Assembly: GCA_016927815.1 (NCBI GenBank)
Contig: JAFGLY010000114.1
Coordinates: 20,329-84,328, forward strand
DNA from: Deltaproteobacteria bacterium
GTDB taxonomy: Bacteria > Myxococcota_A > UBA796 > JAFGLY01
Direction of reading: 5' to 3'
Length of the DNA: 64,000 bases
This document shows positions 1-64,000 of this stretch, one piece after another (the first letter of the stretch is position 1; every line of letters begins with the position of its first letter). The notes under the pieces were generated by a model. It did no database searches. It was not told the DNA's origin and worked only from the letters and a program-made list of their open reading frames with translations. The position numbers and the translations under genes are program-made.

Positions 1-1
1 C

Positions 2-922
2 CCACGGCTCCGCCGCCTGTGGGGGGATCCCCCGTGGCGCCGCCACGTCCTTCGCTGCCTGACCAGCGGCGCCTACCTGGCCCGGACCTTCGAGGTCCAC
101 GCGCTCGAGACGCTCCTCAAGTGGCACGAGAAGGGTCGCGTGGACGACGCTCGGGCAACGCGCCTGCTCCTCCGACCCGGCCGGGTGTGGGCCGAGCGGA
201 TCCTGGTCGGCTGGCTGCCTAGGCGCCTGCATCGCGCCCTCGTGGATCCCGCCTGGCTCTGGGAGCGGATCCGGGAGGCGGTGCTCTTTCCCGTCCGGCT
301 CTACTTCCGCCCCGATTTCCGCGAGCAGTGGCTCCGGGACCAGGTGGACGCCGCCAAGGCCGAGGGCATGCTGGATCCGGCCGAGGAGGCCCGGATCCTG
401 GCCAGTATCGGGGACCCTTTCATCCAGACCTACTTGAAGTGCGTGGCCGTCCACGCGGCCACCCTGCCCGTCACGCAGGTGGTCTCGGTGCTCGTGGCGC
501 TCTGGTACGTGGTCTTCCGTGCGGCCACCTGGAACGAGGGCCTGGTGGTGGCCGGCGTGATCCTCGCGGTCTTCCAGGGCACCCCGATCTCCCCGGGATC
601 GCTCTTGCGCGGATCCTACGTCGTCTACCGGATGATCCGCGACCGAAACGTCCGGGACTACTGGGTGGCCGGGATCATCTCGTTCTGGCACTACGTGGGG
701 TACCTCGGCTTCCCCATCCAGATGGTGGCCCGCTTCCCGGGCCTGGCCCGGTTCCTGGGCGGCACCTGGGCCACGCGGATGGCGCACGTCGTACCGGTGT
801 TCGGCGAGCGTGGCGCGCTCCTCGAGCATTTCGTGTTCGACGCGTTCTTCAACCTCCCCCTCTCGATCGGGGCGTCCGTGCGCCGCTGGCGTACCGCGCG
901 ACGGGCGGTCCGGACCGCGTAG
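2..922 (+). CDS. Hypothetical membrane protein, 5'-partial
   Basis: Frame is open from base 2 (PRLRRLWGDPPW...) through the listed ORF 140..922. It has GC3-rich codons and several hydrophobic helices (VVSVLVALWYVVF, GLVVAGVILAVF). Confidence 0.75.
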   Translation, partial: PRLRRLWGDPPWRRHVLRCLTSGAYLARTFEVHALETLLKWHEKGRVDDARATRLLLRPGRVWAERILVGWLPRRLHRALVDPAWLWERIREAVLFPVRLYFRPDFREQWLRDQVDAAKAEGMLDPAEEARILASIGDPFIQTYLKCVAVHAATLPVTQVVSVLVALWYVVFRAATWNEGLVVAGVILAVFQGTPISPGSLLRGSYVVYRMIRDRNVRDYWVAGIISFWHYVGYLGFPIQMVARFPGLARFLGGTWATRMAHVVPVFGERGALLEHFVFDAFFNLPLSIGASVRRWRTARRAVRTA

Positions 923-2255
923 GCTCGACGGGCCGCGACCCCCTCCGTCGCCAGGCCAGGAGGAGGAGGCCGATCAGGAGCCCGACCCCGCCCTGCCGCA
1001 CGGGCGTGCCCGAGCAGCCGCAGGTGGTGCCTCCTCCAGGCTCGGGGCCGGGCGGGGGGTCGCTGTCGTCCGAGGAACCCGGGCCGGTGTCGTCGACCGG
1101 ACCCGTGTCGGTGTCCTCGGGGAGGGCATCGCCGCCGTCGATGCCGTCGCAGTCCTGGTCGATGCCGTCCACCGTGTCGTCCACGGCGTCCGGGTTGATC
1201 TCGGGATCGGTGTCGTCGCAGTCGCGCCCCCCCCGCTCGCTGGCGTAGTAGCCGTCGTCGTCCACATCGACCAGGTCTTCTCCGTCACAGTCCTGGTCGA
1301 TGCCGTCGTACGGGATCTCCGTAGCGCCCGGGTAGCTGTTGGGATCCTCGTCGTCGCAGTCCTCGGGGCAGGTCCCCGCGCTGGTCGGTCGGCCGAAGCC
1401 GTCGTCGTCGGCGTCGGTGCAGGGGTCGCAGGCATCGCCCAGGGTGTCGGAGTCGGCGTTCTCCTGGAGGGGGTTGTAGGTCTCCTCGCAGTTGTCGAGA
1501 TCGTCGCCCGTGCCGTCCCCGTCCTCGTCCACGTACGCGACCTGGAAGGTGCCGAACAAGGTAGGCGTGTTGACGGCGCCCAACCCGCCCGCGTCGTAGG
1601 CGTACAGGCCGGTCAGGCCCGGCCTCGACGGGTCCGGGTCGGTGGCCTCGAGGTAGAGGTCGGGCGAGGTGCTGCCCAGACTGTCCAGGTCGTCCCAGTA
1701 GGAAAAGGTGAGGGTGCCGTCGTCGAACGTGGCCTCGAAGCCCACGTGCGCCTCGACGAGGTAGGTCTCCTCCGTGGAGGCGAGCACCGTGGCCACGCCG
1801 CTCCGTACCTTCACGATCGCCGCGTACACGCCCTGGCTGGAGACCGGGTTGGATCCGATCTCGTAGGTCCCGGAGGCAGTCCGTCCTCCGGTGAGGAAGA
1901 AGAGGTAGAAATTCCGCGCGTCCTCGTGGTGCAGCACGAGGCCCACGCAGTCGTTGTCGTAGGTGAAAAAGGCCGTTCTCGCCACGACGTCGTCGTGGGT
2001 GTAGCCGCTCCGGACGAACCAGTTGTCCCGCGCCTGCCCCGATCCCCAGGAGCCGCCATTGGCGTCGGTGATGGGCTGGACGAAGTCGCGGTCCTCGTCG
2101 CTCCAGTGGTAGCCGTACCACAGGTCGGCCCAGTAGCCGCAGGTCCAGCCGTCCACGTCCACCATGGGGGTTCCATGGATCCAGTCGTCATAGGACCAGG
2201 CCTCCACCGGATCTGCATGGCCCAGCGAGCACAGGGCGAGGACCAGCGCGTTCAT
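849..2255 (-). CDS. Secreted protein with lectin-like domain, thrombospondin type-3-like and MopE-like Asp/Cys repeats, and MYXO-CTERM-like tail
   Basis: Signal peptide; DEDGDGTGDDLDNC and DSDTLGDACD repeats; DCDDxDP...PGAxE..YDGIDQDCDG repeats; C-terminal CGCSG-x-hydrophobic-RRRG. Confidence 0.85.
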   Translation of the reverse strand: MNALVLALCSLGHADPVEAWSYDDWIHGTPMVDVDGWTCGYWADLWYGYHWSDEDRDFVQPITDANGGSWGSGQARDNWFVRSGYTHDDVVARTAFFTYDNDCVGLVLHHEDARNFYLFFLTGGRTASGTYEIGSNPVSSQGVYAAIVKVRSGVATVLASTEETYLVEAHVGFEATFDDGTLTFSYWDDLDSLGSTSPDLYLEATDPDPSRPGLTGLYAYDAGGLGAVNTPTLFGTFQVAYVDEDGDGTGDDLDNCEETYNPLQENADSDTLGDACDPCTDADDDGFGRPTSAGTCPEDCDDEDPNSYPGATEIPYDGIDQDCDGEDLVDVDDDGYYASERGGRDCDDTDPEINPDAVDDTVDGIDQDCDGIDGGDALPEDTDTGPVDDTGPGSSDDSDPPPGPEPGGGTTCGCSGTPVRQGGVGLLIGLLLLAWRRRGSRPVEPTRSGPPVARYASGARTPRSRGGG

Positions 2256-2394
2256 CGTCTCCTCCGGGGGGCCTGCCGAGGATCACGGCGCATCTTGCAG
2301 AATACCACGGGGATGCGGGCTCGGTGGTCCCCGGCGGACATACCCCTCACGGGGGCCCCGAACGGGCCGGCCGTGTGGGAGCAGGGCCCGACCG

Positions 2395-2688
2395 CTACGG
2401 AGTGGGCGCGGGCGCGGCCTCGGGCGCGGCCTCGGGCGCGGCCTCGGGCACAGCCTCGGGCGCAGCCTCGGGCACAGCCGCTGCGGTCGGGACGAGGTCC
2501 GCGCCGCAGATGGGGCACTTGCCCGGCTGGGCCTGCCGCACCTCGGGGTGCGTCGGGCAGGTGTAGGTCACGGCCTGGGGCGGAGGCGCGACCTCGGGAG
2601 CAGGGGGGGGCGGGGGAACCGGCTCGGTGGGAGCGCCGCCACCGCAGGCGACGAGCACGAACGGGAGGAAGACGAGAAGGGCGCGCAT
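2395..2688 (-). CDS. Small lipoprotein with heavy-metal-binding domain and Pro/Ala/Glu tail
   Basis: Start re-called at MRALLVFLPFVLVAC (lipobox LVAC). Contains YTCPTHPEVRQAQPGKCPICGADLVP. Confidence 0.8.
   Translation of the reverse strand: MRALLVFLPFVLVACGGGAPTEPVPPPPPAPEVAPPPQAVTYTCPTHPEVRQAQPGKCPICGADLVPTAAAVPEAAPEAVPEAAPEAAPEAAPAPTP
2417..2476. repeat. Five tandem copies of a 12-bp unit GCCTCGGGC(G/A)C(G/A), coding PEA(A/V) on the minus strand
   Basis: Units start at 2417, 2429, 2441, 2453 and 2465. Confidence 0.9.
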
Positions 2689-2782
2689 GGCAGCTCCGTC
2701 AGGGGGAAGGCCCGCCCGACCGGACGGGTGGCCCGAGTGTACCGCACTTCGAGCGCCTTGCGTCAATCCGGGGTCGACACGC

Positions 2783-4249
2783 CTACCCCAGCTCGGCCAG
2801 AACCGCCTTGAGATAGGCGTAGAAGCGACCGACCGAAGGGATGGACACCCGCTCCGCGGGAGAGTGGACCCCGTACATGGTGGGTCCGATGGAGATCATG
2901 TCGAGTCCAGGGTACTTCTCGCCGACGAGGCCGCACTCGAGACCGGCATGCACCGCCTTGACCTCGGCAGGCCGACCCACCACCCGCTGGTGGACCTCGA
3001 GGGCGGTCTGGAGGAGCGGAGAGGCCAGGTTCGGCTGCCATCCCGGGTAGGAGGGCTCGAGCGCCACGCGGGCGCCGGCCAGCTCGTGGAGCGCCTTCAG
3101 CGAGTGGCGCACCGCCTCCAGGGCGCTGGACCGGGAGGAACGGGAGCAGTGCACCAGGACCACCTGGTCCTCCTCGGTGCGAATGACGCCCAGGTTGTTG
3201 GAGGTCTCGACCAGGCCGGGCACGTCCCGGCTCATGGCCAGCACGGTGGACGGGGTGGCCAGGATGGCCAGGACCAGTCGTTGGGACAGATCGCCGCCGA
3301 AGACGGACGTGCAGGTGCAGTCGGTCCGCTGCTCGAATCGGACCTCCAGGTCGGGATCGGTGCCGCTGAACTCGGTTTTCAGCCCCTTTTCCACGCGGGC
3401 CACGATGTCCGCCGTGCGGGACACGTCGGCGGCGTCGAGGCAGAGGCCGCAGCCGGCTTCGCGCGGGATGGCGTTGCGCTTGGATCCACCGTCGATGCGG
3501 GTGAGCCGGAGGTGCACGCCCTCTCCGAGGGCTGCGGCGAGCACCCTGCCCAGGGCCTTGAGGGCGTTGCAGCGGTTCTCGTGGATCTCGAGGCCCGAGT
3601 GGCCACCGATCAGACCCTTGACCTCGATGCGGCAGCAGACCCCTCCCGCGGGGAGCGGCTCCCGGACGATGGGGTAGTAGACGTTCACGTCGCCGCCGCC
3701 CGCGCAGCCCACGTAGACCGCGCCCTCCTCCTCGGTGTCGAGGTTGAGCATCCGCTTGCCGGTGAGGAACCCCGGCTCCAGGCCGAAGGCGCCCGTCATG
3801 CCGGTTTCCTCGTCCACGGTGAACAGGAGTTCGAGTGGACCGTGGACCGCGGTCGGATCCGAGGCCACCCCGAGCGCAGCGGCCACGCCGATGCCGTTGT
3901 CGGCTCCGAGCGTGGTGCCCACGGCCACGAGGTACTCACCGTCGAGCGCCACCTCGATGCCCTGGGTCTCGAAGTCGAACTCCACGTCGGCGTTCTTCTC
4001 GCAGACGATGTCCAGGTGCCCCTGGAGGATGGTGGTGCCCACGTGCTCCCGCCCCGGAGTGGCGGGTACGTGGATGAGCAGGTTGCCGGTCTCGTCGACC
4101 TGGGAGCCAAACCCGAGATCACGGGCGGCAGCCGCCACGGCCGCACGTACCGCAGCCTCCTTCCCGCTCCCGCGCGGGGTGGACCTCAGCAGATCGAAGT
4201 ACTTCCAGAGCACTGCGGGCTCGAGCCCGGCGGGGAACGGTCCGGCCAT
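2783..4249 (-). CDS. pepD: Aminoacyl-histidine dipeptidase (M20 family)
   Basis: Motifs ILQGHLDIVCEK, TTLGADNGIG, FTVDEETGMTGA, NLDTEE, GGHSG, HAGLECG, HSPAER. Confidence 0.93.
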   Translation of the reverse strand: MAGPFPAGLEPAVLWKYFDLLRSTPRGSGKEAAVRAAVAAAARDLGFGSQVDETGNLLIHVPATPGREHVGTTILQGHLDIVCEKNADVEFDFETQGIEVALDGEYLVAVGTTLGADNGIGVAAALGVASDPTAVHGPLELLFTVDEETGMTGAFGLEPGFLTGKRMLNLDTEEEGAVYVGCAGGGDVNVYYPIVREPLPAGGVCCRIEVKGLIGGHSGLEIHENRCNALKALGRVLAAALGEGVHLRLTRIDGGSKRNAIPREAGCGLCLDAADVSRTADIVARVEKGLKTEFSGTDPDLEVRFEQRTDCTCTSVFGGDLSQRLVLAILATPSTVLAMSRDVPGLVETSNNLGVIRTEEDQVVLVHCSRSSRSSALEAVRHSLKALHELAGARVALEPSYPGWQPNLASPLLQTALEVHQRVVGRPAEVKAVHAGLECGLVGEKYPGLDMISIGPTMYGVHSPAERVSIPSVGRFYAYLKAVLAELG

Positions 4250-4321
4250 GAGGCCTCCATGGGGAGCGAGGCTCCCGGGTACAGGGAAATGGGAAGGTAA
4301 CGCGAGCAGGGAGGCCCGGGC

Positions 4322-6136
4322 TCACGGGTCCGGCACCCCGATCGCCGAGGGGCTCGGAGCCCCGGCCAGGATCCTCACGACCCTTGGATCGCTGCCCACG
4401 TTCGGATCCGCAACGGCCACGGCCCGTGCCTCGTCCACGCGACCTGCCCGGACGAGAACCTCCACGTAGCGGACGCCGGCCTCGCTCCGGGGACCCGGCA
4501 CGCGGTATGCCGCGCCCTGGTGCAGGGCGGCTGCCGTCCAGTCCCCGCGCTGGGCCGCGATGCGGGCGGCGAGCACCCGGACCGGGTACGAGCCCGGGTA
4601 GGCGGCCACCACCGGAGCCAGCACTGCCTCCGCCTCCTCGGGCCGATCGAGCCGCCGGAGCGCCTCGGCCCACCAGCGACGCGCGTCGAGGTCCCTCGGA
4701 TCCAGAGCGACCGCCCGCTCGTAGAGCACCGCAGCTTCGGGAAGTTCGCCCGCGCTCGTGGCGTGGTTGCCCTTCAAGTGGAGGCACCAGGCCTCCTGGA
4801 ACGCCGTGCCCGGGTGGATGGGAAGCCAGGGCAGAATCGCGGCCAACCCCGCGGCCCCCCAGGCCACGCGCCACCGGCGGGCCTCGGTGCGTGCCACGAG
4901 GAGCCAGCCCGGCACCGCCGCCGCACCCAGCAGCAGGAAGGGCATGCCGATCACCCGGTACCGATCGCTTGGAAGAAACAGGACCTGGACACCGTGGAGC
5001 GCAAGCCAGAGCCAGGGCAGGACCCGCCCCGCCGCGCCGGCCCGACGCCACAGGACCACGAACCCGAGAACGCCGGAAGGAAAGGCCCACCACCAGCGGA
5101 CCGGCATCCACCCGATCCACCGGGTGGGCCCTTCGCGGGTGCGGCAGTCGAGATCCTCGTTGCGCGGGATCTCGCGCCGGTTCACGGACCAGAGCGCCTT
5201 TGTGGCGAGGCCCGTCGCGAACCCGCCGGGGGAGGCGAGGACCTCGTCGAGGGTGCGCCGCATCCAGTAGCGGTCGCGCTCGGGCAGCGAGCGGCGGTGA
5301 GGTTCGGCCTCCAACGCGAGGTCTCGGAACGCGAGTCCCGCCCTCGACAGAGCCGTCTCCCGCCATCTGGCGTTGTTGCCGAGGTACAGGTTGATCCCCG
5401 CGTTGTAGGACACCGGGGTCGGGGTGTGCCACCGTTCCCAGTTCCGGACAGCGGTGGGCAAAAGCCCGCACACCGTCCCCACGAGCAGGGCGGTGCACAG
5501 AACGATCCACCTGCGGAGAGAAGGACGAGGCCGATCCGCCAGCGGGGCCAGGGCCAGGATCGGCAGGAGCACCAGGATCGTGGCGTGGACCATGGCCCCC
5601 AGGCCCAGGAGGAGGCCCGCGACCAGGAGGCGTCCAGGTCCGGTCCCGCGGCCGGCCACGATCGCCAGCACCAGGATGAGGAACGTGGAGAGCGCCGGCG
5701 TGAGCACGTCGAGCTCGAAGAGCAGGGTGCGTGGGTAGAACGTCCAGAGGAGGGCGGCCGTCGGGCCCACGAGCGGAAGGCCGGCGGCCCGGCCGAGGCG
5801 CTTTCCGAGCCACAGGACGAGCACCGTGGAACCGGTGCCCAAGGCGAGGTTCGCGACGCGCGCCGCCGTGAGCGAGGGCCCGCCGGCCAGACCGAACACC
5901 CCGGCGAGGAACCACGGATACCCCGGAGGCTGGTAGAAGCCCTCTGCCGCGAAGGGGTCTTCTCCGGCAAAGATCTGGCGAGCCTGGTCCCAGTAGGTCC
6001 AGGCGTCCACCTGGGGCCAGAGGGCGAAGGAGGTCGACTCGAACGTCCACAGTCCGATCACCCTCAGGATGGCGGCGAGTCCGACCACGAGGAGGTCCAC
6101 CCACCAGAAGCGGCGATCGAGGCGGTCCGCGTCCAT
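4322..6136 (-). CDS. GT39/ArnT-like (GT-C) membrane glycosyltransferase with C-terminal TPR repeats
   Basis: Start re-called at MDADRLDRRFWW. Motifs VDAWTY, FYQPPGYPWFLA, NAGINLYLGNN, RYR; many TM helices; TPR-like tail (EAAVLYERAVALDP). Confidence 0.8.
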   Translation of the reverse strand: MDADRLDRRFWWVDLLVVGLAAILRVIGLWTFESTSFALWPQVDAWTYWDQARQIFAGEDPFAAEGFYQPPGYPWFLAGVFGLAGGPSLTAARVANLALGTGSTVLVLWLGKRLGRAAGLPLVGPTAALLWTFYPRTLLFELDVLTPALSTFLILVLAIVAGRGTGPGRLLVAGLLLGLGAMVHATILVLLPILALAPLADRPRPSLRRWIVLCTALLVGTVCGLLPTAVRNWERWHTPTPVSYNAGINLYLGNNARWRETALSRAGLAFRDLALEAEPHRRSLPERDRYWMRRTLDEVLASPGGFATGLATKALWSVNRREIPRNEDLDCRTREGPTRWIGWMPVRWWWAFPSGVLGFVVLWRRAGAAGRVLPWLWLALHGVQVLFLPSDRYRVIGMPFLLLGAAAVPGWLLVARTEARRWRVAWGAAGLAAILPWLPIHPGTAFQEAWCLHLKGNHATSAGELPEAAVLYERAVALDPRDLDARRWWAEALRRLDRPEEAEAVLAPVVAAYPGSYPVRVLAARIAAQRGDWTAAALHQGAAYRVPGPRSEAGVRYVEVLVRAGRVDEARAVAVADPNVGSDPRVVRILAGAPSPSAIGVPDP

Positions 6137-6346
6137 GACTGCACGTTTTCGGGGAGAAGGGCAGGATACCGGATCCGGGAGCGGGTCCGGTCGCCCGAGC
6201 CACAGGGGGAGGCTATCTTGAACCCCCGCCCGGCCGGAACTGCGCCGGTTCTCTGACCCCACGCACCTTCCCGGGCGCCTCGACGGGATACCCCCCTCCT
6301 GCCCGATCCGGGGCGCGCCGACCTCACCCTGGCTTCCGGAGACCTC

Positions 6347-7381
6347 ATGGTGGCACCCCGCGCAGACCTCGACTGGCCCCACCTGCCCTTCGCCTACCAG
6401 AAGACCGACTTCAACCTCCGGTACACGTTCCGGGACGGCCGATGGGACGCCGGTGTGCTCACCGGCGACGAGACCCTGCCCATCCACATCGCCGCCACCT
6501 GCCTGCACTACGGGCAGGAGGCCTTCGAGGGCCTCAAGGTCTTCGAGAGCCGGCAGGGCGAGGCCCTGGTGTTCCGCCTGGACGAGAACGCCCGACGCAT
6601 GGCCGGCTCCTGCCGGAAGATCCTCATGGAGCCTCCTCCCGAGGCGCTCTTCATCGAGGCCGTCGAGCGGGTCGTGCGCGCGAACCGTCGCTTCATCCCG
6701 CCCTACGGGTCGGGCGCGAGCCTGTACGTCCGACCGCTGGTCATCGGCAGCGGCCCGAGGGTCGGCGTGGCCCCCGCCGACGAGTACATGCTGGTCGTGT
6801 TCGTCACCCCGGTGGGCCCCTACTTCAAGACGGGGTTCAAGCCCATGCCCCTCGTGGTGGAGGAGGAGGTGGATCGAGCGGCGCCCCTGGGGGTCGGGGA
6901 CGTCAAGGTGGGCGGCAACTACGCAGCCGGGATGCGGGCCTCGTACGGCGCCAAGCAGCGTGGCTACAGCGAGGTCCTCTACCTGGACGCCAAGGAGAAG
7001 CAGTACATCGACGAGTCGGGGCCGGCCAACTTCTACGGGATCAGCCCCGAGGGCCAGTACGTCACACCCGCGAGCGGGTCCATCCTGCCCTCCATCACGA
7101 ACAAGTGCCTGATCACGTTGGCCGAACAGATGGGCCTGCGTCCCGAGCGGCGGCCGGTCCACGTGGAGGAGATCTTCACCTTCACCGAGGCGGGCTGCTG
7201 CGGCACGGCCGCGGTCATCACACCGGTGGCCTCCATCACGTGGGGCGACCGCAAGGTGACCTACGGCGACGGCCAGACCCCGGGGCCGCACTCCACCGCG
7301 CTCTACCGACGCCTCACGGCCATCCAGGCGGGGGATGCCCCGGACGAGTGGGGATGGGTCCGCCGGATCCCGCTCGACTGA
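6347..7381 (+). CDS. ilvE: Branched-chain amino acid aminotransferase
   Basis: Motifs LHYGQEAFEGLK, LYVRP, KVGGNYAA (PLP lysine), ILPSITN, CGTAAVITPV. Confidence 0.95.
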   Translation: MVAPRADLDWPHLPFAYQKTDFNLRYTFRDGRWDAGVLTGDETLPIHIAATCLHYGQEAFEGLKVFESRQGEALVFRLDENARRMAGSCRKILMEPPPEALFIEAVERVVRANRRFIPPYGSGASLYVRPLVIGSGPRVGVAPADEYMLVVFVTPVGPYFKTGFKPMPLVVEEEVDRAAPLGVGDVKVGGNYAAGMRASYGAKQRGYSEVLYLDAKEKQYIDESGPANFYGISPEGQYVTPASGSILPSITNKCLITLAEQMGLRPERRPVHVEEIFTFTEAGCCGTAAVITPVASITWGDRKVTYGDGQTPGPHSTALYRRLTAIQAGDAPDEWGWVRRIPLD

Positions 7382-7415
7382 CCCCCGTGGCCGGGTCCTG
7401 CCGGAGGATCGCCGC

Positions 7416-8399
7416 ATGACGCCCTGCCTCGAGACCCTGCTCCTCATCGCCCTGCCCGCCTCCGGCAAGTCCGAGGTCCGGCGGTACCTGCTCCACCTTC
7501 CCCGCGAGCGACGGATCGAGGCGTTCCACGTCGCCGACACCGTCCAGCTCGACGACTTTCCCTACGTCCACTTCCTCAGGCGCACGGACGAGGAGCTGGT
7601 CCGGCTCGGCCAGGCCCGCCGGTTCTACCACGGCCCCAACGCCCGCTTCCAGGTGCTCACCGACTGGGGTCTGCTGCTGCACCTCGTGAACGACGACTAC
7701 GCGGTGCTGGCCGATCCCTCGAGGCCCTCCCCGCCCAGGGAGGCCCAGGCTCTGTTCGAGCGGATCGATGCAGCCCGACGGAGGACGGACGGACCCGTGG
7801 TCTTCGAGGGCATGGATCGGGGCCTGCGAAGGGACCTGTCCGACGCGCTGGGGGACGATGCCGGTCGCCTCGTGGACGAGCTGTTCGGCCAGCGCCCCGC
7901 CACCCTCGCCGGCCGCACCGTGGTGATCGAGTTCGCCCGCGGCGGCCCCGAGGGCGCGACCCTGCCGCTCTCCAAGCCCTACGGCTACCGCTGGAACCTC
8001 TCCAACCTCTCCCCGGAGATCCTCGAGCGGGCGGCCGTGCTCTACATCTGGGTGACCCCGGAGGAGTCCCGCCGCAAGAACCTCGACCGGGCCGATCCGG
8101 ACGACCCGGGCTCCAGCCTCCACCACAGCGCGCCCGAGTCGGTGATGCACAACGACTACGGCTCCTGCGACGTCGCCTGGCTGGTCGAGCACGCCGACCA
8201 CCCCGACACCATCCGCATCGAGGCCCACGGCCGGGTCTACCACCTGCCCATTGCCCGGTTCGACAACCGCGTGGACAAGACCTCGTTCCTGCGCGGCGAT
8301 CCCGGCTCCTGGGACGAGGTCCGGGTCCGCGCCCTCCACGAGGCGCTCGCCGGACCCATGGCCCGGCTCTGGGCCGCGTACCGGGCGCAGGGGGGATAG
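7416..8399 (+). CDS. Uncharacterised P-loop protein with NMP-kinase-like topology
   Basis: N-terminal Walker A-like LLIALPASGKSE, then VVIEFARG and AVLYIWVTPEESRRKN. Start re-called at MTPCLE. Confidence 0.7.
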   Translation: MTPCLETLLLIALPASGKSEVRRYLLHLPRERRIEAFHVADTVQLDDFPYVHFLRRTDEELVRLGQARRFYHGPNARFQVLTDWGLLLHLVNDDYAVLADPSRPSPPREAQALFERIDAARRRTDGPVVFEGMDRGLRRDLSDALGDDAGRLVDELFGQRPATLAGRTVVIEFARGGPEGATLPLSKPYGYRWNLSNLSPEILERAAVLYIWVTPEESRRKNLDRADPDDPGSSLHHSAPESVMHNDYGSCDVAWLVEHADHPDTIRIEAHGRVYHLPIARFDNRVDKTSFLRGDPGSWDEVRVRALHEALAGPMARLWAAYRAQGG

Positions 8400-8536
8400 G
8401 CGGCAGCGCCGGGCCGCGTCCGTGCCCGCGTCCGTGCGGTGGACGATTCCTGCCGGTCGCGTTCCCCGAAGCGTGGAGCGGGGATCCTGTGTATCCGCGC
8501 GCCGTCCTGGGGCGTACGAGGGTAGAGGAGAGCGCC

Positions 8537-9145
8537 ATGCTCCCACCGATGCATGCCGACGCGGCGGATCCCGGAGCCCTCCCCGACCTGCAGCGAAGGT
8601 TCGCGGACGGGGACACCGAGGCGTTCGGTGCGCTCGTCGGCCCGCACCTCGACCTGCTCTACACCGTCTGCCTGCGCATGATGGGCAGTCCTGCGGAGGC
8701 TGAGGACGTGGCGCAGGAGGCCCTGTGCCGCGCCCTGGACCGGTGCCGATCCTACGATCCCGCGCGACCGTTCCGGCCCTGGCTGCTCACGATCGCGCTC
8801 AACGAGTGCCGCAGCCGCCTGCGCTCGACCTGGTGGCGCCGGGTCCTCGGCCTCGACGCCCGGCAGGAGGAGCCCGCGGGCGAGGGGCGGGGTGCCGAGG
8901 GCCGCGACCTGGATCGCAAGGTGCGCGCCGCGCTCGCGACCCTGCCCCCCCTGTACCGGGAGGCGGTCGCGCTCTTTCACCTCGACGACCTCTCGTACGA
9001 GGAGATGGCCACGGCGAGCGAGGCCAGCGTGCCCGCACTCAAGCAGCGGGTGCGCCGGGGCCTCGTGCTGCTCGAGGAGGCAGTGGCCCGCCTGTATCCG
9101 GACCTCCTCGAGATGCGTACCGTGAGCAGGAGGTACGAACCATGA
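8537..9145 (+). CDS. ECF-type sigma-70 factor
   Basis: Motifs GDTEAFGALV, AEDVAQE, FRPWLLTIALN, LPPLYREAVALF..DDLSYEEMA. GAGGAG RBS precedes ATG 8537. Confidence 0.92.
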   Translation: MLPPMHADAADPGALPDLQRRFADGDTEAFGALVGPHLDLLYTVCLRMMGSPAEAEDVAQEALCRALDRCRSYDPARPFRPWLLTIALNECRSRLRSTWWRRVLGLDARQEEPAGEGRGAEGRDLDRKVRAALATLPPLYREAVALFHLDDLSYEEMATASEASVPALKQRVRRGLVLLEEAVARLYPDLLEMRTVSRRYEP

Positions 9146-9813
9146 ACCGCATTCCCTGGATCGTCGTCGTGCTGGCCGCTGGCCTCTCCACCGAGGCCCT
9201 GGCCGGCGAACCCCTGCCCGCCCGCGTGCAGGAAACCGTCCGTCAGGCCGAGGCCGCCGGGCTGCCGGCCGGGCCGTTCGAGGCCAAGGCCCAGGAGGGT
9301 CTCGCCAAGGGCGTGCCCGAGGATCGCGTCGAAGCCCTGCTCCTGCAGATGCGGGAGCGGATGCGCGAGGCCGACCGGGCCCTGGGCGAACTCGCCCGCG
9401 GCTCGGACCGCGCCGAGCTGCTCCAGGCCGCCACCCGAGCCCGCACCGCAGGAGCCAGCGGCGAGGGCCTCGCCGAGGCGGCCCGGCACACGCACCGCGT
9501 GGCTGCGATGTGGTGCCTGGGCGATCTCTTGGGGGCAGGCGTCGGAGAGCGCGAGGCTCTCCGTCTCGTGACCCAGGCCTCCCAGGAAGGAGACCCGGCC
9601 GGAAGGTACCGGGAGATGGTGGCGGCCATGCAGCGGATGCAGGGCCTGGGCATGGGTCCGGCCGCGGCCGCCCACCAGATGTCCCAGACCATGGCCCGCG
9701 GCCAGCCGCCGCTCGCGGCGGTGCCCGAGCAGGCGGGCGGCCCTGCGCGCTCCGGCGGGGACGCCGACCACGGCGCCGGCCAGGGTGGCGGGTCCGAGGG
9801 CCAGGGGAACTAG
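9142..9813 (+). CDS. Secreted alpha-helical hypothetical protein
   Basis: ATGA overlap with the sigma stop; signal peptide MNRIPWIVVVLAAGLSTEALA; motif KAQEGLAKGV. Confidence 0.75.
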   Translation: MNRIPWIVVVLAAGLSTEALAGEPLPARVQETVRQAEAAGLPAGPFEAKAQEGLAKGVPEDRVEALLLQMRERMREADRALGELARGSDRAELLQAATRARTAGASGEGLAEAARHTHRVAAMWCLGDLLGAGVGEREALRLVTQASQEGDPAGRYREMVAAMQRMQGLGMGPAAAAHQMSQTMARGQPPLAAVPEQAGGPARSGGDADHGAGQGGGSEGQGN

Positions 9814-9822
9814 GAGGTCGTC

Positions 9823-10302
9823 GTGAAGGAGGACCGGACCGGCATCGGAAGCGCACTCGACGTGCACACCGCGCCCCAGGGCCTGCTCACGCGGGCCCTG
9901 GCCCGGCACCGGCGCTCGCCGGCCGCCGGGCGGTGGACGTGGCTCCTCGCCGCCGCGACACTGGCGGTCGGCTTCGTGGTCGGCCGCTGGTCGGTCCCTC
10001 CGCCGGAGCCGACGGCCGTGGCGGAACGCGCTCCCGCGGCCGGGGTGGTCCCGGTCCGGCTGGTCTGCGTCCAGCAGGGTGCGACCCAAGCGGCGGTCGC
10101 AGGATCGTGGAACGACTGGAACCCCGGCGCCACCCCCATGGTCCGGGTCGCCGACGACGTCTTCGCCACGACCGTGCTCCTGGAGCGCGGTCGCCACGAG
10201 TACATGTTCGTGGTGGACGGCCACACCTGGACCCCCGACCTCGCGGCCGCCACCTGGGTCGACGACGGGTTCGGCCACCGTAACGCCGTGATCGAGCTGT
10301 GA
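9823..10302 (+). CDS. Single-pass membrane protein with glycogen-binding CBM48/AMPK-beta-like domain (candidate anti-sigma factor)
   Basis: GGAGG RBS and GTG start; one TM helix; AVAGSWNDW...GRHEYMFVVDG..WTPD...DDGFGHRNAVI. Confidence 0.82.
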   Translation: MKEDRTGIGSALDVHTAPQGLLTRALARHRRSPAAGRWTWLLAAATLAVGFVVGRWSVPPPEPTAVAERAPAAGVVPVRLVCVQQGATQAAVAGSWNDWNPGATPMVRVADDVFATTVLLERGRHEYMFVVDGHTWTPDLAAATWVDDGFGHRNAVIEL

Positions 10303-10315
10303 TGCGGACGGCGCG

Positions 10316-11404
10316 GTGATCGCCCTCCTGCTGGCCGCGGCCGCCTGGCCTGCCGCGCTCGACGCGGGCGGCGGCCACCTCGCGCTCCTGGGCGGCGTGG
10401 ACGCCTGGAGCGGGACCGCCGGTCCTGTTGTCGAGGCCCGGATGGGCGGATGGGCGGCCGCCGGGCTCGCAGGATCCGTGCTCTCGGCAGGCCTGTGGGG
10501 CTCGGTGGAGGCGCTGCCGGGCCGGGAGCTCGCCTGGCTGGATGCCTGGACGGGCGAGGTCCGGGTGCGGGGATCCAGAGGGCTCGAGCCCGGCGTGGGC
10601 CTGCTCGCACGAGGCGGCCTGCTCATGGACCCTGCCTGGGGCGAGGGGGCCCTGGTCGCCTCGGCGCGGGTCGGGCACGGGGCCGCGTGGATCGAGGGAG
10701 CGCTCGGCCCCCTCGTGCGCGGCGAGGCCGAGGTCACCACCGCGGGCGGCCTGGGGAGCCTGGCGGCCGTCGCGTCGGCAGGGCGGCTGCGGGTGACCGC
10801 CCTGGGCACCGCCCGTGCGTTCGCCGACCCGGGGTTCCCCCCCTGGTCTCTGGAGGCCGACCTCCAGGTCGCGGCCGGGAGCCGCGCCCTCGCGTGGGGG
10901 ACGGCCGGCGTCGCACAAAGCGCCAAGGCCGAGGTCCTCGACCCCGTGGCGGGCCTCCCGGCACCGGACACCACCGTGCTCCGGGCCGGGCTCGGTGGCA
11001 CGGTCCCGCTTGGGCGCGCCCTGTCGCTCTCCCTCGAGGCGGGGATCGAGACCGGCCTGGGCGACGCCCCCTACCTCAGGGAACGCGCCCTTATGGGGCT
11101 CGCGGGCCGGTTCGGCGGCGCACGTGCCCACCGGGAGGCTGCCCAGCCGTCCACAGGCGTGCGGTTCACGCTCGACGCGCCGCGGGCGCACGCCGTCGCG
11201 GTGGCGGGCACCTTCTCCGGCTGGGCGCCCCTGCCCCTGGCGCGCGGCCCGGACGGCACCTGGGTGCTCGTCGTCCCCCTGCCGCCCGGCGAGTACGAGT
11301 ACTGCTGGCTCGTGGACGGCAAGGCCCGTAGCCCCGTGGAGGCCGCCCGTCGCCGTCCCGACGGGTTCGGCGGCGAGAACGGGATCGTGGTCGTCGTGCC
11401 CTAG
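10316..11404 (+). CDS. Secreted, probable outer-membrane beta-rich protein with C-terminal CBM48/AMPK-beta-like domain
   Basis: Signal peptide; Gly/Ala-rich alternating strands; C-terminal VAVAGTFSGW...LPPGEYEYCWLVDG...DGFGGENGIV. Confidence 0.78.
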   Translation: MIALLLAAAAWPAALDAGGGHLALLGGVDAWSGTAGPVVEARMGGWAAAGLAGSVLSAGLWGSVEALPGRELAWLDAWTGEVRVRGSRGLEPGVGLLARGGLLMDPAWGEGALVASARVGHGAAWIEGALGPLVRGEAEVTTAGGLGSLAAVASAGRLRVTALGTARAFADPGFPPWSLEADLQVAAGSRALAWGTAGVAQSAKAEVLDPVAGLPAPDTTVLRAGLGGTVPLGRALSLSLEAGIETGLGDAPYLRERALMGLAGRFGGARAHREAAQPSTGVRFTLDAPRAHAVAVAGTFSGWAPLPLARGPDGTWVLVVPLPPGEYEYCWLVDGKARSPVEAARRRPDGFGGENGIVVVVP

Positions 11405-11580
11405 GGCGCTCGGGGGGGCTCGTGTTCGGGGTGGGGTGGCGTTCCGGCCCCGAGCACCGGAATCGGCGCTGCCTGGACCTGGGGATCCGGAACAACGCCG
11501 TTGCCAGCGGGCGGAAACGTGCACACACTACGGGTAGAGCGCAACCCCGGGCATTCCCACGGGACCTCTCGAGGCTCCCC

Positions 11581-14500
11581 ATGCTCCTGTCGCTCTTTTT
11601 CCTCCTTCTCGGCATGATCCCGCTCCCGCATGCTCCCATCCGGAGCGGACCGCCTGCCGCTCACCTCGACCGCAGGCCCGCGGTGCAGTGGGCGCTCTCC
11701 ACCCGCCCGGCGTGGCAGGACTTCCAGGACGCCTGGGGCGGCGCCTGGGGCGTTCGCTGGGACGAGCGCAACGGAACCCCCCGCTTCCTGTACGTGCCGG
11801 GCGTGCCCCTCTCCCAGGCCGACGCGCTCCTCGAGGACGTGGCCCGGCTCGCGGGCACGGACCCCGCCGGGTTCGAACTGGCCTCGGAGGTCCGGCGAGG
11901 CCAGCAGGTGCTCCGGCGCTGGACGCGCACCTGGCAGGGGGCCGAGGTGGTGGGCGACCAGGTGCTCATGGTGGCCAAGGAGGGGCGGATCGGCGGCGTG
12001 TGGGTGCAGGTCACGCCCATCGCGCCCTGCGACCCGATCCGCCCCGGCGAGGTGGTGCTGCCCGTACCACGCTTTCCCGCGGGGAGAGAGTGGATCGCCC
12101 CGTCCAACGGGGTCCGGGGCGTTCCGGGCTGGGTGGAGCGCGACGGGACCACGGTCACGTGGCGCGATCGCGAGGGACAGGCCCTGCTCTGCTACGACGA
12201 GCGGATGACCGGTGCGATCACGGTCACGCACGAGGTGCGCACCCAGGGTGGCGCGATCGTGGAGGATCCGGCCCGCGAGGTCACCGTAGTCGACACCCTC
12301 GGCACCTCCGACATCACGGACGTCGACGGGCACCACGACCTCGAGGGCGGCGTCACCGTGACCCTCGAGGGCCCGAGCCTGTGGGTGCTGCAGGACGGGT
12401 CCGGGGTCCGGGTGAGCGGGAGCGCGGATCTCGTGCTCGACGCCGGCACGGACCTCTCCTACGCCGCAGCCGACGTGCTCCACAACTTCCACGTGGTCTG
12501 GGACTGGCTCGCGGATCGCTGGCCCACCCATGCGTGGCTCGACGACCAGGTCCCGGCCAACGTGGGCTTCGGTTGCGGCCACTGCAACGCCTGGTACACC
12601 TCGGGCACCCTGACCTTCCTCCCGCCCCACCCCGATGCCTGCAACGACTTCGGACGGATCGCCGACGTGCTCTACCACGAGGTGGGGCACGGCATCCACG
12701 AGTACATCCTGGCTGGAGGCACGCGGGCGGGCGACGTCTCGGAGGGGGCCGCCGACTTCGTGTCCTGCACGATCAACGACGACCCCCAGGTGGCGCCCAA
12801 CGCCTACGTCGACGGGGGCTACCTGCGGGAGATCGCCAGCGACCGGGTCTACCCCGACGACGTGACCGGCGAGCCCCACAACGACGGCCTCATCTTCAGT
12901 TCCTTCCTCTGGGATCTCCGGGAGGCCTGGATCGATGCCTACGGGGTGGACGGGGGTGTCGAGCGGGCCGACGTCCTCTTCCTGGGGACCTTGGAGCAGG
13001 GCCCCACCCTGACCGACGTCGCCGAGGCCGTGCTGGTGGCGGACGACGACAACGGGGACCTGTCCGACGGTACGCCCCACGCCTGCGCCCTCTTGGACCT
13101 GCTCGACGCGCACGGGCTGGGGCCGGGGCCCCTCGGCCTCCTGGTGTTCGACCACGATCCGCTGGAGGATCAGCCATCGGACGCGCTCCACTACGAGGTC
13201 CGATTCTCGCTCACCGACGTCAGCGGCGACTGCGAGGGACGCGGTCCGCCCGGGGTCCGGCTCTGGTACACCCTCTCGGACGCCGAGGTGCCCGACGTGG
13301 ACGGTGGCAAGGGCTCCGACGCCTGGGAGGAGGTCTCCCTCCTGGAGGAGAAGGAGGGTGGCTGGATCGGCGTCATCCCGAGACAGCCCGCCAATACGCG
13401 GGTCCGGTACACCATGGAGGCCGTCTCCACGGACGGATCGCAGGCGATCGCCACCCACGAGGGACGCGACGAGGGGGCCTGGACCTTCTGGGTGGGCGAC
13501 CAGGAGCGGCTGTGGTGCGAGGGGTTCGAGGCGGGCGCCCCGGGCTTCTCCCACGGCCCGGGAACCCCTGCACGCCCGGACACCGCCGGGACCTGTACGG
13601 ACGAGTGGTCCTACGGCACGCCCGACGGCGCGGGGCCGTTCGACCCGGACCGTCCGTGGGAGGGCGCCACGGTCGCGGCTACGTCCCTGAACGCCAACTA
13701 CAGCGCCCTCAACCGCCAGTACCTGAAGTCGCCCACCCTGGACCTCACGGGTGCGGGGCCCATGCTGCTGCTGTCCTTCCGGCGGTGGCTCACCGTGGAG
13801 GACGCTCTCTACGATCACGCCTACCTCTGGGCCGGCGACACCCTGCTCTACGAGAACCCCTCCTCGGCCGACGGCAGCCAGCACGTGCTCGACATGGGCT
13901 GGACGCTCCGGGACGTCCCCATCGAGGGCGCACTCGACAGCGAGGGCCGCATCGCCTTCGCGTGGACCCTCCTCTCGGACTCGGGCCTGGAGTTCGGAGG
14001 GTGGGCGCTCGACGACGTCTGCGTGGTGGCCCTCGCCGACGTGCCGGGCCACTACCGGGTACGCGACCTCGTGGCCACCGATGAGGCCGAGGTGGTCTCG
14101 ATCACCTGGACCCAGCCCTGGGTGGCCCCGCTCTCCCGCACCCTCCTCTTGCGCAAGCAGGCGGGCTGGCCCGAGGGCCCGGGGGACGGCGAGGTGCTCG
14201 ATGACGACACCGCGCCCCTGTTCGGCGCGTCCCGGCGGGTGTCGGACCCGGACGTGGCGCCCGGGGAGCGCTGGTACTACGCGGTGTTCACCGCCGACGG
14301 CGACGGCACGTTCCACCTCGCCGTGGTGGAGGGCGAGAACGCGGACGAGGGCGGGCGTCCTTCGCCGGAGGGGGACACCTCGGAGGGAATCCCCGACACC
14401 GGGACCCCGACGACCGACGACACGGGTGCGCCTCGGACCGACGACACCGCCGGAGCGGATCCCCCGAACTGGAGCGGCACCCCGGGACCCCATCCGGTCG

Positions 14501-14700
14501 GCGACACGGGTGCGCCTCGGGCCGACGACACCGCCGAGCCCGAGGACCGAGGTCCCGGGTGTGGGTGCGGGTCCGGACCCACGCGTGGGGGATGGACCGC
14601 CTTGCTCCTGGCGCTGGTCCTGCTGGGGCGGCGCCGGAGCGCTGGGGAGAACCCGCGGGCCCCCGACCCGACGGTCTTCGTCCGCGATGTGGGCGCATAG
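11581..14700 (+). CDS. Large secreted zinc metalloprotease (M4/M36-like) with beta-sandwich domains and MYXO-CTERM-like tail
   Basis: Signal peptide MLLSLFFLLLG; CNAWY, YHEVGHG (HExxH), SEGAADF, EPHNDG; tail GCGCGSG-hydrophobic-RRRS. Confidence 0.85.
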   Translation: MLLSLFFLLLGMIPLPHAPIRSGPPAAHLDRRPAVQWALSTRPAWQDFQDAWGGAWGVRWDERNGTPRFLYVPGVPLSQADALLEDVARLAGTDPAGFELASEVRRGQQVLRRWTRTWQGAEVVGDQVLMVAKEGRIGGVWVQVTPIAPCDPIRPGEVVLPVPRFPAGREWIAPSNGVRGVPGWVERDGTTVTWRDREGQALLCYDERMTGAITVTHEVRTQGGAIVEDPAREVTVVDTLGTSDITDVDGHHDLEGGVTVTLEGPSLWVLQDGSGVRVSGSADLVLDAGTDLSYAAADVLHNFHVVWDWLADRWPTHAWLDDQVPANVGFGCGHCNAWYTSGTLTFLPPHPDACNDFGRIADVLYHEVGHGIHEYILAGGTRAGDVSEGAADFVSCTINDDPQVAPNAYVDGGYLREIASDRVYPDDVTGEPHNDGLIFSSFLWDLREAWIDAYGVDGGVERADVLFLGTLEQGPTLTDVAEAVLVADDDNGDLSDGTPHACALLDLLDAHGLGPGPLGLLVFDHDPLEDQPSDALHYEVRFSLTDVSGDCEGRGPPGVRLWYTLSDAEVPDVDGGKGSDAWEEVSLLEEKEGGWIGVIPRQPANTRVRYTMEAVSTDGSQAIATHEGRDEGAWTFWVGDQERLWCEGFEAGAPGFSHGPGTPARPDTAGTCTDEWSYGTPDGAGPFDPDRPWEGATVAATSLNANYSALNRQYLKSPTLDLTGAGPMLLLSFRRWLTVEDALYDHAYLWAGDTLLYENPSSADGSQHVLDMGWTLRDVPIEGALDSEGRIAFAWTLLSDSGLEFGGWALDDVCVVALADVPGHYRVRDLVATDEAEVVSITWTQPWVAPLSRTLLLRKQAGWPEGPGDGEVLDDDTAPLFGASRRVSDPDVAPGERWYYAVFTADGDGTFHLAVVEGENADEGGRPSPEGDTSEGIPDTGTPTTDDTGAPRTDDTAGADPPNWSGTPGPHPVGDTGAPRADDTAEPEDRGPGCGCGSGPTRGGWTALLLALVLLGRRRSAGENPRAPDPTVFVRDVGA
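14418..14536 (+). repeat. 35-bp direct repeat (14418-14452 and 14502-14536, one mismatch) encoding DTGAPR(T/A)DDTA
   Basis: CGACACGGGTGCGCCTCGG(A/G)CCGACGACACCGCCG occurs twice in the acidic linker. Confidence 0.85.
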
Positions 14701-14796
14701 GCGGGTGTTCTCACCCCGAGCGCGATCCTGCTCCCGGCGTGGTCCGGCGGTTCCCGTCGGGCTACGCCCACCGGGAATGCGTCGGAGGAACCCGCC

Positions 14797-16341
14797 TTGG
14801 CCGACGACGAACCGTCCGGGGACGGACCCGAGCCGCGGGCACGGGAGGCCCTCCCGGCGGTCGAGCTCCGGTTCGAACGAGGCCGGAGGGCGGTGGGGCT
14901 TCTCGTGGGTCCCGGGCTCTTCGTCCTCCTCCTGGTCCTGCCCGTGGCCGGCCTGTCTGCGCCGGCGGCCCGCCTGGCGGCCGTGCTGGCCCTGGTCCTC
15001 ACCTGGTGGATCACCGAGGCGATCCCCATCCCGGTGACCGCGGTATTGGGCGCCGCCCTGTCCGTCGTCTGCGGCGTCGGTACGGCCAGGGAGATGTTCG
15101 CGCCCTTCGGGGATCCGATCGTCTTCCTGTTCCTCGGGAGCTTCCTCCTCGCCGGGGCCATGGCCGAGACGGGCCTGGACCGGCGTTTCGTGCTCTCCCT
15201 CCTCGCCGTCCCCCGGGCCGGGGCTTCTCCCTTCCGCATCCTGGCGCTCATCGGGCTGGGCGTCGCCGGCCTCTCCCTCTGGCTGTCCAACACGGCCACC
15301 GCCGCCATGGTCCTGCCCGTGGCCGTGGGGACGCTCTCCGTCCTCTCGCCCTGGCTCGGGCAGGAGCCGGGACGCTCCCGGTACGCCGCCAGCCTCATGC
15401 TGGTGGTGGCCTACAGCGCATCCATCGGGGGCGTCGCCACGCCCGTGGGCTCGCCGCCGAACCTCATCGTGCTCGGGCAGCTCCGGACCCTCGGAGGCGT
15501 GTCGCTGTCCTTCCTCCAGTGGATGGCGCTGGGGCTGCCGGTGGCCGCGGTCCTTCTGGCCGTGCTGCTGCTGTCGTCCCGCCGGAGTTCCCGAACCGTC
15601 GCGGTGGACGGCACGGGATTCCGGGACTTCGTGGCGTCCGAGAGGGCTCGGCTCGGACCCTGGACCCGCGAGGAGGTCCACACCCTCGTGGCGTTCTCCA
15701 TCGCTGTGGTCCTGTGGGTGCTGCCCGGGGTGCTCACGCTGGCTCTCGGCGCGACCCATCCGGTCGTCGGCGCGCTGCAGGCGCACGTGCCCGAAGCCGT
15801 GGTGGCGATGCTCGCCGCCTCCCTCCTCTTCCTGCCGATCCGGGGCGATGTCGGCCGCCGTTCCACCGCCACCTGGTCGCTGGCGGCCCGGGTGGACTGG
15901 GGCACCCTGCTCCTGTTCGGGGGGGGCCTGTCGCTTGGCGCCGCCCTGTTCCGGACGGGTCTGGCCACGGCGGTGGGGGACGCGCTGGTGGCCTGGACCG
16001 GCGCCGGTTCCCTCGTTGCCATCACCTTCCTCTTCGCCGTCCTCTCCATCCTCCTCACGGAGGCGATCTCCAACACGGCAGCGGCCACCATGGTCTGCCC
16101 CCTGGCCATCGCGGCGGCACAGTCGGCGGGGGTCTCCCCCGTGGCCCCGGCCGTGACAGTGGCCCTCCAGTGCAGCATGGCCTTCATGCTCCCGGTGTCC
16201 ACGCCACCCAACGCCATCGTCTACGGCACGGGCCGGGTGACGATCCTCCAGATGATCCGGAAAGGGGTCACCCTCGACCTGGCCGCCCTGGCGGTGATCC
16301 CCCCGCTGGTCCTCGGCCTCTGCCACGGCATGGGACTGTAA
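14797..16341 (+). CDS. SLC13/DASS family sodium:dicarboxylate or sulfate symporter
   Basis: Motifs WWITEAIPIPVTA, LSNTATA, GGVATPVGSPPN, WGTLLLFGGGLSLG, SNTAAA, FMLPVSTPPNAI. Confidence 0.92.
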   Translation: MADDEPSGDGPEPRAREALPAVELRFERGRRAVGLLVGPGLFVLLLVLPVAGLSAPAARLAAVLALVLTWWITEAIPIPVTAVLGAALSVVCGVGTAREMFAPFGDPIVFLFLGSFLLAGAMAETGLDRRFVLSLLAVPRAGASPFRILALIGLGVAGLSLWLSNTATAAMVLPVAVGTLSVLSPWLGQEPGRSRYAASLMLVVAYSASIGGVATPVGSPPNLIVLGQLRTLGGVSLSFLQWMALGLPVAAVLLAVLLLSSRRSSRTVAVDGTGFRDFVASERARLGPWTREEVHTLVAFSIAVVLWVLPGVLTLALGATHPVVGALQAHVPEAVVAMLAASLLFLPIRGDVGRRSTATWSLAARVDWGTLLLFGGGLSLGAALFRTGLATAVGDALVAWTGAGSLVAITFLFAVLSILLTEAISNTAAATMVCPLAIAAAQSAGVSPVAPAVTVALQCSMAFMLPVSTPPNAIVYGTGRVTILQMIRKGVTLDLAALAVIPPLVLGLCHGMGL

Positions 16342-17365
16342 TCGAACGCCGCCGGCCCAGCGCCGCGAGACCGGCCAGGAGCCCCGCGACGAGTCGGGCG
16401 ACCGACCCGCCCGTGGCGCACCCGCTGCACCCCGACCGGCAGTCCACGAGGGGATCCCAGGGATCGTCGACCATGGGCTGGAAGGCGGTGCACGTCACGG
16501 ACCACAGGTGCGGGTCCGTGCCCTCGGAGACCAGCAGCAGGGTCCGACCGTCGGGCGTGAACGCGACCGCTTCGCCCTGCCCGGCGGGCGGGACCGGGAG
16601 CACGTCGGGCTCGCGCTGGAACGCGGCTGCGCCCGTGCCCCGGAACAGCAGGAGATCCTCGTCGGTACGAAGCACGGTGCGGAGCCCGGCCGGGGACACG
16701 GCCCCTCCGCTGGCCTTCGGGGCGCTGGCCCCGAGGGACTCCAGGTCCACGGCGTCGAGCAGCTCCAGCACCAGCGGATCGTCCTCCGAAGCCGAGGCCG
16801 GAGGGGTTCCGGGGAACGCGAAGACCCGGGCCGGTGCCTCCTTGGTGACCAGCAGCACGGCCCCGGTGTCCGGATCCACGAGCAGGGTCTCGGCATCGTG
16901 GGGGCCGTCCGGGTAGACGAAGTGGACGGCGTCCAGGGGGCCGACCTGCGTGCGGCCGCCCGGGTCGAGCGGTTCGGGTTCTGGGACCCGCCAGACCACC
17001 CCGCCGTCTCGCTCGAGGTCGTTGTCTCCGATGTCCGCGACGTGCAGACAGGTGCAGACGGGCTCGCCGTCGGGGCAGGGCCCCACCGCGAGATCCTCCC
17101 AGTCCACGTTGCGCACACCGGCCAGGGTGAACGTCCCCCGGTCGCCCCCGTCGGTGTCGGCAGCGTACAGCACGGGGCCTTCTTGGTGGTCCTCGTGGAA
17201 CCAGACCCCCCCGGGATGTGCGTGGCTCGCAGCCAGGCCCGAGATCTCGGCGAGATCCCCGACCTCGATGCGTGCGCCCTCCACGGCGGGCAGCCAGGCC
17301 GTGCAGATGCCGTCCTCCCGGGCCAGGGCCGGAGCCAGGATCAGGGCGAGCGCGCAGGCGTGCAT
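16268..17365 (-). CDS. Secreted beta-propeller-like protein with MYXO-CTERM-like tail
   Basis: Signal peptide; EISGLAAS, NVDWEDLA, ADIGDN, YPDGPHDAETL, QGEAVAF; tail GCSGCATG-hydrophobic-RRRS. Confidence 0.78.
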   Translation of the reverse strand: MHACALALILAPALAREDGICTAWLPAVEGARIEVGDLAEISGLAASHAHPGGVWFHEDHQEGPVLYAADTDGGDRGTFTLAGVRNVDWEDLAVGPCPDGEPVCTCLHVADIGDNDLERDGGVVWRVPEPEPLDPGGRTQVGPLDAVHFVYPDGPHDAETLLVDPDTGAVLLVTKEAPARVFAFPGTPPASASEDDPLVLELLDAVDLESLGASAPKASGGAVSPAGLRTVLRTDEDLLLFRGTGAAAFQREPDVLPVPPAGQGEAVAFTPDGRTLLLVSEGTDPHLWSVTCTAFQPMVDDPWDPLVDCRSGCSGCATGGSVARLVAGLLAGLAALGRRRSITVPCRGRGRGPAGGSPPGRPGRG

Positions 17366-17404
17366 GTGTCCCAGGTAGCGCGGCCCTCCGGTCTCGTCGG
17401 CACC

Positions 17405-17716
17405 TCAGCAGCCGTGGGCCGCCGCCTCGGCGAACGAGACCATGAGGTAGTCCCGCTCGGTGTCGTGCCAGCGGCCGGTGCGGGGATCGAACGTGTAGGG
17501 GCACACCTCGCTGCGGACGGGCGTGTCCGCCCGGATGGACGGCCTGCCCTGGCCGGCCAGGAGGCCCCCCAGGTCGGAGCCCACGGCGCTCACCCCCTCG
17601 CGGAAGGCTGGGAGGAAGACCCAGGCCGTCCCCACGAGGCCGACCACGAGCACGCCCAGGACGAGCACGTACTCGGTGACGGCCACGCCCCGGCGGTTCG
17701 GGCCCACACGGCGCAT
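17405..17716 (-). CDS. Flp/type IVb pilin-like protein with C-terminal extension (103 aa)
   Basis: MRRVGPNRRG|VAVTEYVLVLGVLVVG has the Gly cleavage site and E+5/Y+6. GGAGGT RBS at 17721-17726. Confidence 0.75.
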   Translation of the reverse strand: MRRVGPNRRGVAVTEYVLVLGVLVVGLVGTAWVFLPAFREGVSAVGSDLGGLLAGQGRPSIRADTPVRSEVCPYTFDPRTGRWHDTERDYLMVSFAEAAAHGC

Positions 17717-17738
17717 GCAGACCTCCAGGCAACGAGGC

Positions 17739-17754
17739 TGCAAGGGACATGCCA
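17739..17754 (-). promoter_or_regulatory. Sigma54 (-24/-12) promoter of the Flp-like pilin gene
   Basis: Minus strand reads TGGCAT-GTCCC-TTGCA, matching TGGCAC-N5-TTGCW, 22 nt upstream of the ATG. Confidence 0.75.
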
Positions 17755-17883
17755 CGCCCCCGCGTGCCGTCGGAACCGCGGCTCGGGCCTCTCGGGGCGC
17801 ACAAGGGTCCACCGGTGTCGCACCCTGGAGCCTCCTGCTGCGGCTTCGATGCCCCACCCAACGCCCTGTCCGGGGCGCACGGA

Positions 17884-18546
17884 TCAGCGCGCGGCGTTGG
17901 AGGTGCCGGGTGTGCTCGTCTCGTCCGGGATCCAGGTGGCGCCGCCGTCCGGGGATCGGGCCAGGGAGACGTCCGTGGCCTGCTCGGTGTAGCGGAGAGC
18001 GTCGAGGGCGGTGCCGTCGGGCCGGTAGACGGCCAGGACCTCCCCGGATCGGGCCAGCTTGAAGGGGAGGTGACGGATCCCCTCCTCCGGATCGGAGTCC
18101 GCGACGAGGACGAGCCATCCGGCGGCGGGCAGGACGAGGCCTGCGGGCAACTCGGCCTTGGTGGGATCCCCGAAATCGTCGGTGATGGTGTACCCGCCGA
18201 GCGTGAGGTCGCCAGAGGTGAGATTGAAGAGCTCGATCCAGTCGGGGAACGTGCCCGGGACGTCGCCGTCCTCCCAGGCCGAGGCGTTGGACGCCATGAA
18301 CTCGTTCAGGAGGAGTTCGGGATCGTCGGCCAGTACCGGGAAGGGGTCGCCGGTGTCGTCGCCGCCCGAGGTGTCGCCCCCCTCGCACACGGCGTACCCG
18401 GAGCAGCCCAGGTCATCGCAGTCCACGCGGCCGTCTTGGTCGTTGTCCACGCCGTCGGCACACTCCTCGGCCGATTGGCCCTCGCCCCCCGAGGGACCGC
18501 ACGCCATCGGAAGGAGCAGAAGGAAGATGGACAGGGGGGGATGCAT
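17884..18546 (-). CDS. Lamin-tail-domain lipoprotein
   Basis: Lipobox PMAC; ECADGVDNDQDGRVDCDD repeat; LLNEFMASN, DWIELFN, FKLARSGE, TPGTSN. Confidence 0.85.
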   Translation of the reverse strand: MHPPLSIFLLLLPMACGPSGGEGQSAEECADGVDNDQDGRVDCDDLGCSGYAVCEGGDTSGGDDTGDPFPVLADDPELLLNEFMASNASAWEDGDVPGTFPDWIELFNLTSGDLTLGGYTITDDFGDPTKAELPAGLVLPAAGWLVLVADSDPEEGIRHLPFKLARSGEVLAVYRPDGTALDALRYTEQATDVSLARSPDGGATWIPDETSTPGTSNAAR

Positions 18547-18692
18547 GGGCGTCTCTTGCGCGGATCGCCCACTCCTAACCCGCCCTCGGCTGCCTGTTGC
18601 CCGGATGCTTCCTTCAACGGATAGAACGGGAGCCAGAGGTGGAGTCCCTCGACTATATTGCCCCTCGCCCCTTCCGCCCCGGCTGCCGGCCC

Positions 18693-19172
18693 ATGCTCTC
18701 CTGCCTCCCGATCCTCCTGGGCGCGTGCGCGACGCCCACCTTGCTGATCAACGAGTTCATGGCCGACAACGTCTCCACGGTGGCGAACACGCGGGGCGAG
18801 TACGCCGACTGGATCGAGTTCTGCAACCCGGGCGCCGAGCCCGTCTCCCTCGGGGGCCATTTCCTCTCCGACAGCCTCGAGGACCCCCTGCGCTTCGCCC
18901 TGCCCGCATCCTGGCAGGTACCGGCCGAGGGCCACCTCCTCCTGTGGGCGGTCGGTGCGGCCGATGAGGAGGCCTTCTCGGTCCCGTTCCGGATCTCCGC
19001 GAGCGGCGAGTCCCTCCTCCTCGCCGCCGAGGCTGAGGACGGGGGCGTGGAGATCCTGGACCAGGTCCGCTTCGGTGCCCAGGATCCGGACACCAGCGTC
19101 GCCCGCTCCCCGGACTGCCAGCCGACCTGGATCCGCTCCGAGTCCCCGAGCCCGGGGCTGCCCAATCCATGA
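18693..19172 (+). CDS. Lamin-tail-domain lipoprotein
   Basis: Start re-called at MLSCLPILLGAC; LLINEFMADN, DWIEFCN, FRISASGE, SPGLPN. Confidence 0.82.
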   Translation: MLSCLPILLGACATPTLLINEFMADNVSTVANTRGEYADWIEFCNPGAEPVSLGGHFLSDSLEDPLRFALPASWQVPAEGHLLLWAVGAADEEAFSVPFRISASGESLLLAAEAEDGGVEILDQVRFGAQDPDTSVARSPDCQPTWIRSESPSPGLPNP

Positions 19173-20254
19173 GCCCCTCCCGCGTCACCCTCGTTCGTCT
19201 GGCCGGCGGCATCGTTGCGCTGGTGGCCCTCATCGCCCTCGCGCTCCTCATGCCGTTCCTGGGCGGAACCCGCCAGAAGGCGCTCGTGGAGGCGGCGCGT
19301 ACGTTCAGCCTCGTGGCCGTGGACACGGCGCAGTACACCTGGCACCTCCGGGACGGCTCCCCGGCCAAGGGCCGCGTGCTCCTCGACCAGCAGGTGATCC
19401 AGTTCGAGCGCGGCGACCTGGTGGAACTGCACCTGGATCCCTCCCTCACCACCGGGGACCGGGTGGTGGAGGGGCAGGTGCTGGCCGTGATCCGGTCGCC
19501 TCGCGACCAGTCCCGGCTGGATCAATTGAAGGGGCTCCGTGCGGACCTGGAGGCCCAGGTGGCCCTGCTCGGGGCCGGGTCCCGGCCCGAGGAGGTGACC
19601 CGGGTCGAGCGGGAGCTTCACGTCGCAGAGCGCCTTCGGGACAGCGATCAGGCGCTCCTGGACCGTGTCCGGATTCTGGCGGCCTCCGGGGCGGCCTCGG
19701 CCGAGGAACTGGAGGCCACCGAGCACCAGGTCCGCGTGCGGGACACCGAGGTGACCGTGGCCCGGGCCAGCGTGGCCGTGGCCCGCTCCAGTGCCCGGCC
19801 CGAGGAGATCGAGTCTTTGAGGGCGCAAATCGTAGCCTTGGACGCTGAGATCCTGGAGGTGGAGACCCGCCTTGCGGCCAGCGTGATCCGGAGCCCCATC
19901 TCCGGGATCCTGGAGCTTGGGGGCAGCGCGGCCGAGGTCCGCGTCTACACGATGGACCCCGCCTACCTGAGGATCCCCATTCCGGAGGCCGACCGGCACC
20001 GGGTGTCGGTGGGCGACCCCGTGGAGTACTCCACGCTGGCCGCGCCCGGCCACGTCTTCACCGGCACCGTGGTGGACCTCTCGGAGGATGCGTCCAACCT
20101 GAACGGCCTCCAGGTGTTCTGGGCCAGCGCCGAGGTGCCCAACCCGGATCTGCTGCTGCGCTCCGGCATGACCGGGGTGACCCACTTGCGCTTCGACGAC
20201 AACGGCCCGTTCTTCCTGCGCTTCTGGCAGGAGCTCCTGAGGTACGGCCTGTGA
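19169..20254 (+). CDS. HlyD-like membrane fusion / periplasmic adaptor protein
   Basis: N-terminal TM; GDRVVEGQVLA lipoyl half; long coiled coil with two RPEE repeats; IRSPISG; LRSGMTG. Confidence 0.85.
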   Translation: MSPSRVTLVRLAGGIVALVALIALALLMPFLGGTRQKALVEAARTFSLVAVDTAQYTWHLRDGSPAKGRVLLDQQVIQFERGDLVELHLDPSLTTGDRVVEGQVLAVIRSPRDQSRLDQLKGLRADLEAQVALLGAGSRPEEVTRVERELHVAERLRDSDQALLDRVRILAASGAASAEELEATEHQVRVRDTEVTVARASVAVARSSARPEEIESLRAQIVALDAEILEVETRLAASVIRSPISGILELGGSAAEVRVYTMDPAYLRIPIPEADRHRVSVGDPVEYSTLAAPGHVFTGTVVDLSEDASNLNGLQVFWASAEVPNPDLLLRSGMTGVTHLRFDDNGPFFLRFWQELLRYGL

Positions 20255-21090
20255 GCCGCCCCATAGACATCGGTCGGTACGAGCTGAAGTACGCCCTACC
20301 CCTGGCGATGCACGACGCCGTCCTGGATCTCGCCGGGCCCTCGCTCGAGCGGGATCCCTTCTCCATGGACCTCGGCGGCGGCATCCGGGGCTACGAGGTC
20401 CACAGCCTGTACCTCGACACGCCCCGGTTGGACGACTTCTACGAGCGGCTCGCGGAGGTCCGGGTCCGCAACCGCTGCCGGGTGCGCACCTACGGGCCCC
20501 GCCACGAGCGCTCCCAGCCGGTGTTCCTCGAGAACAAGCGGAAGCTCGAGAACTGGGTGATCAAGGCCCGCGTGCGCGTGCCCTGGAACGCCGAGACCTG
20601 GTGCGCGAGCCTTGAGCCCGAGCCCTGGGTGGAGGCCAGCCGCACCCTCACCGGGCGGAGCCGGTTCCTGGCCCGCCAGTTCGGGGATCTCACCGGCCAG
20701 GGCCGGCGGGTGCCCGTGTCCGTGGTCCACTACGAGCGCGAGATCTTCATGGCGCCCGATCCCGATGGCCGGAAGGTCCGCCTGACCCTGGACCGCCACG
20801 TGCGAGCCACCACCCGGGCCCTCCGTCCCGTCGGCCTCTACGACCCGCCGGATGCGGACCTGATCCCGCCCGACTGGATGGTCATGGAGCTCAAGTTCTC
20901 GGGCACCGAGCCTGCCTGGATGCGACGGATCGTCCGGACGCTGGGGCTGAGGGCCGTCCCGGTGTCCAAGTTCGGGCTCTCGGTAGCATGGGGCGTGGCG
21001 GGTCGTCGTCCCCACGAGGTGCGCACCCTGATGCCCCGGCCGATACGGCGCGACGCGGTCTCGAGGGCGAACCTGGAGCCGTTGCCATGA
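20251..21090 (+). CDS. VTC-domain (polyphosphate polymerase-like) protein
   Basis: Motifs RYELKY, SLYLDT, RVRTYG, FLENKRK, YERE, RLTLD, MELKF, SKF. Confidence 0.9.
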   Translation: MSRPIDIGRYELKYALPLAMHDAVLDLAGPSLERDPFSMDLGGGIRGYEVHSLYLDTPRLDDFYERLAEVRVRNRCRVRTYGPRHERSQPVFLENKRKLENWVIKARVRVPWNAETWCASLEPEPWVEASRTLTGRSRFLARQFGDLTGQGRRVPVSVVHYEREIFMAPDPDGRKVRLTLDRHVRATTRALRPVGLYDPPDADLIPPDWMVMELKFSGTEPAWMRRIVRTLGLRAVPVSKFGLSVAWGVAGRRPHEVRTLMPRPIRRDAVSRANLEPLP

Positions 21091-21794
21091 ACACGTCCCG
21101 GGTCCTGAGCGATCTCGAGTTGGCCTTCGGACAGGCACTCAACCTTGGATTTTCCGAGATCTTTCAGGGACTTCTCCTGGCCCTGGTGCTCGGGGTGGGG
21201 GTGGCCGCGCTCTACCGGGTGAGCGTCCCGGGCCGCGTCCTCTCGCCCGCCATGAGCGGATCCATGGTGCTGCTGTCCATCATCGCCTCCATGGTGATGA
21301 TGGTGATCGGGAACAACATCGCCCGGGCCTTCTCCCTGGTGGGCGCGCTCGCCATCATCCGCTTCCGGACGCGCCTGAGGAGCCCCTGGGACATCACGTT
21401 CGTCTTCCTCTCCCTCTCGGTGGGCATCGCGTGCGGGGTGTTCGCCTTCCGCGTGGCCGTGATGGGCACGGCGGTGATCGCGCTCACGGTCCTCGTGATG
21501 CAGGCCCACTCCACGCTGCGCCAGCGGAACGGCATCCAGCTGCTGCGGTGCGATCTCGCGGCGTACGAGGCCCGGGAGGAGGCCATCGCGGGCGTGCTCG
21601 ACGCCCACCTGAAGCAGCGCTGGCTGGTCGAGGCTCGCTCGCTACGGTTCGGCGAGACCCTCTCCTACCGATACCGCGTGGTGCTCAAGGAGCCCAACGG
21701 CACCGAGGCTTTGCTGCAGGCGCTTTCCGCCGTCGAGGGCGTGGAACGGGTCGTGGTCTACCAGGACGCCGACCACACGAGCGAGATGGAGTGA
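21087..21794 (+). CDS. DUF4956 family membrane protein
   Basis: VIGNNIARAFSLVGALAIIRFRT motif; ATGA overlap with the VTC gene. Confidence 0.9.
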   Translation: MNTSRVLSDLELAFGQALNLGFSEIFQGLLLALVLGVGVAALYRVSVPGRVLSPAMSGSMVLLSIIASMVMMVIGNNIARAFSLVGALAIIRFRTRLRSPWDITFVFLSLSVGIACGVFAFRVAVMGTAVIALTVLVMQAHSTLRQRNGIQLLRCDLAAYEAREEAIAGVLDAHLKQRWLVEARSLRFGETLSYRYRVVLKEPNGTEALLQALSAVEGVERVVVYQDADHTSEME

Positions 21795-21840
21795 CCCTCC
21801 GGCTTCCCTCCCACGGCCGGGTGGTGTACGCTTCGCCCGC

Positions 21841-22434
21841 ATGCCTCCGTTCCAGTCCGTCTGTCTCGACGACTTCCCGAGCCCCGGCGATCCGCGTGCC
21901 CCGGCCGACACGCACCGCAGGGCGGCCTTCTACGGGTCCATCGCGTGTGCCGCCACCGCCTGGCCGTTCGCAGGCACCCTCTGGCGTACCGCCCTGCCCT
22001 GCCGCCGGCGGCCGCACGGCCAGGCCTGCACGGGACGCCTCGTGGTGGTCCGCTCCGAGGTGCCGCCAGAGATACGCTGGAGCTGCCCGGCCTGCGGGGA
22101 CGGGGGCGTGATCCGAGCCTTCGAGCACTCTCCCTGGGATCTGGGCGTGGTGGAGATTCCGGCCGACCGCGATCCGGCTCGCTTGGACGTACCCCTCGCG
22201 CCCCTCGATCTCGCGGTGCTCCGAGCCATCGACCGTCTCGAGCGGCCCGAGCGACGGACCGTGATGACAGCCCTCGACCGCGGGTCCGAGGTCGTCCTGT
22301 GGGGGCCGCCCGAGGCCCTCTGGCGCCTGCTCGAGGCGGTCCGGGCCGAGGCCCGGCTCGCAGGCCGTCGGCGCCGCCTCGCGCTGGAGCGCGTGGCCGC
22401 GGCCATCGAGGCCGCCCTGCTGCGGGTGGCCTGA
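21841..22434 (+). CDS. Hypothetical protein with putative zinc ribbon
   Basis: CRRRPHGQAC...WSCPACGDGG gives four Cys. Confidence 0.6.
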   Translation: MPPFQSVCLDDFPSPGDPRAPADTHRRAAFYGSIACAATAWPFAGTLWRTALPCRRRPHGQACTGRLVVVRSEVPPEIRWSCPACGDGGVIRAFEHSPWDLGVVEIPADRDPARLDVPLAPLDLAVLRAIDRLERPERRTVMTALDRGSEVVLWGPPEALWRLLEAVRAEARLAGRRRRLALERVAAAIEAALLRVA

Positions 22435-22438
22435 CCGC

Positions 22439-24451
22439 CTACAGCGCTCCGGCCACCTCGAGGGCCCAGGCCTCGAGCGCCCGGATGCGGTCTCGCAGGA
22501 CCGCGGCCCGCTCGAATTCCAGGCGGCGGGCGGCGGCCTGCATCTCCTCGCGCAGGTGCCGGATCGTGGCCGGCAGGCGGTCGAGCGAGAGCTCGTGGAC
22601 CTCCTCGGGGACCTCCTCGGGGGTCCGGGGTGGCGTGAGGTAGTCGGCCCCGAGCAGGTGGGCGAGGGGGCTGTCCAGCGACTTCACCACGGTCTCGGGG
22701 GTGATGGCGTGCGCAGCGTTGTACGCAGCCTGCTTGGCCCGCCGGCGGTTGGTCTCGTCCAGGGCCGCCCGCATCGCCGGCGTGACCTGGTCTCCGTAGA
22801 GCAGGCAGCGGCCGTTCACGTTCCGGGCTGCACGTCCGATGACCTGGACGAGGCTCGTCGCGCTGCGCAGGAATCCCTCCTTGTCGGCGTCGAGCACGGC
22901 CACGAGCGAGACCTCGGGCAGGTCCAGGCCCTCACGGAGCAGGTTGATGCCGATGAGCACGTCGAACTCGCCCTTCCGGAGGTCCCGAAGGATCTCCATG
23001 CGCTCGAGCGTCTCGACGTCCGAGTGGAGATATCGCGCTCGAACACCGATTTCTGAGTAGTAGTCGGTCAACTCCTGGGCCAGGCGCTTGGTGAGCACGG
23101 TCACGAGCACCCGCTCGCCTTTGGCCGTGACCCTCCGGATCTCGCCGAGGAGGTCGTCCACCTGGTCTGTAGCGGGCCGCACCTCCACCTCCGGATCCAG
23201 GAGGCCGGTGGGCCGGATGACCTGCTCCGCGAACTCGCCTTGGGCGCGCTCGAGTTCCAGGCTGCCCGGGGTGGCGGACACGAAGATGACCCGGTGGATC
23301 CGATCCTCGAACTCGTCGAAGGTGAGGGGCCGGTTGTCGCGGGCCGACGGCAGGCGGAACCCGAAGGACACCAGCGTGTCCTTGCGCGCGCGATCGCCCC
23401 GGGCCATGCCCTGGACCTGGGGCAACGTGACGTGAGACTCGTCCACCACGAGCAGGAAGTCCTTGGGAAAGTAGTCGAGGAGCGTGGGCGGAGGCTCGCC
23501 CGCCTCGCGACCCGCGAGGTGGCGGCTGTAGTTCTCGATGCCCGTGCAGTACCCCAGGCCATCGAGCATCTCGAGGTCGTAGCGCGTACGCTGCTCGAGT
23601 CGCGCCGCCTCGAGAATTCGGCCCTGGTGTCTCACCTCCGCCAGGCGCTCCTCCAGCTCGGTGCGGATCCGGTCCATGGCGCGCTCCAGATCCTCTCGGG
23701 GCGTCACCCAGTGGGAGGCCGGATAGACCGCGACGCGGTCGAGATCCTCGAGGCGGGTGCCGCGCAGCGGATCCACCCACGCGATCGCCTCCACCCGGTC
23801 CCCGAAGAGCGACACGCGCACGGCCCTGTCCGACTCGCTGGCGGGGAACACCTCCACCACGTCGCCGCGGACGCGGAAGGTTCCACGGTGGAAGTCGATG
23901 TCGTTGCGCTCGTACTGGATGTCCACCAGACGCCTCAGCACGGCCTCGCGGGACACGGTCTGGCCGACCGAGAGGCGCAGCATCATGCGGTCGTAGGATT
24001 CCGGTGAGCCGATGCCGTAGATGCAGGAAACCGAGGCCACGATGATCACGTCCCGTCGCTCGAGCAGTGCGCGGGTGGCGGCGTGCCGGAGCTTGTCGAT
24101 CCGCTCGTTGACCGAGGAGTCCTTCTCGATGTAGGTGTCGGACGCCGGGATGTAGGCCTCGGGCTGGTAGTAGTCGTAGTAGGAGACGAAGTACTCGACG
24201 GCGTTGTCCGGGAAGAGGCGGCGGAACTCGCCGTAGAGCTGGGCGGCGAGCGTCTTGTTGTGGGCGAGCACCAGCGCGGGGCGGCCCACCCGTGCGATCA
24301 CGTGGGCGATCGTGAACGTCTTGCCGGTCCCGGTGGCGCCGAGCAGAACCTGGGCGCGACGGCCCTCCTCCATCCCTCGGACGAGGGTCTCGATGGCCTC
24401 CGGCTGGTCGCCGCAGGGGAGGAATTCGCTGGACAGACGGAACCCGGCCAT
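22439..24451 (-). CDS. uvrB: Excinuclease ABC subunit B
   Basis: Motifs [53 protein letters not shown]-terminal UVR domain. Start re-called at MAGFRL. Confidence 0.98.
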
Positions 24452-24654
24452 GCAGCCTCCCGGGGCCCGCATCCTACCCCGCACGACCCCGGGATGGGAC
24501 GGCGGGTCCCATGGGTTGCCTTCTTCCTGCCGGCCGGGCGGGGCCGGGGGATGCACCCACCCCGCACCCGCCTGGCCGGCGATGGGCCCCGACCGCGAGG
24601 TCCGGCCGGGGCACACCTGGAGAGCAGGTCCTTCCTGTGTTAGGTCGGACCTCG

Positions 24655-26622
24655 ATGACGCGGAGGCTTCCGGGAAGACGGGGCGACCACGGCCCACGCC
24701 GTGCGTCGACCCGCACGAGGGCGACGAGGACGAGAGGCCTCCTGACGAGCCTCGCCCGGGGGTTCGACATCGGCGTGGCCGGGAAGTGGCTGATCCTGGG
24801 ATCGCTCGTCGGTGTGGTGGCAGGTCTGGGCGCCATCGCCTTCCAGGCCCTGTTGCAGATCGCGTCGGGTGCGCTCCTGGAGAACCTGGCCGGCCTGGGC
24901 CTGGGCCGACCGGGGGGCGAACCGCCCGTCGTCGCCTTCACGACCGGCCCCTTCCGGCCCTGGCTCGTGGTGCTGCTGCCCGCCCTGGGCGGCCTGGTCT
25001 CCGGCCTGATCGTCCGCTGGTTCGCCCCGGAGGCGGGCGGCCACGGAACGGATGCCGCCATCCGGGCCTACCACCACGAGCTCGGCCGCATCCACTGGCG
25101 GGTTCCGCTCGTGAAGCTCGTGGCGTCGGTCCTCACGCTGGGCAGCGGCGGATCCGGAGGCCGGGAGGGTCCCATCGCGCAGATCGGGGCCGGCTTCGGG
25201 AGCTTCGTGGCGACTCGCCTCGGGTTGAGCACCCGGACCCGGCGCTGGCTGCTCGCGGCAGGCATCGGTGCGGGCGTGGGCAGCATCTTCCGTGCCCCCC
25301 TGGCAGGCGCCGTGTTTGCCGCAGAGGTGCTCTACGCCTCCACGGAGGTGGAGACCGAGGTCCTCCTCCCTGCGACCGTGGCCTCCATCGTGGCGTACTC
25401 GGTCTTCGCCGCCCGCTTCGGGTGGGGGCACATGTTCACGGGTGTGGGCGACTACGACTTCTCGCGCCCCATCGAACTCGTGCCCTACCTCGTCTTGGCG
25501 TTGATCGTTGCCGCCGCCGCCTGGGTCTTCGTCCGCACCTTCTACGGGGTGCGCAACCGGGTGGCTCGGCTGCGTCTGGCGCAACCCCTCAAGACCACGC
25601 TCGGGGGTCTCGCCACCGGCCTGGTGGCCCTCGGGCTCTACTACGCCATGGGCCGCGATGCGGGCGTGTTCGACGTGCTGTCGGCCGGCTACGGCATCGT
25701 CCAGGAAACCCTGGAGAGCGACGGCACCTCGGTGGGCCTCGCCCTCCTGCTGGTCGTGGCGGCGGGCAAGATCGTGACCACGACCTTCTCCATCGGGTCC
25801 GGGGGAAGCGCGGGCGTCTTCGGGCCCTCCATGGTCATCGGCGCCACCCTCGGCGCTGCGGTCGGGAAGGTCTTCCACGGGATCGCGCCCGACATGGTGC
25901 CGCACGTCGCGCCCTTCGCGATCGTCGGAATGGCGGGCTTTTTCGCTGCGGCGGCCAATACGCCCATCTCCACGGTCATCATGGTGAGCGAACTGACCGG
26001 CAACTACAAGCTGCTCGTGCCCGCGATGTGGGTGTGCGCGCTCGCCTTCCTCGCGGGTGGACGCTGGAGCATCTTCCACAACCAGGTCCAGAGCCGGGTG
26101 GCCTCGCCCGTCCACTTCGGCGAGCAGGCCCGCCACATGTTCAGCACGACGACCGTCGGGGAGATCGTGAAGAAGGACCGTCGATTCGCCCTCCTGACAC
26201 CGAGCATGACGCTGGGCGAAGCCCTCGCCGCCACGGGTGGGACCCGCCAGCGGCTCTTCCCCGTGGTAGAAGGGTCCCGCTTGGTGGGAACCTTCCACCA
26301 GGACGATCTGCTGGGTGCGCTCCAGGATTCCCGACCGGGCGCCGCTCCGCTCCGGGTGTCGGACCTCGTCGCCCCCAGACCGCCGATCGTACGGTTCCAC
26401 GACAGCGTGTCCGTGGCCCAGCGCCTGCTCCGGACCCATCACGTGGACGAGATCCTCGTGGTGGACGCCCACAGAACGCCGGTCGGGATCCTCACGAACG
26501 CCGACATCCTCCTCGCGTTCACGCGCACGCTCTCCCAGCGGCAGGCCACCGAGGGGGAGGTCTTCCCGGACACGGGCACCGAGACGGAGGACACGCGAGA
26601 CGGCGCGGAGCCCCGGACGTGA
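24655..26622 (+). CDS. ClC family chloride channel/antiporter with CBS pair
   Basis: Motifs [36 protein letters not shown]; C-terminal CBS-like domains. Start uncertain. Confidence 0.9.
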
Positions 26623-27428
26623 CGCACCTGCCCGCCCCGCCGGATCCGGACGCCCTGGATCCGTTCTTCGCCCGCCTGTCTCAGGCGCTGTGCGCACTGC
26701 TCCTCCTGGACTACGACGGCACGCTTGCGCCCTTTCGCCTGGACCGCACCCGGGCCACGCCCTGGCCCGGCGTCCGCGAGGCCCTGGCTGCGATCCAGGC
26801 GACCGGCCGGACCCGCCTGGTCCTGGTGTCCGGCCGGCCGGTGGGAGAGGTCGCGGATCTCCTAGGCCTGGACCCCGCTCCCGAGATCTGGGGCGTCCAC
26901 GGGCTCGAGCGCCGCACCCCGGACGGCAGGGTCCGGAGGGAGCCCCTGCCGCCTCGCGCCGAGGTGGGGCTCGAACAGGCGGCGGCATGGGCGGCCTCCA
27001 TGGGGCTCGGGCCTCGGACCGAGCGCAAGCACGGGGCCCTCGCGATCCACCTTCGCGGAATGTCGGACGCCGACGCCCTCCGTTTCTCCCGTGCCGCCCG
27101 AGCCGCCCTTGCGCCCATCGCCGACCGCCACGGTCTCGCGGTCCTGTCGTTCGTCGCCGGGGTCGAACTGCGTGTGCCCTCTGCCAGGAAGGCCCGGGCC
27201 GTGACCACGTTGCTCTCGGAGATGCCCGACGATACGGTCGTCGCCTGCCTCGGTGACGACGCGACCGACGAGGACGCGTTCGAGGCGCTCCACGGGCGGG
27301 GCGAGACGTTTCTGGTGCGTGTCTCTCCGCGTCCCAGCCATGCGCGATGGCTGCTCCCTCCTCCCGAGGGGGTCCTCGCGTTCCTCGCCCGCTGGGCCGC
27401 CTCGCGGCCCTCACGGAAGGCTCCATGA
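26619..27428 (+). CDS. otsB: Trehalose-6-phosphate phosphatase
   Basis: HAD motifs LLDYDGTLAP, VSGR, HGLE, GDDATDEDAF. GTG start overlaps the ClC stop. Confidence 0.9.
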   Translation: MTHLPAPPDPDALDPFFARLSQALCALLLLDYDGTLAPFRLDRTRATPWPGVREALAAIQATGRTRLVLVSGRPVGEVADLLGLDPAPEIWGVHGLERRTPDGRVRREPLPPRAEVGLEQAAAWAASMGLGPRTERKHGALAIHLRGMSDADALRFSRAARAALAPIADRHGLAVLSFVAGVELRVPSARKARAVTTLLSEMPDDTVVACLGDDATDEDAFEALHGRGETFLVRVSPRPSHARWLLPPPEGVLAFLARWAASRPSRKAP

Positions 27429-28915
27429 GTACCGCGCACCGCCTCGTCCTCGTTTCGAACCGCCTCCCGATCGTGATCGAGAAGCGGGAGCACCAGTGGC
27501 AGGTGAGCCCCGCGGCCGGAGGACTGGTCACGGCGCTCGCCCCCATGCTCACCCAACGGGGGGGGCTGTGGATCGGGTGGCCCGGCGTGGAGGCAGAGCC
27601 CGGGGTCGACTGGGCGTCGCTGCTCGTCGAGGGGGGCAGGGCGGCCGGGTACGAACTGCTCCCGGTCTGGATTTCTCCCACCGACCTGGACGGCTTCTAC
27701 CTCGGCTTCACCAACTCCCTCTTGTGGCCCCTCTTCCACACCATGCCCGAACGGTGCCAGTTCGATCCCGAGGCCTGGAGCACCTACCGGCGGGTGAACG
27801 ACCAGTTCGCAGAGGCCGTGGCCTCACAGGTGCGCCCTGGGGACTTCGTCTGGATCCAGGACTACCACCTCATCCACGTCGGGGAGCGGCTCCGCGAGTT
27901 GGTACCGGGCGTCCGGGTCTCGTTCTTCCTCCACATTCCCTTTCCGCCCCTCGACCTGTTCCTCAAGGTTCCCTGGCGCATGGATCTCCTGCGCGCCCTG
28001 CTCGCCTACGATCTGGTGGGCTTCCAGACCCAGAGGGACATGCGCCACTTCCTCTTCGGGTTGAACCGCATCCACCCGGGTCTCCAGACCTCGGGCCGGG
28101 GATCTCTCGTCCAGGTCCACATCGAGGGGCGTTCCCTGCGCGTCGGAGCCTTCCCCATCGGGATCGACTACCGGGACTACCGCTCCAAGGCGCAGTCGAG
28201 CAGGATCCGCTCCTTGCGGGACCATCTGGCTGCCTCGGTCGACCATCGCCAGGTCGTCCTGGGCGTGGATCGCCTCGACTACACCAAGGGGGTCCCAGAG
28301 AAGCTGCTCGCCTACGAGTCTCTCCTGGAGCGGTACCCCGAGCACCGCGAGAAGGTCGTGCTCCTCCAGGTGCTGGTCCCCAGCCGGGCAGGGGTGTCGC
28401 ACTACCAGGCGCTCAAGGATCGCATCGATCGTCTGGTGGGTGCTGTCAACGGCCGCTTCGGAACGACTGGCTGGACGCCCGTCCGGTACCTGTACCGAGC
28501 CGTCTCTCGCGAGGAGCTGGTGGCGCTCTACCGCCTTGCCCAGGTCTGCTTCGTCAACCCCCTGAAGGACGGGATGAACCTCGTCGCCAAGGAGTACTGC
28601 GCGTGCCAGGTCGACCGGGCGCGGGGCGTACTCGTCCTGAGCGAGTTCGCGGGCGCCTCGGGCCAGCTCCAGCGGGGTGCGCTGCTCGTCAACCCCTACG
28701 ACACCGAGAGCGTGGGCGACGCCCTCCACGAGGCGCTCACCATGCCTCCCGAGGCGCGCAGGGCCCGCATGGCCCGCCTCCAGGAGGTAATCCGCCGCCA
28801 GGACGTCTTCTGGTGGGCCGAGGAGGTGCTGAGGGCTTCGGGCACGGCCGAGCCCCCGGACGTCCCCGCGAGGGAGGAGTACATGCCTCGGTTCAGTATG
28901 GAAATAGACGATTAA
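27425..28915 (+). CDS. otsA: Trehalose-6-phosphate synthase (GT20)
   Basis: Motifs VSNRLP, GGLVTAL, LWPLFH, WIQDYHL, FLHIPFP, VDRLDYTKG, DGMNLVAKEY, LSEFAGA. Confidence 0.95.
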   Translation: MSTAHRLVLVSNRLPIVIEKREHQWQVSPAAGGLVTALAPMLTQRGGLWIGWPGVEAEPGVDWASLLVEGGRAAGYELLPVWISPTDLDGFYLGFTNSLLWPLFHTMPERCQFDPEAWSTYRRVNDQFAEAVASQVRPGDFVWIQDYHLIHVGERLRELVPGVRVSFFLHIPFPPLDLFLKVPWRMDLLRALLAYDLVGFQTQRDMRHFLFGLNRIHPGLQTSGRGSLVQVHIEGRSLRVGAFPIGIDYRDYRSKAQSSRIRSLRDHLAASVDHRQVVLGVDRLDYTKGVPEKLLAYESLLERYPEHREKVVLLQVLVPSRAGVSHYQALKDRIDRLVGAVNGRFGTTGWTPVRYLYRAVSREELVALYRLAQVCFVNPLKDGMNLVAKEYCACQVDRARGVLVLSEFAGASGQLQRGALLVNPYDTESVGDALHEALTMPPEARRARMARLQEVIRRQDVFWWAEEVLRASGTAEPPDVPAREEYMPRFSMEIDD

Positions 28916-28926
28916 TACGTCTTTTT
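28906..28926 (+). terminator. Weak candidate intrinsic terminator overlapping the otsA stop
   Basis: AGACG-ATTAATA-CGTCT followed by TTTT; only a 5-bp stem. Confidence 0.3.
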
Positions 28927-29068
28927 CCCGAATACGTCGCCGAACCCCGAGATCCGGGCGCCTGCAGACGGGGGGATGGAACGGCGGCCGGGCTGGGTCT
29001 TGGAAGCGTCACCGGGGTAGAAGGGGCCTGCATCGGTCCCCGGATCCCGGGAAACGCGAGGTCCCCCT

Positions 29069-29914
29069 TTGAAGACCGGTCTTGGCTCCCGACTCTTCGC
29101 AACCCTCGGAGCGCGTCTCGGTTCCCGTGGCCTGTTGGCCCTGGGGCTGGTCGTGGCCCTGCTGCCCGTGCCGGTGGGGTTCGGACCCTGGTCGCCCTTC
29201 GCCCTGGACCGGGTCCATTCCCGCCTGGCCGCAGGGGATGTCCGTGGTGCCGCCGAGGTCTGCGAGCGCGTGACCCGCTTCGGTTCCACGCCGGGGATCC
29301 GGCGTCGCGCACGCTACGAGCTGGCGCTGTTGCAGGCCACGAACCTGGGTCGTCCCCAGGAGGCGCTCGACACGCTCCATTCCCTTTTGGGGCACCTGCC
29401 GCCCGGCCATCCCCTCGAGTCCGACGCGCTGAAGCTGCTGGCCGAGACCTTGCCACGGGCTACGGATCGCCAGGATCTCGCAGCGCAGAGCTGGGAAATG
29501 GCCGCCCGGCGCGTGGCGGATCCGGATCGCCGGGACCCCCTGCTGCTGGCAGCCGCGAATGCCTGGGAGGATGCGGGCGAAGCATCGCGCGCCCGGCTCG
29601 TCCGGGGGCGGGTGGCCACCGGAGGGGGTACGGCCGAGGCACGAGCCTGGCTGGCCATCGGCCGGACGTGGCTCGGCGACGGGCAGCCGGCACGGGCCTA
29701 CGAGGCCTATCGCCAGGGCCTCGACCGGTCCGCCTCCGACGCGGACGCCCGCATGGCGCGGCTCGGGATGGCCCTGGCCCTGGACGAACTCGGCAGCGCG
29801 GACGAGGCGGCGGCCGAGTTGGAGGTGGCCCAGCAGGAGGAGGGCCTGGATGCGGCCCTGGAGGTGACCCGGAAGCGGGTGATGCGCCGGGCGGGGATCG
29901 GGGAGGGGCCGTGA
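29069..29914 (+). CDS. Membrane-anchored TPR-like protein
   Basis: N-terminal hydrophobic segment followed by Ala-rich helical repeats (ARAWLAIGRTW...RAYEAYRQGL). Confidence 0.7.
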   Translation: MKTGLGSRLFATLGARLGSRGLLALGLVVALLPVPVGFGPWSPFALDRVHSRLAAGDVRGAAEVCERVTRFGSTPGIRRRARYELALLQATNLGRPQEALDTLHSLLGHLPPGHPLESDALKLLAETLPRATDRQDLAAQSWEMAARRVADPDRRDPLLLAAANAWEDAGEASRARLVRGRVATGGGTAEARAWLAIGRTWLGDGQPARAYEAYRQGLDRSASDADARMARLGMALALDELGSADEAAAELEVAQQEEGLDAALEVTRKRVMRRAGIGEGP

Positions 29915-30561
29915 TCCTCCTGGCCCTGGCCCTGGCCTGCGTGGAGCCGCGCGTCCCGGCGCCCGGCCTGCCCGCGGACCTGGCCGCTGCTCCGTTGGTG
30001 GTGCTGGCCGACGAGCGGGCCGGGCTCGAGGGGCGTGACGATCTCGACGCGATCGATCGGCGGCGTCTCCTGGACCTGGCCTGGCGCAACCGGTCTCCGG
30101 CCCAGGTGTCCGACGACCTCTCCGGCGTCCGTCCCGATCGGCGCGAGGAGGAGGCCGCCCTGCGCCGGGAGTGGCGAACGGAGCACGTGGCCTACTCGTG
30201 GGACAACCTGAATCCGGACGCCCAGATGGAGCCCCAGCCCGAGCACATGAGCCTCACGTGGCGGGTGCTGGCCACCAAGCTGCCCTGGGCGCGCGCCCAC
30301 CAGCCCTTCGAGGAGCCCTGGATCTCGGAGTACTTCGCCCGCAAGCGCTGGTACGTGGTCCGGGGCGGACCGGTGGCCCTCTCGGTCATCGACCAGGTCC
30401 AGCTGGACAGGCTGCACAGGGAGCTGGAGGCGATGACCGCGAGCGACCTGGAGGCGTGGCGTTCGAGCCTGCCTTTGCCGGAAATGAGCCCCGAGGAGGC
30501 GGCGCTCGAGGCCCGACTCGCCACCGAACTCCTCGCCCTCCGGTCGGAGCAGGGGGGATGA
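29911..30561 (+). CDS. Lipoprotein with divergent YARHG-like domain
   Basis: GTG start overlaps the upstream stop; lipobox ALAC; WARAHQPFEEPWISEYFARKRWY...LSVIDQVQL. Confidence 0.65.
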   Translation: MILLALALACVEPRVPAPGLPADLAAAPLVVLADERAGLEGRDDLDAIDRRRLLDLAWRNRSPAQVSDDLSGVRPDRREEEAALRREWRTEHVAYSWDNLNPDAQMEPQPEHMSLTWRVLATKLPWARAHQPFEEPWISEYFARKRWYVVRGGPVALSVIDQVQLDRLHRELEAMTASDLEAWRSSLPLPEMSPEEAALEARLATELLALRSEQGG

Positions 30562-30791
30562 CCCATCCCTTCCGGGCCCTCTCGAGGACGCCCGTGCGCC
30601 TGCCCTGGCCAACCAGGGCCGGATCCCTGGGAGCCGCCCTCGTCCTCTCCGGGCTCCTGGTGCTGGCCGTATTCGTGGCTTGGAGCCTATGGATCGGGAT
30701 CTGGCGTACGAAGGGGGACGACGGTCCCCTCCCGGTCTGGATCGGCCCGGAGGACCGCGCGACCGAAGGCCTGGGCGCCGAGGGCTCCTGA
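30558..30791 (+). CDS. Small single-pass membrane protein (77 aa)
   Basis: ATGA overlap with the previous stop; TM segment AALVLSGLLVLAVFVAWSLW. Confidence 0.55.
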   Translation: MTHPFRALSRTPVRLPWPTRAGSLGAALVLSGLLVLAVFVAWSLWIGIWRTKGDDGPLPVWIGPEDRATEGLGAEGS

Positions 30792-30849
30792 ACGGCGCGT
30801 TCCTGGACACCCCGCCCCGTAGATGCCACGATGGAGAGACGGAGGATCC

Positions 30850-31569
30850 ATGTTCCCCCTGCTCGCGCTCCTGGGGATCGCCTGCAGCGCACCCGACGAC
30901 ACCGGCACCCCCCCGCCCGAGGACAGCTCGAAGGACTCGGGCGGCGAGACCGCGGGTGACTCGGCGCCCGACACCGGCCTCGAGCCCTTCGCGCCCGTCT
31001 ACTGGACCTGGAACCTCTACACCGGCGTCCAGGACGGCCTCACCGTCCCGGTCACGTACCTGGGCGAGGCGATGCCGCCGTACCTGGATGTGCTCCTCCT
31101 CGCCCCCGAGTACCCGAAGGACCCCACCCCAGAGGGGAAGTGCCAGATCCGCTACACGGTCACGGGCGAACCGGCGATCCTGGATCCCGGGCAGATCCTG
31201 GGCTGGGAGCTGTCCCTGGCCCCGCTGGACACCACCTGCGACCGTCTGGATCCGGTGGAATGGGGCGAAGACCCCTTCACCTTCGGCCTCGCGCACACCT
31301 GGGCCATGGCCGCCCTTCCTCTGGATCCGCTGCTCGAGAAGACCTTGGACGCCGCGGGCATCCGCACCGATCACGTGATCGGCGCCGATACCTGGCTGGA
31401 CGGCGCCTCGGTGGCGGAGGCGAACGCGCAGCAGACCCACTACGCCAGCGCGGTCGAGGTGGATGCCGACATGGTGGTGAATCCCGGGGACGTGCTCGAC
31501 GCCGACGCGCTGCTCGCTGGGACGGACGCCTGGTGGGTGCTCCACCACGCCTACCTGTTCGAGATCTGA
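30850..31569 (+). CDS. Hypothetical lipoprotein with DTG/DSG-rich linker
   Basis: GGAGG RBS; MFPLLALLGIAC lipobox; acidic linker. Confidence 0.75.
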   Translation: MFPLLALLGIACSAPDDTGTPPPEDSSKDSGGETAGDSAPDTGLEPFAPVYWTWNLYTGVQDGLTVPVTYLGEAMPPYLDVLLLAPEYPKDPTPEGKCQIRYTVTGEPAILDPGQILGWELSLAPLDTTCDRLDPVEWGEDPFTFGLAHTWAMAALPLDPLLEKTLDAAGIRTDHVIGADTWLDGASVAEANAQQTHYASAVEVDADMVVNPGDVLDADALLAGTDAWWVLHHAYLFEI

Positions 31570-31595
31570 TCCCGCTCGAACCTTCTGGAGGTGCC

Positions 31596-32153
31596 TTGCC
31601 GACCCGCTGCGCCTGGGTGACCGACGACCCCTTGTACATCGCCTACCACGACCGCGAGTGGGGCGTGCCCGTCCACGACGACCGTCGCCACTTCGAGTTC
31701 CTGGTGCTGGAGAGCGCCCAGGCGGGCCTCTCCTGGCTCACGATCCTGCACAAGCGCGAGGGCTACCGCCGCGCGTTCGCAGGGTTCGACGCCGAGGCGG
31801 TGGCACGGTTCGGACCCCCGGACGTGGAACGCCTGCTCGCGGATCCCGCCATCGTGCGCAACCGACGGAAGGTGGAGGCCGCGGTGGCGAACGCCCGGGT
31901 CTTTCTGGAGATCCAGTCGAAATTCGGTTCCTTCGACGCCTACATCTGGAGATTCGTCGGCGGATCGACCCGCCGCAACGCCTGGCGCACGGCGGCCGAG
32001 GTTCCCGTATCCACGCCCGAATCCGAGGCCCTCTCGGACGACCTGAAGCGGCAGGGCATGCGGTTCGTGGGTCCGGTCGTGATCTACGCCCACATGCAGG
32101 CCTGCGGCCTGGTGGACGATCACACCACCGACTGCTTCCGACACGGGCGGTAG
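31596..32153 (+). CDS. tag: DNA-3-methyladenine glycosylase I
   Basis: Motifs RCAW, YHDREWGVP, FEFLVLESAQAGLSW, IVRNRRK, FVGP, DH..DC. TTG start after GGAGG. Confidence 0.95.
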   Translation: MPTRCAWVTDDPLYIAYHDREWGVPVHDDRRHFEFLVLESAQAGLSWLTILHKREGYRRAFAGFDAEAVARFGPPDVERLLADPAIVRNRRKVEAAVANARVFLEIQSKFGSFDAYIWRFVGGSTRRNAWRTAAEVPVSTPESEALSDDLKRQGMRFVGPVVIYAHMQACGLVDDHTTDCFRHGR

Positions 32154-32165
32154 GCGCCCCGACGC

Positions 32166-33269
32166 TCACCCGCCGCGCCGCACCTCGGCCTGGGCCAGCG
32201 CGTCCACCCGCTCGTTGCCCTCGATGCCGGCATGGCCCGCGACCCAGCGCACCCGGGCGGCTGGCCGGCCGGCCAGCGCCACCCGGAGCGGGCCGACCAG
32301 GTCCGCGTTGGCCCGGACCTTCCACCCCAGGACCGCCATGCCCTCGGCATACCGGCTGTCGGTGCACAGGAGGACCGGAGCCTGGGCGGGGACCTGCGCC
32401 TCGTCGAGAAGGGCGAGCCCCAGCCGAAGCGCGGCGAGCTCGGCCCTCTGGCTGGTTCCCCTTCCCAGGAAGCGTGCCGTCTCCAGGCGCACGCCGCCCG
32501 GCCCTCGGAGGACGGCTGCCGCCGCTGAGGGGCCCGGGTTGCCCAGGCACGCCCCATCGGTGAACACCACCCAGGTGTCCGAGGAGAGGCCTTCGAGCAG
32601 GGATGCGGCCTCAGCCCGCGCTCTCGCCGCCTGGGACGCGTTGCGGGTGCCCGAGCTGCCCACCCCCCCCTCGGGCGCGGTCGTGCGGGCGACACGATCC
32701 TGGACGGCCAGGAGGCCCAACAGGATGAGGGCCTGGTAGTGCGCATCGTAGTCCGCGCGGTGCTTTTTCGCCCGGTCCTCGGGGGGCAGTGCGAGCCGCT
32801 CGGCCAGCACCTCCTTGTTCGTGTCGAACCAGTGGAGGCCCAGCACCCCAGCGGCCAGCGACTTGGTGCACATGGCCTTGTAGCCGAAAGGGTTGGGCAA
32901 CCCCTCCACGCCGTATGCGTGGGATACGAACGACCAGTCGAACGGCGCGTTGTGCCCGACGAAGACCGGCTTCGTGCCGGGCACCGTCTCGGCGGCGACC
33001 CACGCGGAGAGGGCCTCCAGTGCCAGGCGTCGGGGGCGCCCGTGGGCCCGGAGGTGGTCGATCGTCAGGCCGTGCACCGCCATGGCGCCCGGGTCCACGT
33101 GTCCGAAGACGGGCTGGATCTCCACGTAGAACGACCCGCCCAGCTCCCGGCCGCCTCCGGGCACAGGCCGTACGCCGACCGCGCCGAGCGAGATCATGTC
33201 GTGGTAAGCGGGAACCTGTCCCGTGCACTCGATGTCCACGCAGCAGTAGGTCGCACGCTCGGACGCCAC
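32166..33269 (-). CDS. Fusion of DEDDh 3'-5' exonuclease and ribonuclease HI
   Basis: N-terminal VDIECTG, GHNAPFDW, HRADYDA; C-terminal FTDGACLGNPG, RAEL, TDSRY, WVAGHAG..GNERVDALA. Confidence 0.88.
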   Translation of the reverse strand: MASERATYCCVDIECTGQVPAYHDMISLGAVGVRPVPGGGRELGGSFYVEIQPVFGHVDPGAMAVHGLTIDHLRAHGRPRRLALEALSAWVAAETVPGTKPVFVGHNAPFDWSFVSHAYGVEGLPNPFGYKAMCTKSLAAGVLGLHWFDTNKEVLAERLALPPEDRAKKHRADYDAHYQALILLGLLAVQDRVARTTAPEGGVGSSGTRNASQAARARAEAASLLEGLSSDTWVVFTDGACLGNPGPSAAAAVLRGPGGVRLETARFLGRGTSQRAELAALRLGLALLDEAQVPAQAPVLLCTDSRYAEGMAVLGWKVRANADLVGPLRVALAGRPAARVRWVAGHAGIEGNERVDALAQAEVRRGG

Positions 33270-33335
33270 GGGTCACCTCTCGAACCCGACCTGGATCCAG
33301 CGGACGGGCGAGCGCCTCGTTAACATCGGGGCCCC

Positions 33336-34457
33336 ATGAAGCGACTCCTCACCGCATTGGCCGTTCTCAGCGGGATCGCACTCCTGGGCCTGGCGAGCCT
33401 CGCGCTCGCGGGCCTGGGCGCCCGGCGCGACCACGGCCCGGTGGCCACCTCGGTGGCCGTCACGGTGCTGCTCGCCCTGCCCGTGCTCGGCATCGCGAGC
33501 CTTTTCGGGCGCCGGATCGCGGGTCTCCTCACCGGCGCCATCGCCTGGCCGCTGCTGCTGCTGGTCGGCCTGCCCCTCTACTTCCCAGGGGAACGTCGGG
33601 AGGCCGTCCAGAGCGGCCTCGCCCTGCTGGGCTTCCCGCTCGGCCGGATCCTCTCGGTGGAGCACCAGGAGCAGGTGTCCCGCACGGTGGACGACCTGTT
33701 GGCGACCCCTCGGGCCCGGCCGCCCGTCCCCCAGGCACAGCCCACCGTGGTGCCCCCGCCTGCGCCGGGCGACCCGGACACCGTGGCCCTGCCCTACGAG
33801 GGCTCGGGCCACTCGCTCCTGGTCGCGGTGGGCCTGGATGGGCCGGGCGAGCGCCACGTCGAGGTCCCCATGGTGCTGGACACCGGGTCCACCTACACGA
33901 CCCTCGACCGGGCCACGCTGGCCGCCGCGGGGTACGCCGTGCCCGACGATGCCCCCACCATCACGTTCCAGACGGCCACGGGCGAGGCCACCAGCCCCAT
34001 CGTGCTGGCCGACCGCCTCTGGGTGGGGGGCCTGGAGGTCCCGGGTGTGACCATCGCGGTCTGTGACACCTGCGCCGACCCGGGCAGCCGAGCCGGTCTC
34101 CTCGGCCTCAACGTGTCCGGTCGCTTTCTCCTGACGCTCGACACGGTACGGCGGGAGGTGGTGCTGACCCCTCGCCTGGACGGACCGCTGGCCGCGCTCG
34201 ATGCCCGGCCGTGGGTGGATCTGGACGCACGCGGCACCCACTGGCCCGACGGCCACACGGAGTTCCGCATCCGGGTCCGCAACGACGGCCCGCGCCCCCT
34301 GGCCGAGGCCCTGGTCCGCATCGGTTGCGGCGATGCCACCTTCGACGTGGATCTCGGACCCGTGGGTGCAGGCGAGGCGCTCTCGCGGGAGGCCTCCGTG
34401 CCCTCGGGCACCGACTGCTCGCCCTTCCGCGCGGATCTGGCTCGGGCCCGCTGGTAG
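33336..34457 (+). CDS. Membrane-anchored retropepsin-like (clan AA) aspartic protease
   Basis: N-terminal TM helices; MVLDTGSTYTTL, QTATGE, GLLGLNVSGRF. Confidence 0.85.
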   Translation: MKRLLTALAVLSGIALLGLASLALAGLGARRDHGPVATSVAVTVLLALPVLGIASLFGRRIAGLLTGAIAWPLLLLVGLPLYFPGERREAVQSGLALLGFPLGRILSVEHQEQVSRTVDDLLATPRARPPVPQAQPTVVPPPAPGDPDTVALPYEGSGHSLLVAVGLDGPGERHVEVPMVLDTGSTYTTLDRATLAAAGYAVPDDAPTITFQTATGEATSPIVLADRLWVGGLEVPGVTIAVCDTCADPGSRAGLLGLNVSGRFLLTLDTVRREVVLTPRLDGPLAALDARPWVDLDARGTHWPDGHTEFRIRVRNDGPRPLAEALVRIGCGDATFDVDLGPVGAGEALSREASVPSGTDCSPFRADLARARW

Positions 34458-34504
34458 GGCGCCCGCCCTCAGGGGGGTTAGAGGGCGCTTCCTCAAGGTG
34501 CCCC

Positions 34505-35023
34505 ATGCCCAATCCTGCCATTCCCCGCGCCCAGGTCCACGCGCTCGCCGAGGCCTGCTCCGACGCCCGCGAGGCCTTCGAGCCCATCGCTGCACGCCTG
34601 TTGAAGGAGCAGCGCCGCCTCGGGCGCTTCATCGAGCGCAACGCCGCCTCCCTCGGCGCCGGCCCCGCACAGACGGCGGTCTACATGTGCGCCGTGACCG
34701 TGCGGATCTTCGAGCAGGTCGGCGGCCGCTTGAGGGCCGTCACCCATGCCGACCTGGACGCCGCAGCCGCCCGCGTGGCCACCGCCGTGGACGACCTCCT
34801 GCCCGTCGACAAGGCGGTCCCCGAGCGGCTCCGATCCGTTTCTTGGCGTGCCCAGCCCCACCTCCTGGACGAGATCCTCTGGGCCCTCTACGAGAAGGAG
34901 ACCCGCGAGGAGGGGGAGCTGCAGGTGGAGCCGCCCGAGGCGTTCCTCCTGCTCCTCACGCTCTGGGCCATCGTCGAGGCGCTCGACGCCCGCTGGACCC
35001 CCCCGGAGGGGTTCGGCGCGTGA
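34505..35023 (+). CDS. Hypothetical alpha-helical protein
   Basis: GC3-biased ORF MPNPAIPRAQVH... fills the gap between neighbouring genes. Confidence 0.7.
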   Translation: MPNPAIPRAQVHALAEACSDAREAFEPIAARLLKEQRRLGRFIERNAASLGAGPAQTAVYMCAVTVRIFEQVGGRLRAVTHADLDAAAARVATAVDDLLPVDKAVPERLRSVSWRAQPHLLDEILWALYEKETREEGELQVEPPEAFLLLLTLWAIVEALDARWTPPEGFGA

Positions 35024-35027
35024 GCAC

Positions 35028-35333
35028 CTACCGCACCACCCCGGCGAGCCAGGCCGCGTAGTCCGGATCGCTCTCCCGGACCTCGAACGTCACGATCTTG
35101 GGGGTCTCGTAGGAGTGGAGCGCACGGGCGCGCGCCACGACCGCCGAGACGCGATCGGTGGAGGTCTCCATGAGCAGCACCTCCTCCGGATCGTCCTGGA
35201 TCGCTCCCTTCCACCAGTAGAGCGACCGCACGCCGGGCAGGATGTTCCCGCAGGCCACGAGGCGTTCCTCGAGCAGTCGGCGGAGCAGGGGCTCGGCGTC
35301 GTGAGGGGCACAGGTCACGAGAACGAGGCGCAC
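35028..35333 (-). CDS. cutA: Divalent-cation tolerance protein CutA
   Basis: Motifs LLEERLVACGNI, SLYWWKG, HSYETP. Confidence 0.92.
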   Translation of the reverse strand: MRLVLVTCAPHDAEPLLRRLLEERLVACGNILPGVRSLYWWKGAIQDDPEEVLLMETSTDRVSAVVARARALHSYETPKIVTFEVRESDPDYAAWLAGVVR

Positions 35334-35336
35334 GGG

Positions 35337-36716
35337 CTATCCGGAAAAGGGGGTGTCGTCGCAGACGTCGCCGATTCCGTCTCCATCGGAGTCCTCCTGG
35401 TCGGGGGCCCAGGATCCGTCGGGATCGAGCGAGAGCTCCAGGTCGAGGACGGGGGTTCCGGCGTCGAGGAACCGGACGTAGTTGCCCCAGGCACCCCCCT
35501 GGTCCCGGACCTTGACGAGCATCCGGTTCCAGCCGGCCCGGAGCGTGACCTCGGCGGTGAACAGGTCCACCACCGTGCCCTGGCACCCAGAGATGTCCAT
35601 CACGACCTCCCCCTCGAGCCACACGCGGGCGCCGTCGTCCGGGCCCAGGGCGAGGGTGAGCCCGCGCGTGGACTCCGAGCGGACATACACCGCGGTGTAG
35701 ACCTCCCGGGGCGGGTCCACCGCGCCGTAGTCGGTGAGGAACTCCAGGCGATCCGTGAGGCTCCAGAGCACGGTCCAGGTCGCGCTCCCGGCGCTGTCTC
35801 CGAGCCCGGGCGCTACCGCGGCCTCGTCCGTGGCCACCAGAGCGTCGTCGGAGGGGCGGCAGGCGTCGGTGCTGGAGGTGCCCCAGTAGGGGCCCGCAGC
35901 CAGCCAGGTACGGAGGAAGCCCTGCCTCGAGGGAGCGAGCACGGGCGCGCCGGGACCGTTGGGCAGGTCCGGGCAGTTGTCCTCCTCGTCCAGCACGCCG
36001 TCGCCGTCGCGGTCGTCGTCGCAGCGGTCGGGTCGGCCGTCGCCGTCCGGGTCGTCGGTCTCCTCGAGCGGCCAGGCGGCATCCTCGGGGGCCACCGGTG
36101 CGATCTCGAGGGCGTAGTACGGCACCGGCGCGTCGAGGAGCCCGTGGATGCACACCGCGTAGCGCCCACCGGCGAGGAAACGAGCCCCGGGTGCCTCGTC
36201 CGGATCGAGCATCGCACAGCCGTCCGCACCCGGAGTGCCCACCGCTACCTCGGCGCCGGTGGGGTCGTGCAGGGCCAGCGTGGCCGGGGCGGGGCAGGGG
36301 GTCAGAAGCCGGGCTGCGAAGCCCGAGCAGTCGTCCATGTCCAGGTCGAAGCAGTCCACGTCGCCCTCTTCGAGGGCACCGTGGACGATGCGGCCATCCC
36401 AGGTCTGGGCGGCCTGCCACGTGTCGTTGGGCTCGGCCTCCAGTTGGCCGTCCTCCACGGTGCAGGCGGGGGTGCATCCGTCGCCTCCCCAGGCGTTCGC
36501 GTCGTCGCAGGCCTCCTTGGCGTCGCACACGCCGTCCCCGCAGGCGGCGGGCAGGCAGTCGGTCCGGCACGCATCGGGCGATGTGTCGCTGTTGGCGTCT
36601 CCGTCATCGCAAAGCTCGCCTTCCTCGAGGATCCCGTTGCCGCAGCCCGGCAACAGGCCCGAGTCCTGGTGGGACTCGCAGGAGGCGGCGAGTGCGAGGA
36701 GGAGGACGGGACGCAT
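35337..36716 (-). CDS. Lipoprotein with Myxococcus Cys-rich repeats, TSP3-like repeats and a beta-sandwich domain
   Basis: Lipobox AASC; CGNGILEEGELCDDG and CGDG...CDDAN..GDGC repeats; EAEPND; DxDGDGxxDxxDNC; DDGARVWL. Confidence 0.82.
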   Translation of the reverse strand: MRPVLLLALAASCESHQDSGLLPGCGNGILEEGELCDDGDANSDTSPDACRTDCLPAACGDGVCDAKEACDDANAWGGDGCTPACTVEDGQLEAEPNDTWQAAQTWDGRIVHGALEEGDVDCFDLDMDDCSGFAARLLTPCPAPATLALHDPTGAEVAVGTPGADGCAMLDPDEAPGARFLAGGRYAVCIHGLLDAPVPYYALEIAPVAPEDAAWPLEETDDPDGDGRPDRCDDDRDGDGVLDEEDNCPDLPNGPGAPVLAPSRQGFLRTWLAAGPYWGTSSTDACRPSDDALVATDEAAVAPGLGDSAGSATWTVLWSLTDRLEFLTDYGAVDPPREVYTAVYVRSESTRGLTLALGPDDGARVWLEGEVVMDISGCQGTVVDLFTAEVTLRAGWNRMLVKVRDQGGAWGNYVRFLDAGTPVLDLELSLDPDGSWAPDQEDSDGDGIGDVCDDTPFSG

Positions 36717-36762
36717 GGGGCCCGCCTATCCGCCCGGCGCGCCGGCCGGGTATGTTGTGGCC

Positions 36763-38481
36763 ATGTCCATAAACGGGTTCCTGATCCTCACCGCGGCCCT
36801 GGCCGCCGAGACCCGCTTCCACCCGGGTCCCGGACCCGAGTGCGTGACGATCGACGCCGACTCGCGCATCGGATCCATGCCGGTCCGGCGGACCGGTGCG
36901 CTGCTCGCCCACGTCGAGGATCCGGGCGCTTTGCTCGTGGATCCGGACGTCGCGCGCGTGGAGGTGCTCGCCGGAGACGGCCACGTCGTTCGGATCGTGC
37001 CGCGCGAGGGCCTGGACGAGGGGACGCTCTCGGTCGATCTCCACGGCCGGCCGGGCGTGACCTGGGCCCATCCGGACCTCGCGCTGCCGCTCGTGCTCCA
37101 CGCCCTGCCGGACGATCCCTTCGTGACGGACCAGTGGCATCTCGAGAACACGGGGCAGGGGGGCTGGCTCCCAGGTGTGGACATCAATGCCGAGGCCGCC
37201 TGGGCCCGGACGTCCGGACACGGAGCCCTGGTGGCCATCGTGGACACCGGGGTCGAACTCACCCACCCGGACCTCGCGGTGATCGGCGGTTGGGACTACG
37301 TGAGCGGCGACGCGGACTCCAGCCCGGACCTGGAGGACGACAGCGGGCCCCACGGCACGGCATCCGCGGGCCTGGCCGCGGCGATCGGCGACAACGGGCG
37401 CGGGGTGGCGGGCGTGGCCTGGGAGGCCCAAGTCTACGCCATCCGTCTCATCGGGGGGTACACCACGCTGGGCGACCTCTACGACGCCTTCGTGGAGGCC
37501 ACGGACGCAGGGGCGTGGGTGATCTCCAACTCCTGGGGCTTCGGGGACGACTGCTCCCCCTTTCCCACGTTCGGCTCCATCCAGGACGCCGTGGATTACG
37601 CCGAGCAGCACGGCCGCGGCGGCCTGGGGACCGTGGTGGTGGCCAGCGCCGGCAACGCGAACTGCGACATCTCCGAGGACGGCTTCCTCGCCCATCCCGC
37701 GGTGGTGGGCGTGGCCGCGTCCAACGGCAACGACGAGCGGGAGGGATACTCCTGCTACGGGGACCACGTGGACCTCTCGGCCCCCTCCGGAGGGGTGCTC
37801 ACCACGGACCTCACCGGGGAGGCCGGCTACGGATCGTGGGAGAAGGACGACGCCTGCTACGGGTACTTCTCGGGCACGAGCGCCTCGGCGCCCATCGTGG
37901 CGGGCGCCGTTGCGCTCCTGTTCGGGGCCAATCCCCGCCTGACTGCGGCCCAGGCCCGCGAGGTGCTCTGCGAGACCGCCGTCCGCCTCGACGTGGACCA
38001 CGCAGGCTACGACGCATCCGGCTGGAGCCCCTGGTACGGCTGCGGGCGGGTGGATGCCGGCTCGGCGGTGCAGGCGGTGGCCAATGCGGCGCCTGGCGCA
38101 CCCGTGCCGCTCGTCCCTGGGGCAGAGGCCTGGGAGGAGCGGGTGCTGCTCGCCTGGGTGCCGGCGGTGGACCCGGACGGCGACTGGCTCGAACACACGG
38201 TGTCGTGGTGGGTGGACGAGGGCCCGGTCCAGGAGGCCACCCTGGAGGGGTCCTCGCTCGACCTGAGCGGTGCGGTCCAGGCCGGGGACCGGGTGTCCTG
38301 GCAGGTGTCGGCCACTGATCTCTGGGGCCCTGGAGAGGCCAGCGACGTGCGCTCGTTCCGCGTCGTCGAGACCCCTCGGCGGATGCGCCCCGATGCCTCG
38401 TGCGCGGCGACCGGCCGCCGCCACGGCGCATGGGCGATTCTCCTCGCCCTGCTCGCGATGGCCCGACGGCGGAGGGGGTAG
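36763..38481 (+). CDS. S8 subtilisin-like serine protease with MYXO-CTERM-like tail
   Basis: Catalytic triad VAIVDTGV, HGTASAG, FSGTSASAP; SAGN; tail SCAATG-hydrophobic-RRRRG. Confidence 0.92.
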   Translation: MSINGFLILTAALAAETRFHPGPGPECVTIDADSRIGSMPVRRTGALLAHVEDPGALLVDPDVARVEVLAGDGHVVRIVPREGLDEGTLSVDLHGRPGVTWAHPDLALPLVLHALPDDPFVTDQWHLENTGQGGWLPGVDINAEAAWARTSGHGALVAIVDTGVELTHPDLAVIGGWDYVSGDADSSPDLEDDSGPHGTASAGLAAAIGDNGRGVAGVAWEAQVYAIRLIGGYTTLGDLYDAFVEATDAGAWVISNSWGFGDDCSPFPTFGSIQDAVDYAEQHGRGGLGTVVVASAGNANCDISEDGFLAHPAVVGVAASNGNDEREGYSCYGDHVDLSAPSGGVLTTDLTGEAGYGSWEKDDACYGYFSGTSASAPIVAGAVALLFGANPRLTAAQAREVLCETAVRLDVDHAGYDASGWSPWYGCGRVDAGSAVQAVANAAPGAPVPLVPGAEAWEERVLLAWVPAVDPDGDWLEHTVSWWVDEGPVQEATLEGSSLDLSGAVQAGDRVSWQVSATDLWGPGEASDVRSFRVVETPRRMRPDASCAATGRRHGAWAILLALLAMARRRRG

Positions 38482-38513
38482 CGCCCGGCCTGCCAGTTTC
38501 GCGGGCGTCGTGC

Positions 38514-38543
38514 TTGCCCGGCAGCCCGGGCCTCGGCTATGCT
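38514..38543 (+). promoter_or_regulatory. Candidate sigma70 promoter for pilC
   Basis: TTGCCC-N18-TATGCT in the intergenic gap before ATG 38576. Confidence 0.35.
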
Positions 38544-38575
38544 CCTCGCCTCGCACCACACACGGAACGCCCGGG

Positions 38576-39799
38576 ATGCCCCAGTTTGCCTACGAGGGAC
38601 GGACTCCGGCGGGCGATGCCCGACGCGGTGAGATCACCGCCGCCAGCCTCGACGCCGCACGGGCGCGACTCCGGCAGATGCAGATCGATCCCACGACCCT
38701 CCGTAGGAAGAGCCTGTGGTCGGCGGAACTCCACCTGCCCCGCATCGGGTTCCTGAAGCCGCGGGTCACCAACAAGGATCTGGTGATCTTCACGCGGCAG
38801 TTCGCCACGATGATCGACTCCGGCCTCCCGCTGGTCCAGTGCCTGGAGATCCAGGCCCAGCAGGCGCCCAATCCCACGCTCCGCGAGGAGATTCGGGTCG
38901 TCAAGGAGGCCGTGGAGAGCGGATCCACCTTCGCGGACGCGCTGCACAAGTTCCCCCGCACGTTCGACGATCTCTACCAGAACCTCGTGGCTGCGGGCGA
39001 GATGGGCGGCATCCTCGACACCATCCTCAACCGACTCGCCATTCAACTGGAGAAGACCGAGAAGCTGCGCCGGCAGATCCGCGGCGCCATGACCTACCCG
39101 GCGATCGTCTTCACGGTGGGCATCGGGGTCGTGGCCCTCCTTCTCCTCGAGGTGGTGCCCACCTTCGAGTCCATGTTCGCGGAGTTCGAGCGGACCCTCC
39201 CTGTGCCGACCCAGTGGACGATCGCGCTCTCGCAGTGGCTGCAGCGGTACTTCTACGTCGTCCTTCTCGCCCTCCTTGGCACCGGGGTGCTCCTGCGCAC
39301 CCTCTACCAGCAGAGGTCCGGCCGCCTCGTGGTCGATCGCTTGCTCCTCCGCACACCGGCGGTGGGCGATCTGCTCCGCAAGACCGCGGTCGCCCGCTTC
39401 TGCCGCACCCTGGGCACCATGATCTCCTCGGGCGTGCCCATTCTCGACGCCCTGGACATCTGCGGAAAGACAGCCGGGAACCTCGTCATCGAGAATGCCA
39501 TCGCCCGGGCGCGGGACTCCATCGCCGAGGGCCGTTCCATCGCGGAGCCGCTCCTGGCCACCCGGGTCTTCCCGGAGATGGTGTGCCAGATGATCAGCGT
39601 GGGCGAGGCCACCGGCGCCCTCGACGTCATGCTCGGGAAGGTCGCGGACTTCTACGAGGACGAGGTGGACCACGCCGTCGACACCCTCACGAGCGTGATG
39701 CAGCCCGTCATCATCGTGTGCCTCGCGATCTTCGTCGGCGGCTTCGCCATCTCGATGTACCTGCCGATCTTCACGATGGCCTCGGGAATTCAGCAGTAG
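38576..39799 (+). CDS. pilC: Type IV pilus platform protein (GspF family)
   Basis: Motifs FTRQFATMIDSGLPL, AGEMGGILD, AMTYP, GEATGALD.ML.KVADFYE, MYLPIF. Confidence 0.95.
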   Translation: MPQFAYEGRTPAGDARRGEITAASLDAARARLRQMQIDPTTLRRKSLWSAELHLPRIGFLKPRVTNKDLVIFTRQFATMIDSGLPLVQCLEIQAQQAPNPTLREEIRVVKEAVESGSTFADALHKFPRTFDDLYQNLVAAGEMGGILDTILNRLAIQLEKTEKLRRQIRGAMTYPAIVFTVGIGVVALLLLEVVPTFESMFAEFERTLPVPTQWTIALSQWLQRYFYVVLLALLGTGVLLRTLYQQRSGRLVVDRLLLRTPAVGDLLRKTAVARFCRTLGTMISSGVPILDALDICGKTAGNLVIENAIARARDSIAEGRSIAEPLLATRVFPEMVCQMISVGEATGALDVMLGKVADFYEDEVDHAVDTLTSVMQPVIIVCLAIFVGGFAISMYLPIFTMASGIQQ

Positions 39800-39824
39800 C
39801 CCTGGGCCGCGTCCCGGTGCCATC

Positions 39825-41396
39825 ATGACCGATCCAAGCCCGACCGCCTCCTCGCCTGCGGCCGGATTGATCCTGCGCAGGCGCGTCACCGCCTACATCC
39901 TGATCCGCCTCCTGGTGGTCTCGAGCCTCCTGGCGCTGGTGGCCTCCATCGTCCTTAGGGAACCCGGGACGCTGCCCGTGACCCGTGGGCTCTTCCCCCT
40001 GGCCGCGATCACCCTTGCGTTCCTGGCCGTCAGCGCGGCCTTGGTGCGTACGGTGAGCGCGCTCGATCGATTCGTCCTGGTGCAACTGCTCTTCGACGCC
40101 GTGTTCCTCACGGTGCTCGTGGTCCTGACCGGCAGGGGGAGCAGCATCTTCGTCGTGCTCTACTTCATGAACATCATCGCCGCGGCGTACCTCACGTCGG
40201 GACGCATCGCGATCCTCGTCGTCGCCGTCGATGCGTTGGCCTACGCCGGCGTCAACGCGGCGGAGCTGGGGACGATCCTCCTCGCGACCTCGACACCCGG
40301 CGCCCTCACGGCGGTGGCCGACGAGATCCTCCGGATCCTCGCGTTCGTCCTCGTGGGCGTCTTGAGCGTGGGCCTCGCCAACCGCGTCCGGAGCGCCGAC
40401 CGGGCGCTCGTGGCCCAGGTCGAGACCACGCGCGCCCTGGAGGAGGAGCACGGCCTCGTGCTCCAGAGCGTCGCCTCAGGCATCCTCGTGGTGGGGTCGG
40501 AGGGCCGGATCCGCTCGGCCAACCCGGCTGCCGAGGCCATCCTGGGGTCCGTGGTGGGGTGCGATCTCGCGGACGTGATGCCCGGCCTCGCTCCGGAGGC
40601 AGCGACCCAGGACCTGGCCGTGGGGTCCGACCCACGGATCCTGGTCTGCTCCCAGAGCCCCTTGGGCGAAGCCGGTGCGTCCGTGGTGGTCTTCGAGGAC
40701 GTCACCCACCTACGGGAGGTGGAGGCGGAGGCGGAACGGGAGGAGCGTCTGGCCGGGGTGGGCCGCATCGCAGCGGCCATCGCGCACGAGATCCGGAACC
40801 CGCTCGCCAGCCTGTCGGGGGCCATCCAGCTCCTGGCCGAGGACCGGCCCGGTCCGCTGGTGGACATCGCCACCAGCGAGGTGCGCCGCCTGAACGACCT
40901 GGTCGGAGACTTCCTGGACCTGGCCCGCCCGGAGGTCATCTCCCCACGATCCGTCGATGCGGACGCCCTGGTACGGGAGGTCGCAAGAGACTTCGGTGCG
41001 GATCCACGCTACCGGGACTCCGTGCGGGTGGAGGTGGCGGGCGGGATCCCGCATCCGATCGTGGCCGACCCGGATCGGCTCCAGCAGATGGTCTGGAACC
41101 TCTTGCTCAACGCGGCCCAGGCCATGCCCCGGGGCGGACCGGTGCGCCTCGTCACCGCGCTGGACGACGGCCTCGTCCACATCAGCGTCCAGGACGAGGG
41201 GATGGGGATGTCCGAGTCCGATCGGGCCCGGCTGTTCGATCCCTTCTTCACCACGCGGCGGGGAGGAACGGGCCTGGGCCTGGCCAACGTGGATCGGTTG
41301 ATGCGCGCCCACGGCGGCCGAGTGGACGTGCGGTCCGAGCCTGGACGAGGGTCGTGTTTCACCCTCGTCTTCCCCCGCCAGCCTCCGAACGGGTAG
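39825..41396 (+). CDS. pilS: PilS-like membrane sensor histidine kinase
   Basis: About six TM helices, a PAS-like region, AHEIRNPLAS, NLLLNA, FFTT..GGTGLGL; lies between pilC and pilR. Confidence 0.88.
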   Translation: MTDPSPTASSPAAGLILRRRVTAYILIRLLVVSSLLALVASIVLREPGTLPVTRGLFPLAAITLAFLAVSAALVRTVSALDRFVLVQLLFDAVFLTVLVVLTGRGSSIFVVLYFMNIIAAAYLTSGRIAILVVAVDALAYAGVNAAELGTILLATSTPGALTAVADEILRILAFVLVGVLSVGLANRVRSADRALVAQVETTRALEEEHGLVLQSVASGILVVGSEGRIRSANPAAEAILGSVVGCDLADVMPGLAPEAATQDLAVGSDPRILVCSQSPLGEAGASVVVFEDVTHLREVEAEAEREERLAGVGRIAAAIAHEIRNPLASLSGAIQLLAEDRPGPLVDIATSEVRRLNDLVGDFLDLARPEVISPRSVDADALVREVARDFGADPRYRDSVRVEVAGGIPHPIVADPDRLQQMVWNLLLNAAQAMPRGGPVRLVTALDDGLVHISVQDEGMGMSESDRARLFDPFFTTRRGGTGLGLANVDRLMRAHGGRVDVRSEPGRGSCFTLVFPRQPPNG

Positions 41397-41403
41397 GCGC
41401 TCC

Positions 41404-42792
41404 ATGTCCAGCTACCGCATCCTCGTCGTGGACGACGAACCCTCCATGCGAGACCTCCTTCGCATCCTGCTGGAGCGGGAGGGGTACGTGGTCCAGGCCC
41501 TGTCCACCGCCGAGGAAGCCCTCGAAGCCTTCGACGAGGATCCGCACGATTGCGTGGTCAGCGACATGAGCCTGCCCGGCGCCTCGGGCATCGACCTGCT
41601 GCGCGACGTCAAGGCCCGAGCCGCGGCCGGCGCGCGCGACGTGCCGGTCATCGTCGTCACCGCCTACGGTACGACGGAGAGCGCCGTGGAAGCCATGAAG
41701 ATCGGCGCCTTCGACTACGTGATGAAACCCTTCTCCAACGACGAGCTGAAGCTCATCGTCCGCCGGGCCCTGGAGACCCGCCAGCTCAAGGAGGAGAACC
41801 TCGCGCTCAAGCAGGCGCTGCAGGACCGCTACCACTACGGTACGCTGGTGGGCTCGAGCCCCGCCATGGCGGAGGTCTACAGTCTCGTGGAGCGGGTCAA
41901 GGACACCCGGATCTCCTGTCTCATCGTGGGCGAGTCGGGCACGGGCAAGGAGCTGGTGGCCCGGGCCATCCACTACAGCGGCACCCGGTCGGGCGGACCT
42001 TTCGTGCCGGTCAACTGCGGAGCCATTCCCGAGACCCTCATCGAGAGCGAGCTGTTCGGGTACCGAAAGGGCGCCTTCACGGGCGCCGTGAGGGATCGGG
42101 CCGGGCTGTTCGAGGCGGCCTCCGGCGGCACGCTCTTCCTGGACGAGATCGGGGAGATGCCGCTCATGACCCAGGTCAAGCTGCTCCGGGCCATCCAGGA
42201 GCGCCGAATCCTGCCCGTGGGCGGCACCGCGGAGCGGGAGGTGGACGTCCGGATCCTGGCCTCCACCAACAAGGATCTCCAGCAGGAGGTCGAGCGCGGC
42301 ACCTTCCGGGAGGATCTCTACTACCGGATCAACGTGGTCACCCTCCCGGTCCCCGCACTGGCGCTGCGTGGCGACGACATCCTCGAGCTGACCCGCCACT
42401 TCGTGACCCGGTACGCCCGGGAGTACGGCAAGGCTGTCGAGGGACTCACTCCAGATGCGGCGAACCTGCTCCGGCGCTACCCCTTCCCGGGGAACGTGCG
42501 GGAGCTGCAGAACATCGTCGAGCGCGCCGTGGCGCTCTCCGCAGGACCCCGGATCGGACCGGAGGCGCTGCCCGGGCGCGTCCAGGAGGTCGATCGGCCA
42601 GCCGATGAGATCGACGGCATGCCCGACGAGGGCATCGACCTGGAGGCCCGCCTCCAGGCCGTGGAGCGGCACTGGCTGCTCAAGGCCCTGGATCGGGCCG
42701 GCGGGAACCGCACCCAGGCGGCCAGGCTCCTGGGTCTCACGTTCCGTTCGTTCCGCTACCGTCTCCAGAAGCACGGCCTGGCCTCCGAGTAG
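41404..42792 (+). CDS. pilR: Sigma54-dependent response regulator PilR
   Basis: Receiver domain; GESGTGKE; ELFGY.KGAFTGA; FREDLYYR; Fis-type HTH ending [10 protein letters not shown]. Confidence 0.92.
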
Positions 42793-42805
42793 GGAGTCCC
42801 GGATG

Positions 42806-42840
42806 TGACGTTCCGTGTCATGGGTGACATTTCTTGTCAC
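42806..42840. promoter_or_regulatory. Two tandem TGAC-N7-GTCA palindromes, candidate PilR enhancer
   Basis: TGAC-GTTCCGT-GTCA at 42806-42820 and GTGACA-TTTCT-TGTCAC at 42824-42840. Confidence 0.65.
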
Positions 42841-42893
42841 CCTCCTGGCCCTCGATCCGGGTTTTTCCCGTGCACCGGCCGGCCTCGGAGGGG

Positions 42894-42909
42894 TGGCACG
42901 GTTCTTGAT
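42894..42909 (+). promoter_or_regulatory. Sigma54 promoter of pilA
   Basis: TGGCAC-GGTTC-TTGAT: perfect -24 box and variant -12 box, upstream of the pilin and downstream of a sigma54 activator gene. Confidence 0.7.
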
Positions 42910-42954
42910 AGACTTCGCAGGGCGCGTGTTCACCCCCTCATCCAGGAGTACCCG

Positions 42955-43389
42955 ATGCGCAAGGGATTCACCCTCGTCGAGCTCATGATCGTGGTGGCCA
43001 TCATCGGCATCCTCTCGGCCATCGCCATCCCCAACTTCGTGGCGATGCAGTACCGCGCCAAGCGGGCCGAGGTCCCCACCAACGTAGATGGCATCAAGAC
43101 GGCCGAGATCGCCTACGACGCAGCGTTCGACACCTACGTGCCCGCAGCTCCGGCCCCGGACGACACCCCGGCCAAGGCGGCCCGGGACTGGACCTACCCC
43201 GAGGACTTCCAGGCCATCGGTTGGGAGCCTTCGGGCAAGGTCCGCGGCAGCTACTCGGTCACGATGCCGGGCGTCACCAACTTCCTGGTGACCGGTGACT
43301 GCGACGTGGACGGCGACACGACCAAGTCCACCTACACGGCGACGAAGTCCCTCGGCGCCGCGATGACCACGCCCCAGGACGTGTACTAG
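42955..43389 (+). CDS. pilA: Type IVa major pilin
   Basis: MRKG|FTLVELMIVVAIIGILSAIAIPNF; AGGAG RBS. Confidence 0.93.
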   Translation: MRKGFTLVELMIVVAIIGILSAIAIPNFVAMQYRAKRAEVPTNVDGIKTAEIAYDAAFDTYVPAAPAPDDTPAKAARDWTYPEDFQAIGWEPSGKVRGSYSVTMPGVTNFLVTGDCDVDGDTTKSTYTATKSLGAAMTTPQDVY

Positions 43390-43392
43390 CCA

Positions 43393-43414
43393 CGGCCCCG
43401 GCTGCACGGGGCCG
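43393..43414 (+). terminator. GC-rich hairpin after pilA (terminator or mRNA-stabilising stem)
   Basis: CGGCCCCG-GCTGCA-CGGGGCCG, 8-bp stem, no U-tract. Confidence 0.45.
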
Positions 43415-43448
43415 GCCACGGCGCCCGTGCAAGGATAGGCTGTCGGGT

Positions 43449-45557
43449 ATGACCGGGCTCGACCCGCACCCGACCGGGAGGCAGCCACCGGTGGTTCCCG
43501 GACCTGTCCAGGAGGAGGTGCAGCTCCTCGGTAGGGTCCGGCGGTACCTCGAGGAGCACCCCGAGCCTCCGGCGATCACCGGCCGGGATGTCCTGAGGGA
43601 GATGGCCGAGCTGAGGGAGAGCGCCTTCGACGCCAAGGAGGAGGATCTCCCGGCGCTCTTCCAGCACTACGACCAGCTGGCCTCCCGAGCCCGCGTCGTC
43701 GGGGCCGACGTCGGGCGTCCCCCCGTGGACCCAGACTGCCCCTACTTCGCCCACCTCCGGCTCCAGGAAGACCGGCGGACGCGGGATCTCTTCATCGGCC
43801 GGGGCACGCGCATCGAGCCCGGGCTCCGAATCGTGGACTGGCGGGACGCGCCCGTGAGCACGATCTTCTACCGCTACCAGGAGGGCGAGGAGTTCGAGGA
43901 GCAGGTGGGGGACGTCGTCCTTCAGGGCACGGTGGCCGCACGGCGGATCGTGGGGGTGGCCGGTGGGGAGTTGCAGCGCGTGGACTGCCCCCAGGGGTCC
44001 TGGGTGCGGGAGGACGGTGCCTGGATCCCGCTCGCACGGCCCCCGCCTTCTCTGTCCGGCGGGGCAGGATCTGCATATCGGGCGGGAGATGCTCAAAAAT
44101 CTCGCCTGGGCACCGGGCTCGCCCACCGTGCCGACAAGCACCTCCCGGAGATCGCCGCCTTGATCGATCCCCGGCAGTTCGACCTCGTGACCCGGCCCGG
44201 AAGCGGGATCGTGGCCATCCGAGGCACGGCCGGAAGCGGGAAGACCACGGTGGCGCTGCACCGGATCGCCTGGCTCGTGCACGCGGATCCCGAGCGCTTC
44301 CGGCCGTCCCGGATGCTCGTCCTGGTCTGGGGACGGGCGCTCAAGAACTACGTGGCCCACGTCCTGCCTGCCCTCGGCGTGGAGGGCGTTCGCGTGGAGA
44401 CCTGGGAGGCATGGGCCCGCTCCTTGCGGCTGCGCCTGTTCTCGCGGCTGCCCAAGGCCTGCCGGGAGGACTCCCCGGGCAGCCTGCAGCGGATCAAGCT
44501 CCATCCCGTGTTCGAGACCGTCCTGGAGCGTCGGATCCGGACGCGCCTCGCGCCGCCCGGAATGGCGTCGGCGCTCGACGACTTCGTGAGCCTCCTCTCG
44601 GACACCGAGGCCACCTTGAGGGTGTTCGAGGATCTCGCGCCGGGCGCCCTGCCGAGACCCACACTCGTGGCGGCCGGCCGGGAGATGGCCGACCAGGCCT
44701 CCCGCCTCCGGGCCTGGCTCGACGGCGACCGTTCGGCGGGCTCGATCCTGGACTGCGAGGACGACGCGCTTCTCCTCCGTGCATGGCAACTGCGCGTCGG
44801 CCCCCTGCGCGGCCCGGACCACCGGCCCGTACGTCACGCCCACGTGCTTGTGGACGAGGTCCAGGACTTCGCCCCCTTGGAGCTCCGGGTCGCCCTGGGC
44901 ACGCTCGACGACGGTCGGTGCGCCACCCTGGCGGGCGACACCGCGCAGCACATCGTGGACGTTGCGGGCTTCACGGACTGGAAAGCGCTCTTCGACCACC
45001 TGGACGTGCAGGGCACCGTGGTGGAGACGTTGCGCGTGTCCTACCGCTCCACGCGCGAGATCGCGGAGTTCGGCCGCCGCCTCCTGGGCCCCCATGCGGA
45101 CGCGGAACCACCCCCTCGCACGATCCGGGCCGGCCCGCCCGTGGAGATCCTGCGGTTCACCGATCACGGGGCCCTGGTGGCCCTGCTCGCGGACACGCTC
45201 CGCAACCTCTCCCGGTCCGAGCCCCTCGCGAGCGTGGCGCTCATCGCCCCGGATGAGGCCTGTGCACGCCTCGTCTACGAGGGGCTGCTCCGGGCTGAGG
45301 TGCCCCGCCTGAGGCTGGTGCTCGACCAGGACTTCTCCTTCGCCCCCGGCGTCGAGGTGACGCTCGCGCGGGACGTCAAGGGGCTGGAGTTCGACTACGT
45401 GGTCCTGCTCGACACGAGCGCTCGGCACTATCCCGACACCGACACCGCGCGGCGTGTCCTCCACGTGGGAGCCACTCGGGCCATCCACCAGCTCTGGGTC
45501 ACGGTCACCGGCACTCCGGCTGCCGCCGTCCGGCCGTTCCTCGGGGCTCCCGGATGA
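43449..45557 (+). CDS. HelD-like SF1 helicase/ATPase
   Basis: PYFAHL, IVDWRDAPVSTIFY, GTAGSGKTTVALHRIAWL, VDEVQD, GDTAQ, SYRST, KGLEFD, TRA. Confidence 0.85.
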   Translation: MTGLDPHPTGRQPPVVPGPVQEEVQLLGRVRRYLEEHPEPPAITGRDVLREMAELRESAFDAKEEDLPALFQHYDQLASRARVVGADVGRPPVDPDCPYFAHLRLQEDRRTRDLFIGRGTRIEPGLRIVDWRDAPVSTIFYRYQEGEEFEEQVGDVVLQGTVAARRIVGVAGGELQRVDCPQGSWVREDGAWIPLARPPPSLSGGAGSAYRAGDAQKSRLGTGLAHRADKHLPEIAALIDPRQFDLVTRPGSGIVAIRGTAGSGKTTVALHRIAWLVHADPERFRPSRMLVLVWGRALKNYVAHVLPALGVEGVRVETWEAWARSLRLRLFSRLPKACREDSPGSLQRIKLHPVFETVLERRIRTRLAPPGMASALDDFVSLLSDTEATLRVFEDLAPGALPRPTLVAAGREMADQASRLRAWLDGDRSAGSILDCEDDALLLRAWQLRVGPLRGPDHRPVRHAHVLVDEVQDFAPLELRVALGTLDDGRCATLAGDTAQHIVDVAGFTDWKALFDHLDVQGTVVETLRVSYRSTREIAEFGRRLLGPHADAEPPPRTIRAGPPVEILRFTDHGALVALLADTLRNLSRSEPLASVALIAPDEACARLVYEGLLRAEVPRLRLVLDQDFSFAPGVEVTLARDVKGLEFDYVVLLDTSARHYPDTDTARRVLHVGATRAIHQLWVTVTGTPAAAVRPFLGAPG

Positions 45558-46549
45558 GTCGTGCGGAGGCGGTCCGGGCCCGCCTGACCCAAGACGCCCT
45601 CGACCGGTTCGCCGCCCTCGCGGTCGACGATGGTCTCTCCCGTTCCCTCGCCGAGCTGGCGGCCTCCCCGATCGTCGCCGAGGTCCTGGCCCGAGCCCTC
45701 CGCCAGGCCGCCGGGCGCCCCGAAACCGCCGAGGGTCTCCGAGCAGAGGTCCGTCGGCTGGCCGCCCGTGCGGCTGCGCCGGTCCATCCGCGTGCCCGGC
45801 TCCGGCAGCGGATTCCCAAGGAGATCACCGATCCTCTGCGCCATCTCCTCGCCGATCCCTGGGTGCCCGAAGAGGACCTGGTGCTGCGCCTCATCGACCA
45901 CGAGGCCATGCGCTTCCTGGTCCAGGAGGTGCTGCAGGAGAGCGCGGTCGGCCTGGTGCGCCGCCTGCGCGCCCTGGCTCCGGAGCGGCTGCCGGCCCTC
46001 GGGCGGGCGGTGCGGCGGACCTCGGTGGGTCACGGGCTGTCCCGCTTGAAGGCGATCGGATCCGGGATGGTCTCGGCGGTGGGCAGCGAGATCGAGGAGC
46101 ACCTGGAGCAGCGGGCTCGCGAGTTCGTGGGGCAGGGCATCCGTGCCGCCCTGCTGCGCGTGGCCAGGCTGTTGACCGACCCGGCGCGCGCAGGCACGCT
46201 GGCGGACTGGAGGGCCCACCTCCTCGACGCCGTGCTCGACACGAGCGACGCCGCATGGGCACGGGAGGCTCGCAAGACCGACCCGGATCGCCTGGCCGGC
46301 GCCCTCCTCGAGGGGATCGAGAGACTGGCAGCGCGACCGGACCTGCAGGCCGTCCTCGAGGATCTCCTGGCCCGCGCCACGGGCGCCTGGTCGCAGGGCA
46401 CGCTGGGCGATCGGCTCGAAGCGGCCGGGCTCCTCGATCCGTTCCGCGAGGCCGCGACGGCCCTGGTGAGGGAACGGGCTGCCCGGCTCGTGGAGACGCC
46501 CGCGTTCCAGGTTTTCCTGGACGATCTCCTCGAGGACCGGTCCACGTGA
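45554..46549 (+). CDS. Hypothetical all-helical protein
   Basis: Overlaps both neighbours by 4 nt; Ala/Leu/Arg-rich amphipathic helices. Confidence 0.7.
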   Translation: MSRAEAVRARLTQDALDRFAALAVDDGLSRSLAELAASPIVAEVLARALRQAAGRPETAEGLRAEVRRLAARAAAPVHPRARLRQRIPKEITDPLRHLLADPWVPEEDLVLRLIDHEAMRFLVQEVLQESAVGLVRRLRALAPERLPALGRAVRRTSVGHGLSRLKAIGSGMVSAVGSEIEEHLEQRAREFVGQGIRAALLRVARLLTDPARAGTLADWRAHLLDAVLDTSDAAWAREARKTDPDRLAGALLEGIERLAARPDLQAVLEDLLARATGAWSQGTLGDRLEAAGLLDPFREAATALVRERAARLVETPAFQVFLDDLLEDRST

Positions 46550-48435
46550 TCCCTTGGGCCCTCCTCCTCCTGGGCGCTTGCGCCGACAGCACGAGGAACG
46601 CGCCGGCCGTACCCGATCTCCCCCCCACGGCCCGCGCAGACCTGGTCCGCATGCTCGCCGAGGACCGTGCTGCCGTGCGCCATCCCTCCGACGGCGGGGG
46701 CTCGGCCCGGCTGGTGGAGGGCACACCCGCCGTGGCCGGCCGTACCGGTACCTGGACGCTCTCGTACACCACCGGCCCGCTCGGCATCGCCGAGGGCGGG
46801 ATGCTCTTCCTCCAGGTCTCGCCGTTCTGGGGCTGGAGCTCGCCCCAGGTCCAGGATCCCCTCGGAGCGGGATTCACCGAGGTCTCCACCACGGCCTCGG
46901 GTGTAGTCCTCGAGCCCGAGGGGCTCGGCACCCAACTCCTGGCCGTCCGGGTGCGAGGACGGGCTCTCGAGGAGGGGGAGGCGGTCGGGTTCCGGTACGG
47001 GGCTGGCCCGGCCGGGGCGCTGGCCGACCGGTACGCGGAGGGCGCCTCCCGCTTCTGGTTCGGGGTGGATGGCGACGGTGACGGGGTGAGGGCCCTCCTG
47101 CCCGACGCACCGTCGGTGGCCGTCGCGCCTGGCCCGGCCGCCGGGATCCTCGCCACGCTCCCCTCCACCGCCCGGCCCGGCGAGGAGGTCCGCCTGGCCG
47201 TAGCCGTCCTCGACGGACAGGGCAACGCGGGCGTTCGCTTCGAGGGCACCCTCGCTCTCGATGCGGATCCGGCGTTGGAGGTGCCCTCTGAAATCCGGAT
47301 CGGCCCCGCCGACGGCGGGACCGCGTGGGTGTCTGCCCGCGTGTCCGGGGAAGGTACGGCCCGCGTCCGCGTGTCCGGGCCGGGCGGGCTCGCCGGACTC
47401 TCCAACCCGATCCTGATCTCGGCCGCCGTCCCCCGCGTGCTCTGGGGCGATCCGCACGGCCACGGCGACCTCTCCGACGGTACGGGCCGGCCGGCCGACT
47501 GGTACCGCTACGCACAAGACGTGGCCGCACTCGACTTCGCCGCCCTGACCGAGCACGACCACTGGGGACCATGGCCGCTCGATACCCGGCCCGACCTGTG
47601 GGCGGAGATCCAGGCCGCGGCCAGGGCCGCGCACGAGCCCGGCCGGTTCGTGACGTTCGTCGGGTACGAGTGGACCTCCTGGATCCACGGCCACCGGCAC
47701 GTCCTCTTCCCGGGCGACGGGGGCACGATGTTCTCGTCGCTCTCAGAGGCCACCGACACCCCCGCGGAGCTGGTGGAGGCGCTTCGGCCGCTCGGCGCGG
47801 TGGCCATCCCGCACCACCCTGCCGGCGGGCCGGTGGCCGTGGACGCCTCCGAAACCTGGGATCCCGAGGTGGTGCCGGTGGTGGAGGTGGCCAGCGTACA
47901 CGGCTCCAGCGAGGCCGACGACGTGCCGGGCGCCATCTACGACGCGGTGCCGGGGCGCTGGGTGAGGGAACTGGTGGCCTCGGGTACGGCACCTGGATTC
48001 GTGGGCGGTGGGGACGGACACGACGGCCACCCGGGCCTCGCGCAACTGGCGGGCGGCCGGGGAGGGGTCACCGCGGTCCTCGACGCCGACCTCACCCGCG
48101 AGGGCATCCTGTCGGCCTTCCGGACCCACCGGGTCTACGCCACGAACGGCCCCCGCATCGTGTTGTTCACGACGCTGGACGGACATCCCATGGGGAGCCT
48201 TGTCGCCGTGTCCGGCGAGGCCGTCCTCCGGATCTTCGCCCTGGGCACGACCGATCTCGATGCCGTGGACGTGGTTCGATCGGGCACCGTCACTCCGCTC
48301 GACGCCGGCCGCCAGGCGGTCTTCGAGGGCACCGTCCCGCTCACCGGTTTCGAGCCGGGGGAGACCGTCTACGTACGGGTTCGGCAGGTGGACGGCGGCA
48401 TGGCCTGGTCGAGCCCGTTCCGGATCGCGCCCTGA
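46546..48435 (+). CDS. PHP-fold metallohydrolase lipoprotein (CehA/McbA or DUF3604-like)
   Basis: GTG start; lipobox LGAC; WGDPHGHGDLSDG, LDFAALTEHD, GYEWT, GHRHV, IPHH, GGGDGH, YATNGPR, AWSSP. Confidence 0.82.
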   Translation: MIPWALLLLGACADSTRNAPAVPDLPPTARADLVRMLAEDRAAVRHPSDGGGSARLVEGTPAVAGRTGTWTLSYTTGPLGIAEGGMLFLQVSPFWGWSSPQVQDPLGAGFTEVSTTASGVVLEPEGLGTQLLAVRVRGRALEEGEAVGFRYGAGPAGALADRYAEGASRFWFGVDGDGDGVRALLPDAPSVAVAPGPAAGILATLPSTARPGEEVRLAVAVLDGQGNAGVRFEGTLALDADPALEVPSEIRIGPADGGTAWVSARVSGEGTARVRVSGPGGLAGLSNPILISAAVPRVLWGDPHGHGDLSDGTGRPADWYRYAQDVAALDFAALTEHDHWGPWPLDTRPDLWAEIQAAARAAHEPGRFVTFVGYEWTSWIHGHRHVLFPGDGGTMFSSLSEATDTPAELVEALRPLGAVAIPHHPAGGPVAVDASETWDPEVVPVVEVASVHGSSEADDVPGAIYDAVPGRWVRELVASGTAPGFVGGGDGHDGHPGLAQLAGGRGGVTAVLDADLTREGILSAFRTHRVYATNGPRIVLFTTLDGHPMGSLVAVSGEAVLRIFALGTTDLDAVDVVRSGTVTPLDAGRQAVFEGTVPLTGFEPGETVYVRVRQVDGGMAWSSPFRIAP

Positions 48436-48472
48436 TCGACCCTTCGCGACCCTTGCCGGGCGCCCGCGACGC

Positions 48473-49399
48473 CTACAGCCCCTCCAGCATCGTGCGGGCG
48501 AGGTCCCGGATCTGCTCGCTGGACGCGGGGTCGTCAGCCGCCTGCCGGTAGAGCGGGACCGCCTCGGCCGCCCGACCCCGGCGCCGGAGGAGGTCCGCCA
48601 GCAAGTAGGTGACCCGCGCGGCCTCCGCCGGGGGGCGGCCCGGCTTGCCCAGGTAGGCCCGGTACTCGGCGATGGCGAGATCCTGGAACCTGGGCTCCAC
48701 CGTGCCCACCATGAGGCGGAACCGGGCGAGGGCCTCGCGCTCCGCGTCGTCGAGGCCCAGGGTGGCGAAGGCGTCCAGGTACCGGTCACGCTGGGAGGCG
48801 TCGCCCAGGCGCTCCGCGACGCGGGCCAGGTTGTAGGTGACCTTCTTCCGATCCGCATTCGAGAGCGCCCGGGCCAGTTCCGCCTCGCCCAGCTTCAGCG
48901 TCTCGCGGGCGGCCTTGGGCCCCTCCAGCCCCAGGTACTCGCCCACGGCGCGGTCCCGCGCGAGCCAGGACGCGGTGAGGTACAGGCCGCCCACGAAGGC
49001 CTCGTCGCTTCCCAGCGCGCGGTAGAAACGGGCCGCGATGGCGTAGCGGTCCCAGGTCTCGAGCGTGGTCGGATCCCGAACCTCGGCCTGGACCTCGCGG
49101 GCCACCTCTCGGAGGCGTGCCAGCGTGGCCTCGTCGCGAGGGGTCTCGAAGTCGGTGCCGAGGAGCGTGAAGTAGTCCTTGGGACAGGTGGTGATGGCGT
49201 ACTCGCGCCACTGGCCGTGCGAGGCGTAACTGGCGAGGTCGCTGTCCCACCCGCCGAGGGTGTTCGAGGAGATCTGGACGTAGGTCCGAGCCTCTGCGCC
49301 GTCGAGCGGGCAATGTGCGACGCGCGTGGCCATGCGAGCCCCCCAGGCAGGGAGCGACAGGGCTGCGGCGAGGATCACAGGTGCGAGGCGCATGCGCAA
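48473..49399 (-). CDS. DUF2225-like protein with signal peptide and TPR-like helices
   Basis: Signal peptide; CPLDG...ITTCPKDY; YLTASWLARD; TYLLADLLRRRGR..EA. Confidence 0.7.
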   Translation of the reverse strand: MRMRLAPVILAAALSLPAWGARMATRVAHCPLDGAEARTYVQISSNTLGGWDSDLASYASHGQWREYAITTCPKDYFTLLGTDFETPRDEATLARLREVAREVQAEVRDPTTLETWDRYAIAARFYRALGSDEAFVGGLYLTASWLARDRAVGEYLGLEGPKAARETLKLGEAELARALSNADRKKVTYNLARVAERLGDASQRDRYLDAFATLGLDDAEREALARFRLMVGTVEPRFQDLAIAEYRAYLGKPGRPPAEAARVTYLLADLLRRRGRAAEAVPLYRQAADDPASSEQIRDLARTMLEGL

Positions 49400-49405
49400 T
49401 GCCGA

Positions 49406-50095
49406 TCAGTCCCTCACGATCGCGTCCAGAACCGGCTCGTGGTCCTCGAGGAAGCGGCGGACCCGGACGGGATCGAAGGCGGGGTGGACCTTGAAGACAG
49501 TGGAGCCAGCGTAGACGAAGTTGCCACCGATGCAGAACGGCTGGGTGCCGGGGTTGCGGCCCAGCAGGGTGCGGCCCCGAGCCAGGCCCGCCTGGTCGAT
49601 GAGGCGGATCTCCTCCTCGCGGGAGGCGAACGCGTGGACGGGGTGGTGGAACCGGATGCCGTGCTTCGCGTAGAAGGCACGGAAGAACTCCAGCGACACC
49701 GGCATCTGCTCCACGTAGTAGGGAGTGTCGCGCGAGGATCCGTCGGCCGCATCCTCGATATCACGAGCCCGGCACCAGCGGATCTGGGCCGCGTGCATGG
49801 CCGCCTTGCAGGACAGGCACCAGACGAAGCGGGAGCCGTAGGTGCGCCGCAGGGTGAGGAGGCGGCCCCGGACCAGCCGATCCATGTCCGCCCGGGCCGG
49901 CTCGATCTGGTGGGTGACCCGGCCGGGGAACCGCGCGAGCAGGCGCGACGCGGATGTGCGGGATCCCTCGACGAAGACCACGCCGTGCCCGATGTCGAAG
50001 GTCAGCAGGTGGACCCGGTCGAAGGTCTCGAGGAGGCGAAGCGTCCCGGCCGTGGAGTCCACACCCCCCGAGAAGAGAAAGGCGACCTCGCTCAT
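49406..50095 (-). CDS. PP-loop (adenine nucleotide alpha-hydrolase) enzyme, copy 2
   Basis: Start re-called at MSEVAFLFSGGVDST; CLSCKAAMH, DGSS, EQM, QPFC. Confidence 0.82.
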   Translation of the reverse strand: MSEVAFLFSGGVDSTAGTLRLLETFDRVHLLTFDIGHGVVFVEGSRTSASRLLARFPGRVTHQIEPARADMDRLVRGRLLTLRRTYGSRFVWCLSCKAAMHAAQIRWCRARDIEDAADGSSRDTPYYVEQMPVSLEFFRAFYAKHGIRFHHPVHAFASREEEIRLIDQAGLARGRTLLGRNPGTQPFCIGGNFVYAGSTVFKVHPAFDPVRVRRFLEDHEPVLDAIVRD

Positions 50096-50943
50096 CCGCC
50101 CTCCACCAGCCGCCGGAGGCGGCTGCCGGCCGGGTCGGCCACGAAGTCCTGGACGAGCCGGCGCGCGCGTCCGACCTTCTTTGCGTAGAACGCCTCGACC
50201 TCGCGCCGGTACCGGGTCATGTCGTGGCGCTCCAGGTAGAGCCAGCGGGCCCAGAGGTTGAAGAGCACCATCTGGTAGCACCGACCCTGGATGGTCTTGT
50301 CGTAGGGCGTGCCCTTGATGACACGGGCCGGCAGGATGCCCAGCTCGTACAACTCGTCGCCGGTGGTCCGCTGCACGCTGGCCTGACGCTCGGCGCGGGC
50401 GGGGCCGAGGCCCCACACCGAGGAGCCGAACTCGATGCCCTGTTCGTCGTCGTACCGGAAGACCGGGTTTTCGTAGCGGATCCGGGCGTCCGCGTACATC
50501 GCCCGGAACATGTCCAGGACCTCGATCATCTGCTCCGGGAAGATCACCATGGCCCGGTTGGAGCCGTCCCACACGTTCCCCACGCCCGCGTCGTGGCAGT
50601 AGACGATCGTGCGCAGGTGAAAGGCGAGCTTGCACAGCCCGCAGGTGGTCAGGACCATGAAGCCGTGCCTGAGGACGTCCTCGAGGTAGCTCTCGTAGGA
50701 GACGTGGCTAAAGAGGCGATCCACGTTTTCGATGGGGGGCCTCACGAAGCGATCCGGCCCGAAGCGCTCCTTGAGCTTGCGGACGTGGAGTTCGGAGTTC
50801 TGGACGTCCGTCATGCCGAAGCGGCGGTAGGTGAGGAGGTGGACCTCTGCGAACCGCTCGGCCGCACGCACCGCGGCGAGCGTGGAGTCGCTCCCCCCCG
50901 AGAACAGGAGGGCCACACGGTCAGCGGGGCTCGATGCCGGCAT
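50092..50943 (-). CDS. PP-loop (adenine nucleotide alpha-hydrolase) enzyme, copy 1
   Basis: VALLFSGGSDST; CGLCKLAFH, DGSN, EQM, QGRC. Confidence 0.85.
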   Translation of the reverse strand: MPASSPADRVALLFSGGSDSTLAAVRAAERFAEVHLLTYRRFGMTDVQNSELHVRKLKERFGPDRFVRPPIENVDRLFSHVSYESYLEDVLRHGFMVLTTCGLCKLAFHLRTIVYCHDAGVGNVWDGSNRAMVIFPEQMIEVLDMFRAMYADARIRYENPVFRYDDEQGIEFGSSVWGLGPARAERQASVQRTTGDELYELGILPARVIKGTPYDKTIQGRCYQMVLFNLWARWLYLERHDMTRYRREVEAFYAKKVGRARRLVQDFVADPAGSRLRRLVEGG

Positions 50944-51085
50944 CGGGGCGCACCCTGTAGAAACGGGGAGGGACGAGGTTGGCCACGCGGCCCAACAGCT
51001 CCGAGTAGACGATCCGGGCCCGCCACGGGAGGACGAGTCCCAGCGCCGAGGCCACGAAAGCGATGCCGATCTTCAGGGGTCTCAT
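50921..51085 (-). CDS. Small hydrophobic protein (54 aa), absent from the ORF track
   Basis: Hand translation MRPLKIGIAFVASALGLVLPWRARIVYSELLGRVANLVPPRFYRVRPDAGIEPR*; GC3-rich codons; overlaps the PP-loop start by 23 nt. Confidence 0.6.
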   Translation of the reverse strand: MRPLKIGIAFVASALGLVLPWRARIVYSELLGRVANLVPPRFYRVRPDAGIEPR

Positions 51086-51161
51086 GCGGTTAGGGGCTCC
51101 GACCGGGCACCGGCACCGTCGGAGCGGTACGTCCTGGCCCGAGACCCCTCACCATACATCC

Positions 51162-53042
51162 ATGGCCGCCCCGATGGTAGTGCCGGGTTCATCGTCGGAT
51201 GTCAGGTCGGTCCCCCGCGAGGGGATCGCGGGCTGGGGCTTCCACGCGGGTGCCCTCGTGTCCGGGCTCGTGGTCGCGGTGGCCGCCACCTTTCCCCTGG
51301 TCGCGCACCCGCTGGACCACCTGCCGGGTGCGGCCATGGCCGGAGGCCTGTCGCATGCCTGGCGGGCGTGGTGGACATGGATCGCCGTGGCGGTGCGCCA
51401 CGAAAACCCGGCCTGGACCGACCTCCTCAACTTCCCGGCCGGATTCCCGGTGGGCTTCCACCTCGGCAACGTCCTGGACGTGCTGCTCGTGCTTCCGATC
51501 ACGGGCATCGCGGGTCCCGTGGCGAGCGCGGTCGCGTGGTGCCTGGGATCGCTCGCGCTGTCGACGTGGGCGGCAGCCTGGCTCGGGCACAGGACCGGAC
51601 TGCCCGCCCCCATCGCCGTGCTCGCGGGCCTCCTGTGGGCGTTCGCCCCCCATCACCTGGCCTTCCTCATGGGCGGGGCCTACGAGAACCTCGCCAGCCC
51701 CTTCCTGCCGCTCCTCCTCGTGGCCCTCCTGGACCTGCTCGACCCGGATCTGCCGGCCGGCGTCCTCGGCCGTGCGGGCCGGGCCGCTGGCGTGGCCGGG
51801 TGCCTCTTTGGCCTGTCGCTCACGGTCTGGTTCTCCGGGCTGGTGGCAGGGCTCCTCGCAGGCCTCGTGGTAGCGGCGCTCCTCACCGTCCACCGACGGG
51901 CCGTACTGCCCGGCGCGGCCTGGGCGCTCGCAGGCCTCGCGGTGGGTGCCGCGGTCACTTGGGCCGCCTCCCGGGTCCTCCTGCCCATCGTCCCCTCGCC
52001 GCTCGGGCGCATGACCGTCCGCTCGGCGCCCATGGACAGCCTGTGTCGGGCGTGGCTCCATGGCCTGCCGGTGGACGCCGTCCTGCCCTCGGGCATGCTC
52101 TGGCTCAACCACCACGTCCTGGGGGGGGTGGCCGTGCTTGCCCTCCTGGGCGCCATGAGCCGCAAGGGTCGCTTCTGGCTCCTCCTGGCCGTGCCCTTCC
52201 TGCTCGACGCGGCCCTGCCCGAGACCTGGCTGAACGGCTCTTTCCAGACCCCCGCCATCCTCCGGGGGGTGAAGCCGCACCTCCAGACGCTCCTCGGCAG
52301 CGGGGAGCGTCGCCTGTTCCCCCTCCATCTCGCCCTCGCCCTGGCCGCGGGCCACGGTCTGGCCTGGGGTCTCCACCGCATCCGGGCCAGCTTGCGCGTC
52401 ACCCGGGCAGCCGTGCTCCTGGCCCTCGTCGCATGGGTCGCCGAACAGCGCCTCCTCGGCCCGATCCCGCTGCCTGTGCCCTGCTTCGAGGCCCGGACCG
52501 GGGCATGGACGGCCGAGGTGGCCCGAGGTCCGGCGGGCGCGGTCCTCGACGTCCCGATCCTGCTGGAGGGGTCGGGCGTCCCGGGCTGGGTGGTCAAGGG
52601 GATTCACAGCCGGTACATGTTCGACCAGACCGCGCACGGCCGGCCCATCTTCACGGCCACCGGGTCGCGCTTCGTCATGAACGAACGCCAGCTTCCGGTT
52701 CAGGATCCGCTGGTGCGTGCGCTCCTGCCCTTCGGCCGCGGGGTCCTGGCGGCCCGGACCGGACCTGTCGAGGATCTGCCTGGGGCGCCGCAAGACCGCC
52801 GGGGCCCCTGGAACCGAGCCACCGCGGGCTGGACCCCCGCCGGCCTCCAGGCAGCAGGCTACGCGTGGGTGGTCCTCCACGAGGCGCTCCTCGACCCCTG
52901 GGACGCCACCTTTCTCGAGGCCGCACTGGAGGACCTCCTGGGCCCCCCCCTCGCCCCGGGCGAAGGTGTCCTCCTCTTCGGCGTCCCGGATCCTGGACCC
53001 CACGAGCCGATCGTCGTCGCCCCCGGCCGCAAGGGACGATAG
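51162..53042 (+). CDS. Multi-pass membrane protein, GT-C/YfhO-like putative glycosyltransferase
   Basis: About 10-12 TM segments; TDLLNFPAG, AFAPHH, GAVLDVP, YMFDQTAHGRPI. Start uncertain. Confidence 0.72.
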   Translation: MAAPMVVPGSSSDVRSVPREGIAGWGFHAGALVSGLVVAVAATFPLVAHPLDHLPGAAMAGGLSHAWRAWWTWIAVAVRHENPAWTDLLNFPAGFPVGFHLGNVLDVLLVLPITGIAGPVASAVAWCLGSLALSTWAAAWLGHRTGLPAPIAVLAGLLWAFAPHHLAFLMGGAYENLASPFLPLLLVALLDLLDPDLPAGVLGRAGRAAGVAGCLFGLSLTVWFSGLVAGLLAGLVVAALLTVHRRAVLPGAAWALAGLAVGAAVTWAASRVLLPIVPSPLGRMTVRSAPMDSLCRAWLHGLPVDAVLPSGMLWLNHHVLGGVAVLALLGAMSRKGRFWLLLAVPFLLDAALPETWLNGSFQTPAILRGVKPHLQTLLGSGERRLFPLHLALALAAGHGLAWGLHRIRASLRVTRAAVLLALVAWVAEQRLLGPIPLPVPCFEARTGAWTAEVARGPAGAVLDVPILLEGSGVPGWVVKGIHSRYMFDQTAHGRPIFTATGSRFVMNERQLPVQDPLVRALLPFGRGVLAARTGPVEDLPGAPQDRRGPWNRATAGWTPAGLQAAGYAWVVLHEALLDPWDATFLEAALEDLLGPPLAPGEGVLLFGVPDPGPHEPIVVAPGRKGR

Positions 53043-53074
53043 AATGGCGGGTCCCGTACCCCCGAAGGGGCCCG

Positions 53075-54778
53075 ATGCCGGCCGACGACCTGGTCCTGGG
53101 TATTTCCGACGACTACGTCAGCAACGTCGCCCTCTTTCAGGGCGGTCGGCCCCTGTTCGCCGCAGCCAACGAACGCTTCACCCGAAAGAAGGGAGACGCC
53201 GGGTTCCCCGCCGAGGCGCTCGGGCAGGCGCTCGACCATGGGGGGGTGCGTCTGTCCGACGTGGACCGCCTCGTCATCGCCAACCGGACCCACTTCGTCT
53301 ACCGGGTCATGCGGGCCCAGTTCAAGGACTACAAGCACGACTTCTTCAACATCCAGCAGAAGCTCTACTGCAAGTACCACGATCTCGTGGAGGCGCTCCC
53401 GGCCTTCGGGTCCGTGGTGGGGGTCCTGAACCGAGCGCTGCTCACCGCCAAGACCCGCACCCGCGTCCTCCTGTGCGACCACCACACCGCCCACGCCGCC
53501 GGGGCCGTGTATTCCTCGGGGTTCGATCGTTGCCTGGCCGTCACGGTGGACAACCTGGGTGACGGCTTCTCCGCCAAGGTCCACACCTGGCAGGACGGGC
53601 GCCTCGAGTACCTGTGGGGCTCGCGGGCCAGCGATTCCCCGGGGCAGTTCTACGGCGAGATCACCCAGCTCCTGGGCTTCAACCCGCTGCGTCACGCCGG
53701 CAAGGTCACGGGCCTCTCGGCCCGGGGAGACCCCGAGCCCGCCATGCCGATCATGAAGGAGCTCTTCTTCCTCTCCCCGGATCGCCGGCGGTTCGGCATG
53801 ATGCCCTCCTGGCAGCGCTGGAAGGACCGCGGCCCCTACTTCCGGCTGGGCCTGTTCTCTCCCGAGGACATCGCCGCAGCAGCCCAGAAGCGGCTCGAGG
53901 ACGTCATCTCCGGCTTCGTGGCCCATGCGCTCGAGGTCACCGGCCACAACCGGATCGCCCTGGCTGGAGGGTGCGCCGCGAACGTGAAGATGAACCTGGT
54001 GCTCAAGCAGTTGCCCGGGGTGGAGGCGCTGCACGTCCACCCGGCCATGAGCGACGAGGGCCTGGGCTTCGGGGCCGCGGCCTGGTTCCTCCTCCAGAAG
54101 GGTATCGCTCCACGGACGCTCGACACGGTCTTCCTCGGTCCCGGGTTCTCGGAGGCGGAGGTCGAGGCTGCGCTCGCCAAGGGGGGCGTCCCCTCGATGC
54201 GGCCCCGGGACATGGCCGACACCGTGGCAGGTCTGCTCGAGGCGGGCCACGTTGTCGCCCGGTGCGACGGCCGCCTGGAGTACGGCCCCAGGGCGCTCGG
54301 CAACCGCAGCATCCTCTACCGGCCCGACGACCCCAGCGTCTCCGACTGGCTCAACGAGAAGCTTCGCCGTACCGAGTTCATGCCCTTCGCCCCCGTGACT
54401 CTGTGGGAGGACGCAGAGGCCTGCTACGACGCGACGGCCGGGGCTCGAGAGACCGCGCGCTTCATGACCATGGCCTTCCCCTGCACGTCGGGCTTCGCCC
54501 GTCTCTGCCCCGGGGTGGTCCACGTGGACGGTACGGCGCGGCCACAGCTCGTCCGTCGCGAGGAGTGCCCGGAGTACTACGACATCGTGGCCGCCTACAA
54601 GCGCCGCACGGGTCTGCCGTCCCTCATCAACACGTCCTTCAACATGCACGAGGAGCCCATCGTGAACGGCCCTTCAGACGCCGTGAACGCCTTCCTCGCC
54701 GCCGATTTGGACTACCTTGCCATCGGACGCCGCCTCGCCTGGAACCCGGCGCGGCCCGCGCTCGGGGAGCGGTTCTGA
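53075..54778 (+). CDS. Carbamoyltransferase (NodU/CmcH/TobZ family), copy 1
   Basis: HHTAHA, GKVTGL, LAGGCAANV, EYGPRALGNRS, MPFAP, VHVDGTARPQ, INTSFNMHEEPIV. Confidence 0.92.
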   Translation: MPADDLVLGISDDYVSNVALFQGGRPLFAAANERFTRKKGDAGFPAEALGQALDHGGVRLSDVDRLVIANRTHFVYRVMRAQFKDYKHDFFNIQQKLYCKYHDLVEALPAFGSVVGVLNRALLTAKTRTRVLLCDHHTAHAAGAVYSSGFDRCLAVTVDNLGDGFSAKVHTWQDGRLEYLWGSRASDSPGQFYGEITQLLGFNPLRHAGKVTGLSARGDPEPAMPIMKELFFLSPDRRRFGMMPSWQRWKDRGPYFRLGLFSPEDIAAAAQKRLEDVISGFVAHALEVTGHNRIALAGGCAANVKMNLVLKQLPGVEALHVHPAMSDEGLGFGAAAWFLLQKGIAPRTLDTVFLGPGFSEAEVEAALAKGGVPSMRPRDMADTVAGLLEAGHVVARCDGRLEYGPRALGNRSILYRPDDPSVSDWLNEKLRRTEFMPFAPVTLWEDAEACYDATAGARETARFMTMAFPCTSGFARLCPGVVHVDGTARPQLVRREECPEYYDIVAAYKRRTGLPSLINTSFNMHEEPIVNGPSDAVNAFLAADLDYLAIGRRLAWNPARPALGERF

Positions 54779-54779
54779 C

Positions 54780-56477
54780 ATGTACGTCCTGGGCGTCAAC
54801 GAGTTGTACCACGACTGCTCTGCCGCGCTGGTGGAGAACGGCCGGCTCGTGGCCGTGGTGGAGGAGGAGCGTCTCGACCGCGTGAAGCACACGCCCGGTC
54901 TGTGCTGGGGCGGGGACGCCCCCCGTCGTTCGATGGCATGGTGTCTCGACGCGTTCGGCGTCCGAGACGACCAGGTGGCCGCAGTGGCCCTCACCTACGA
55001 CATGAACGCCTATCTGGCGATCAAGACCATCGTGGACGCGGTGGTGTCCAACGTCCGGCGCATGCGGATCCGCGATATCGTGAGCCAGCGGATCCGCGGC
55101 GGGGATCACGCGGCCAACGTCGTCCATGGCAACATCGCGGGCTACTTCGGCAAGCGCAAGGCATGGATCCACGAGATGCGGAGGCGGTTCGGCACGGTCC
55201 TGGAGATCCCGCACCACCGTTGCCACGCGTCCAGCACGTTCCGCCTCTCGGGCTTCGATCGGGCCAACATCCTGGTGGTGGATGGCCTCGGCGAGGACGA
55301 CTCCACCTCGCTCTTCGCGGGCGAGGGTGCCACGATCCGGGGGCCTTTCGAGACCTGGAACCAGTACCAGTCCCTGGGCATGCTCTACAAGACGGTCACC
55401 TTTCTCCTGGGGTTCGGGTACTTCGGGGACGGCAAGACGATGGGGCTGTCCTCCTACGGGCAGTTCCGCGAGGCGTTCGGAGACATCATCGTGCCCACAC
55501 GCCAGGGCTACCGCATCCGGCCGGAGCGGCTCCGGAGGCTCTCGCCCTACGCCCGACGCGGCCCGGACGCACCCATCACCCAGGACCACAAGGATATCGC
55601 CTTCACCATCCAGACCCAGCTCGAGCAGGCCGCGGCGTCGCTCGCCACCCGGCTCCACCGGGACACCGGCTACCGGAAGCTGTGCGTGGCGGGGGGCGTG
55701 GGCTTGAACTGCAACATGAACGCCGTGCTGCGTCGGCTGCCCTTCGTGGACGACCTGTTCGTCCAGCCCGGAGCCATGGACATGGGGACCGCCATCGGAG
55801 CGGCCCTGGAGGCGAGCGCCATGATGGGCGTTGCGCCCGGCGAGCGGCTCGAGCACGTCTACTACGGACCCGAGTACCCGGCCGACGAGGTCCGGGCCGC
55901 GATCCTGAACGCTGGGCTCACCCCGAATCCCCGGCCCGAGGGCGACCTGCTGAAGGAGGCCGCACGCCTCGTCCACGAGGGCAAGGTGATCGGCTGGTTC
56001 CAGGGCCGCCTCGAGTTCGGGCCCCGTGCCCTCGGCAACCGTACCCTCGTGGCCGCGCCCGTGAGCGTCGAGATCCGTGATCGCGTCAACCGGATCAAGC
56101 AGCGGGAGCTGTGGCGGCCGCTCGCTCCGGCCGTGCTGGCCGAGGCCGCGGACCACTGGTTCGAGGATGCCGCTCCCAGCCCTTTCATGACCCTCACGTT
56201 CCACTTCCGGCCCGAGGTGAGGGAGCGGGTGCCCGGGGTGGTCCACGTGGACGGCACCGCCCGGGTCCAGACCGTGCACGCCGAGACCAATCCACGCTTC
56301 CACGCCCTCATCCGAGAGTACCAGGCCCTCTCCGGTCTGCCCCTGGTCATCAACACCTCGTTCAACCGCCGGGTGGAGCCCATCGTCTGCACCCCCAACG
56401 AGGCGATCGCCACCTACCTCGCGACCGAGATGGACGCCCTGGTCCTGGGCGATCACCTCCTGGAGAAGACCGCGTGA
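54780..56477 (+). CDS. Carbamoyltransferase (NodU/CmcH/TobZ family), copy 2
   Basis: LGVNELYHDCSAAL, EEER..R.KH, HHRCHA, GKTMGL, EFGPRALGNR, HVDGTARVQ, NTSFN. Confidence 0.94.
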   Translation: MYVLGVNELYHDCSAALVENGRLVAVVEEERLDRVKHTPGLCWGGDAPRRSMAWCLDAFGVRDDQVAAVALTYDMNAYLAIKTIVDAVVSNVRRMRIRDIVSQRIRGGDHAANVVHGNIAGYFGKRKAWIHEMRRRFGTVLEIPHHRCHASSTFRLSGFDRANILVVDGLGEDDSTSLFAGEGATIRGPFETWNQYQSLGMLYKTVTFLLGFGYFGDGKTMGLSSYGQFREAFGDIIVPTRQGYRIRPERLRRLSPYARRGPDAPITQDHKDIAFTIQTQLEQAAASLATRLHRDTGYRKLCVAGGVGLNCNMNAVLRRLPFVDDLFVQPGAMDMGTAIGAALEASAMMGVAPGERLEHVYYGPEYPADEVRAAILNAGLTPNPRPEGDLLKEAARLVHEGKVIGWFQGRLEFGPRALGNRTLVAAPVSVEIRDRVNRIKQRELWRPLAPAVLAEAADHWFEDAAPSPFMTLTFHFRPEVRERVPGVVHVDGTARVQTVHAETNPRFHALIREYQALSGLPLVINTSFNRRVEPIVCTPNEAIATYLATEMDALVLGDHLLEKTA

Positions 56478-58180
56478 GCGTCGTCCTCGGCCTGAACGAG
56501 TTCTTCCACGACACGGCCGCGGCCCTCGTGGTGGATGGCCGCCTGGTGGCGCTCATCGAGCAGGAACGGCTCGACCGGCGCAAGCACGCCGAGGGCTTCG
56601 CCCTGCTCGGGCCGCCGCCCTGGGAAGCGATCCGCTGGTGCCTGACGCGCGCGGGCCTCTCCTTCCGTGACGTCGACCGCATCGCGGTCTCCTTCGACGC
56701 CGACGCGCCCCGGGCGCTCGGCATCCTGGCCGGGATCGTCCGCGGGAACCTCGAGCGGGCCTCTGTCCGGAACACGCTACGGAACCGCTTTCAGCTCGAG
56801 GACCCCGCCCTGAGGTTCTTCGGTGGACTCACCCTGGGCATGGCGCGACGCCGGGCCTTTCTCGAGGACCTGTCCCGGCGGTGCGACGCGCCGGTCGAAG
56901 TCGTGAACCACCACCTCGCGCATGCGGCCAGCGCGTTCTTCCCCTCGGGCTTCGACGATGCCGCGATCGTCGTGCTGGACGGACAGGGCGACGCGTGCCC
57001 CACGTCCCTCTGGGAGGGCCGGGGCGACCGGCTCGTGCTCAGGGACCTGGAACCGGATCCCGAGAACTCCCTGGGGATCCTCTACCGGGCCATCTCCCTC
57101 GCGCTCGGCTTCACGTTCATGGACGCGGGCAAGACCATGGGCCTGGCCGCCTGGGGCCGAGCCCGCGAGCCGTACCTGTCCATGCTCCGACCCGAGGGCG
57201 ACCGGTACACGATCGACTGGCCGCTGGTCAAGCGGATCACGCGGCACCACGCCCGCTACTCGGGCGAACTCCAGGACGTGCACCGGGACATGGCCGCCTC
57301 CGTGCAGCAGCGCCTGGAGGAGGTGGGCGTGCGCCTGGCCCGCCGAGCTCGGGTCCTGGCGCGAAGCCCCCGGATCTGCCTGGCGGGCGGGGTAGCGCTC
57401 AACTGCAATATGAACGCCCGGATCCTGACGGACGAGGGGACGGAGGGCATCTGGGTCCAGCCCGGGGCCATGGACATGGGCTGCGCGCTCGGCGCCGCGC
57501 TGGTGGCGGCCCAACGGGCCGGGGATCGCCTCGAACGCGGGTTCGACGTCTACAGCGGCACCGCCTGGTCCGCCGCCTCCATCGAGGCCGCCCTTTGCCA
57601 GCGGGGTCTCGCCTTCCACCGCGTGGAGGATCCAGCCGACGCGGCCGCGGAGCGGCTCGCCCGCCGCGAGATCGTGGGCTGGTTCCAGGGCCGCACCGAG
57701 TTCGGCCCCCGCGCGCTCGGCAGCCGCTCGATCCTGGCCAACCCCGACCGCGCGGAGACGCGCGACCGCACCAACCGCGTCAAGCAGCGGGAGCTGTGGC
57801 GACCGCTCGCTCCCGCGATCCTCGAGGAGAAGGCGAGCGAGTGGTTCGAGGATGCGGCACGGTCCCCGTACATGACGCTCACGTTCCGCTTCCGGCCCGA
57901 CAGGATCCCGCTCGTCCCCGCCGTGGTCCATGCCGACGGCAGCGCGCGTGTCCAGACCGTGAACCGTACGGACCACCCCGAGTTCCGTCGATGCATCGAG
58001 CGGTTCGAGGCGCGAACGGGCATCCCCATGGTCATGAACACGTCCTTCAACCGCCGGGGAGAACCCATCGTGCACACGCCGGAGGAGGCCCTGGCCTCTT
58101 TTGAGGCGCGGGAGGAGATGGACTGCCTTGTGGCGGGCCCCTTCGTCGTAGAGCGAACGCCCGGGAGCAAGACCCCGTGA
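56474..58180 (+). CDS. Carbamoyltransferase (NodU/CmcH/TobZ family), copy 3
   Basis: GTG start overlaps the copy 2 stop; FFHDTAAAL, HHLAHAASAF, GKTMGLA, EFGPRALGSRS, NTSFN. Confidence 0.94.
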   Translation: MSVVLGLNEFFHDTAAALVVDGRLVALIEQERLDRRKHAEGFALLGPPPWEAIRWCLTRAGLSFRDVDRIAVSFDADAPRALGILAGIVRGNLERASVRNTLRNRFQLEDPALRFFGGLTLGMARRRAFLEDLSRRCDAPVEVVNHHLAHAASAFFPSGFDDAAIVVLDGQGDACPTSLWEGRGDRLVLRDLEPDPENSLGILYRAISLALGFTFMDAGKTMGLAAWGRAREPYLSMLRPEGDRYTIDWPLVKRITRHHARYSGELQDVHRDMAASVQQRLEEVGVRLARRARVLARSPRICLAGGVALNCNMNARILTDEGTEGIWVQPGAMDMGCALGAALVAAQRAGDRLERGFDVYSGTAWSAASIEAALCQRGLAFHRVEDPADAAAERLARREIVGWFQGRTEFGPRALGSRSILANPDRAETRDRTNRVKQRELWRPLAPAILEEKASEWFEDAARSPYMTLTFRFRPDRIPLVPAVVHADGSARVQTVNRTDHPEFRRCIERFEARTGIPMVMNTSFNRRGEPIVHTPEEALASFEAREEMDCLVAGPFVVERTPGSKTP

Positions 58181-59238
58181 TCGCCCCCGTACGGACCCTC
58201 TGGCGGGGATTCGGGCGCCGGGGTCCGCTCTACGCGATGGTGCAGGTCACGGCCCGATGCAACCTGCGCTGCCGCATGTGCCAGGTCTGGACGTTGGAGC
58301 ACCAGGGCGGGGAGGAACTGCCCACCCGTCGGTACCCAGAGATGGCCCGCATCTTCTCCGAGGCCGGCATCCAGGTGGTCACCCTCGCGGGGGAGCCGTT
58401 CCTGAGGGACGACCTCGCCGAGATCGTGGCCGCGTTCGCCGAGCGAGGGCTCTCGGTCCGCATCCAGTCCAACGGCACGCTCGTCACGCGCGAGCGGGCC
58501 GATGCCGTGGTGGCCGCAGGCCTTCGCGGGATCTCCATCTCGCTCCACTCGCTCGACCCGGCCCGCATGGCGTGGATCGAGGGCCGCGAGGGTGTGCTCG
58601 ACGAGGTGCTGGCGGGCGTGGAGGCCATCCGGGCGGCGACCCGGGGGCGACGCCGTTTCCTGCGCTTCCTCAATGCGGTCCTCTTCCAGGGCAACCTCGA
58701 GGAAATCCCCGCTCTGGTGACGTATGCGGCACGCCAGGGCTTCCGCCTGTCGGTCAGCCCCGTCCACGTGTCCAGCCTGCGGACCGAGGAGCGCCAGTTC
58801 GTGCCCCGGCTCGGCGAGGGGCTCGCGCTCCGGCCCGAGGATCGCCCCCGGCTGGAGGCCGTCTCGGCGTTCCTCCTCGAGCAGCGGCGCCACAGCCGCA
58901 CGGTCCTCAACTCCTCGGCCTTCCTGCGGATGCTGCCCCGGTACGTGGACGGCGAGCCGCTGCCCTGGTCCTGCCTGGCCGGCACGCTCTACGCCTTCGT
59001 GGATCACCTCGGCCGGGTGGCGGCCTGCCACGACCTGCCCCCCGTGGGGAGCGTGTTCGACCCCGAGGTGATCCGGACCCTCGTGGCCGGGGATCTCGGC
59101 GGCCGCAGCCGGGCGGATCGCGCGGCGTGCCCGGGCTGCCTCCTTCCGTGCTGGACCGAGCTGTCCCTGCTCTTTTCCCACCCCGGGGCCTTTCTCGAAG
59201 GCGTCGAGGCCAACCTCCCGCGGGTGCGTGCATCATGA
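58177..59238 (+). CDS. Radical SAM enzyme with C-terminal SPASM/twitch-like Cys motifs
   Basis: CNLRCRMC, GEPFLR, SNG; C-terminal CLAG...AACH...CPGCLLPC. Confidence 0.9.
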   Translation: MIAPVRTLWRGFGRRGPLYAMVQVTARCNLRCRMCQVWTLEHQGGEELPTRRYPEMARIFSEAGIQVVTLAGEPFLRDDLAEIVAAFAERGLSVRIQSNGTLVTRERADAVVAAGLRGISISLHSLDPARMAWIEGREGVLDEVLAGVEAIRAATRGRRRFLRFLNAVLFQGNLEEIPALVTYAARQGFRLSVSPVHVSSLRTEERQFVPRLGEGLALRPEDRPRLEAVSAFLLEQRRHSRTVLNSSAFLRMLPRYVDGEPLPWSCLAGTLYAFVDHLGRVAACHDLPPVGSVFDPEVIRTLVAGDLGGRSRADRAACPGCLLPCWTELSLLFSHPGAFLEGVEANLPRVRAS

Positions 59239-60692
59239 GATGTGCCGTTCTCATTCCCGAGTGGCACGTCGAGGAGATCTTCCTCTCGGCGTTTGCACGG
59301 TCCATGGGGTCGTACCAGGAGCCCTCGGGCACGCTCTACGTGGCCGCGATGCTCGAGAAGGCCGGACACGAGGTTCTCTTCGCGGATGGTGCCTTGTTGA
59401 CGAACGAGGAGATCGTGGCCCGGATCGCGCCGGGTCGACCCCGTTGGGTGGGAATGTACGTCTGCGCCGTGCTCTGGCCCTCGGCCCAGCGGTTGCTCAC
59501 CGCCCTTCGGGCCGCCCTGCCCGACGCCGTGCTGGCCATCGGCGGGCCCTGGGCCGCCACGATGCCTCGCGAGAGCCTGGAGGCGTGCCCCGCGCTCGAC
59601 CAGGTCTTCACGGGGGAGGGCGAGGAGGCCAGCGTCGAGGCGCTCGCCGCCCTGGAAGCGGGGATCGAGCCCCGCCAGGTCCGCGGCCTGGTGTTCCGGG
59701 ATCGGGACGGCACCCTGGTGGACACCGGCTGGCGCGACATGATCGAAGACCTGGACGCCCTTCCCTTCCCGGCGCGCCACCTTCTGGGCGAGGACATCCA
59801 GCGGTGCGCGCTGCCACCGGGGGGCTACCGCGCACGGCCCGTGGCGCACCTCATCGCCTCCCGCGGGTGTACCAACCGCTGCATCTACTGCTTCCACATG
59901 GAGCGCAAGCGGGGCATCCGGTACCGGTCGGCCGCCAGCATCGTGGACGAGGTGGAGACCTGCGTCTTCCAGTTCGGCTTCCGCGAGGTCCGCTTCCTCG
60001 ACGACAACTTCACGGGCGACCGAGAACGCGTCTTCGAGATCTGCGACCTGCTCGAGGCCCGCCGGCTCACCATCCCCTGGTACGTGTCCTCCCGCGTGGA
60101 CACGGTGGACTTCGAGATGCTGACGCGCATGAAGCGGGCCGGCTGCTGGGCCATCCTCTACGGCATCGAGACCGGCGTCCAGAAGAACCTCAATGCCATC
60201 GGCAAGCACGTCACGCTCGAACAGATCCGGTCTGCGGTCGCCATGACCAGGAAGGCCGGGATCGAGATGTTCCTGCCCTTCATGTTCGGCATCCCGGGGG
60301 AGACGTACGAGGAGGGCCTGCAGACGATCGACTTCGCCATCGAGCTGGACCCCTACTACGCGAACTTCAACACGCTCACGCCCTTTCCCGGCACCTGGCT
60401 GTGGGACCACGGGGACAGGCTGGGCCGCATGTCCCGGGATCCCGCCCGCATGAACTTCCAGGCCGCGGCCTTCGTGCCCAACACCATGACCGAGGCCCAG
60501 ATCGTCGACTTGAGGCGCATCGCCTTCCGGCGGTTCTACAGTCGACCCCGGTTCATGGTTCGCTGGCTCCGGGGGGCCACCAACCGCCACGTGATTGGCG
60601 CCCTGATCCGCGGCATCCCCTCCTTCGCCACGCTGTGGCTCCGGCCGGACGCCTTCTGGAACGCACCCGAGCAGCCCGCCGGCGACCCCTAG
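59235..60692 (+). CDS. Cobalamin-binding radical SAM enzyme
   Basis: N-terminal B12-binding-like domain (LYVAAML, IGGPWAT, GEGE); ASRGCTNRCIYC, DDNF, YGIETG, FMFGIPGET, TPFPGT. Confidence 0.92.
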   Translation: MRCAVLIPEWHVEEIFLSAFARSMGSYQEPSGTLYVAAMLEKAGHEVLFADGALLTNEEIVARIAPGRPRWVGMYVCAVLWPSAQRLLTALRAALPDAVLAIGGPWAATMPRESLEACPALDQVFTGEGEEASVEALAALEAGIEPRQVRGLVFRDRDGTLVDTGWRDMIEDLDALPFPARHLLGEDIQRCALPPGGYRARPVAHLIASRGCTNRCIYCFHMERKRGIRYRSAASIVDEVETCVFQFGFREVRFLDDNFTGDRERVFEICDLLEARRLTIPWYVSSRVDTVDFEMLTRMKRAGCWAILYGIETGVQKNLNAIGKHVTLEQIRSAVAMTRKAGIEMFLPFMFGIPGETYEEGLQTIDFAIELDPYYANFNTLTPFPGTWLWDHGDRLGRMSRDPARMNFQAAAFVPNTMTEAQIVDLRRIAFRRFYSRPRFMVRWLRGATNRHVIGALIRGIPSFATLWLRPDAFWNAPEQPAGDP

Positions 60693-61372
60693 CTCCGGTT
60701 CTCCCTGGGCCAGGTTTCCTCTCGGAAGCGCCGGATGATGAAGGCGATCCGGTCGAGCTGCTCCTGGATCTTCTCGAGACGCCGGGTGACGGGCTCGGGA
60801 AGATCGGGGCCGGTGGAGATCATCTCGAGCAGTCCCATGGCCACGGTGAGCGGCTGGTTCAACTCGTGGGCCAGCTTCCGGCCCTGCGCCTGGTCCCCCA
60901 TGCGCTGCTCGGCCTCGATGGCTCGACGGGTGGCTTCCTCGAGCTTCTCCTGGAGCTTGTTCTCCGTGCCCAGATCCTGGAGGAGCACCACCGTGGACAC
61001 CATGTCCCCGTCCAGGTTCCGCACCGCGACCCCGTAGAGTCGACTGGGGAGGGGTTTGCCGGCCTTGTCCCGCATGTCCAGGTCAAACCTGCACCCCTGG
61101 CCCTGCTTGTCCTCGACGAGCGCCTCTCGGACGCGCAGGGTGTCGTCCGGGTCGACGTAGTAGTCGCTGTCGCGCTCCTCGCCCCACGGGCCCCAGGTGC
61201 AGCCCAGGCGCGTTCGGGCCGCAGGGTTGCCCCCGATGAGGAACCCGTCGGCATCCATCGAGAGCACCGGGAAGGGAAGGATGCTGAGCAGGGCCAGGGC
61301 CGCTTCGGACGACAGCGGCAGGACGTCCTCCTCCTCCCCATCGAGGTCGAAAGGCGGCGTGCGTGGCGGCAT
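60689..61372 (-). CDS. PAS plus HisKA protein lacking an ATPase domain
   Basis: PAS-like region (NPAAR..LG), then LAHELNQPLT; the ORF ends soon after the dimerisation helices. Confidence 0.75.
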   Translation of the reverse strand: MPPRTPPFDLDGEEEDVLPLSSEAALALLSILPFPVLSMDADGFLIGGNPAARTRLGCTWGPWGEERDSDYYVDPDDTLRVREALVEDKQGQGCRFDLDMRDKAGKPLPSRLYGVAVRNLDGDMVSTVVLLQDLGTENKLQEKLEEATRRAIEAEQRMGDQAQGRKLAHELNQPLTVAMGLLEMISTGPDLPEPVTRRLEKIQEQLDRIAFIIRRFREETWPRENRS

Positions 61373-61381
61373 GCAGGCGTT

Positions 61382-62566
61382 CTATCCCGCCTGTGAAGGG
61401 TCGTCGTGCCCCGCGGCGGCCAGGGCGGCGCGGTGGACCTCCCACACCGGCACCCCGTGCTCGCGTGCCCGGAGCGCGCAGTCCTCGTACTCGGGGGCAG
61501 GGCGGGGCGGAGCCCCCGGCAGCAGCGCCTCCTTTACGCGTACCGGGCCGTAGGGGGTAGCCACCGTGCGGAACCTGCGGTCCAGGATTCTGCGGGCCTG
61601 GTACCGGACGCGCACGCCCAGCGTGGAGCCGTGGCCGAGGAGGATGCGAGCCACCGAATCGACGTCCCCGGGGGAGGCCAGCGCGGTCAGGAGCAGGCCC
61701 GGCCGCCCCTTCTTCATCAGGACGGGCGTGGCGAAGACGTCGAGCGCACCCGCTGCGAGACAGGCTTCGAGGATCGGGGGCACGAACGCGCCGGGCAGGT
61801 CGTCCACCTGGGTCTCCAGTACCGCCACTTCGTCGCCCTCGAGCCCGTCCGGCGGCACCTCCCCGAGGAGGGCCCGCAGCACGTTGGGCAAAGGGCCATC
61901 CTCGCGGCTGCCGGCACCGGTGCCGGTACGACGAAGCACCATGGCAGGCGGCTCCCCGGGCACGGCCAGGGCCGCGAGCAGGGCCGCTCCGGTGGGCGTG
62001 ACGTGTTCGCCCGGGCCGGGTCCCGCGCAGACCGGCCACCCCTCGAGGAGGTGCAGGGTGGCCGGGGCGGGCAGGGGCAACCGGCCGTGCTGCGTGAGCA
62101 CGGTGCCACCCGAGAGCGGGACCGGGCCCGCCACGATCCGATCCACGCCCAGGCTCTCCAAGGCCGCGCACGCGCCCACCACGTCGGCGATGGAATCGAT
62201 CGCCCCGACCTCGTGGAACGTGACCCGTTCGGGGGGAACGCCGTGGACCCGCCCCTCGGCCTCGGCCAGGCGAGCGAAGGTGCCCAACGCCCGCTCGCGG
62301 ACGCGCGGCGGCAGGGGCGCCGCCTCGATGCTGGCCGCGACGTCGGCGTGGGTGCGGTGGGTGTGGGGGGAGGTCGGATCGCGGACGACGAACCGGCGGG
62401 CGGCGAGCGCTCCCCTCTGGACCGTCTCCTCGGCGACCTGGATCGGGCCGAGGCCCTCGAGAGCCCTCCGCACGTCGTCCAGGGGGGCGCCCAGGTCGAG
62501 CAGCGCGCCCACCAGCATGTCCCCGGAGCAACCCGCCTGGATGTCGAGGAAGATCAGCCGTTCCAC
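61382..62566 (-). CDS. larC: Nickel-pincer cofactor biosynthesis protein LarC
   Basis: GCSGDMLVGAL, AEGRVHG, FHEVGAIDSIADVVG, HGRLPLPAPAT, TPTGAA, MKKGRPG, PEYEDC. GTG start 62566. Confidence 0.93.
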   Translation of the reverse strand: MERLIFLDIQAGCSGDMLVGALLDLGAPLDDVRRALEGLGPIQVAEETVQRGALAARRFVVRDPTSPHTHRTHADVAASIEAAPLPPRVRERALGTFARLAEAEGRVHGVPPERVTFHEVGAIDSIADVVGACAALESLGVDRIVAGPVPLSGGTVLTQHGRLPLPAPATLHLLEGWPVCAGPGPGEHVTPTGAALLAALAVPGEPPAMVLRRTGTGAGSREDGPLPNVLRALLGEVPPDGLEGDEVAVLETQVDDLPGAFVPPILEACLAAGALDVFATPVLMKKGRPGLLLTALASPGDVDSVARILLGHGSTLGVRVRYQARRILDRRFRTVATPYGPVRVKEALLPGAPPRPAPEYEDCALRAREHGVPVWEVHRAALAAAGHDDPSQAG

Positions 62567-63318
62567 GTGGGAATCCCCGCAATCAGGGCAGCCACCGAGG
62601 CCGCGCCGAAGCCGTTGTCGATGTTGACCACGCTCACCCCGGGGGCGCAGGCGTTGAGCATGCCGAGCAGGGGCGCGATGCCTCCGAACGCCGCGCCGTA
62701 GCCGACGCTGGTGGGCACGGCGACGACCGGCCGCCCGACCAGGCCTGCGACCACGCTCGGCAGGGCGCCCTCCATGCCGGCCACCACCACCACGGCCCGG
62801 CAGGCCCTCAATGTCTCGACGTGAGGCATCAGGCGGTGCAGTCCCGCCACGCCCACGTCCCGCACGCGGTGCACGGGCAGGCCGAAGGCCTCCAGCACCA
62901 CCGCGGCCTCCTCGGCGACGGGCAGGTCGCTCGTCCCGGCGCACACCACGGCCACCGGGGCGTCGCTCGGCTCGGGGTGCCGTCCCTCCGGCAGCCACAC
63001 GAGCACCCGGGCGACCGCGTGGTGGGTGACCCCGGGCAGGGCCACACACACCTCGGCCGCCAGCGTCGCGTCCACACGCGTGGCCACGGCCACCTCGCCG
63101 GCCTCGTGTAGCGCCCGGAGGATGGCGGTGATCTGGGGGCCGGTCTTGCCCTCCCCGTAGACCACCTCGGGCAGGCCCGTGCGGGGCCGGCGATCGAGAT
63201 CGAGATGGGCGAAACCCAGATCGACTTCGGCCGGGAGGAGCATGGAGAGGGCCTGCTCCACACTCACGGCTTCCGTCCGGACCTGCTGGAGGATCCGTGC
63301 CAGCGCTTCCCGGTCCAC
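62554..63318 (-). CDS. larB: Nickel-pincer cofactor biosynthesis protein LarB
   Basis: PEVVYGEGKT, AGTSDLPVAEEA, DVGVAGLHRL, AGMEGALPSV, PTSVGYG, VVNIDNGFGA. GTG start after GGAGGT. Confidence 0.94.
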   Translation of the reverse strand: MDREALARILQQVRTEAVSVEQALSMLLPAEVDLGFAHLDLDRRPRTGLPEVVYGEGKTGPQITAILRALHEAGEVAVATRVDATLAAEVCVALPGVTHHAVARVLVWLPEGRHPEPSDAPVAVVCAGTSDLPVAEEAAVVLEAFGLPVHRVRDVGVAGLHRLMPHVETLRACRAVVVVAGMEGALPSVVAGLVGRPVVAVPTSVGYGAAFGGIAPLLGMLNACAPGVSVVNIDNGFGAASVAALIAGIPTWNG

Positions 63319-63418
63319 CGTCACCTCCGCCGCTCGGGGACGGCCCCCTCTAGCCCGTTCCCCGATGGCGGGGGAACCGCCGTCCGACATACAGGGGGGT
63401 CCTGCGGGGATTCGAACG

Positions 63419-64000
63419 GTGCGCCGGCTCCTCTTCCTGCCCGCCCTTACTGCCCTCCTCGTCGCCGCGTGGCCCTCCGGTGCCGAGGAGCAGGACCTCT
63501 ACGCCTCGGCCGTCCACATCGTCCAGGACCGCTACCTGTGGCCCGAGGCCTTGGAAGCGCACGCCATGCTCCGGGGCGCCGTGGAGCGGCTCGAGGAGGA
63601 GGTGGAGTGGCTCATCGCACAGCCCGACGGTACGGGCTTCGTCCTCCAGGACGGCGACGGCCGGAGGATGGGGCGGGTGGAGGCCCGCCGCCTCTCAGAC
63701 CTGGCCGGGGCCTTGAGGGCCCTGGAGGGATGCGTGTCCGGCGCGCCCTGGCCCCTGGACGAGGACGTGACCCTCGAGGTCGAGATCCTCAAGGGGGCCT
63801 TCTCGGTGCTGGACCGGCACTCCTCGGTGCTCACCGGCCGTCGCCTGGAGCGGTTCAACGAGCGCATCCGGGGCACCCTGGAGGGCATCGGCGCCCGGAT
63901 CGGGCTGGAGGACGGCGTCCTGGTGGTCCGCCACGTCTTCGGCGGCGGCCCGGCGGACGAGGGTGGCCTCCGGGACGGCGACCTCCTGACCCGCATCGAC
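63419..64000 (+). CDS. S41 family C-terminal processing protease with PDZ domain, 3'-partial
   Basis: Not in the ORF track. Hand translation gives signal peptide VRRLLFLPALTALLVAAW, then LDRHS, GTLEGIGARI, GGPADEGGLRDGD.LTRID, open to the window end. Confidence 0.82.
   Translation, partial: MRRLLFLPALTALLVAAWPSGAEEQDLYASAVHIVQDRYLWPEALEAHAMLRGAVERLEEEVEWLIAQPDGTGFVLQDGDGRRMGRVEARRLSDLAGALRALEGCVSGAPWPLDEDVTLEVEILKGAFSVLDRHSSVLTGRRLERFNERIRGTLEGIGARIGLEDGVLVVRHVFGGGPADEGGLRDGDLLTRID

What the first reader, a model, noticed from the sequence alone, without database searches (positions are those of the whole stretch)
49406..60692. Candidate undescribed biosynthetic/tailoring locus: three carbamoyltransferases, two radical SAM enzymes, two PP-loop enzymes and a GT-C-like membrane protein
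Seen: two divergent arms. The left arm is a 54-aa ORF followed by two PP-loop genes. The right arm is a GT-C-like membrane protein, three full-length NodU/CmcH-type carbamoyltransferases, an rSAM-SPASM-like enzyme and a B12-rSAM enzyme; the last five genes are tightly coupled (a 1-nt gap, then 4-nt overlaps). No PKS, NRPS, terpene synthase or nucleotide-sugar genes are present in the window. Established: TobZ/NodU enzymes O-carbamoylate sugars and other hydroxyls, and B12-rSAM enzymes often methylate unactivated atoms. I do not know a characterised pathway with three tandem carbamoyltransferases plus this enzyme set. Inference: the locus builds a multiply carbamoylated, methylated or thiolated unit that the membrane enzyme attaches to a lipid-linked glycan, glycolipid or surface protein, or it modifies the small peptide.
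Basis: partly seen in the sequence, partly recalled or inferred. Interest (0 to 1): 0.82.

Follow-up and report, generated by a model that had tools for sequence, protein, structure and literature searches.

The report
Conserved carbamoylation-thiolation tailoring gene cassette
An eight-gene set (three carbamoyl-adding enzymes, two sulfur-inserting-type enzymes held by a tiny membrane protein, and two radical enzymes) recurs in several uncultured bacteria and probably decorates a membrane-bound sugar, though its product is unknown.

Summary
All nine genes are at the stated coordinates, with a 1-nt gap and then three 4-nt overlaps.

The interpretation needs three corrections:
1. The conserved unit is eight genes: small ORF, PP1, PP2, CT1, CT2, CT3, rSAM1 and rSAM2. 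They keep the same order in 4 other loci at 55-89% identity with unrelated flanks. A fifth locus is cut short.
2. The GT-C-like membrane protein has a GT-C fold but is optional. It is present at 3 of 6 informative loci and belongs to a multi-copy family.
3. The 54-aa ORF is not a peptide substrate. It belongs to a conserved small hydrophobic protein family (LPWRxRxxYSE motif) that sits beside the PP-loop gene even in distant loci, and it is fused to the PP-loop domain in other organisms.

The PP-loop enzymes resemble YcfA, the thioamide-forming enzyme of 6-thioguanine synthesis, more than QueC or LarE. Their wider relatives sit beside SufS-like cysteine desulfurases and B12 radical SAM enzymes.

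Best reading (about 0.4): membrane-associated tailoring of a sugar-type substrate. No hopanoid pathway is present. I found no description in print.

The parts
50921..51085 (-). Small hydrophobic protein, 54 aa, with the LPWRARxxYSE motif. Inferred membrane-anchor partner of PP1.
   Evidence: No Pfam or NCBIfam hit. It is conserved upstream of the PP-loop gene: a strict motif search found it in 22 of 60 sources, and TPR-tailed variants appear in 6 more. Alignment A5 has L19, P20, R24, E29 and G32 invariant. dN/dS is 0.13-0.45, with differences mostly at third codon positions. The module is fused N-terminally to the PP-loop domain in P0088, P0130 and P0160. Complex prediction with PP1 gave weak support: score 0.39, best control 0.00.
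50092..50916 (-). PP1, a YcfA-like PP-loop ATP pyrophosphatase (274 aa). It has SGGSDS and four invariant cysteines: C92, C95, C107 and C213.
   Evidence: A profile search of solved structures finds YcfA (9kq6) at E 1e-12 and QueC only at 0.03. The predicted structure has pLDDT 86. Its 20 matches at E up to 0.001 are all YcfA chains (E about 1e-8, TM by target up to 0.78), and the next hit is at 3e-3.
49406..50095 (-). PP2, a second YcfA-like PP-loop ATP pyrophosphatase (229 aa), 33% identical to PP1. It has SGGVDS and invariant C93, C96, C108 and C188.
   Evidence: YcfA matches at E 9e-16 over residues 6-164. An orthologue lies next to PP1 in L013, L015, L016 and L017.
51258..53042 (+). GT-C-fold polytopic membrane protein. 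Alternative starts are 51162 and 51063. It is an optional neighbour, not part of the core.
   Evidence: No Pfam hit. The model has pLDDT 75 and pTM 0.82. The first 12 listed Foldseek PDB matches are all GT-C enzymes (AglB, STT3, AftA, ArnT, DPY19, Pmt, EmbB), with E 1e-3 to 0.3 and TM 0.27-0.49. Atlas neighbours carry DUF6311 or PMT_2. The own genome has 6 further contigs with paralogues (10 matches). It is absent at L013, L015 and L016 and present at L017 and L023. The Asp of the wider family's first-loop GNDTWNH motif is not kept in this copy.
53075..54778 (+). CT1, a NodU/CmcH/TobZ-type carbamoyltransferase (567 aa).
   Evidence: Carbam_trans_N 3e-30 and Carbam_trans_C 2e-54. It has its own five-locus clade with 100/100 support. 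Orthologues are 61-89% identical, against 31-32% to CT2 and CT3.
54780..56477 (+). CT2, a carbamoyltransferase (565 aa).
   Evidence: TobZ matches at E 4e-87, GdmN at 3e-85 and NovN at 3e-81. Its clade has 100/99 support and is sister to CT3.
56474..58180 (+). CT3, a carbamoyltransferase (568 aa), 43% identical to CT2.
   Evidence: Its clade has 100/100 support.
58177..59238 (+). rSAM1, a radical SAM enzyme with a cysteine-rich, SPASM/twitch-like C-terminal part (353 aa).
   Evidence: Radical_SAM 2e-21. C28, C32 and C35 are invariant, as are C266, C284, C318, C321 and C325. The nearest solved relatives are PqqE, BlsE and MoaA. The orthologue group is tight: 21 clusters at 52-84% identity, then a drop to 38%. 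Its closest paralogue lies directly after a DegT-type sugar aminotransferase in 18 of 20 relatives' loci.
59235..60692 (+). rSAM2, a B12-binding radical SAM enzyme (485 aa).
   Evidence: B12-binding 3e-16 and Radical_SAM 1e-20. The best NCBIfam matches are HpnJ at 189 bits (cut-off 578) and BchE at 178 (cut-off 481), so it is an equivalog of neither. The nearest solved relative is AprD4 at 9e-28. It is adjacent in L013, L014, L015 and L016. In G003 (the genome of L017) the 68% orthologue lies on another contig.
48473..49399 (-). DUF2225/TPR protein downstream of PP2. It is a neighbour only in the closest relative.
   Evidence: DUF2225 2e-8. It is kept in L013 only, at 80% identity.

Best explanation
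The locus is a conserved eight-gene tailoring cassette. It works at the cytoplasmic face of the membrane on a sugar-type substrate, such as a lipid-linked or nucleotide-linked sugar of an envelope glycan or glycolipid.

Shown:
- The eight genes travel together.
- The three carbamoyltransferases are old, separately conserved paralogues.
- The PP-loop enzymes are YcfA-like.
- The small ORF belongs to a partner and fusion family of those enzymes.

Inferred:
- CT1, CT2 and CT3 each make carbamoyl-AMP from carbamoyl phosphate and ATP and carbamoylate three different positions.
- PP1 and PP2, held at the membrane by the small protein, adenylate an amide-type carbonyl and replace its oxygen with sulfur. 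This is YcfA-like chemistry. The four invariant cysteines may hold an Fe-S cluster or zinc.
- rSAM1 does radical chemistry on the sugar skeleton.
- rSAM2 methylates or rearranges an unactivated carbon.
- In some genomes a GT-C-fold enzyme encoded beside the cassette transfers the finished unit to an acceptor outside the cytoplasm. In others a paralogue encoded elsewhere could do so.
For: Cassette:
- The order small-PP1-PP2 | CT1-CT2-CT3-rSAM1-rSAM2 holds in L013, L015 and L016 at 54-90% identity, and in L017 without an adjacent rSAM2.
- L014 is cut short but shows CT3-rSAM1-rSAM2.
- The flanks differ between loci.
- rSAM1 orthologues occur in 4 of 41 related genomes, all in one family.
- Each CT forms its own clade with 100/99 support or better.

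Chemistry:
- TobZ and GdmN match CT2 at E about 1e-85.
- YcfA is the best match to PP1 and PP2 by sequence and by fold. Its mechanism is in PMC12494993 (abstract and Discussion read).
- PP1's closest non-orthologous relative (L024, 52% identity) and 10 of 26 wider loci of at least 7 kb have a SufS-like gene nearby that keeps the catalytic cysteine.

Membrane:
- Small-protein family and fusions.
- Weak complex support: 0.39 against 0.00, from my own alignments, partner pLDDT at least 58, runs agreeing in at least 63% of contacts.

Sugar:
- TobZ/NodU-type enzymes mostly act on sugars.
- rSAM1's nearest paralogue is paired with a DegT aminotransferase in 18 of 20 loci, with a nucleotidyltransferase nearby in the own genome.
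- AprD4, BlsE, DesII and BtrN are among the solved relatives.
- A GT-C-fold gene sits at 3 of 6 loci.
- Wider loci hold GT2, PMT_2, GT28, DegT, polysaccharide deacetylase and epimerase genes.
Against: - No glycosyltransferase, flippase, nucleotide-sugar or polyprenyl gene belongs to the conserved core. The GT-C gene is missing at half the informative loci.
- The sugar inference for rSAM1 rests on a paralogue only 33-39% identical.
- Sugar-related genes in the wider loci are scattered, each in only a few loci.
- Some wider loci hold an HxsB peptide maturase.
- YcfA itself acts on a soluble nucleotide and lacks the CxxC of PP1 and PP2.
- No sulfur-donor gene is in this cassette.
- Nothing here shows the substrate, the product or any activity.
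- The complex prediction is only weak support.
Confidence: 0.4

Rival explanations
1. The cassette makes a soluble secondary metabolite, for example an aminoglycoside- or nucleoside-like compound carrying carbamoyl, thio and C-methyl groups. The small protein only places the enzymes near an exporter.
For: - The best solved relatives come from antibiotic pathways: TobZ, GdmN, NovN, AprD4, BlsE and YcfA. YcfA and MoaA act on GTP.
- The cassette is patchy, in 4 of 41 relatives, as accessory clusters often are.
Against: - There are no scaffold-forming genes (cyclitol synthase, PKS, NRPS or glycosyltransferase) in the core or the window.
- No transporter or resistance gene is conserved with it.
- The membrane-anchor module is universal in the family.
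Confidence: 0.2
2. It modifies a peptide or protein (RiPP-like). The substrate would be either the small ORF itself or a precursor encoded elsewhere. The modifications would be Lys/Ser/Tyr carbamoylation, backbone thioamidation and radical SAM cross-links or methylations.
For: - SPASM-like and B12 radical SAM enzymes are common peptide maturases. PqqE is rSAM1's top solved hit.
- A NodU-like enzyme carbamoylates lysine in a thioamidated RiPP (PMC13174530, passages read).
- HxsB passes its cut-off in wider loci L033, L036 and L042.
- The small ORF sits where a precursor would.
Against: - The small ORF is conserved along most of its length, including its hydrophobic helix.
- It is found beside PP-loop genes only 37-44% identical to PP1.
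- It is fused to the enzyme in other organisms. An enzyme module is not a cleavable precursor.
- None of the 50 window genes scanned in Pfam, nor the flank ORFs of L014-L017 scanned, matched a YcaO or RRE family. The only peptidases found (M20, S8, aspartyl) lie far from the cassette, and I saw no second small ORF kept across the five loci.
Confidence: 0.12
3. It modifies a membrane lipid other than a glycolipid, for example a hopanoid side chain or another polyol or amide lipid.
For: - rSAM2's best NCBIfam match is HpnJ, and rSAM1 weakly matches HpnH and Tes.
- The membrane anchor fits a lipid substrate.
- GDSL/SGNH acylhydrolase-like genes lie near the PP-loop gene in 16 of 26 wider loci.
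- The genome has about 28 B12 radical SAM genes.
Against: - No squalene-hopene cyclase is present (18 bits against a cut-off of 431), and no HpnH is over its cut-off, in a genome that is 97% complete.
- The HpnJ and HpnH scores are far below their cut-offs.
- I recall no carbamoyltransferase with a plain lipid substrate.
Confidence: 0.1
4. It matures a metal cofactor. One version makes a thiocarboxylate or cyanide-type ligand, by analogy with HypF/HypE. Another acts with the neighbouring LarB/LarC nickel-pincer genes, with PP1 and PP2 serving as LarE.
For: - LarC (61382-62566) and LarB (62554-63324) lie next to the cassette.
- HypF belongs to the same carbamoyltransferase superfamily, and LarE is a PP-loop sulfur inserter (recalled knowledge).
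Against: - A canonical LarE (277 bits, cut-off 150) lies on another contig. The LarE family does not hit PP1 or PP2.
- The flank beyond the radical SAM genes is not LarB/LarC in the other loci. Behind rSAM2 in L016 lie a methyltransferase and a thioesterase, and in L014 an ORF with no family. Behind rSAM1 in L017 lies an ORF with no family.
- LarE structures do not appear among PP1/PP2 matches at E up to 1.
Confidence: 0.04

Closest known systems
TobZ / NodU / CmcH / GdmN O-carbamoyltransferases
   Same: Two-domain architecture: a Kae1-like N-terminal part and a YrdC-like C-terminal part. Similarity is strong (E about 1e-85). HxxxH, GPRALGNR and NTSFN-type motifs are visible in all three copies (what these motifs mean is recalled, not tested).
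   Different: There are three separately conserved paralogues in tandem. None reaches the NodU equivalog cut-off (106-177 bits against 1000). The acceptor is unknown. They are coupled to PP-loop and radical SAM enzymes, not to a known antibiotic or Nod-factor pathway.
YcfA-YcfC thioamide system of 6-thioguanine biosynthesis (Erwinia amylovora; PMC12494993)
   Same: YcfA is the best match to PP1 and PP2 by sequence and by fold. In the wider family the PP-loop enzyme is paired with a SufS-fold PLP enzyme, just as YcfA is paired with YcfC.
   Different: PP1 and PP2 have a CxxC motif plus two more invariant cysteines that YcfA lacks at the CxxC place. The wider family's PLP partner keeps the desulfurase cysteine, which the paper says YcfC lacks (paper Discussion). 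This cassette has no PLP partner, has two paralogous PP-loop genes, and has a membrane-anchor partner.
Arn-type pathways (ArnB/A/C/D/T) that tailor a polyprenyl-phosphate-linked sugar and transfer it with a GT-C enzyme
   Same: The logic I infer is similar: a sugar is tailored at the membrane and then transferred by a GT-C-fold enzyme. ArnT is among the fold matches. DegT, deacetylase-family, GT2 and epimerase-fold genes occur in the wider loci.
   Different: No Arn orthologue is in the core. The comparison is recalled knowledge plus scattered neighbours, not a tested relationship.
StdF-containing RiPP cluster (PMC13174530)
   Same: [quoted passage not shown]
   Different: In that cluster the thioamide comes from YcaO-TfuA, the carbamoyltransferase is fused to a peptidase, and a precursor peptide with a C-terminal motif exists. 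None of these is seen here.

Membership tests
NodU/CmcH/TobZ carbamoyltransferase family | Carbam_trans_N and Carbam_trans_C domains over their gathering scores | tested here: met
   Met by all three proteins. CT2 matches TobZ at E 4e-87.
NodU (NCBIfam equivalog NF041651) | Score over the curated cut-off of 1000 bits | tested here: not met
   Scores are 106, 177 and 172 bits. They are family members, not NodU itself.
NodU/CmcH/TobZ carbamoyltransferase family | Carbamoyl-AMP formation and transfer to an acceptor | not testable with these tools
   Needs an enzyme assay.
YcfA-like PP-loop thioamide synthetases | PP-loop SGGxDS motif and YcfA as closest fold | tested here: met
YcfA-like PP-loop thioamide synthetases | Adjacent PLP-dependent C-S lyase partner (YcfC) | tested here: not met
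   None is in the cassette or its four orthologous loci. SufS-like partners occur only in the wider family.
QueC (7-cyano-7-deazaguanine synthase) | Score over the TIGR00364 / PF06508 cut-offs | tested here: not met
   Scores are 18-21 bits against 150 (TIGR00364) and 22 (Pfam). Only the PP-loop aligns.
LarE (nickel-pincer sulfur inserter) | Match to TIGR00268 | tested here: not met
   The family hits contig C13 at 277 bits and does not hit this locus.
SPASM/twitch radical SAM enzymes | CX3CX2C plus a C-terminal cysteine-rich auxiliary-cluster domain | tested here: inconclusive
   CX3CX2C and five invariant C-terminal cysteines are present. Pfam SPASM (PF13186) does not match.
B12-binding radical SAM enzymes | B12-binding domain followed by a radical SAM core | tested here: met
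   PF02310 3e-16 and PF04055 1e-20.
HpnJ / hopanoid modification | Equivalog cut-off and presence of hopanoid synthesis in the genome | tested here: not met
   189 bits against 578. No squalene-hopene cyclase or HpnH is present.
GT-C glycosyltransferases | GT-C membrane fold | tested here: met
   The first 12 listed PDB fold matches are all GT-C enzymes.
GT-C glycosyltransferases | Conserved acidic residue in the first outer loop | tested here: inconclusive
   The wider family has GNDTWNH. This copy reads AGGLSH at that place.
RiPP precursor peptide (for the small ORF) | A free-standing peptide with a leader and core that is cleaved and modified | tested here: not met
   It is conserved as a hydrophobic module and is fused to the enzyme in P0088, P0130 and P0160.

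The most novel reading that the evidence does not exclude
The cassette makes thiocarbamoyl groups or their dehydrated relatives. The three carbamoyltransferases would install carbamates or ureas on a membrane-bound sugar. The two membrane-anchored YcfA-like PP-loop enzymes would then adenylate the carbamoyl oxygen and swap it for sulfur. That would be an enzymatic route to thiocarbamates, which I have not seen described.

More broadly, the pair of small anchor and PP-loop enzyme would define a widespread membrane-bound carbonyl-to-thiocarbonyl machinery. The family has 127 clusters at E up to 1e-30. It spans loci of 25-74% G+C and is usually embedded in clusters rich in B12 radical SAM genes.
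Probability: 0.12. Interest if true: 0.85.

Novelty: new variant of a known kind. Interest (0 to 1): 0.62.

Why it matters
All five enzyme families are known. What is new is the fixed combination, with three diverged carbamoyltransferases, and the finding that YcfA-like enzymes come with a dedicated small membrane partner. I found neither in print.

If the cassette makes a multiply carbamoylated, sulfur-bearing envelope sugar, that would be a new kind of surface decoration in uncultured Myxococcota-like bacteria. It would also be a second biological setting for PP-loop thioamide-type chemistry, which has so far been worked out for 6-thioguanine.

The wider family could guide mining of B12 radical SAM-rich clusters whose products are unknown.

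Tried and rejected
- Rfam scan of 44000-64000: only one sub-threshold hit, and no riboswitch.
- Promoter and terminator scan: nothing above the shuffles.
- LarE reading of PP1 and PP2: rejected.
- Hopanoid reading: rejected.
- QueC reading: rejected, because only the PP-loop aligns.
- Idea that the membrane protein is core: rejected.
- Idea that the small ORF is a RiPP core: rejected.
- Literature searches found no description of such a cluster. I searched 'DUF7411' (0 papers); carbamoyltransferase, B12 radical SAM and PP-loop; carbamoyltransferase, cobalamin radical, gene cluster and thioamide; thiocarbamate and carbamoyltransferase; and YcfA, thioamide and radical SAM. Subscription journals are mostly outside that library.
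- Sequencing runs: a metatranscriptome library of the same study as the likely source sample holds eight short contigs (167-372 nt, 0-1 mismatches) inside PP1, CT1, CT2, the CT3/rSAM1 junction and the end of rSAM2. Depth is no higher than in a low-coverage DNA run, and DNA carry-over cannot be excluded, so I do not count this as expression. Parts without cover mean nothing.
- I could not run antiSMASH, MIBiG or cblaster.
- The NCBI titles of L014-L017 ('Enterobacterales', 'Rickettsiales') do not fit about 70% G+C or the neighbouring genes. I did not rely on them.
- The ORF caller used for the neighbourhood families is crude. It missed the PP-loop ORF in L075, and it also failed to call PP2, CT1 and rSAM2 in the window stretch used there, so the counts are approximate.

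Full report
**1. What is in the sequence**

The window is about 71% G+C, so most long open frames are spurious. I chose genes by third-position GC and a codon-usage score and fixed starts from in-frame start codons.

On the minus strand:
- Small ORF 50921-51085 (54 aa).
- PP1 50092-50916. Its GTG start is 4 nt after the small ORF's stop. The Atlas holds this version letter for letter.
- PP2 49406-50095, with a 4-nt overlap with PP1.

On the plus strand:
- A membrane protein ending at 53042. Public records start it at 51258.
- CT1 53075-54778.
- CT2 54780-56477.
- CT3 56474-58180.
- rSAM1 58177-59238.
- rSAM2 59235-60692.

Pfam and NCBIfam confirm:
- Three full-length carbamoyltransferases.
- A radical SAM enzyme.
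- A B12-binding radical SAM enzyme.
- Two PP-loop proteins, which match QueC/DUF7411 only over the SGGxDS motif and below the cut-offs.

I scanned 50 of the 55 genes I called in the window. I found no PKS, NRPS or terpene synthase.

**2. The genes form a conserved cassette, but of eight genes, not nine**

rSAM1 has a tight orthologue group. Of the 56 proteins found, 21 clusters are 52-84% identical, and the next is 38%.

I used an alignment of that group to scan one genome per species. It returned 10 loci, five of them orthologous (L013-L017, 55-82% identity). I then ran tblastn with all my proteins:
- L013, L015 and L016 have small-PP1-PP2 divergent from CT1-CT2-CT3-rSAM1-rSAM2 in the window's order.
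- L017 has the same order but lacks an adjacent rSAM2.
- L014 is a short contig showing CT3-rSAM1-rSAM2.
- In the genome of L017 (G003), a 68% orthologue of rSAM2 lies on another contig.

The flanks differ from locus to locus. They include a MopE-repeat protein, methyltransferases, a thioesterase and unknowns. Only the closest relative, L013, shares DUF3604 and DUF2225.

Among 41 related genomes, rSAM1 orthologues occur in 4, all within one family (4 of its 10 genomes). The cassette is therefore rare and patchy.

A maximum-likelihood tree of 23 carbamoyltransferases gives CT1, CT2 and CT3 a clade each, with five loci in each and support of 100/100, 100/99 and 100/100. CT2 and CT3 are sisters. 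CT1 is nearer two other paralogues of the same genome. The three copies are old and individually maintained, which argues for three different jobs.

**3. The membrane protein**

- It has no Pfam family.
- A model built from 16 relatives has pLDDT 75 and pTM 0.82.
- The first 12 listed Foldseek matches in the PDB are all GT-C glycosyltransferases: AglB, STT3, AftA, ArnT, DPY19, Pmt and EmbB. E-values run from 1e-3 to 0.3 and TM from 0.27 to 0.49.
- The Atlas points to DUF6311- and PMT_2-bearing clusters.

So 'GT-C-like' is right at the level of fold.

It is not part of the core:
- It is absent between the small ORF and CT1 in L013 (a same-genus relative), L015 and L016.
- It is present in the window, L017 (40% identity) and L023 (68%).
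- It belongs to a family with full-length paralogues on six other contigs of this genome, none beside a carbamoyltransferase.
- The Asp of the wider family's first-loop GNDTWNH motif is not kept in this copy.

**4. The small ORF**

It is protein-coding. Between close relatives most differences fall on third codon positions, and dN/dS is 0.13-0.45.

It is also a family. A strict motif search (P[WYF][RK]x[RK]xx[YFW][SAT]ExxG) over the window and 59 loci found it in 22 sources, always immediately upstream of the PP-loop gene. This includes loci where that gene is only 37-44% identical to PP1. In two loci where I re-set the PP-loop start (L046, L048) the two genes overlap by 4 nt. Six more loci carry a version with a TPR-like tail downstream of the PP-loop gene.

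In the wider family the protein is 58-69 aa. It has a hydrophobic helix, the invariant stretch LP-x-R/K-x-R-xx-Y/F-S/A-E-xx-G, a second hydrophobic helix and a charged tail.

A profile search of 1.84 billion representatives found 643 PP1 relatives at E up to 1e-3, of which 127 are at E up to 1e-30. I read ten of the longer ones:
- P0088, P0130 and P0160 carry this module fused to the N-terminus of the PP-loop domain. P0114, P0118 and P0139 carry looser variants.
- P0097 carries a different N-terminal membrane module that starts with a double cysteine.

A complex prediction of PP1 with the small protein gave weak support:
- The median score was 0.39 (runs 0.44, 0.35 and 0.39), and the best of three controls scored 0.00.
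- Partner pLDDT was at least 58, and the runs agreed in at least 63% of contacts.
- That mark was reached by 58 of 80 solved complexes and 2 of 110 mismatched pairs.
- Scores of 0.60 or under were reached by only 7 of the 80 solved complexes and by both mismatched pairs that passed.
- My own alignments were used, so these counts hold only roughly.

Taken with the fusions and the fixed adjacency, the small protein is best read as a membrane-anchor module of the PP-loop enzyme, not as a substrate.

**5. The PP-loop enzymes**

- Profiles of PP1 and PP2 orthologues find YcfA (9kq6) as the only substantial solved relative, at E 1e-12 and 9e-16 over about 155 residues. QueC aligns only at the PP-loop.
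- The PP1 model (pLDDT 86) has 20 PDB matches at E up to 0.001. All are YcfA chains, at E about 1e-8 and TM by target up to 0.78. The next match is at 3e-3.

I read the abstract and Discussion of PMC12494993. According to it, YcfA adenylates the C6 carbonyl of guanine nucleotides and adds cysteine. YcfC, which has a cysteine-desulfurase-like fold but lacks the catalytic cysteine, then cleaves the C-S bond and leaves a thioamide.

PP1 and PP2 differ from YcfA. Each has four invariant cysteines, including a CxxC where YcfA has none. This may be an Fe-S or zinc site; I could not test it.

A canonical LarE lies elsewhere in the genome (277 bits), and that family does not hit this locus. PP1 and PP2 are therefore not the missing partner of the neighbouring LarB and LarC.

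**6. The wider family**

A metagenome scan with the PP1 alignment gave 54 loci, spanning 25-74% G+C. I clustered their ORFs and annotated representatives.

Among 26 non-redundant loci of at least 7 kb, the number with each gene type within 8 kb of the PP-loop gene was (the ORF caller missed the PP-loop gene in L075):

| Gene type | Loci |
|---|---|
| B12 radical SAM | 15 |
| GDSL/SGNH-like | 16 |
| SufS-like | 10 |
| Carbamoyltransferase | 6 |
| SPASM-like radical SAM | 5 |

Other features of these loci:
- The SufS-like proteins keep the RxGxHC catalytic cysteine.
- A roughly 120-aa membrane protein beginning with a double cysteine usually lies next to them.
- PP1's closest non-orthologous relative, L024 (52% identity), is followed by exactly this pair.
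- Scattered further neighbours are GT2 (3 of the 88 proteins scanned), PMT_2 (2), DegT (1), GT28, polysaccharide deacetylase, an epimerase/dehydratase, MiaB-like enzymes, methyltransferases and, in three loci, an HxsB peptide maturase that passes its cut-off.

Within the window's own genome there are about 28 B12 radical SAM genes and seven carbamoyltransferases. Three of the four other carbamoyltransferases lie within about 8 kb of a B12 radical SAM gene.

**7. What the substrate might be**

The evidence is indirect.

For a sugar:
- TobZ-type enzymes mostly act on sugars.
- AprD4, BlsE, DesII and BtrN are among the solved relatives of the two radical SAM enzymes.
- rSAM1's nearest paralogue (33-39% identical) lies directly after a DegT-type sugar aminotransferase in 18 of 20 relatives' loci I fetched. 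In this genome a sugar-phosphate nucleotidyltransferase gene is nearby.
- A GT-C-fold gene sits at half the informative loci.

For a membrane site: the anchor module.

Against a hopanoid: no squalene-hopene cyclase (18 bits against a cut-off of 431) and no HpnH over its cut-off, in a genome that is 97% complete.

Against a peptide: the small ORF is an enzyme module, and no second small ORF is conserved with the cassette. A NodU-like enzyme is, however, now known to carbamoylate lysine in a thioamidated RiPP (PMC13174530, passages read), so that rival stays open at low odds.

**8. Mechanism I commit to (confidence about 0.4)**

- A sugar-type substrate at the inner face of the membrane is carbamoylated at three positions by CT1-3.
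- PP1 and PP2 exchange oxygen for sulfur at one or two amide-type carbonyls. These may be the new carbamoyl groups. That last point is pure inference.
- The two radical SAM enzymes rework the carbon skeleton.
- Where a GT-C gene is present, that enzyme passes the unit to an outside acceptor.

Shown: the co-occurrence, the family memberships, the YcfA likeness, and the anchor family and its fusions. Everything about substrate, order of steps and product is inferred.

**9. Novelty and limits**

I found no paper describing this gene set or the anchor and PP-loop pair. The library lacks most subscription journals, and supplements were closed.

All loci come from uncultured organisms. Pieces of the locus occur in one metatranscriptome library of the source study, but that does not show transcription.

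I rate it a new variant of a known kind: a tailoring cluster built from known enzyme families in a fixed, undescribed combination, with a new accessory module.

Noticed in passing
window 61382-63324 (-): LarC (Ni_insertion, E 6e-125) and a LarB-like AIR carboxylase-family gene lie next to the cassette, preceded by a short HisKA/PAS protein at 60689-61372. The matching LarE is on another contig (C13).
   Followed up: partly
G000 contig C87, about 40-55 kb (locus L115): A second cluster in the same genome is rich in radical SAM genes. It has a carbamoyltransferase (45933-47600), three B12 radical SAM genes, a SPASM-like gene, a weak HpnH-like radical SAM match (54129-54662) and a weak PP-loop match (42375-42563). 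Carbamoyltransferases on C106 and C168 also sit beside B12 radical SAM genes.
   Followed up: partly
loci L027, L038/L039, L043-L045, L055, L057, L060, L035/L036, L024:2073-2450: A family of membrane proteins of about 120 aa begins with a double cysteine (for example the N-terminal CCG). It sits next to the PP-loop and SufS-like genes and is fused to the PP-loop domain in P0097. It may be a membrane sulfur relay, and it has no Pfam or NCBIfam family.
   Followed up: partly
G000 contig C26 3123-8074 (locus L114) and L094-L113: An operon pair of a DegT-type sugar aminotransferase followed by a twitch/SPASM-like radical SAM enzyme is conserved in 18 of 20 relatives sampled. This recalls DesI/DesII. 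In G000 a nucleotidyltransferase gene is nearby.
   Followed up: partly
window 38576-43389 (+): A type IV pilus block in the order pilC (T2SSF), pilS-like kinase, pilR-like sigma-54 activator and a pilin with an N-methylation motif, followed by a UvrD-like helicase (43449-45557).
   Followed up: no
window 26619-28915 (+): Trehalose-phosphatase and trehalose-6-phosphate synthase (GT20) genes overlap by 4 nt.
   Followed up: no
window 4322-6136 (-) and 11581-14700 (+): The first is a second GT-C-type protein (PMT_2 with TPR repeats). The second is a 1039-aa ORF with no Pfam family.
   Followed up: no
L033, L036, L042: Low-GC metagenome loci pack five or more B12 radical SAM genes, two SPASM-like genes, a MiaB-like gene, an HxsB maturase (436 bits, cut-off 370), a GT28-like gene and a polytopic membrane protein around the anchor and PP-loop pair.
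   Followed up: partly
L014-L017 record titles: The NCBI titles call these MAG contigs 'Enterobacterales' or 'Rickettsiales'. They are 68-71% G+C, and L017 is the same stretch as G003:C150, a genome placed in the window genome's own family. The labels look wrong.
   Followed up: no
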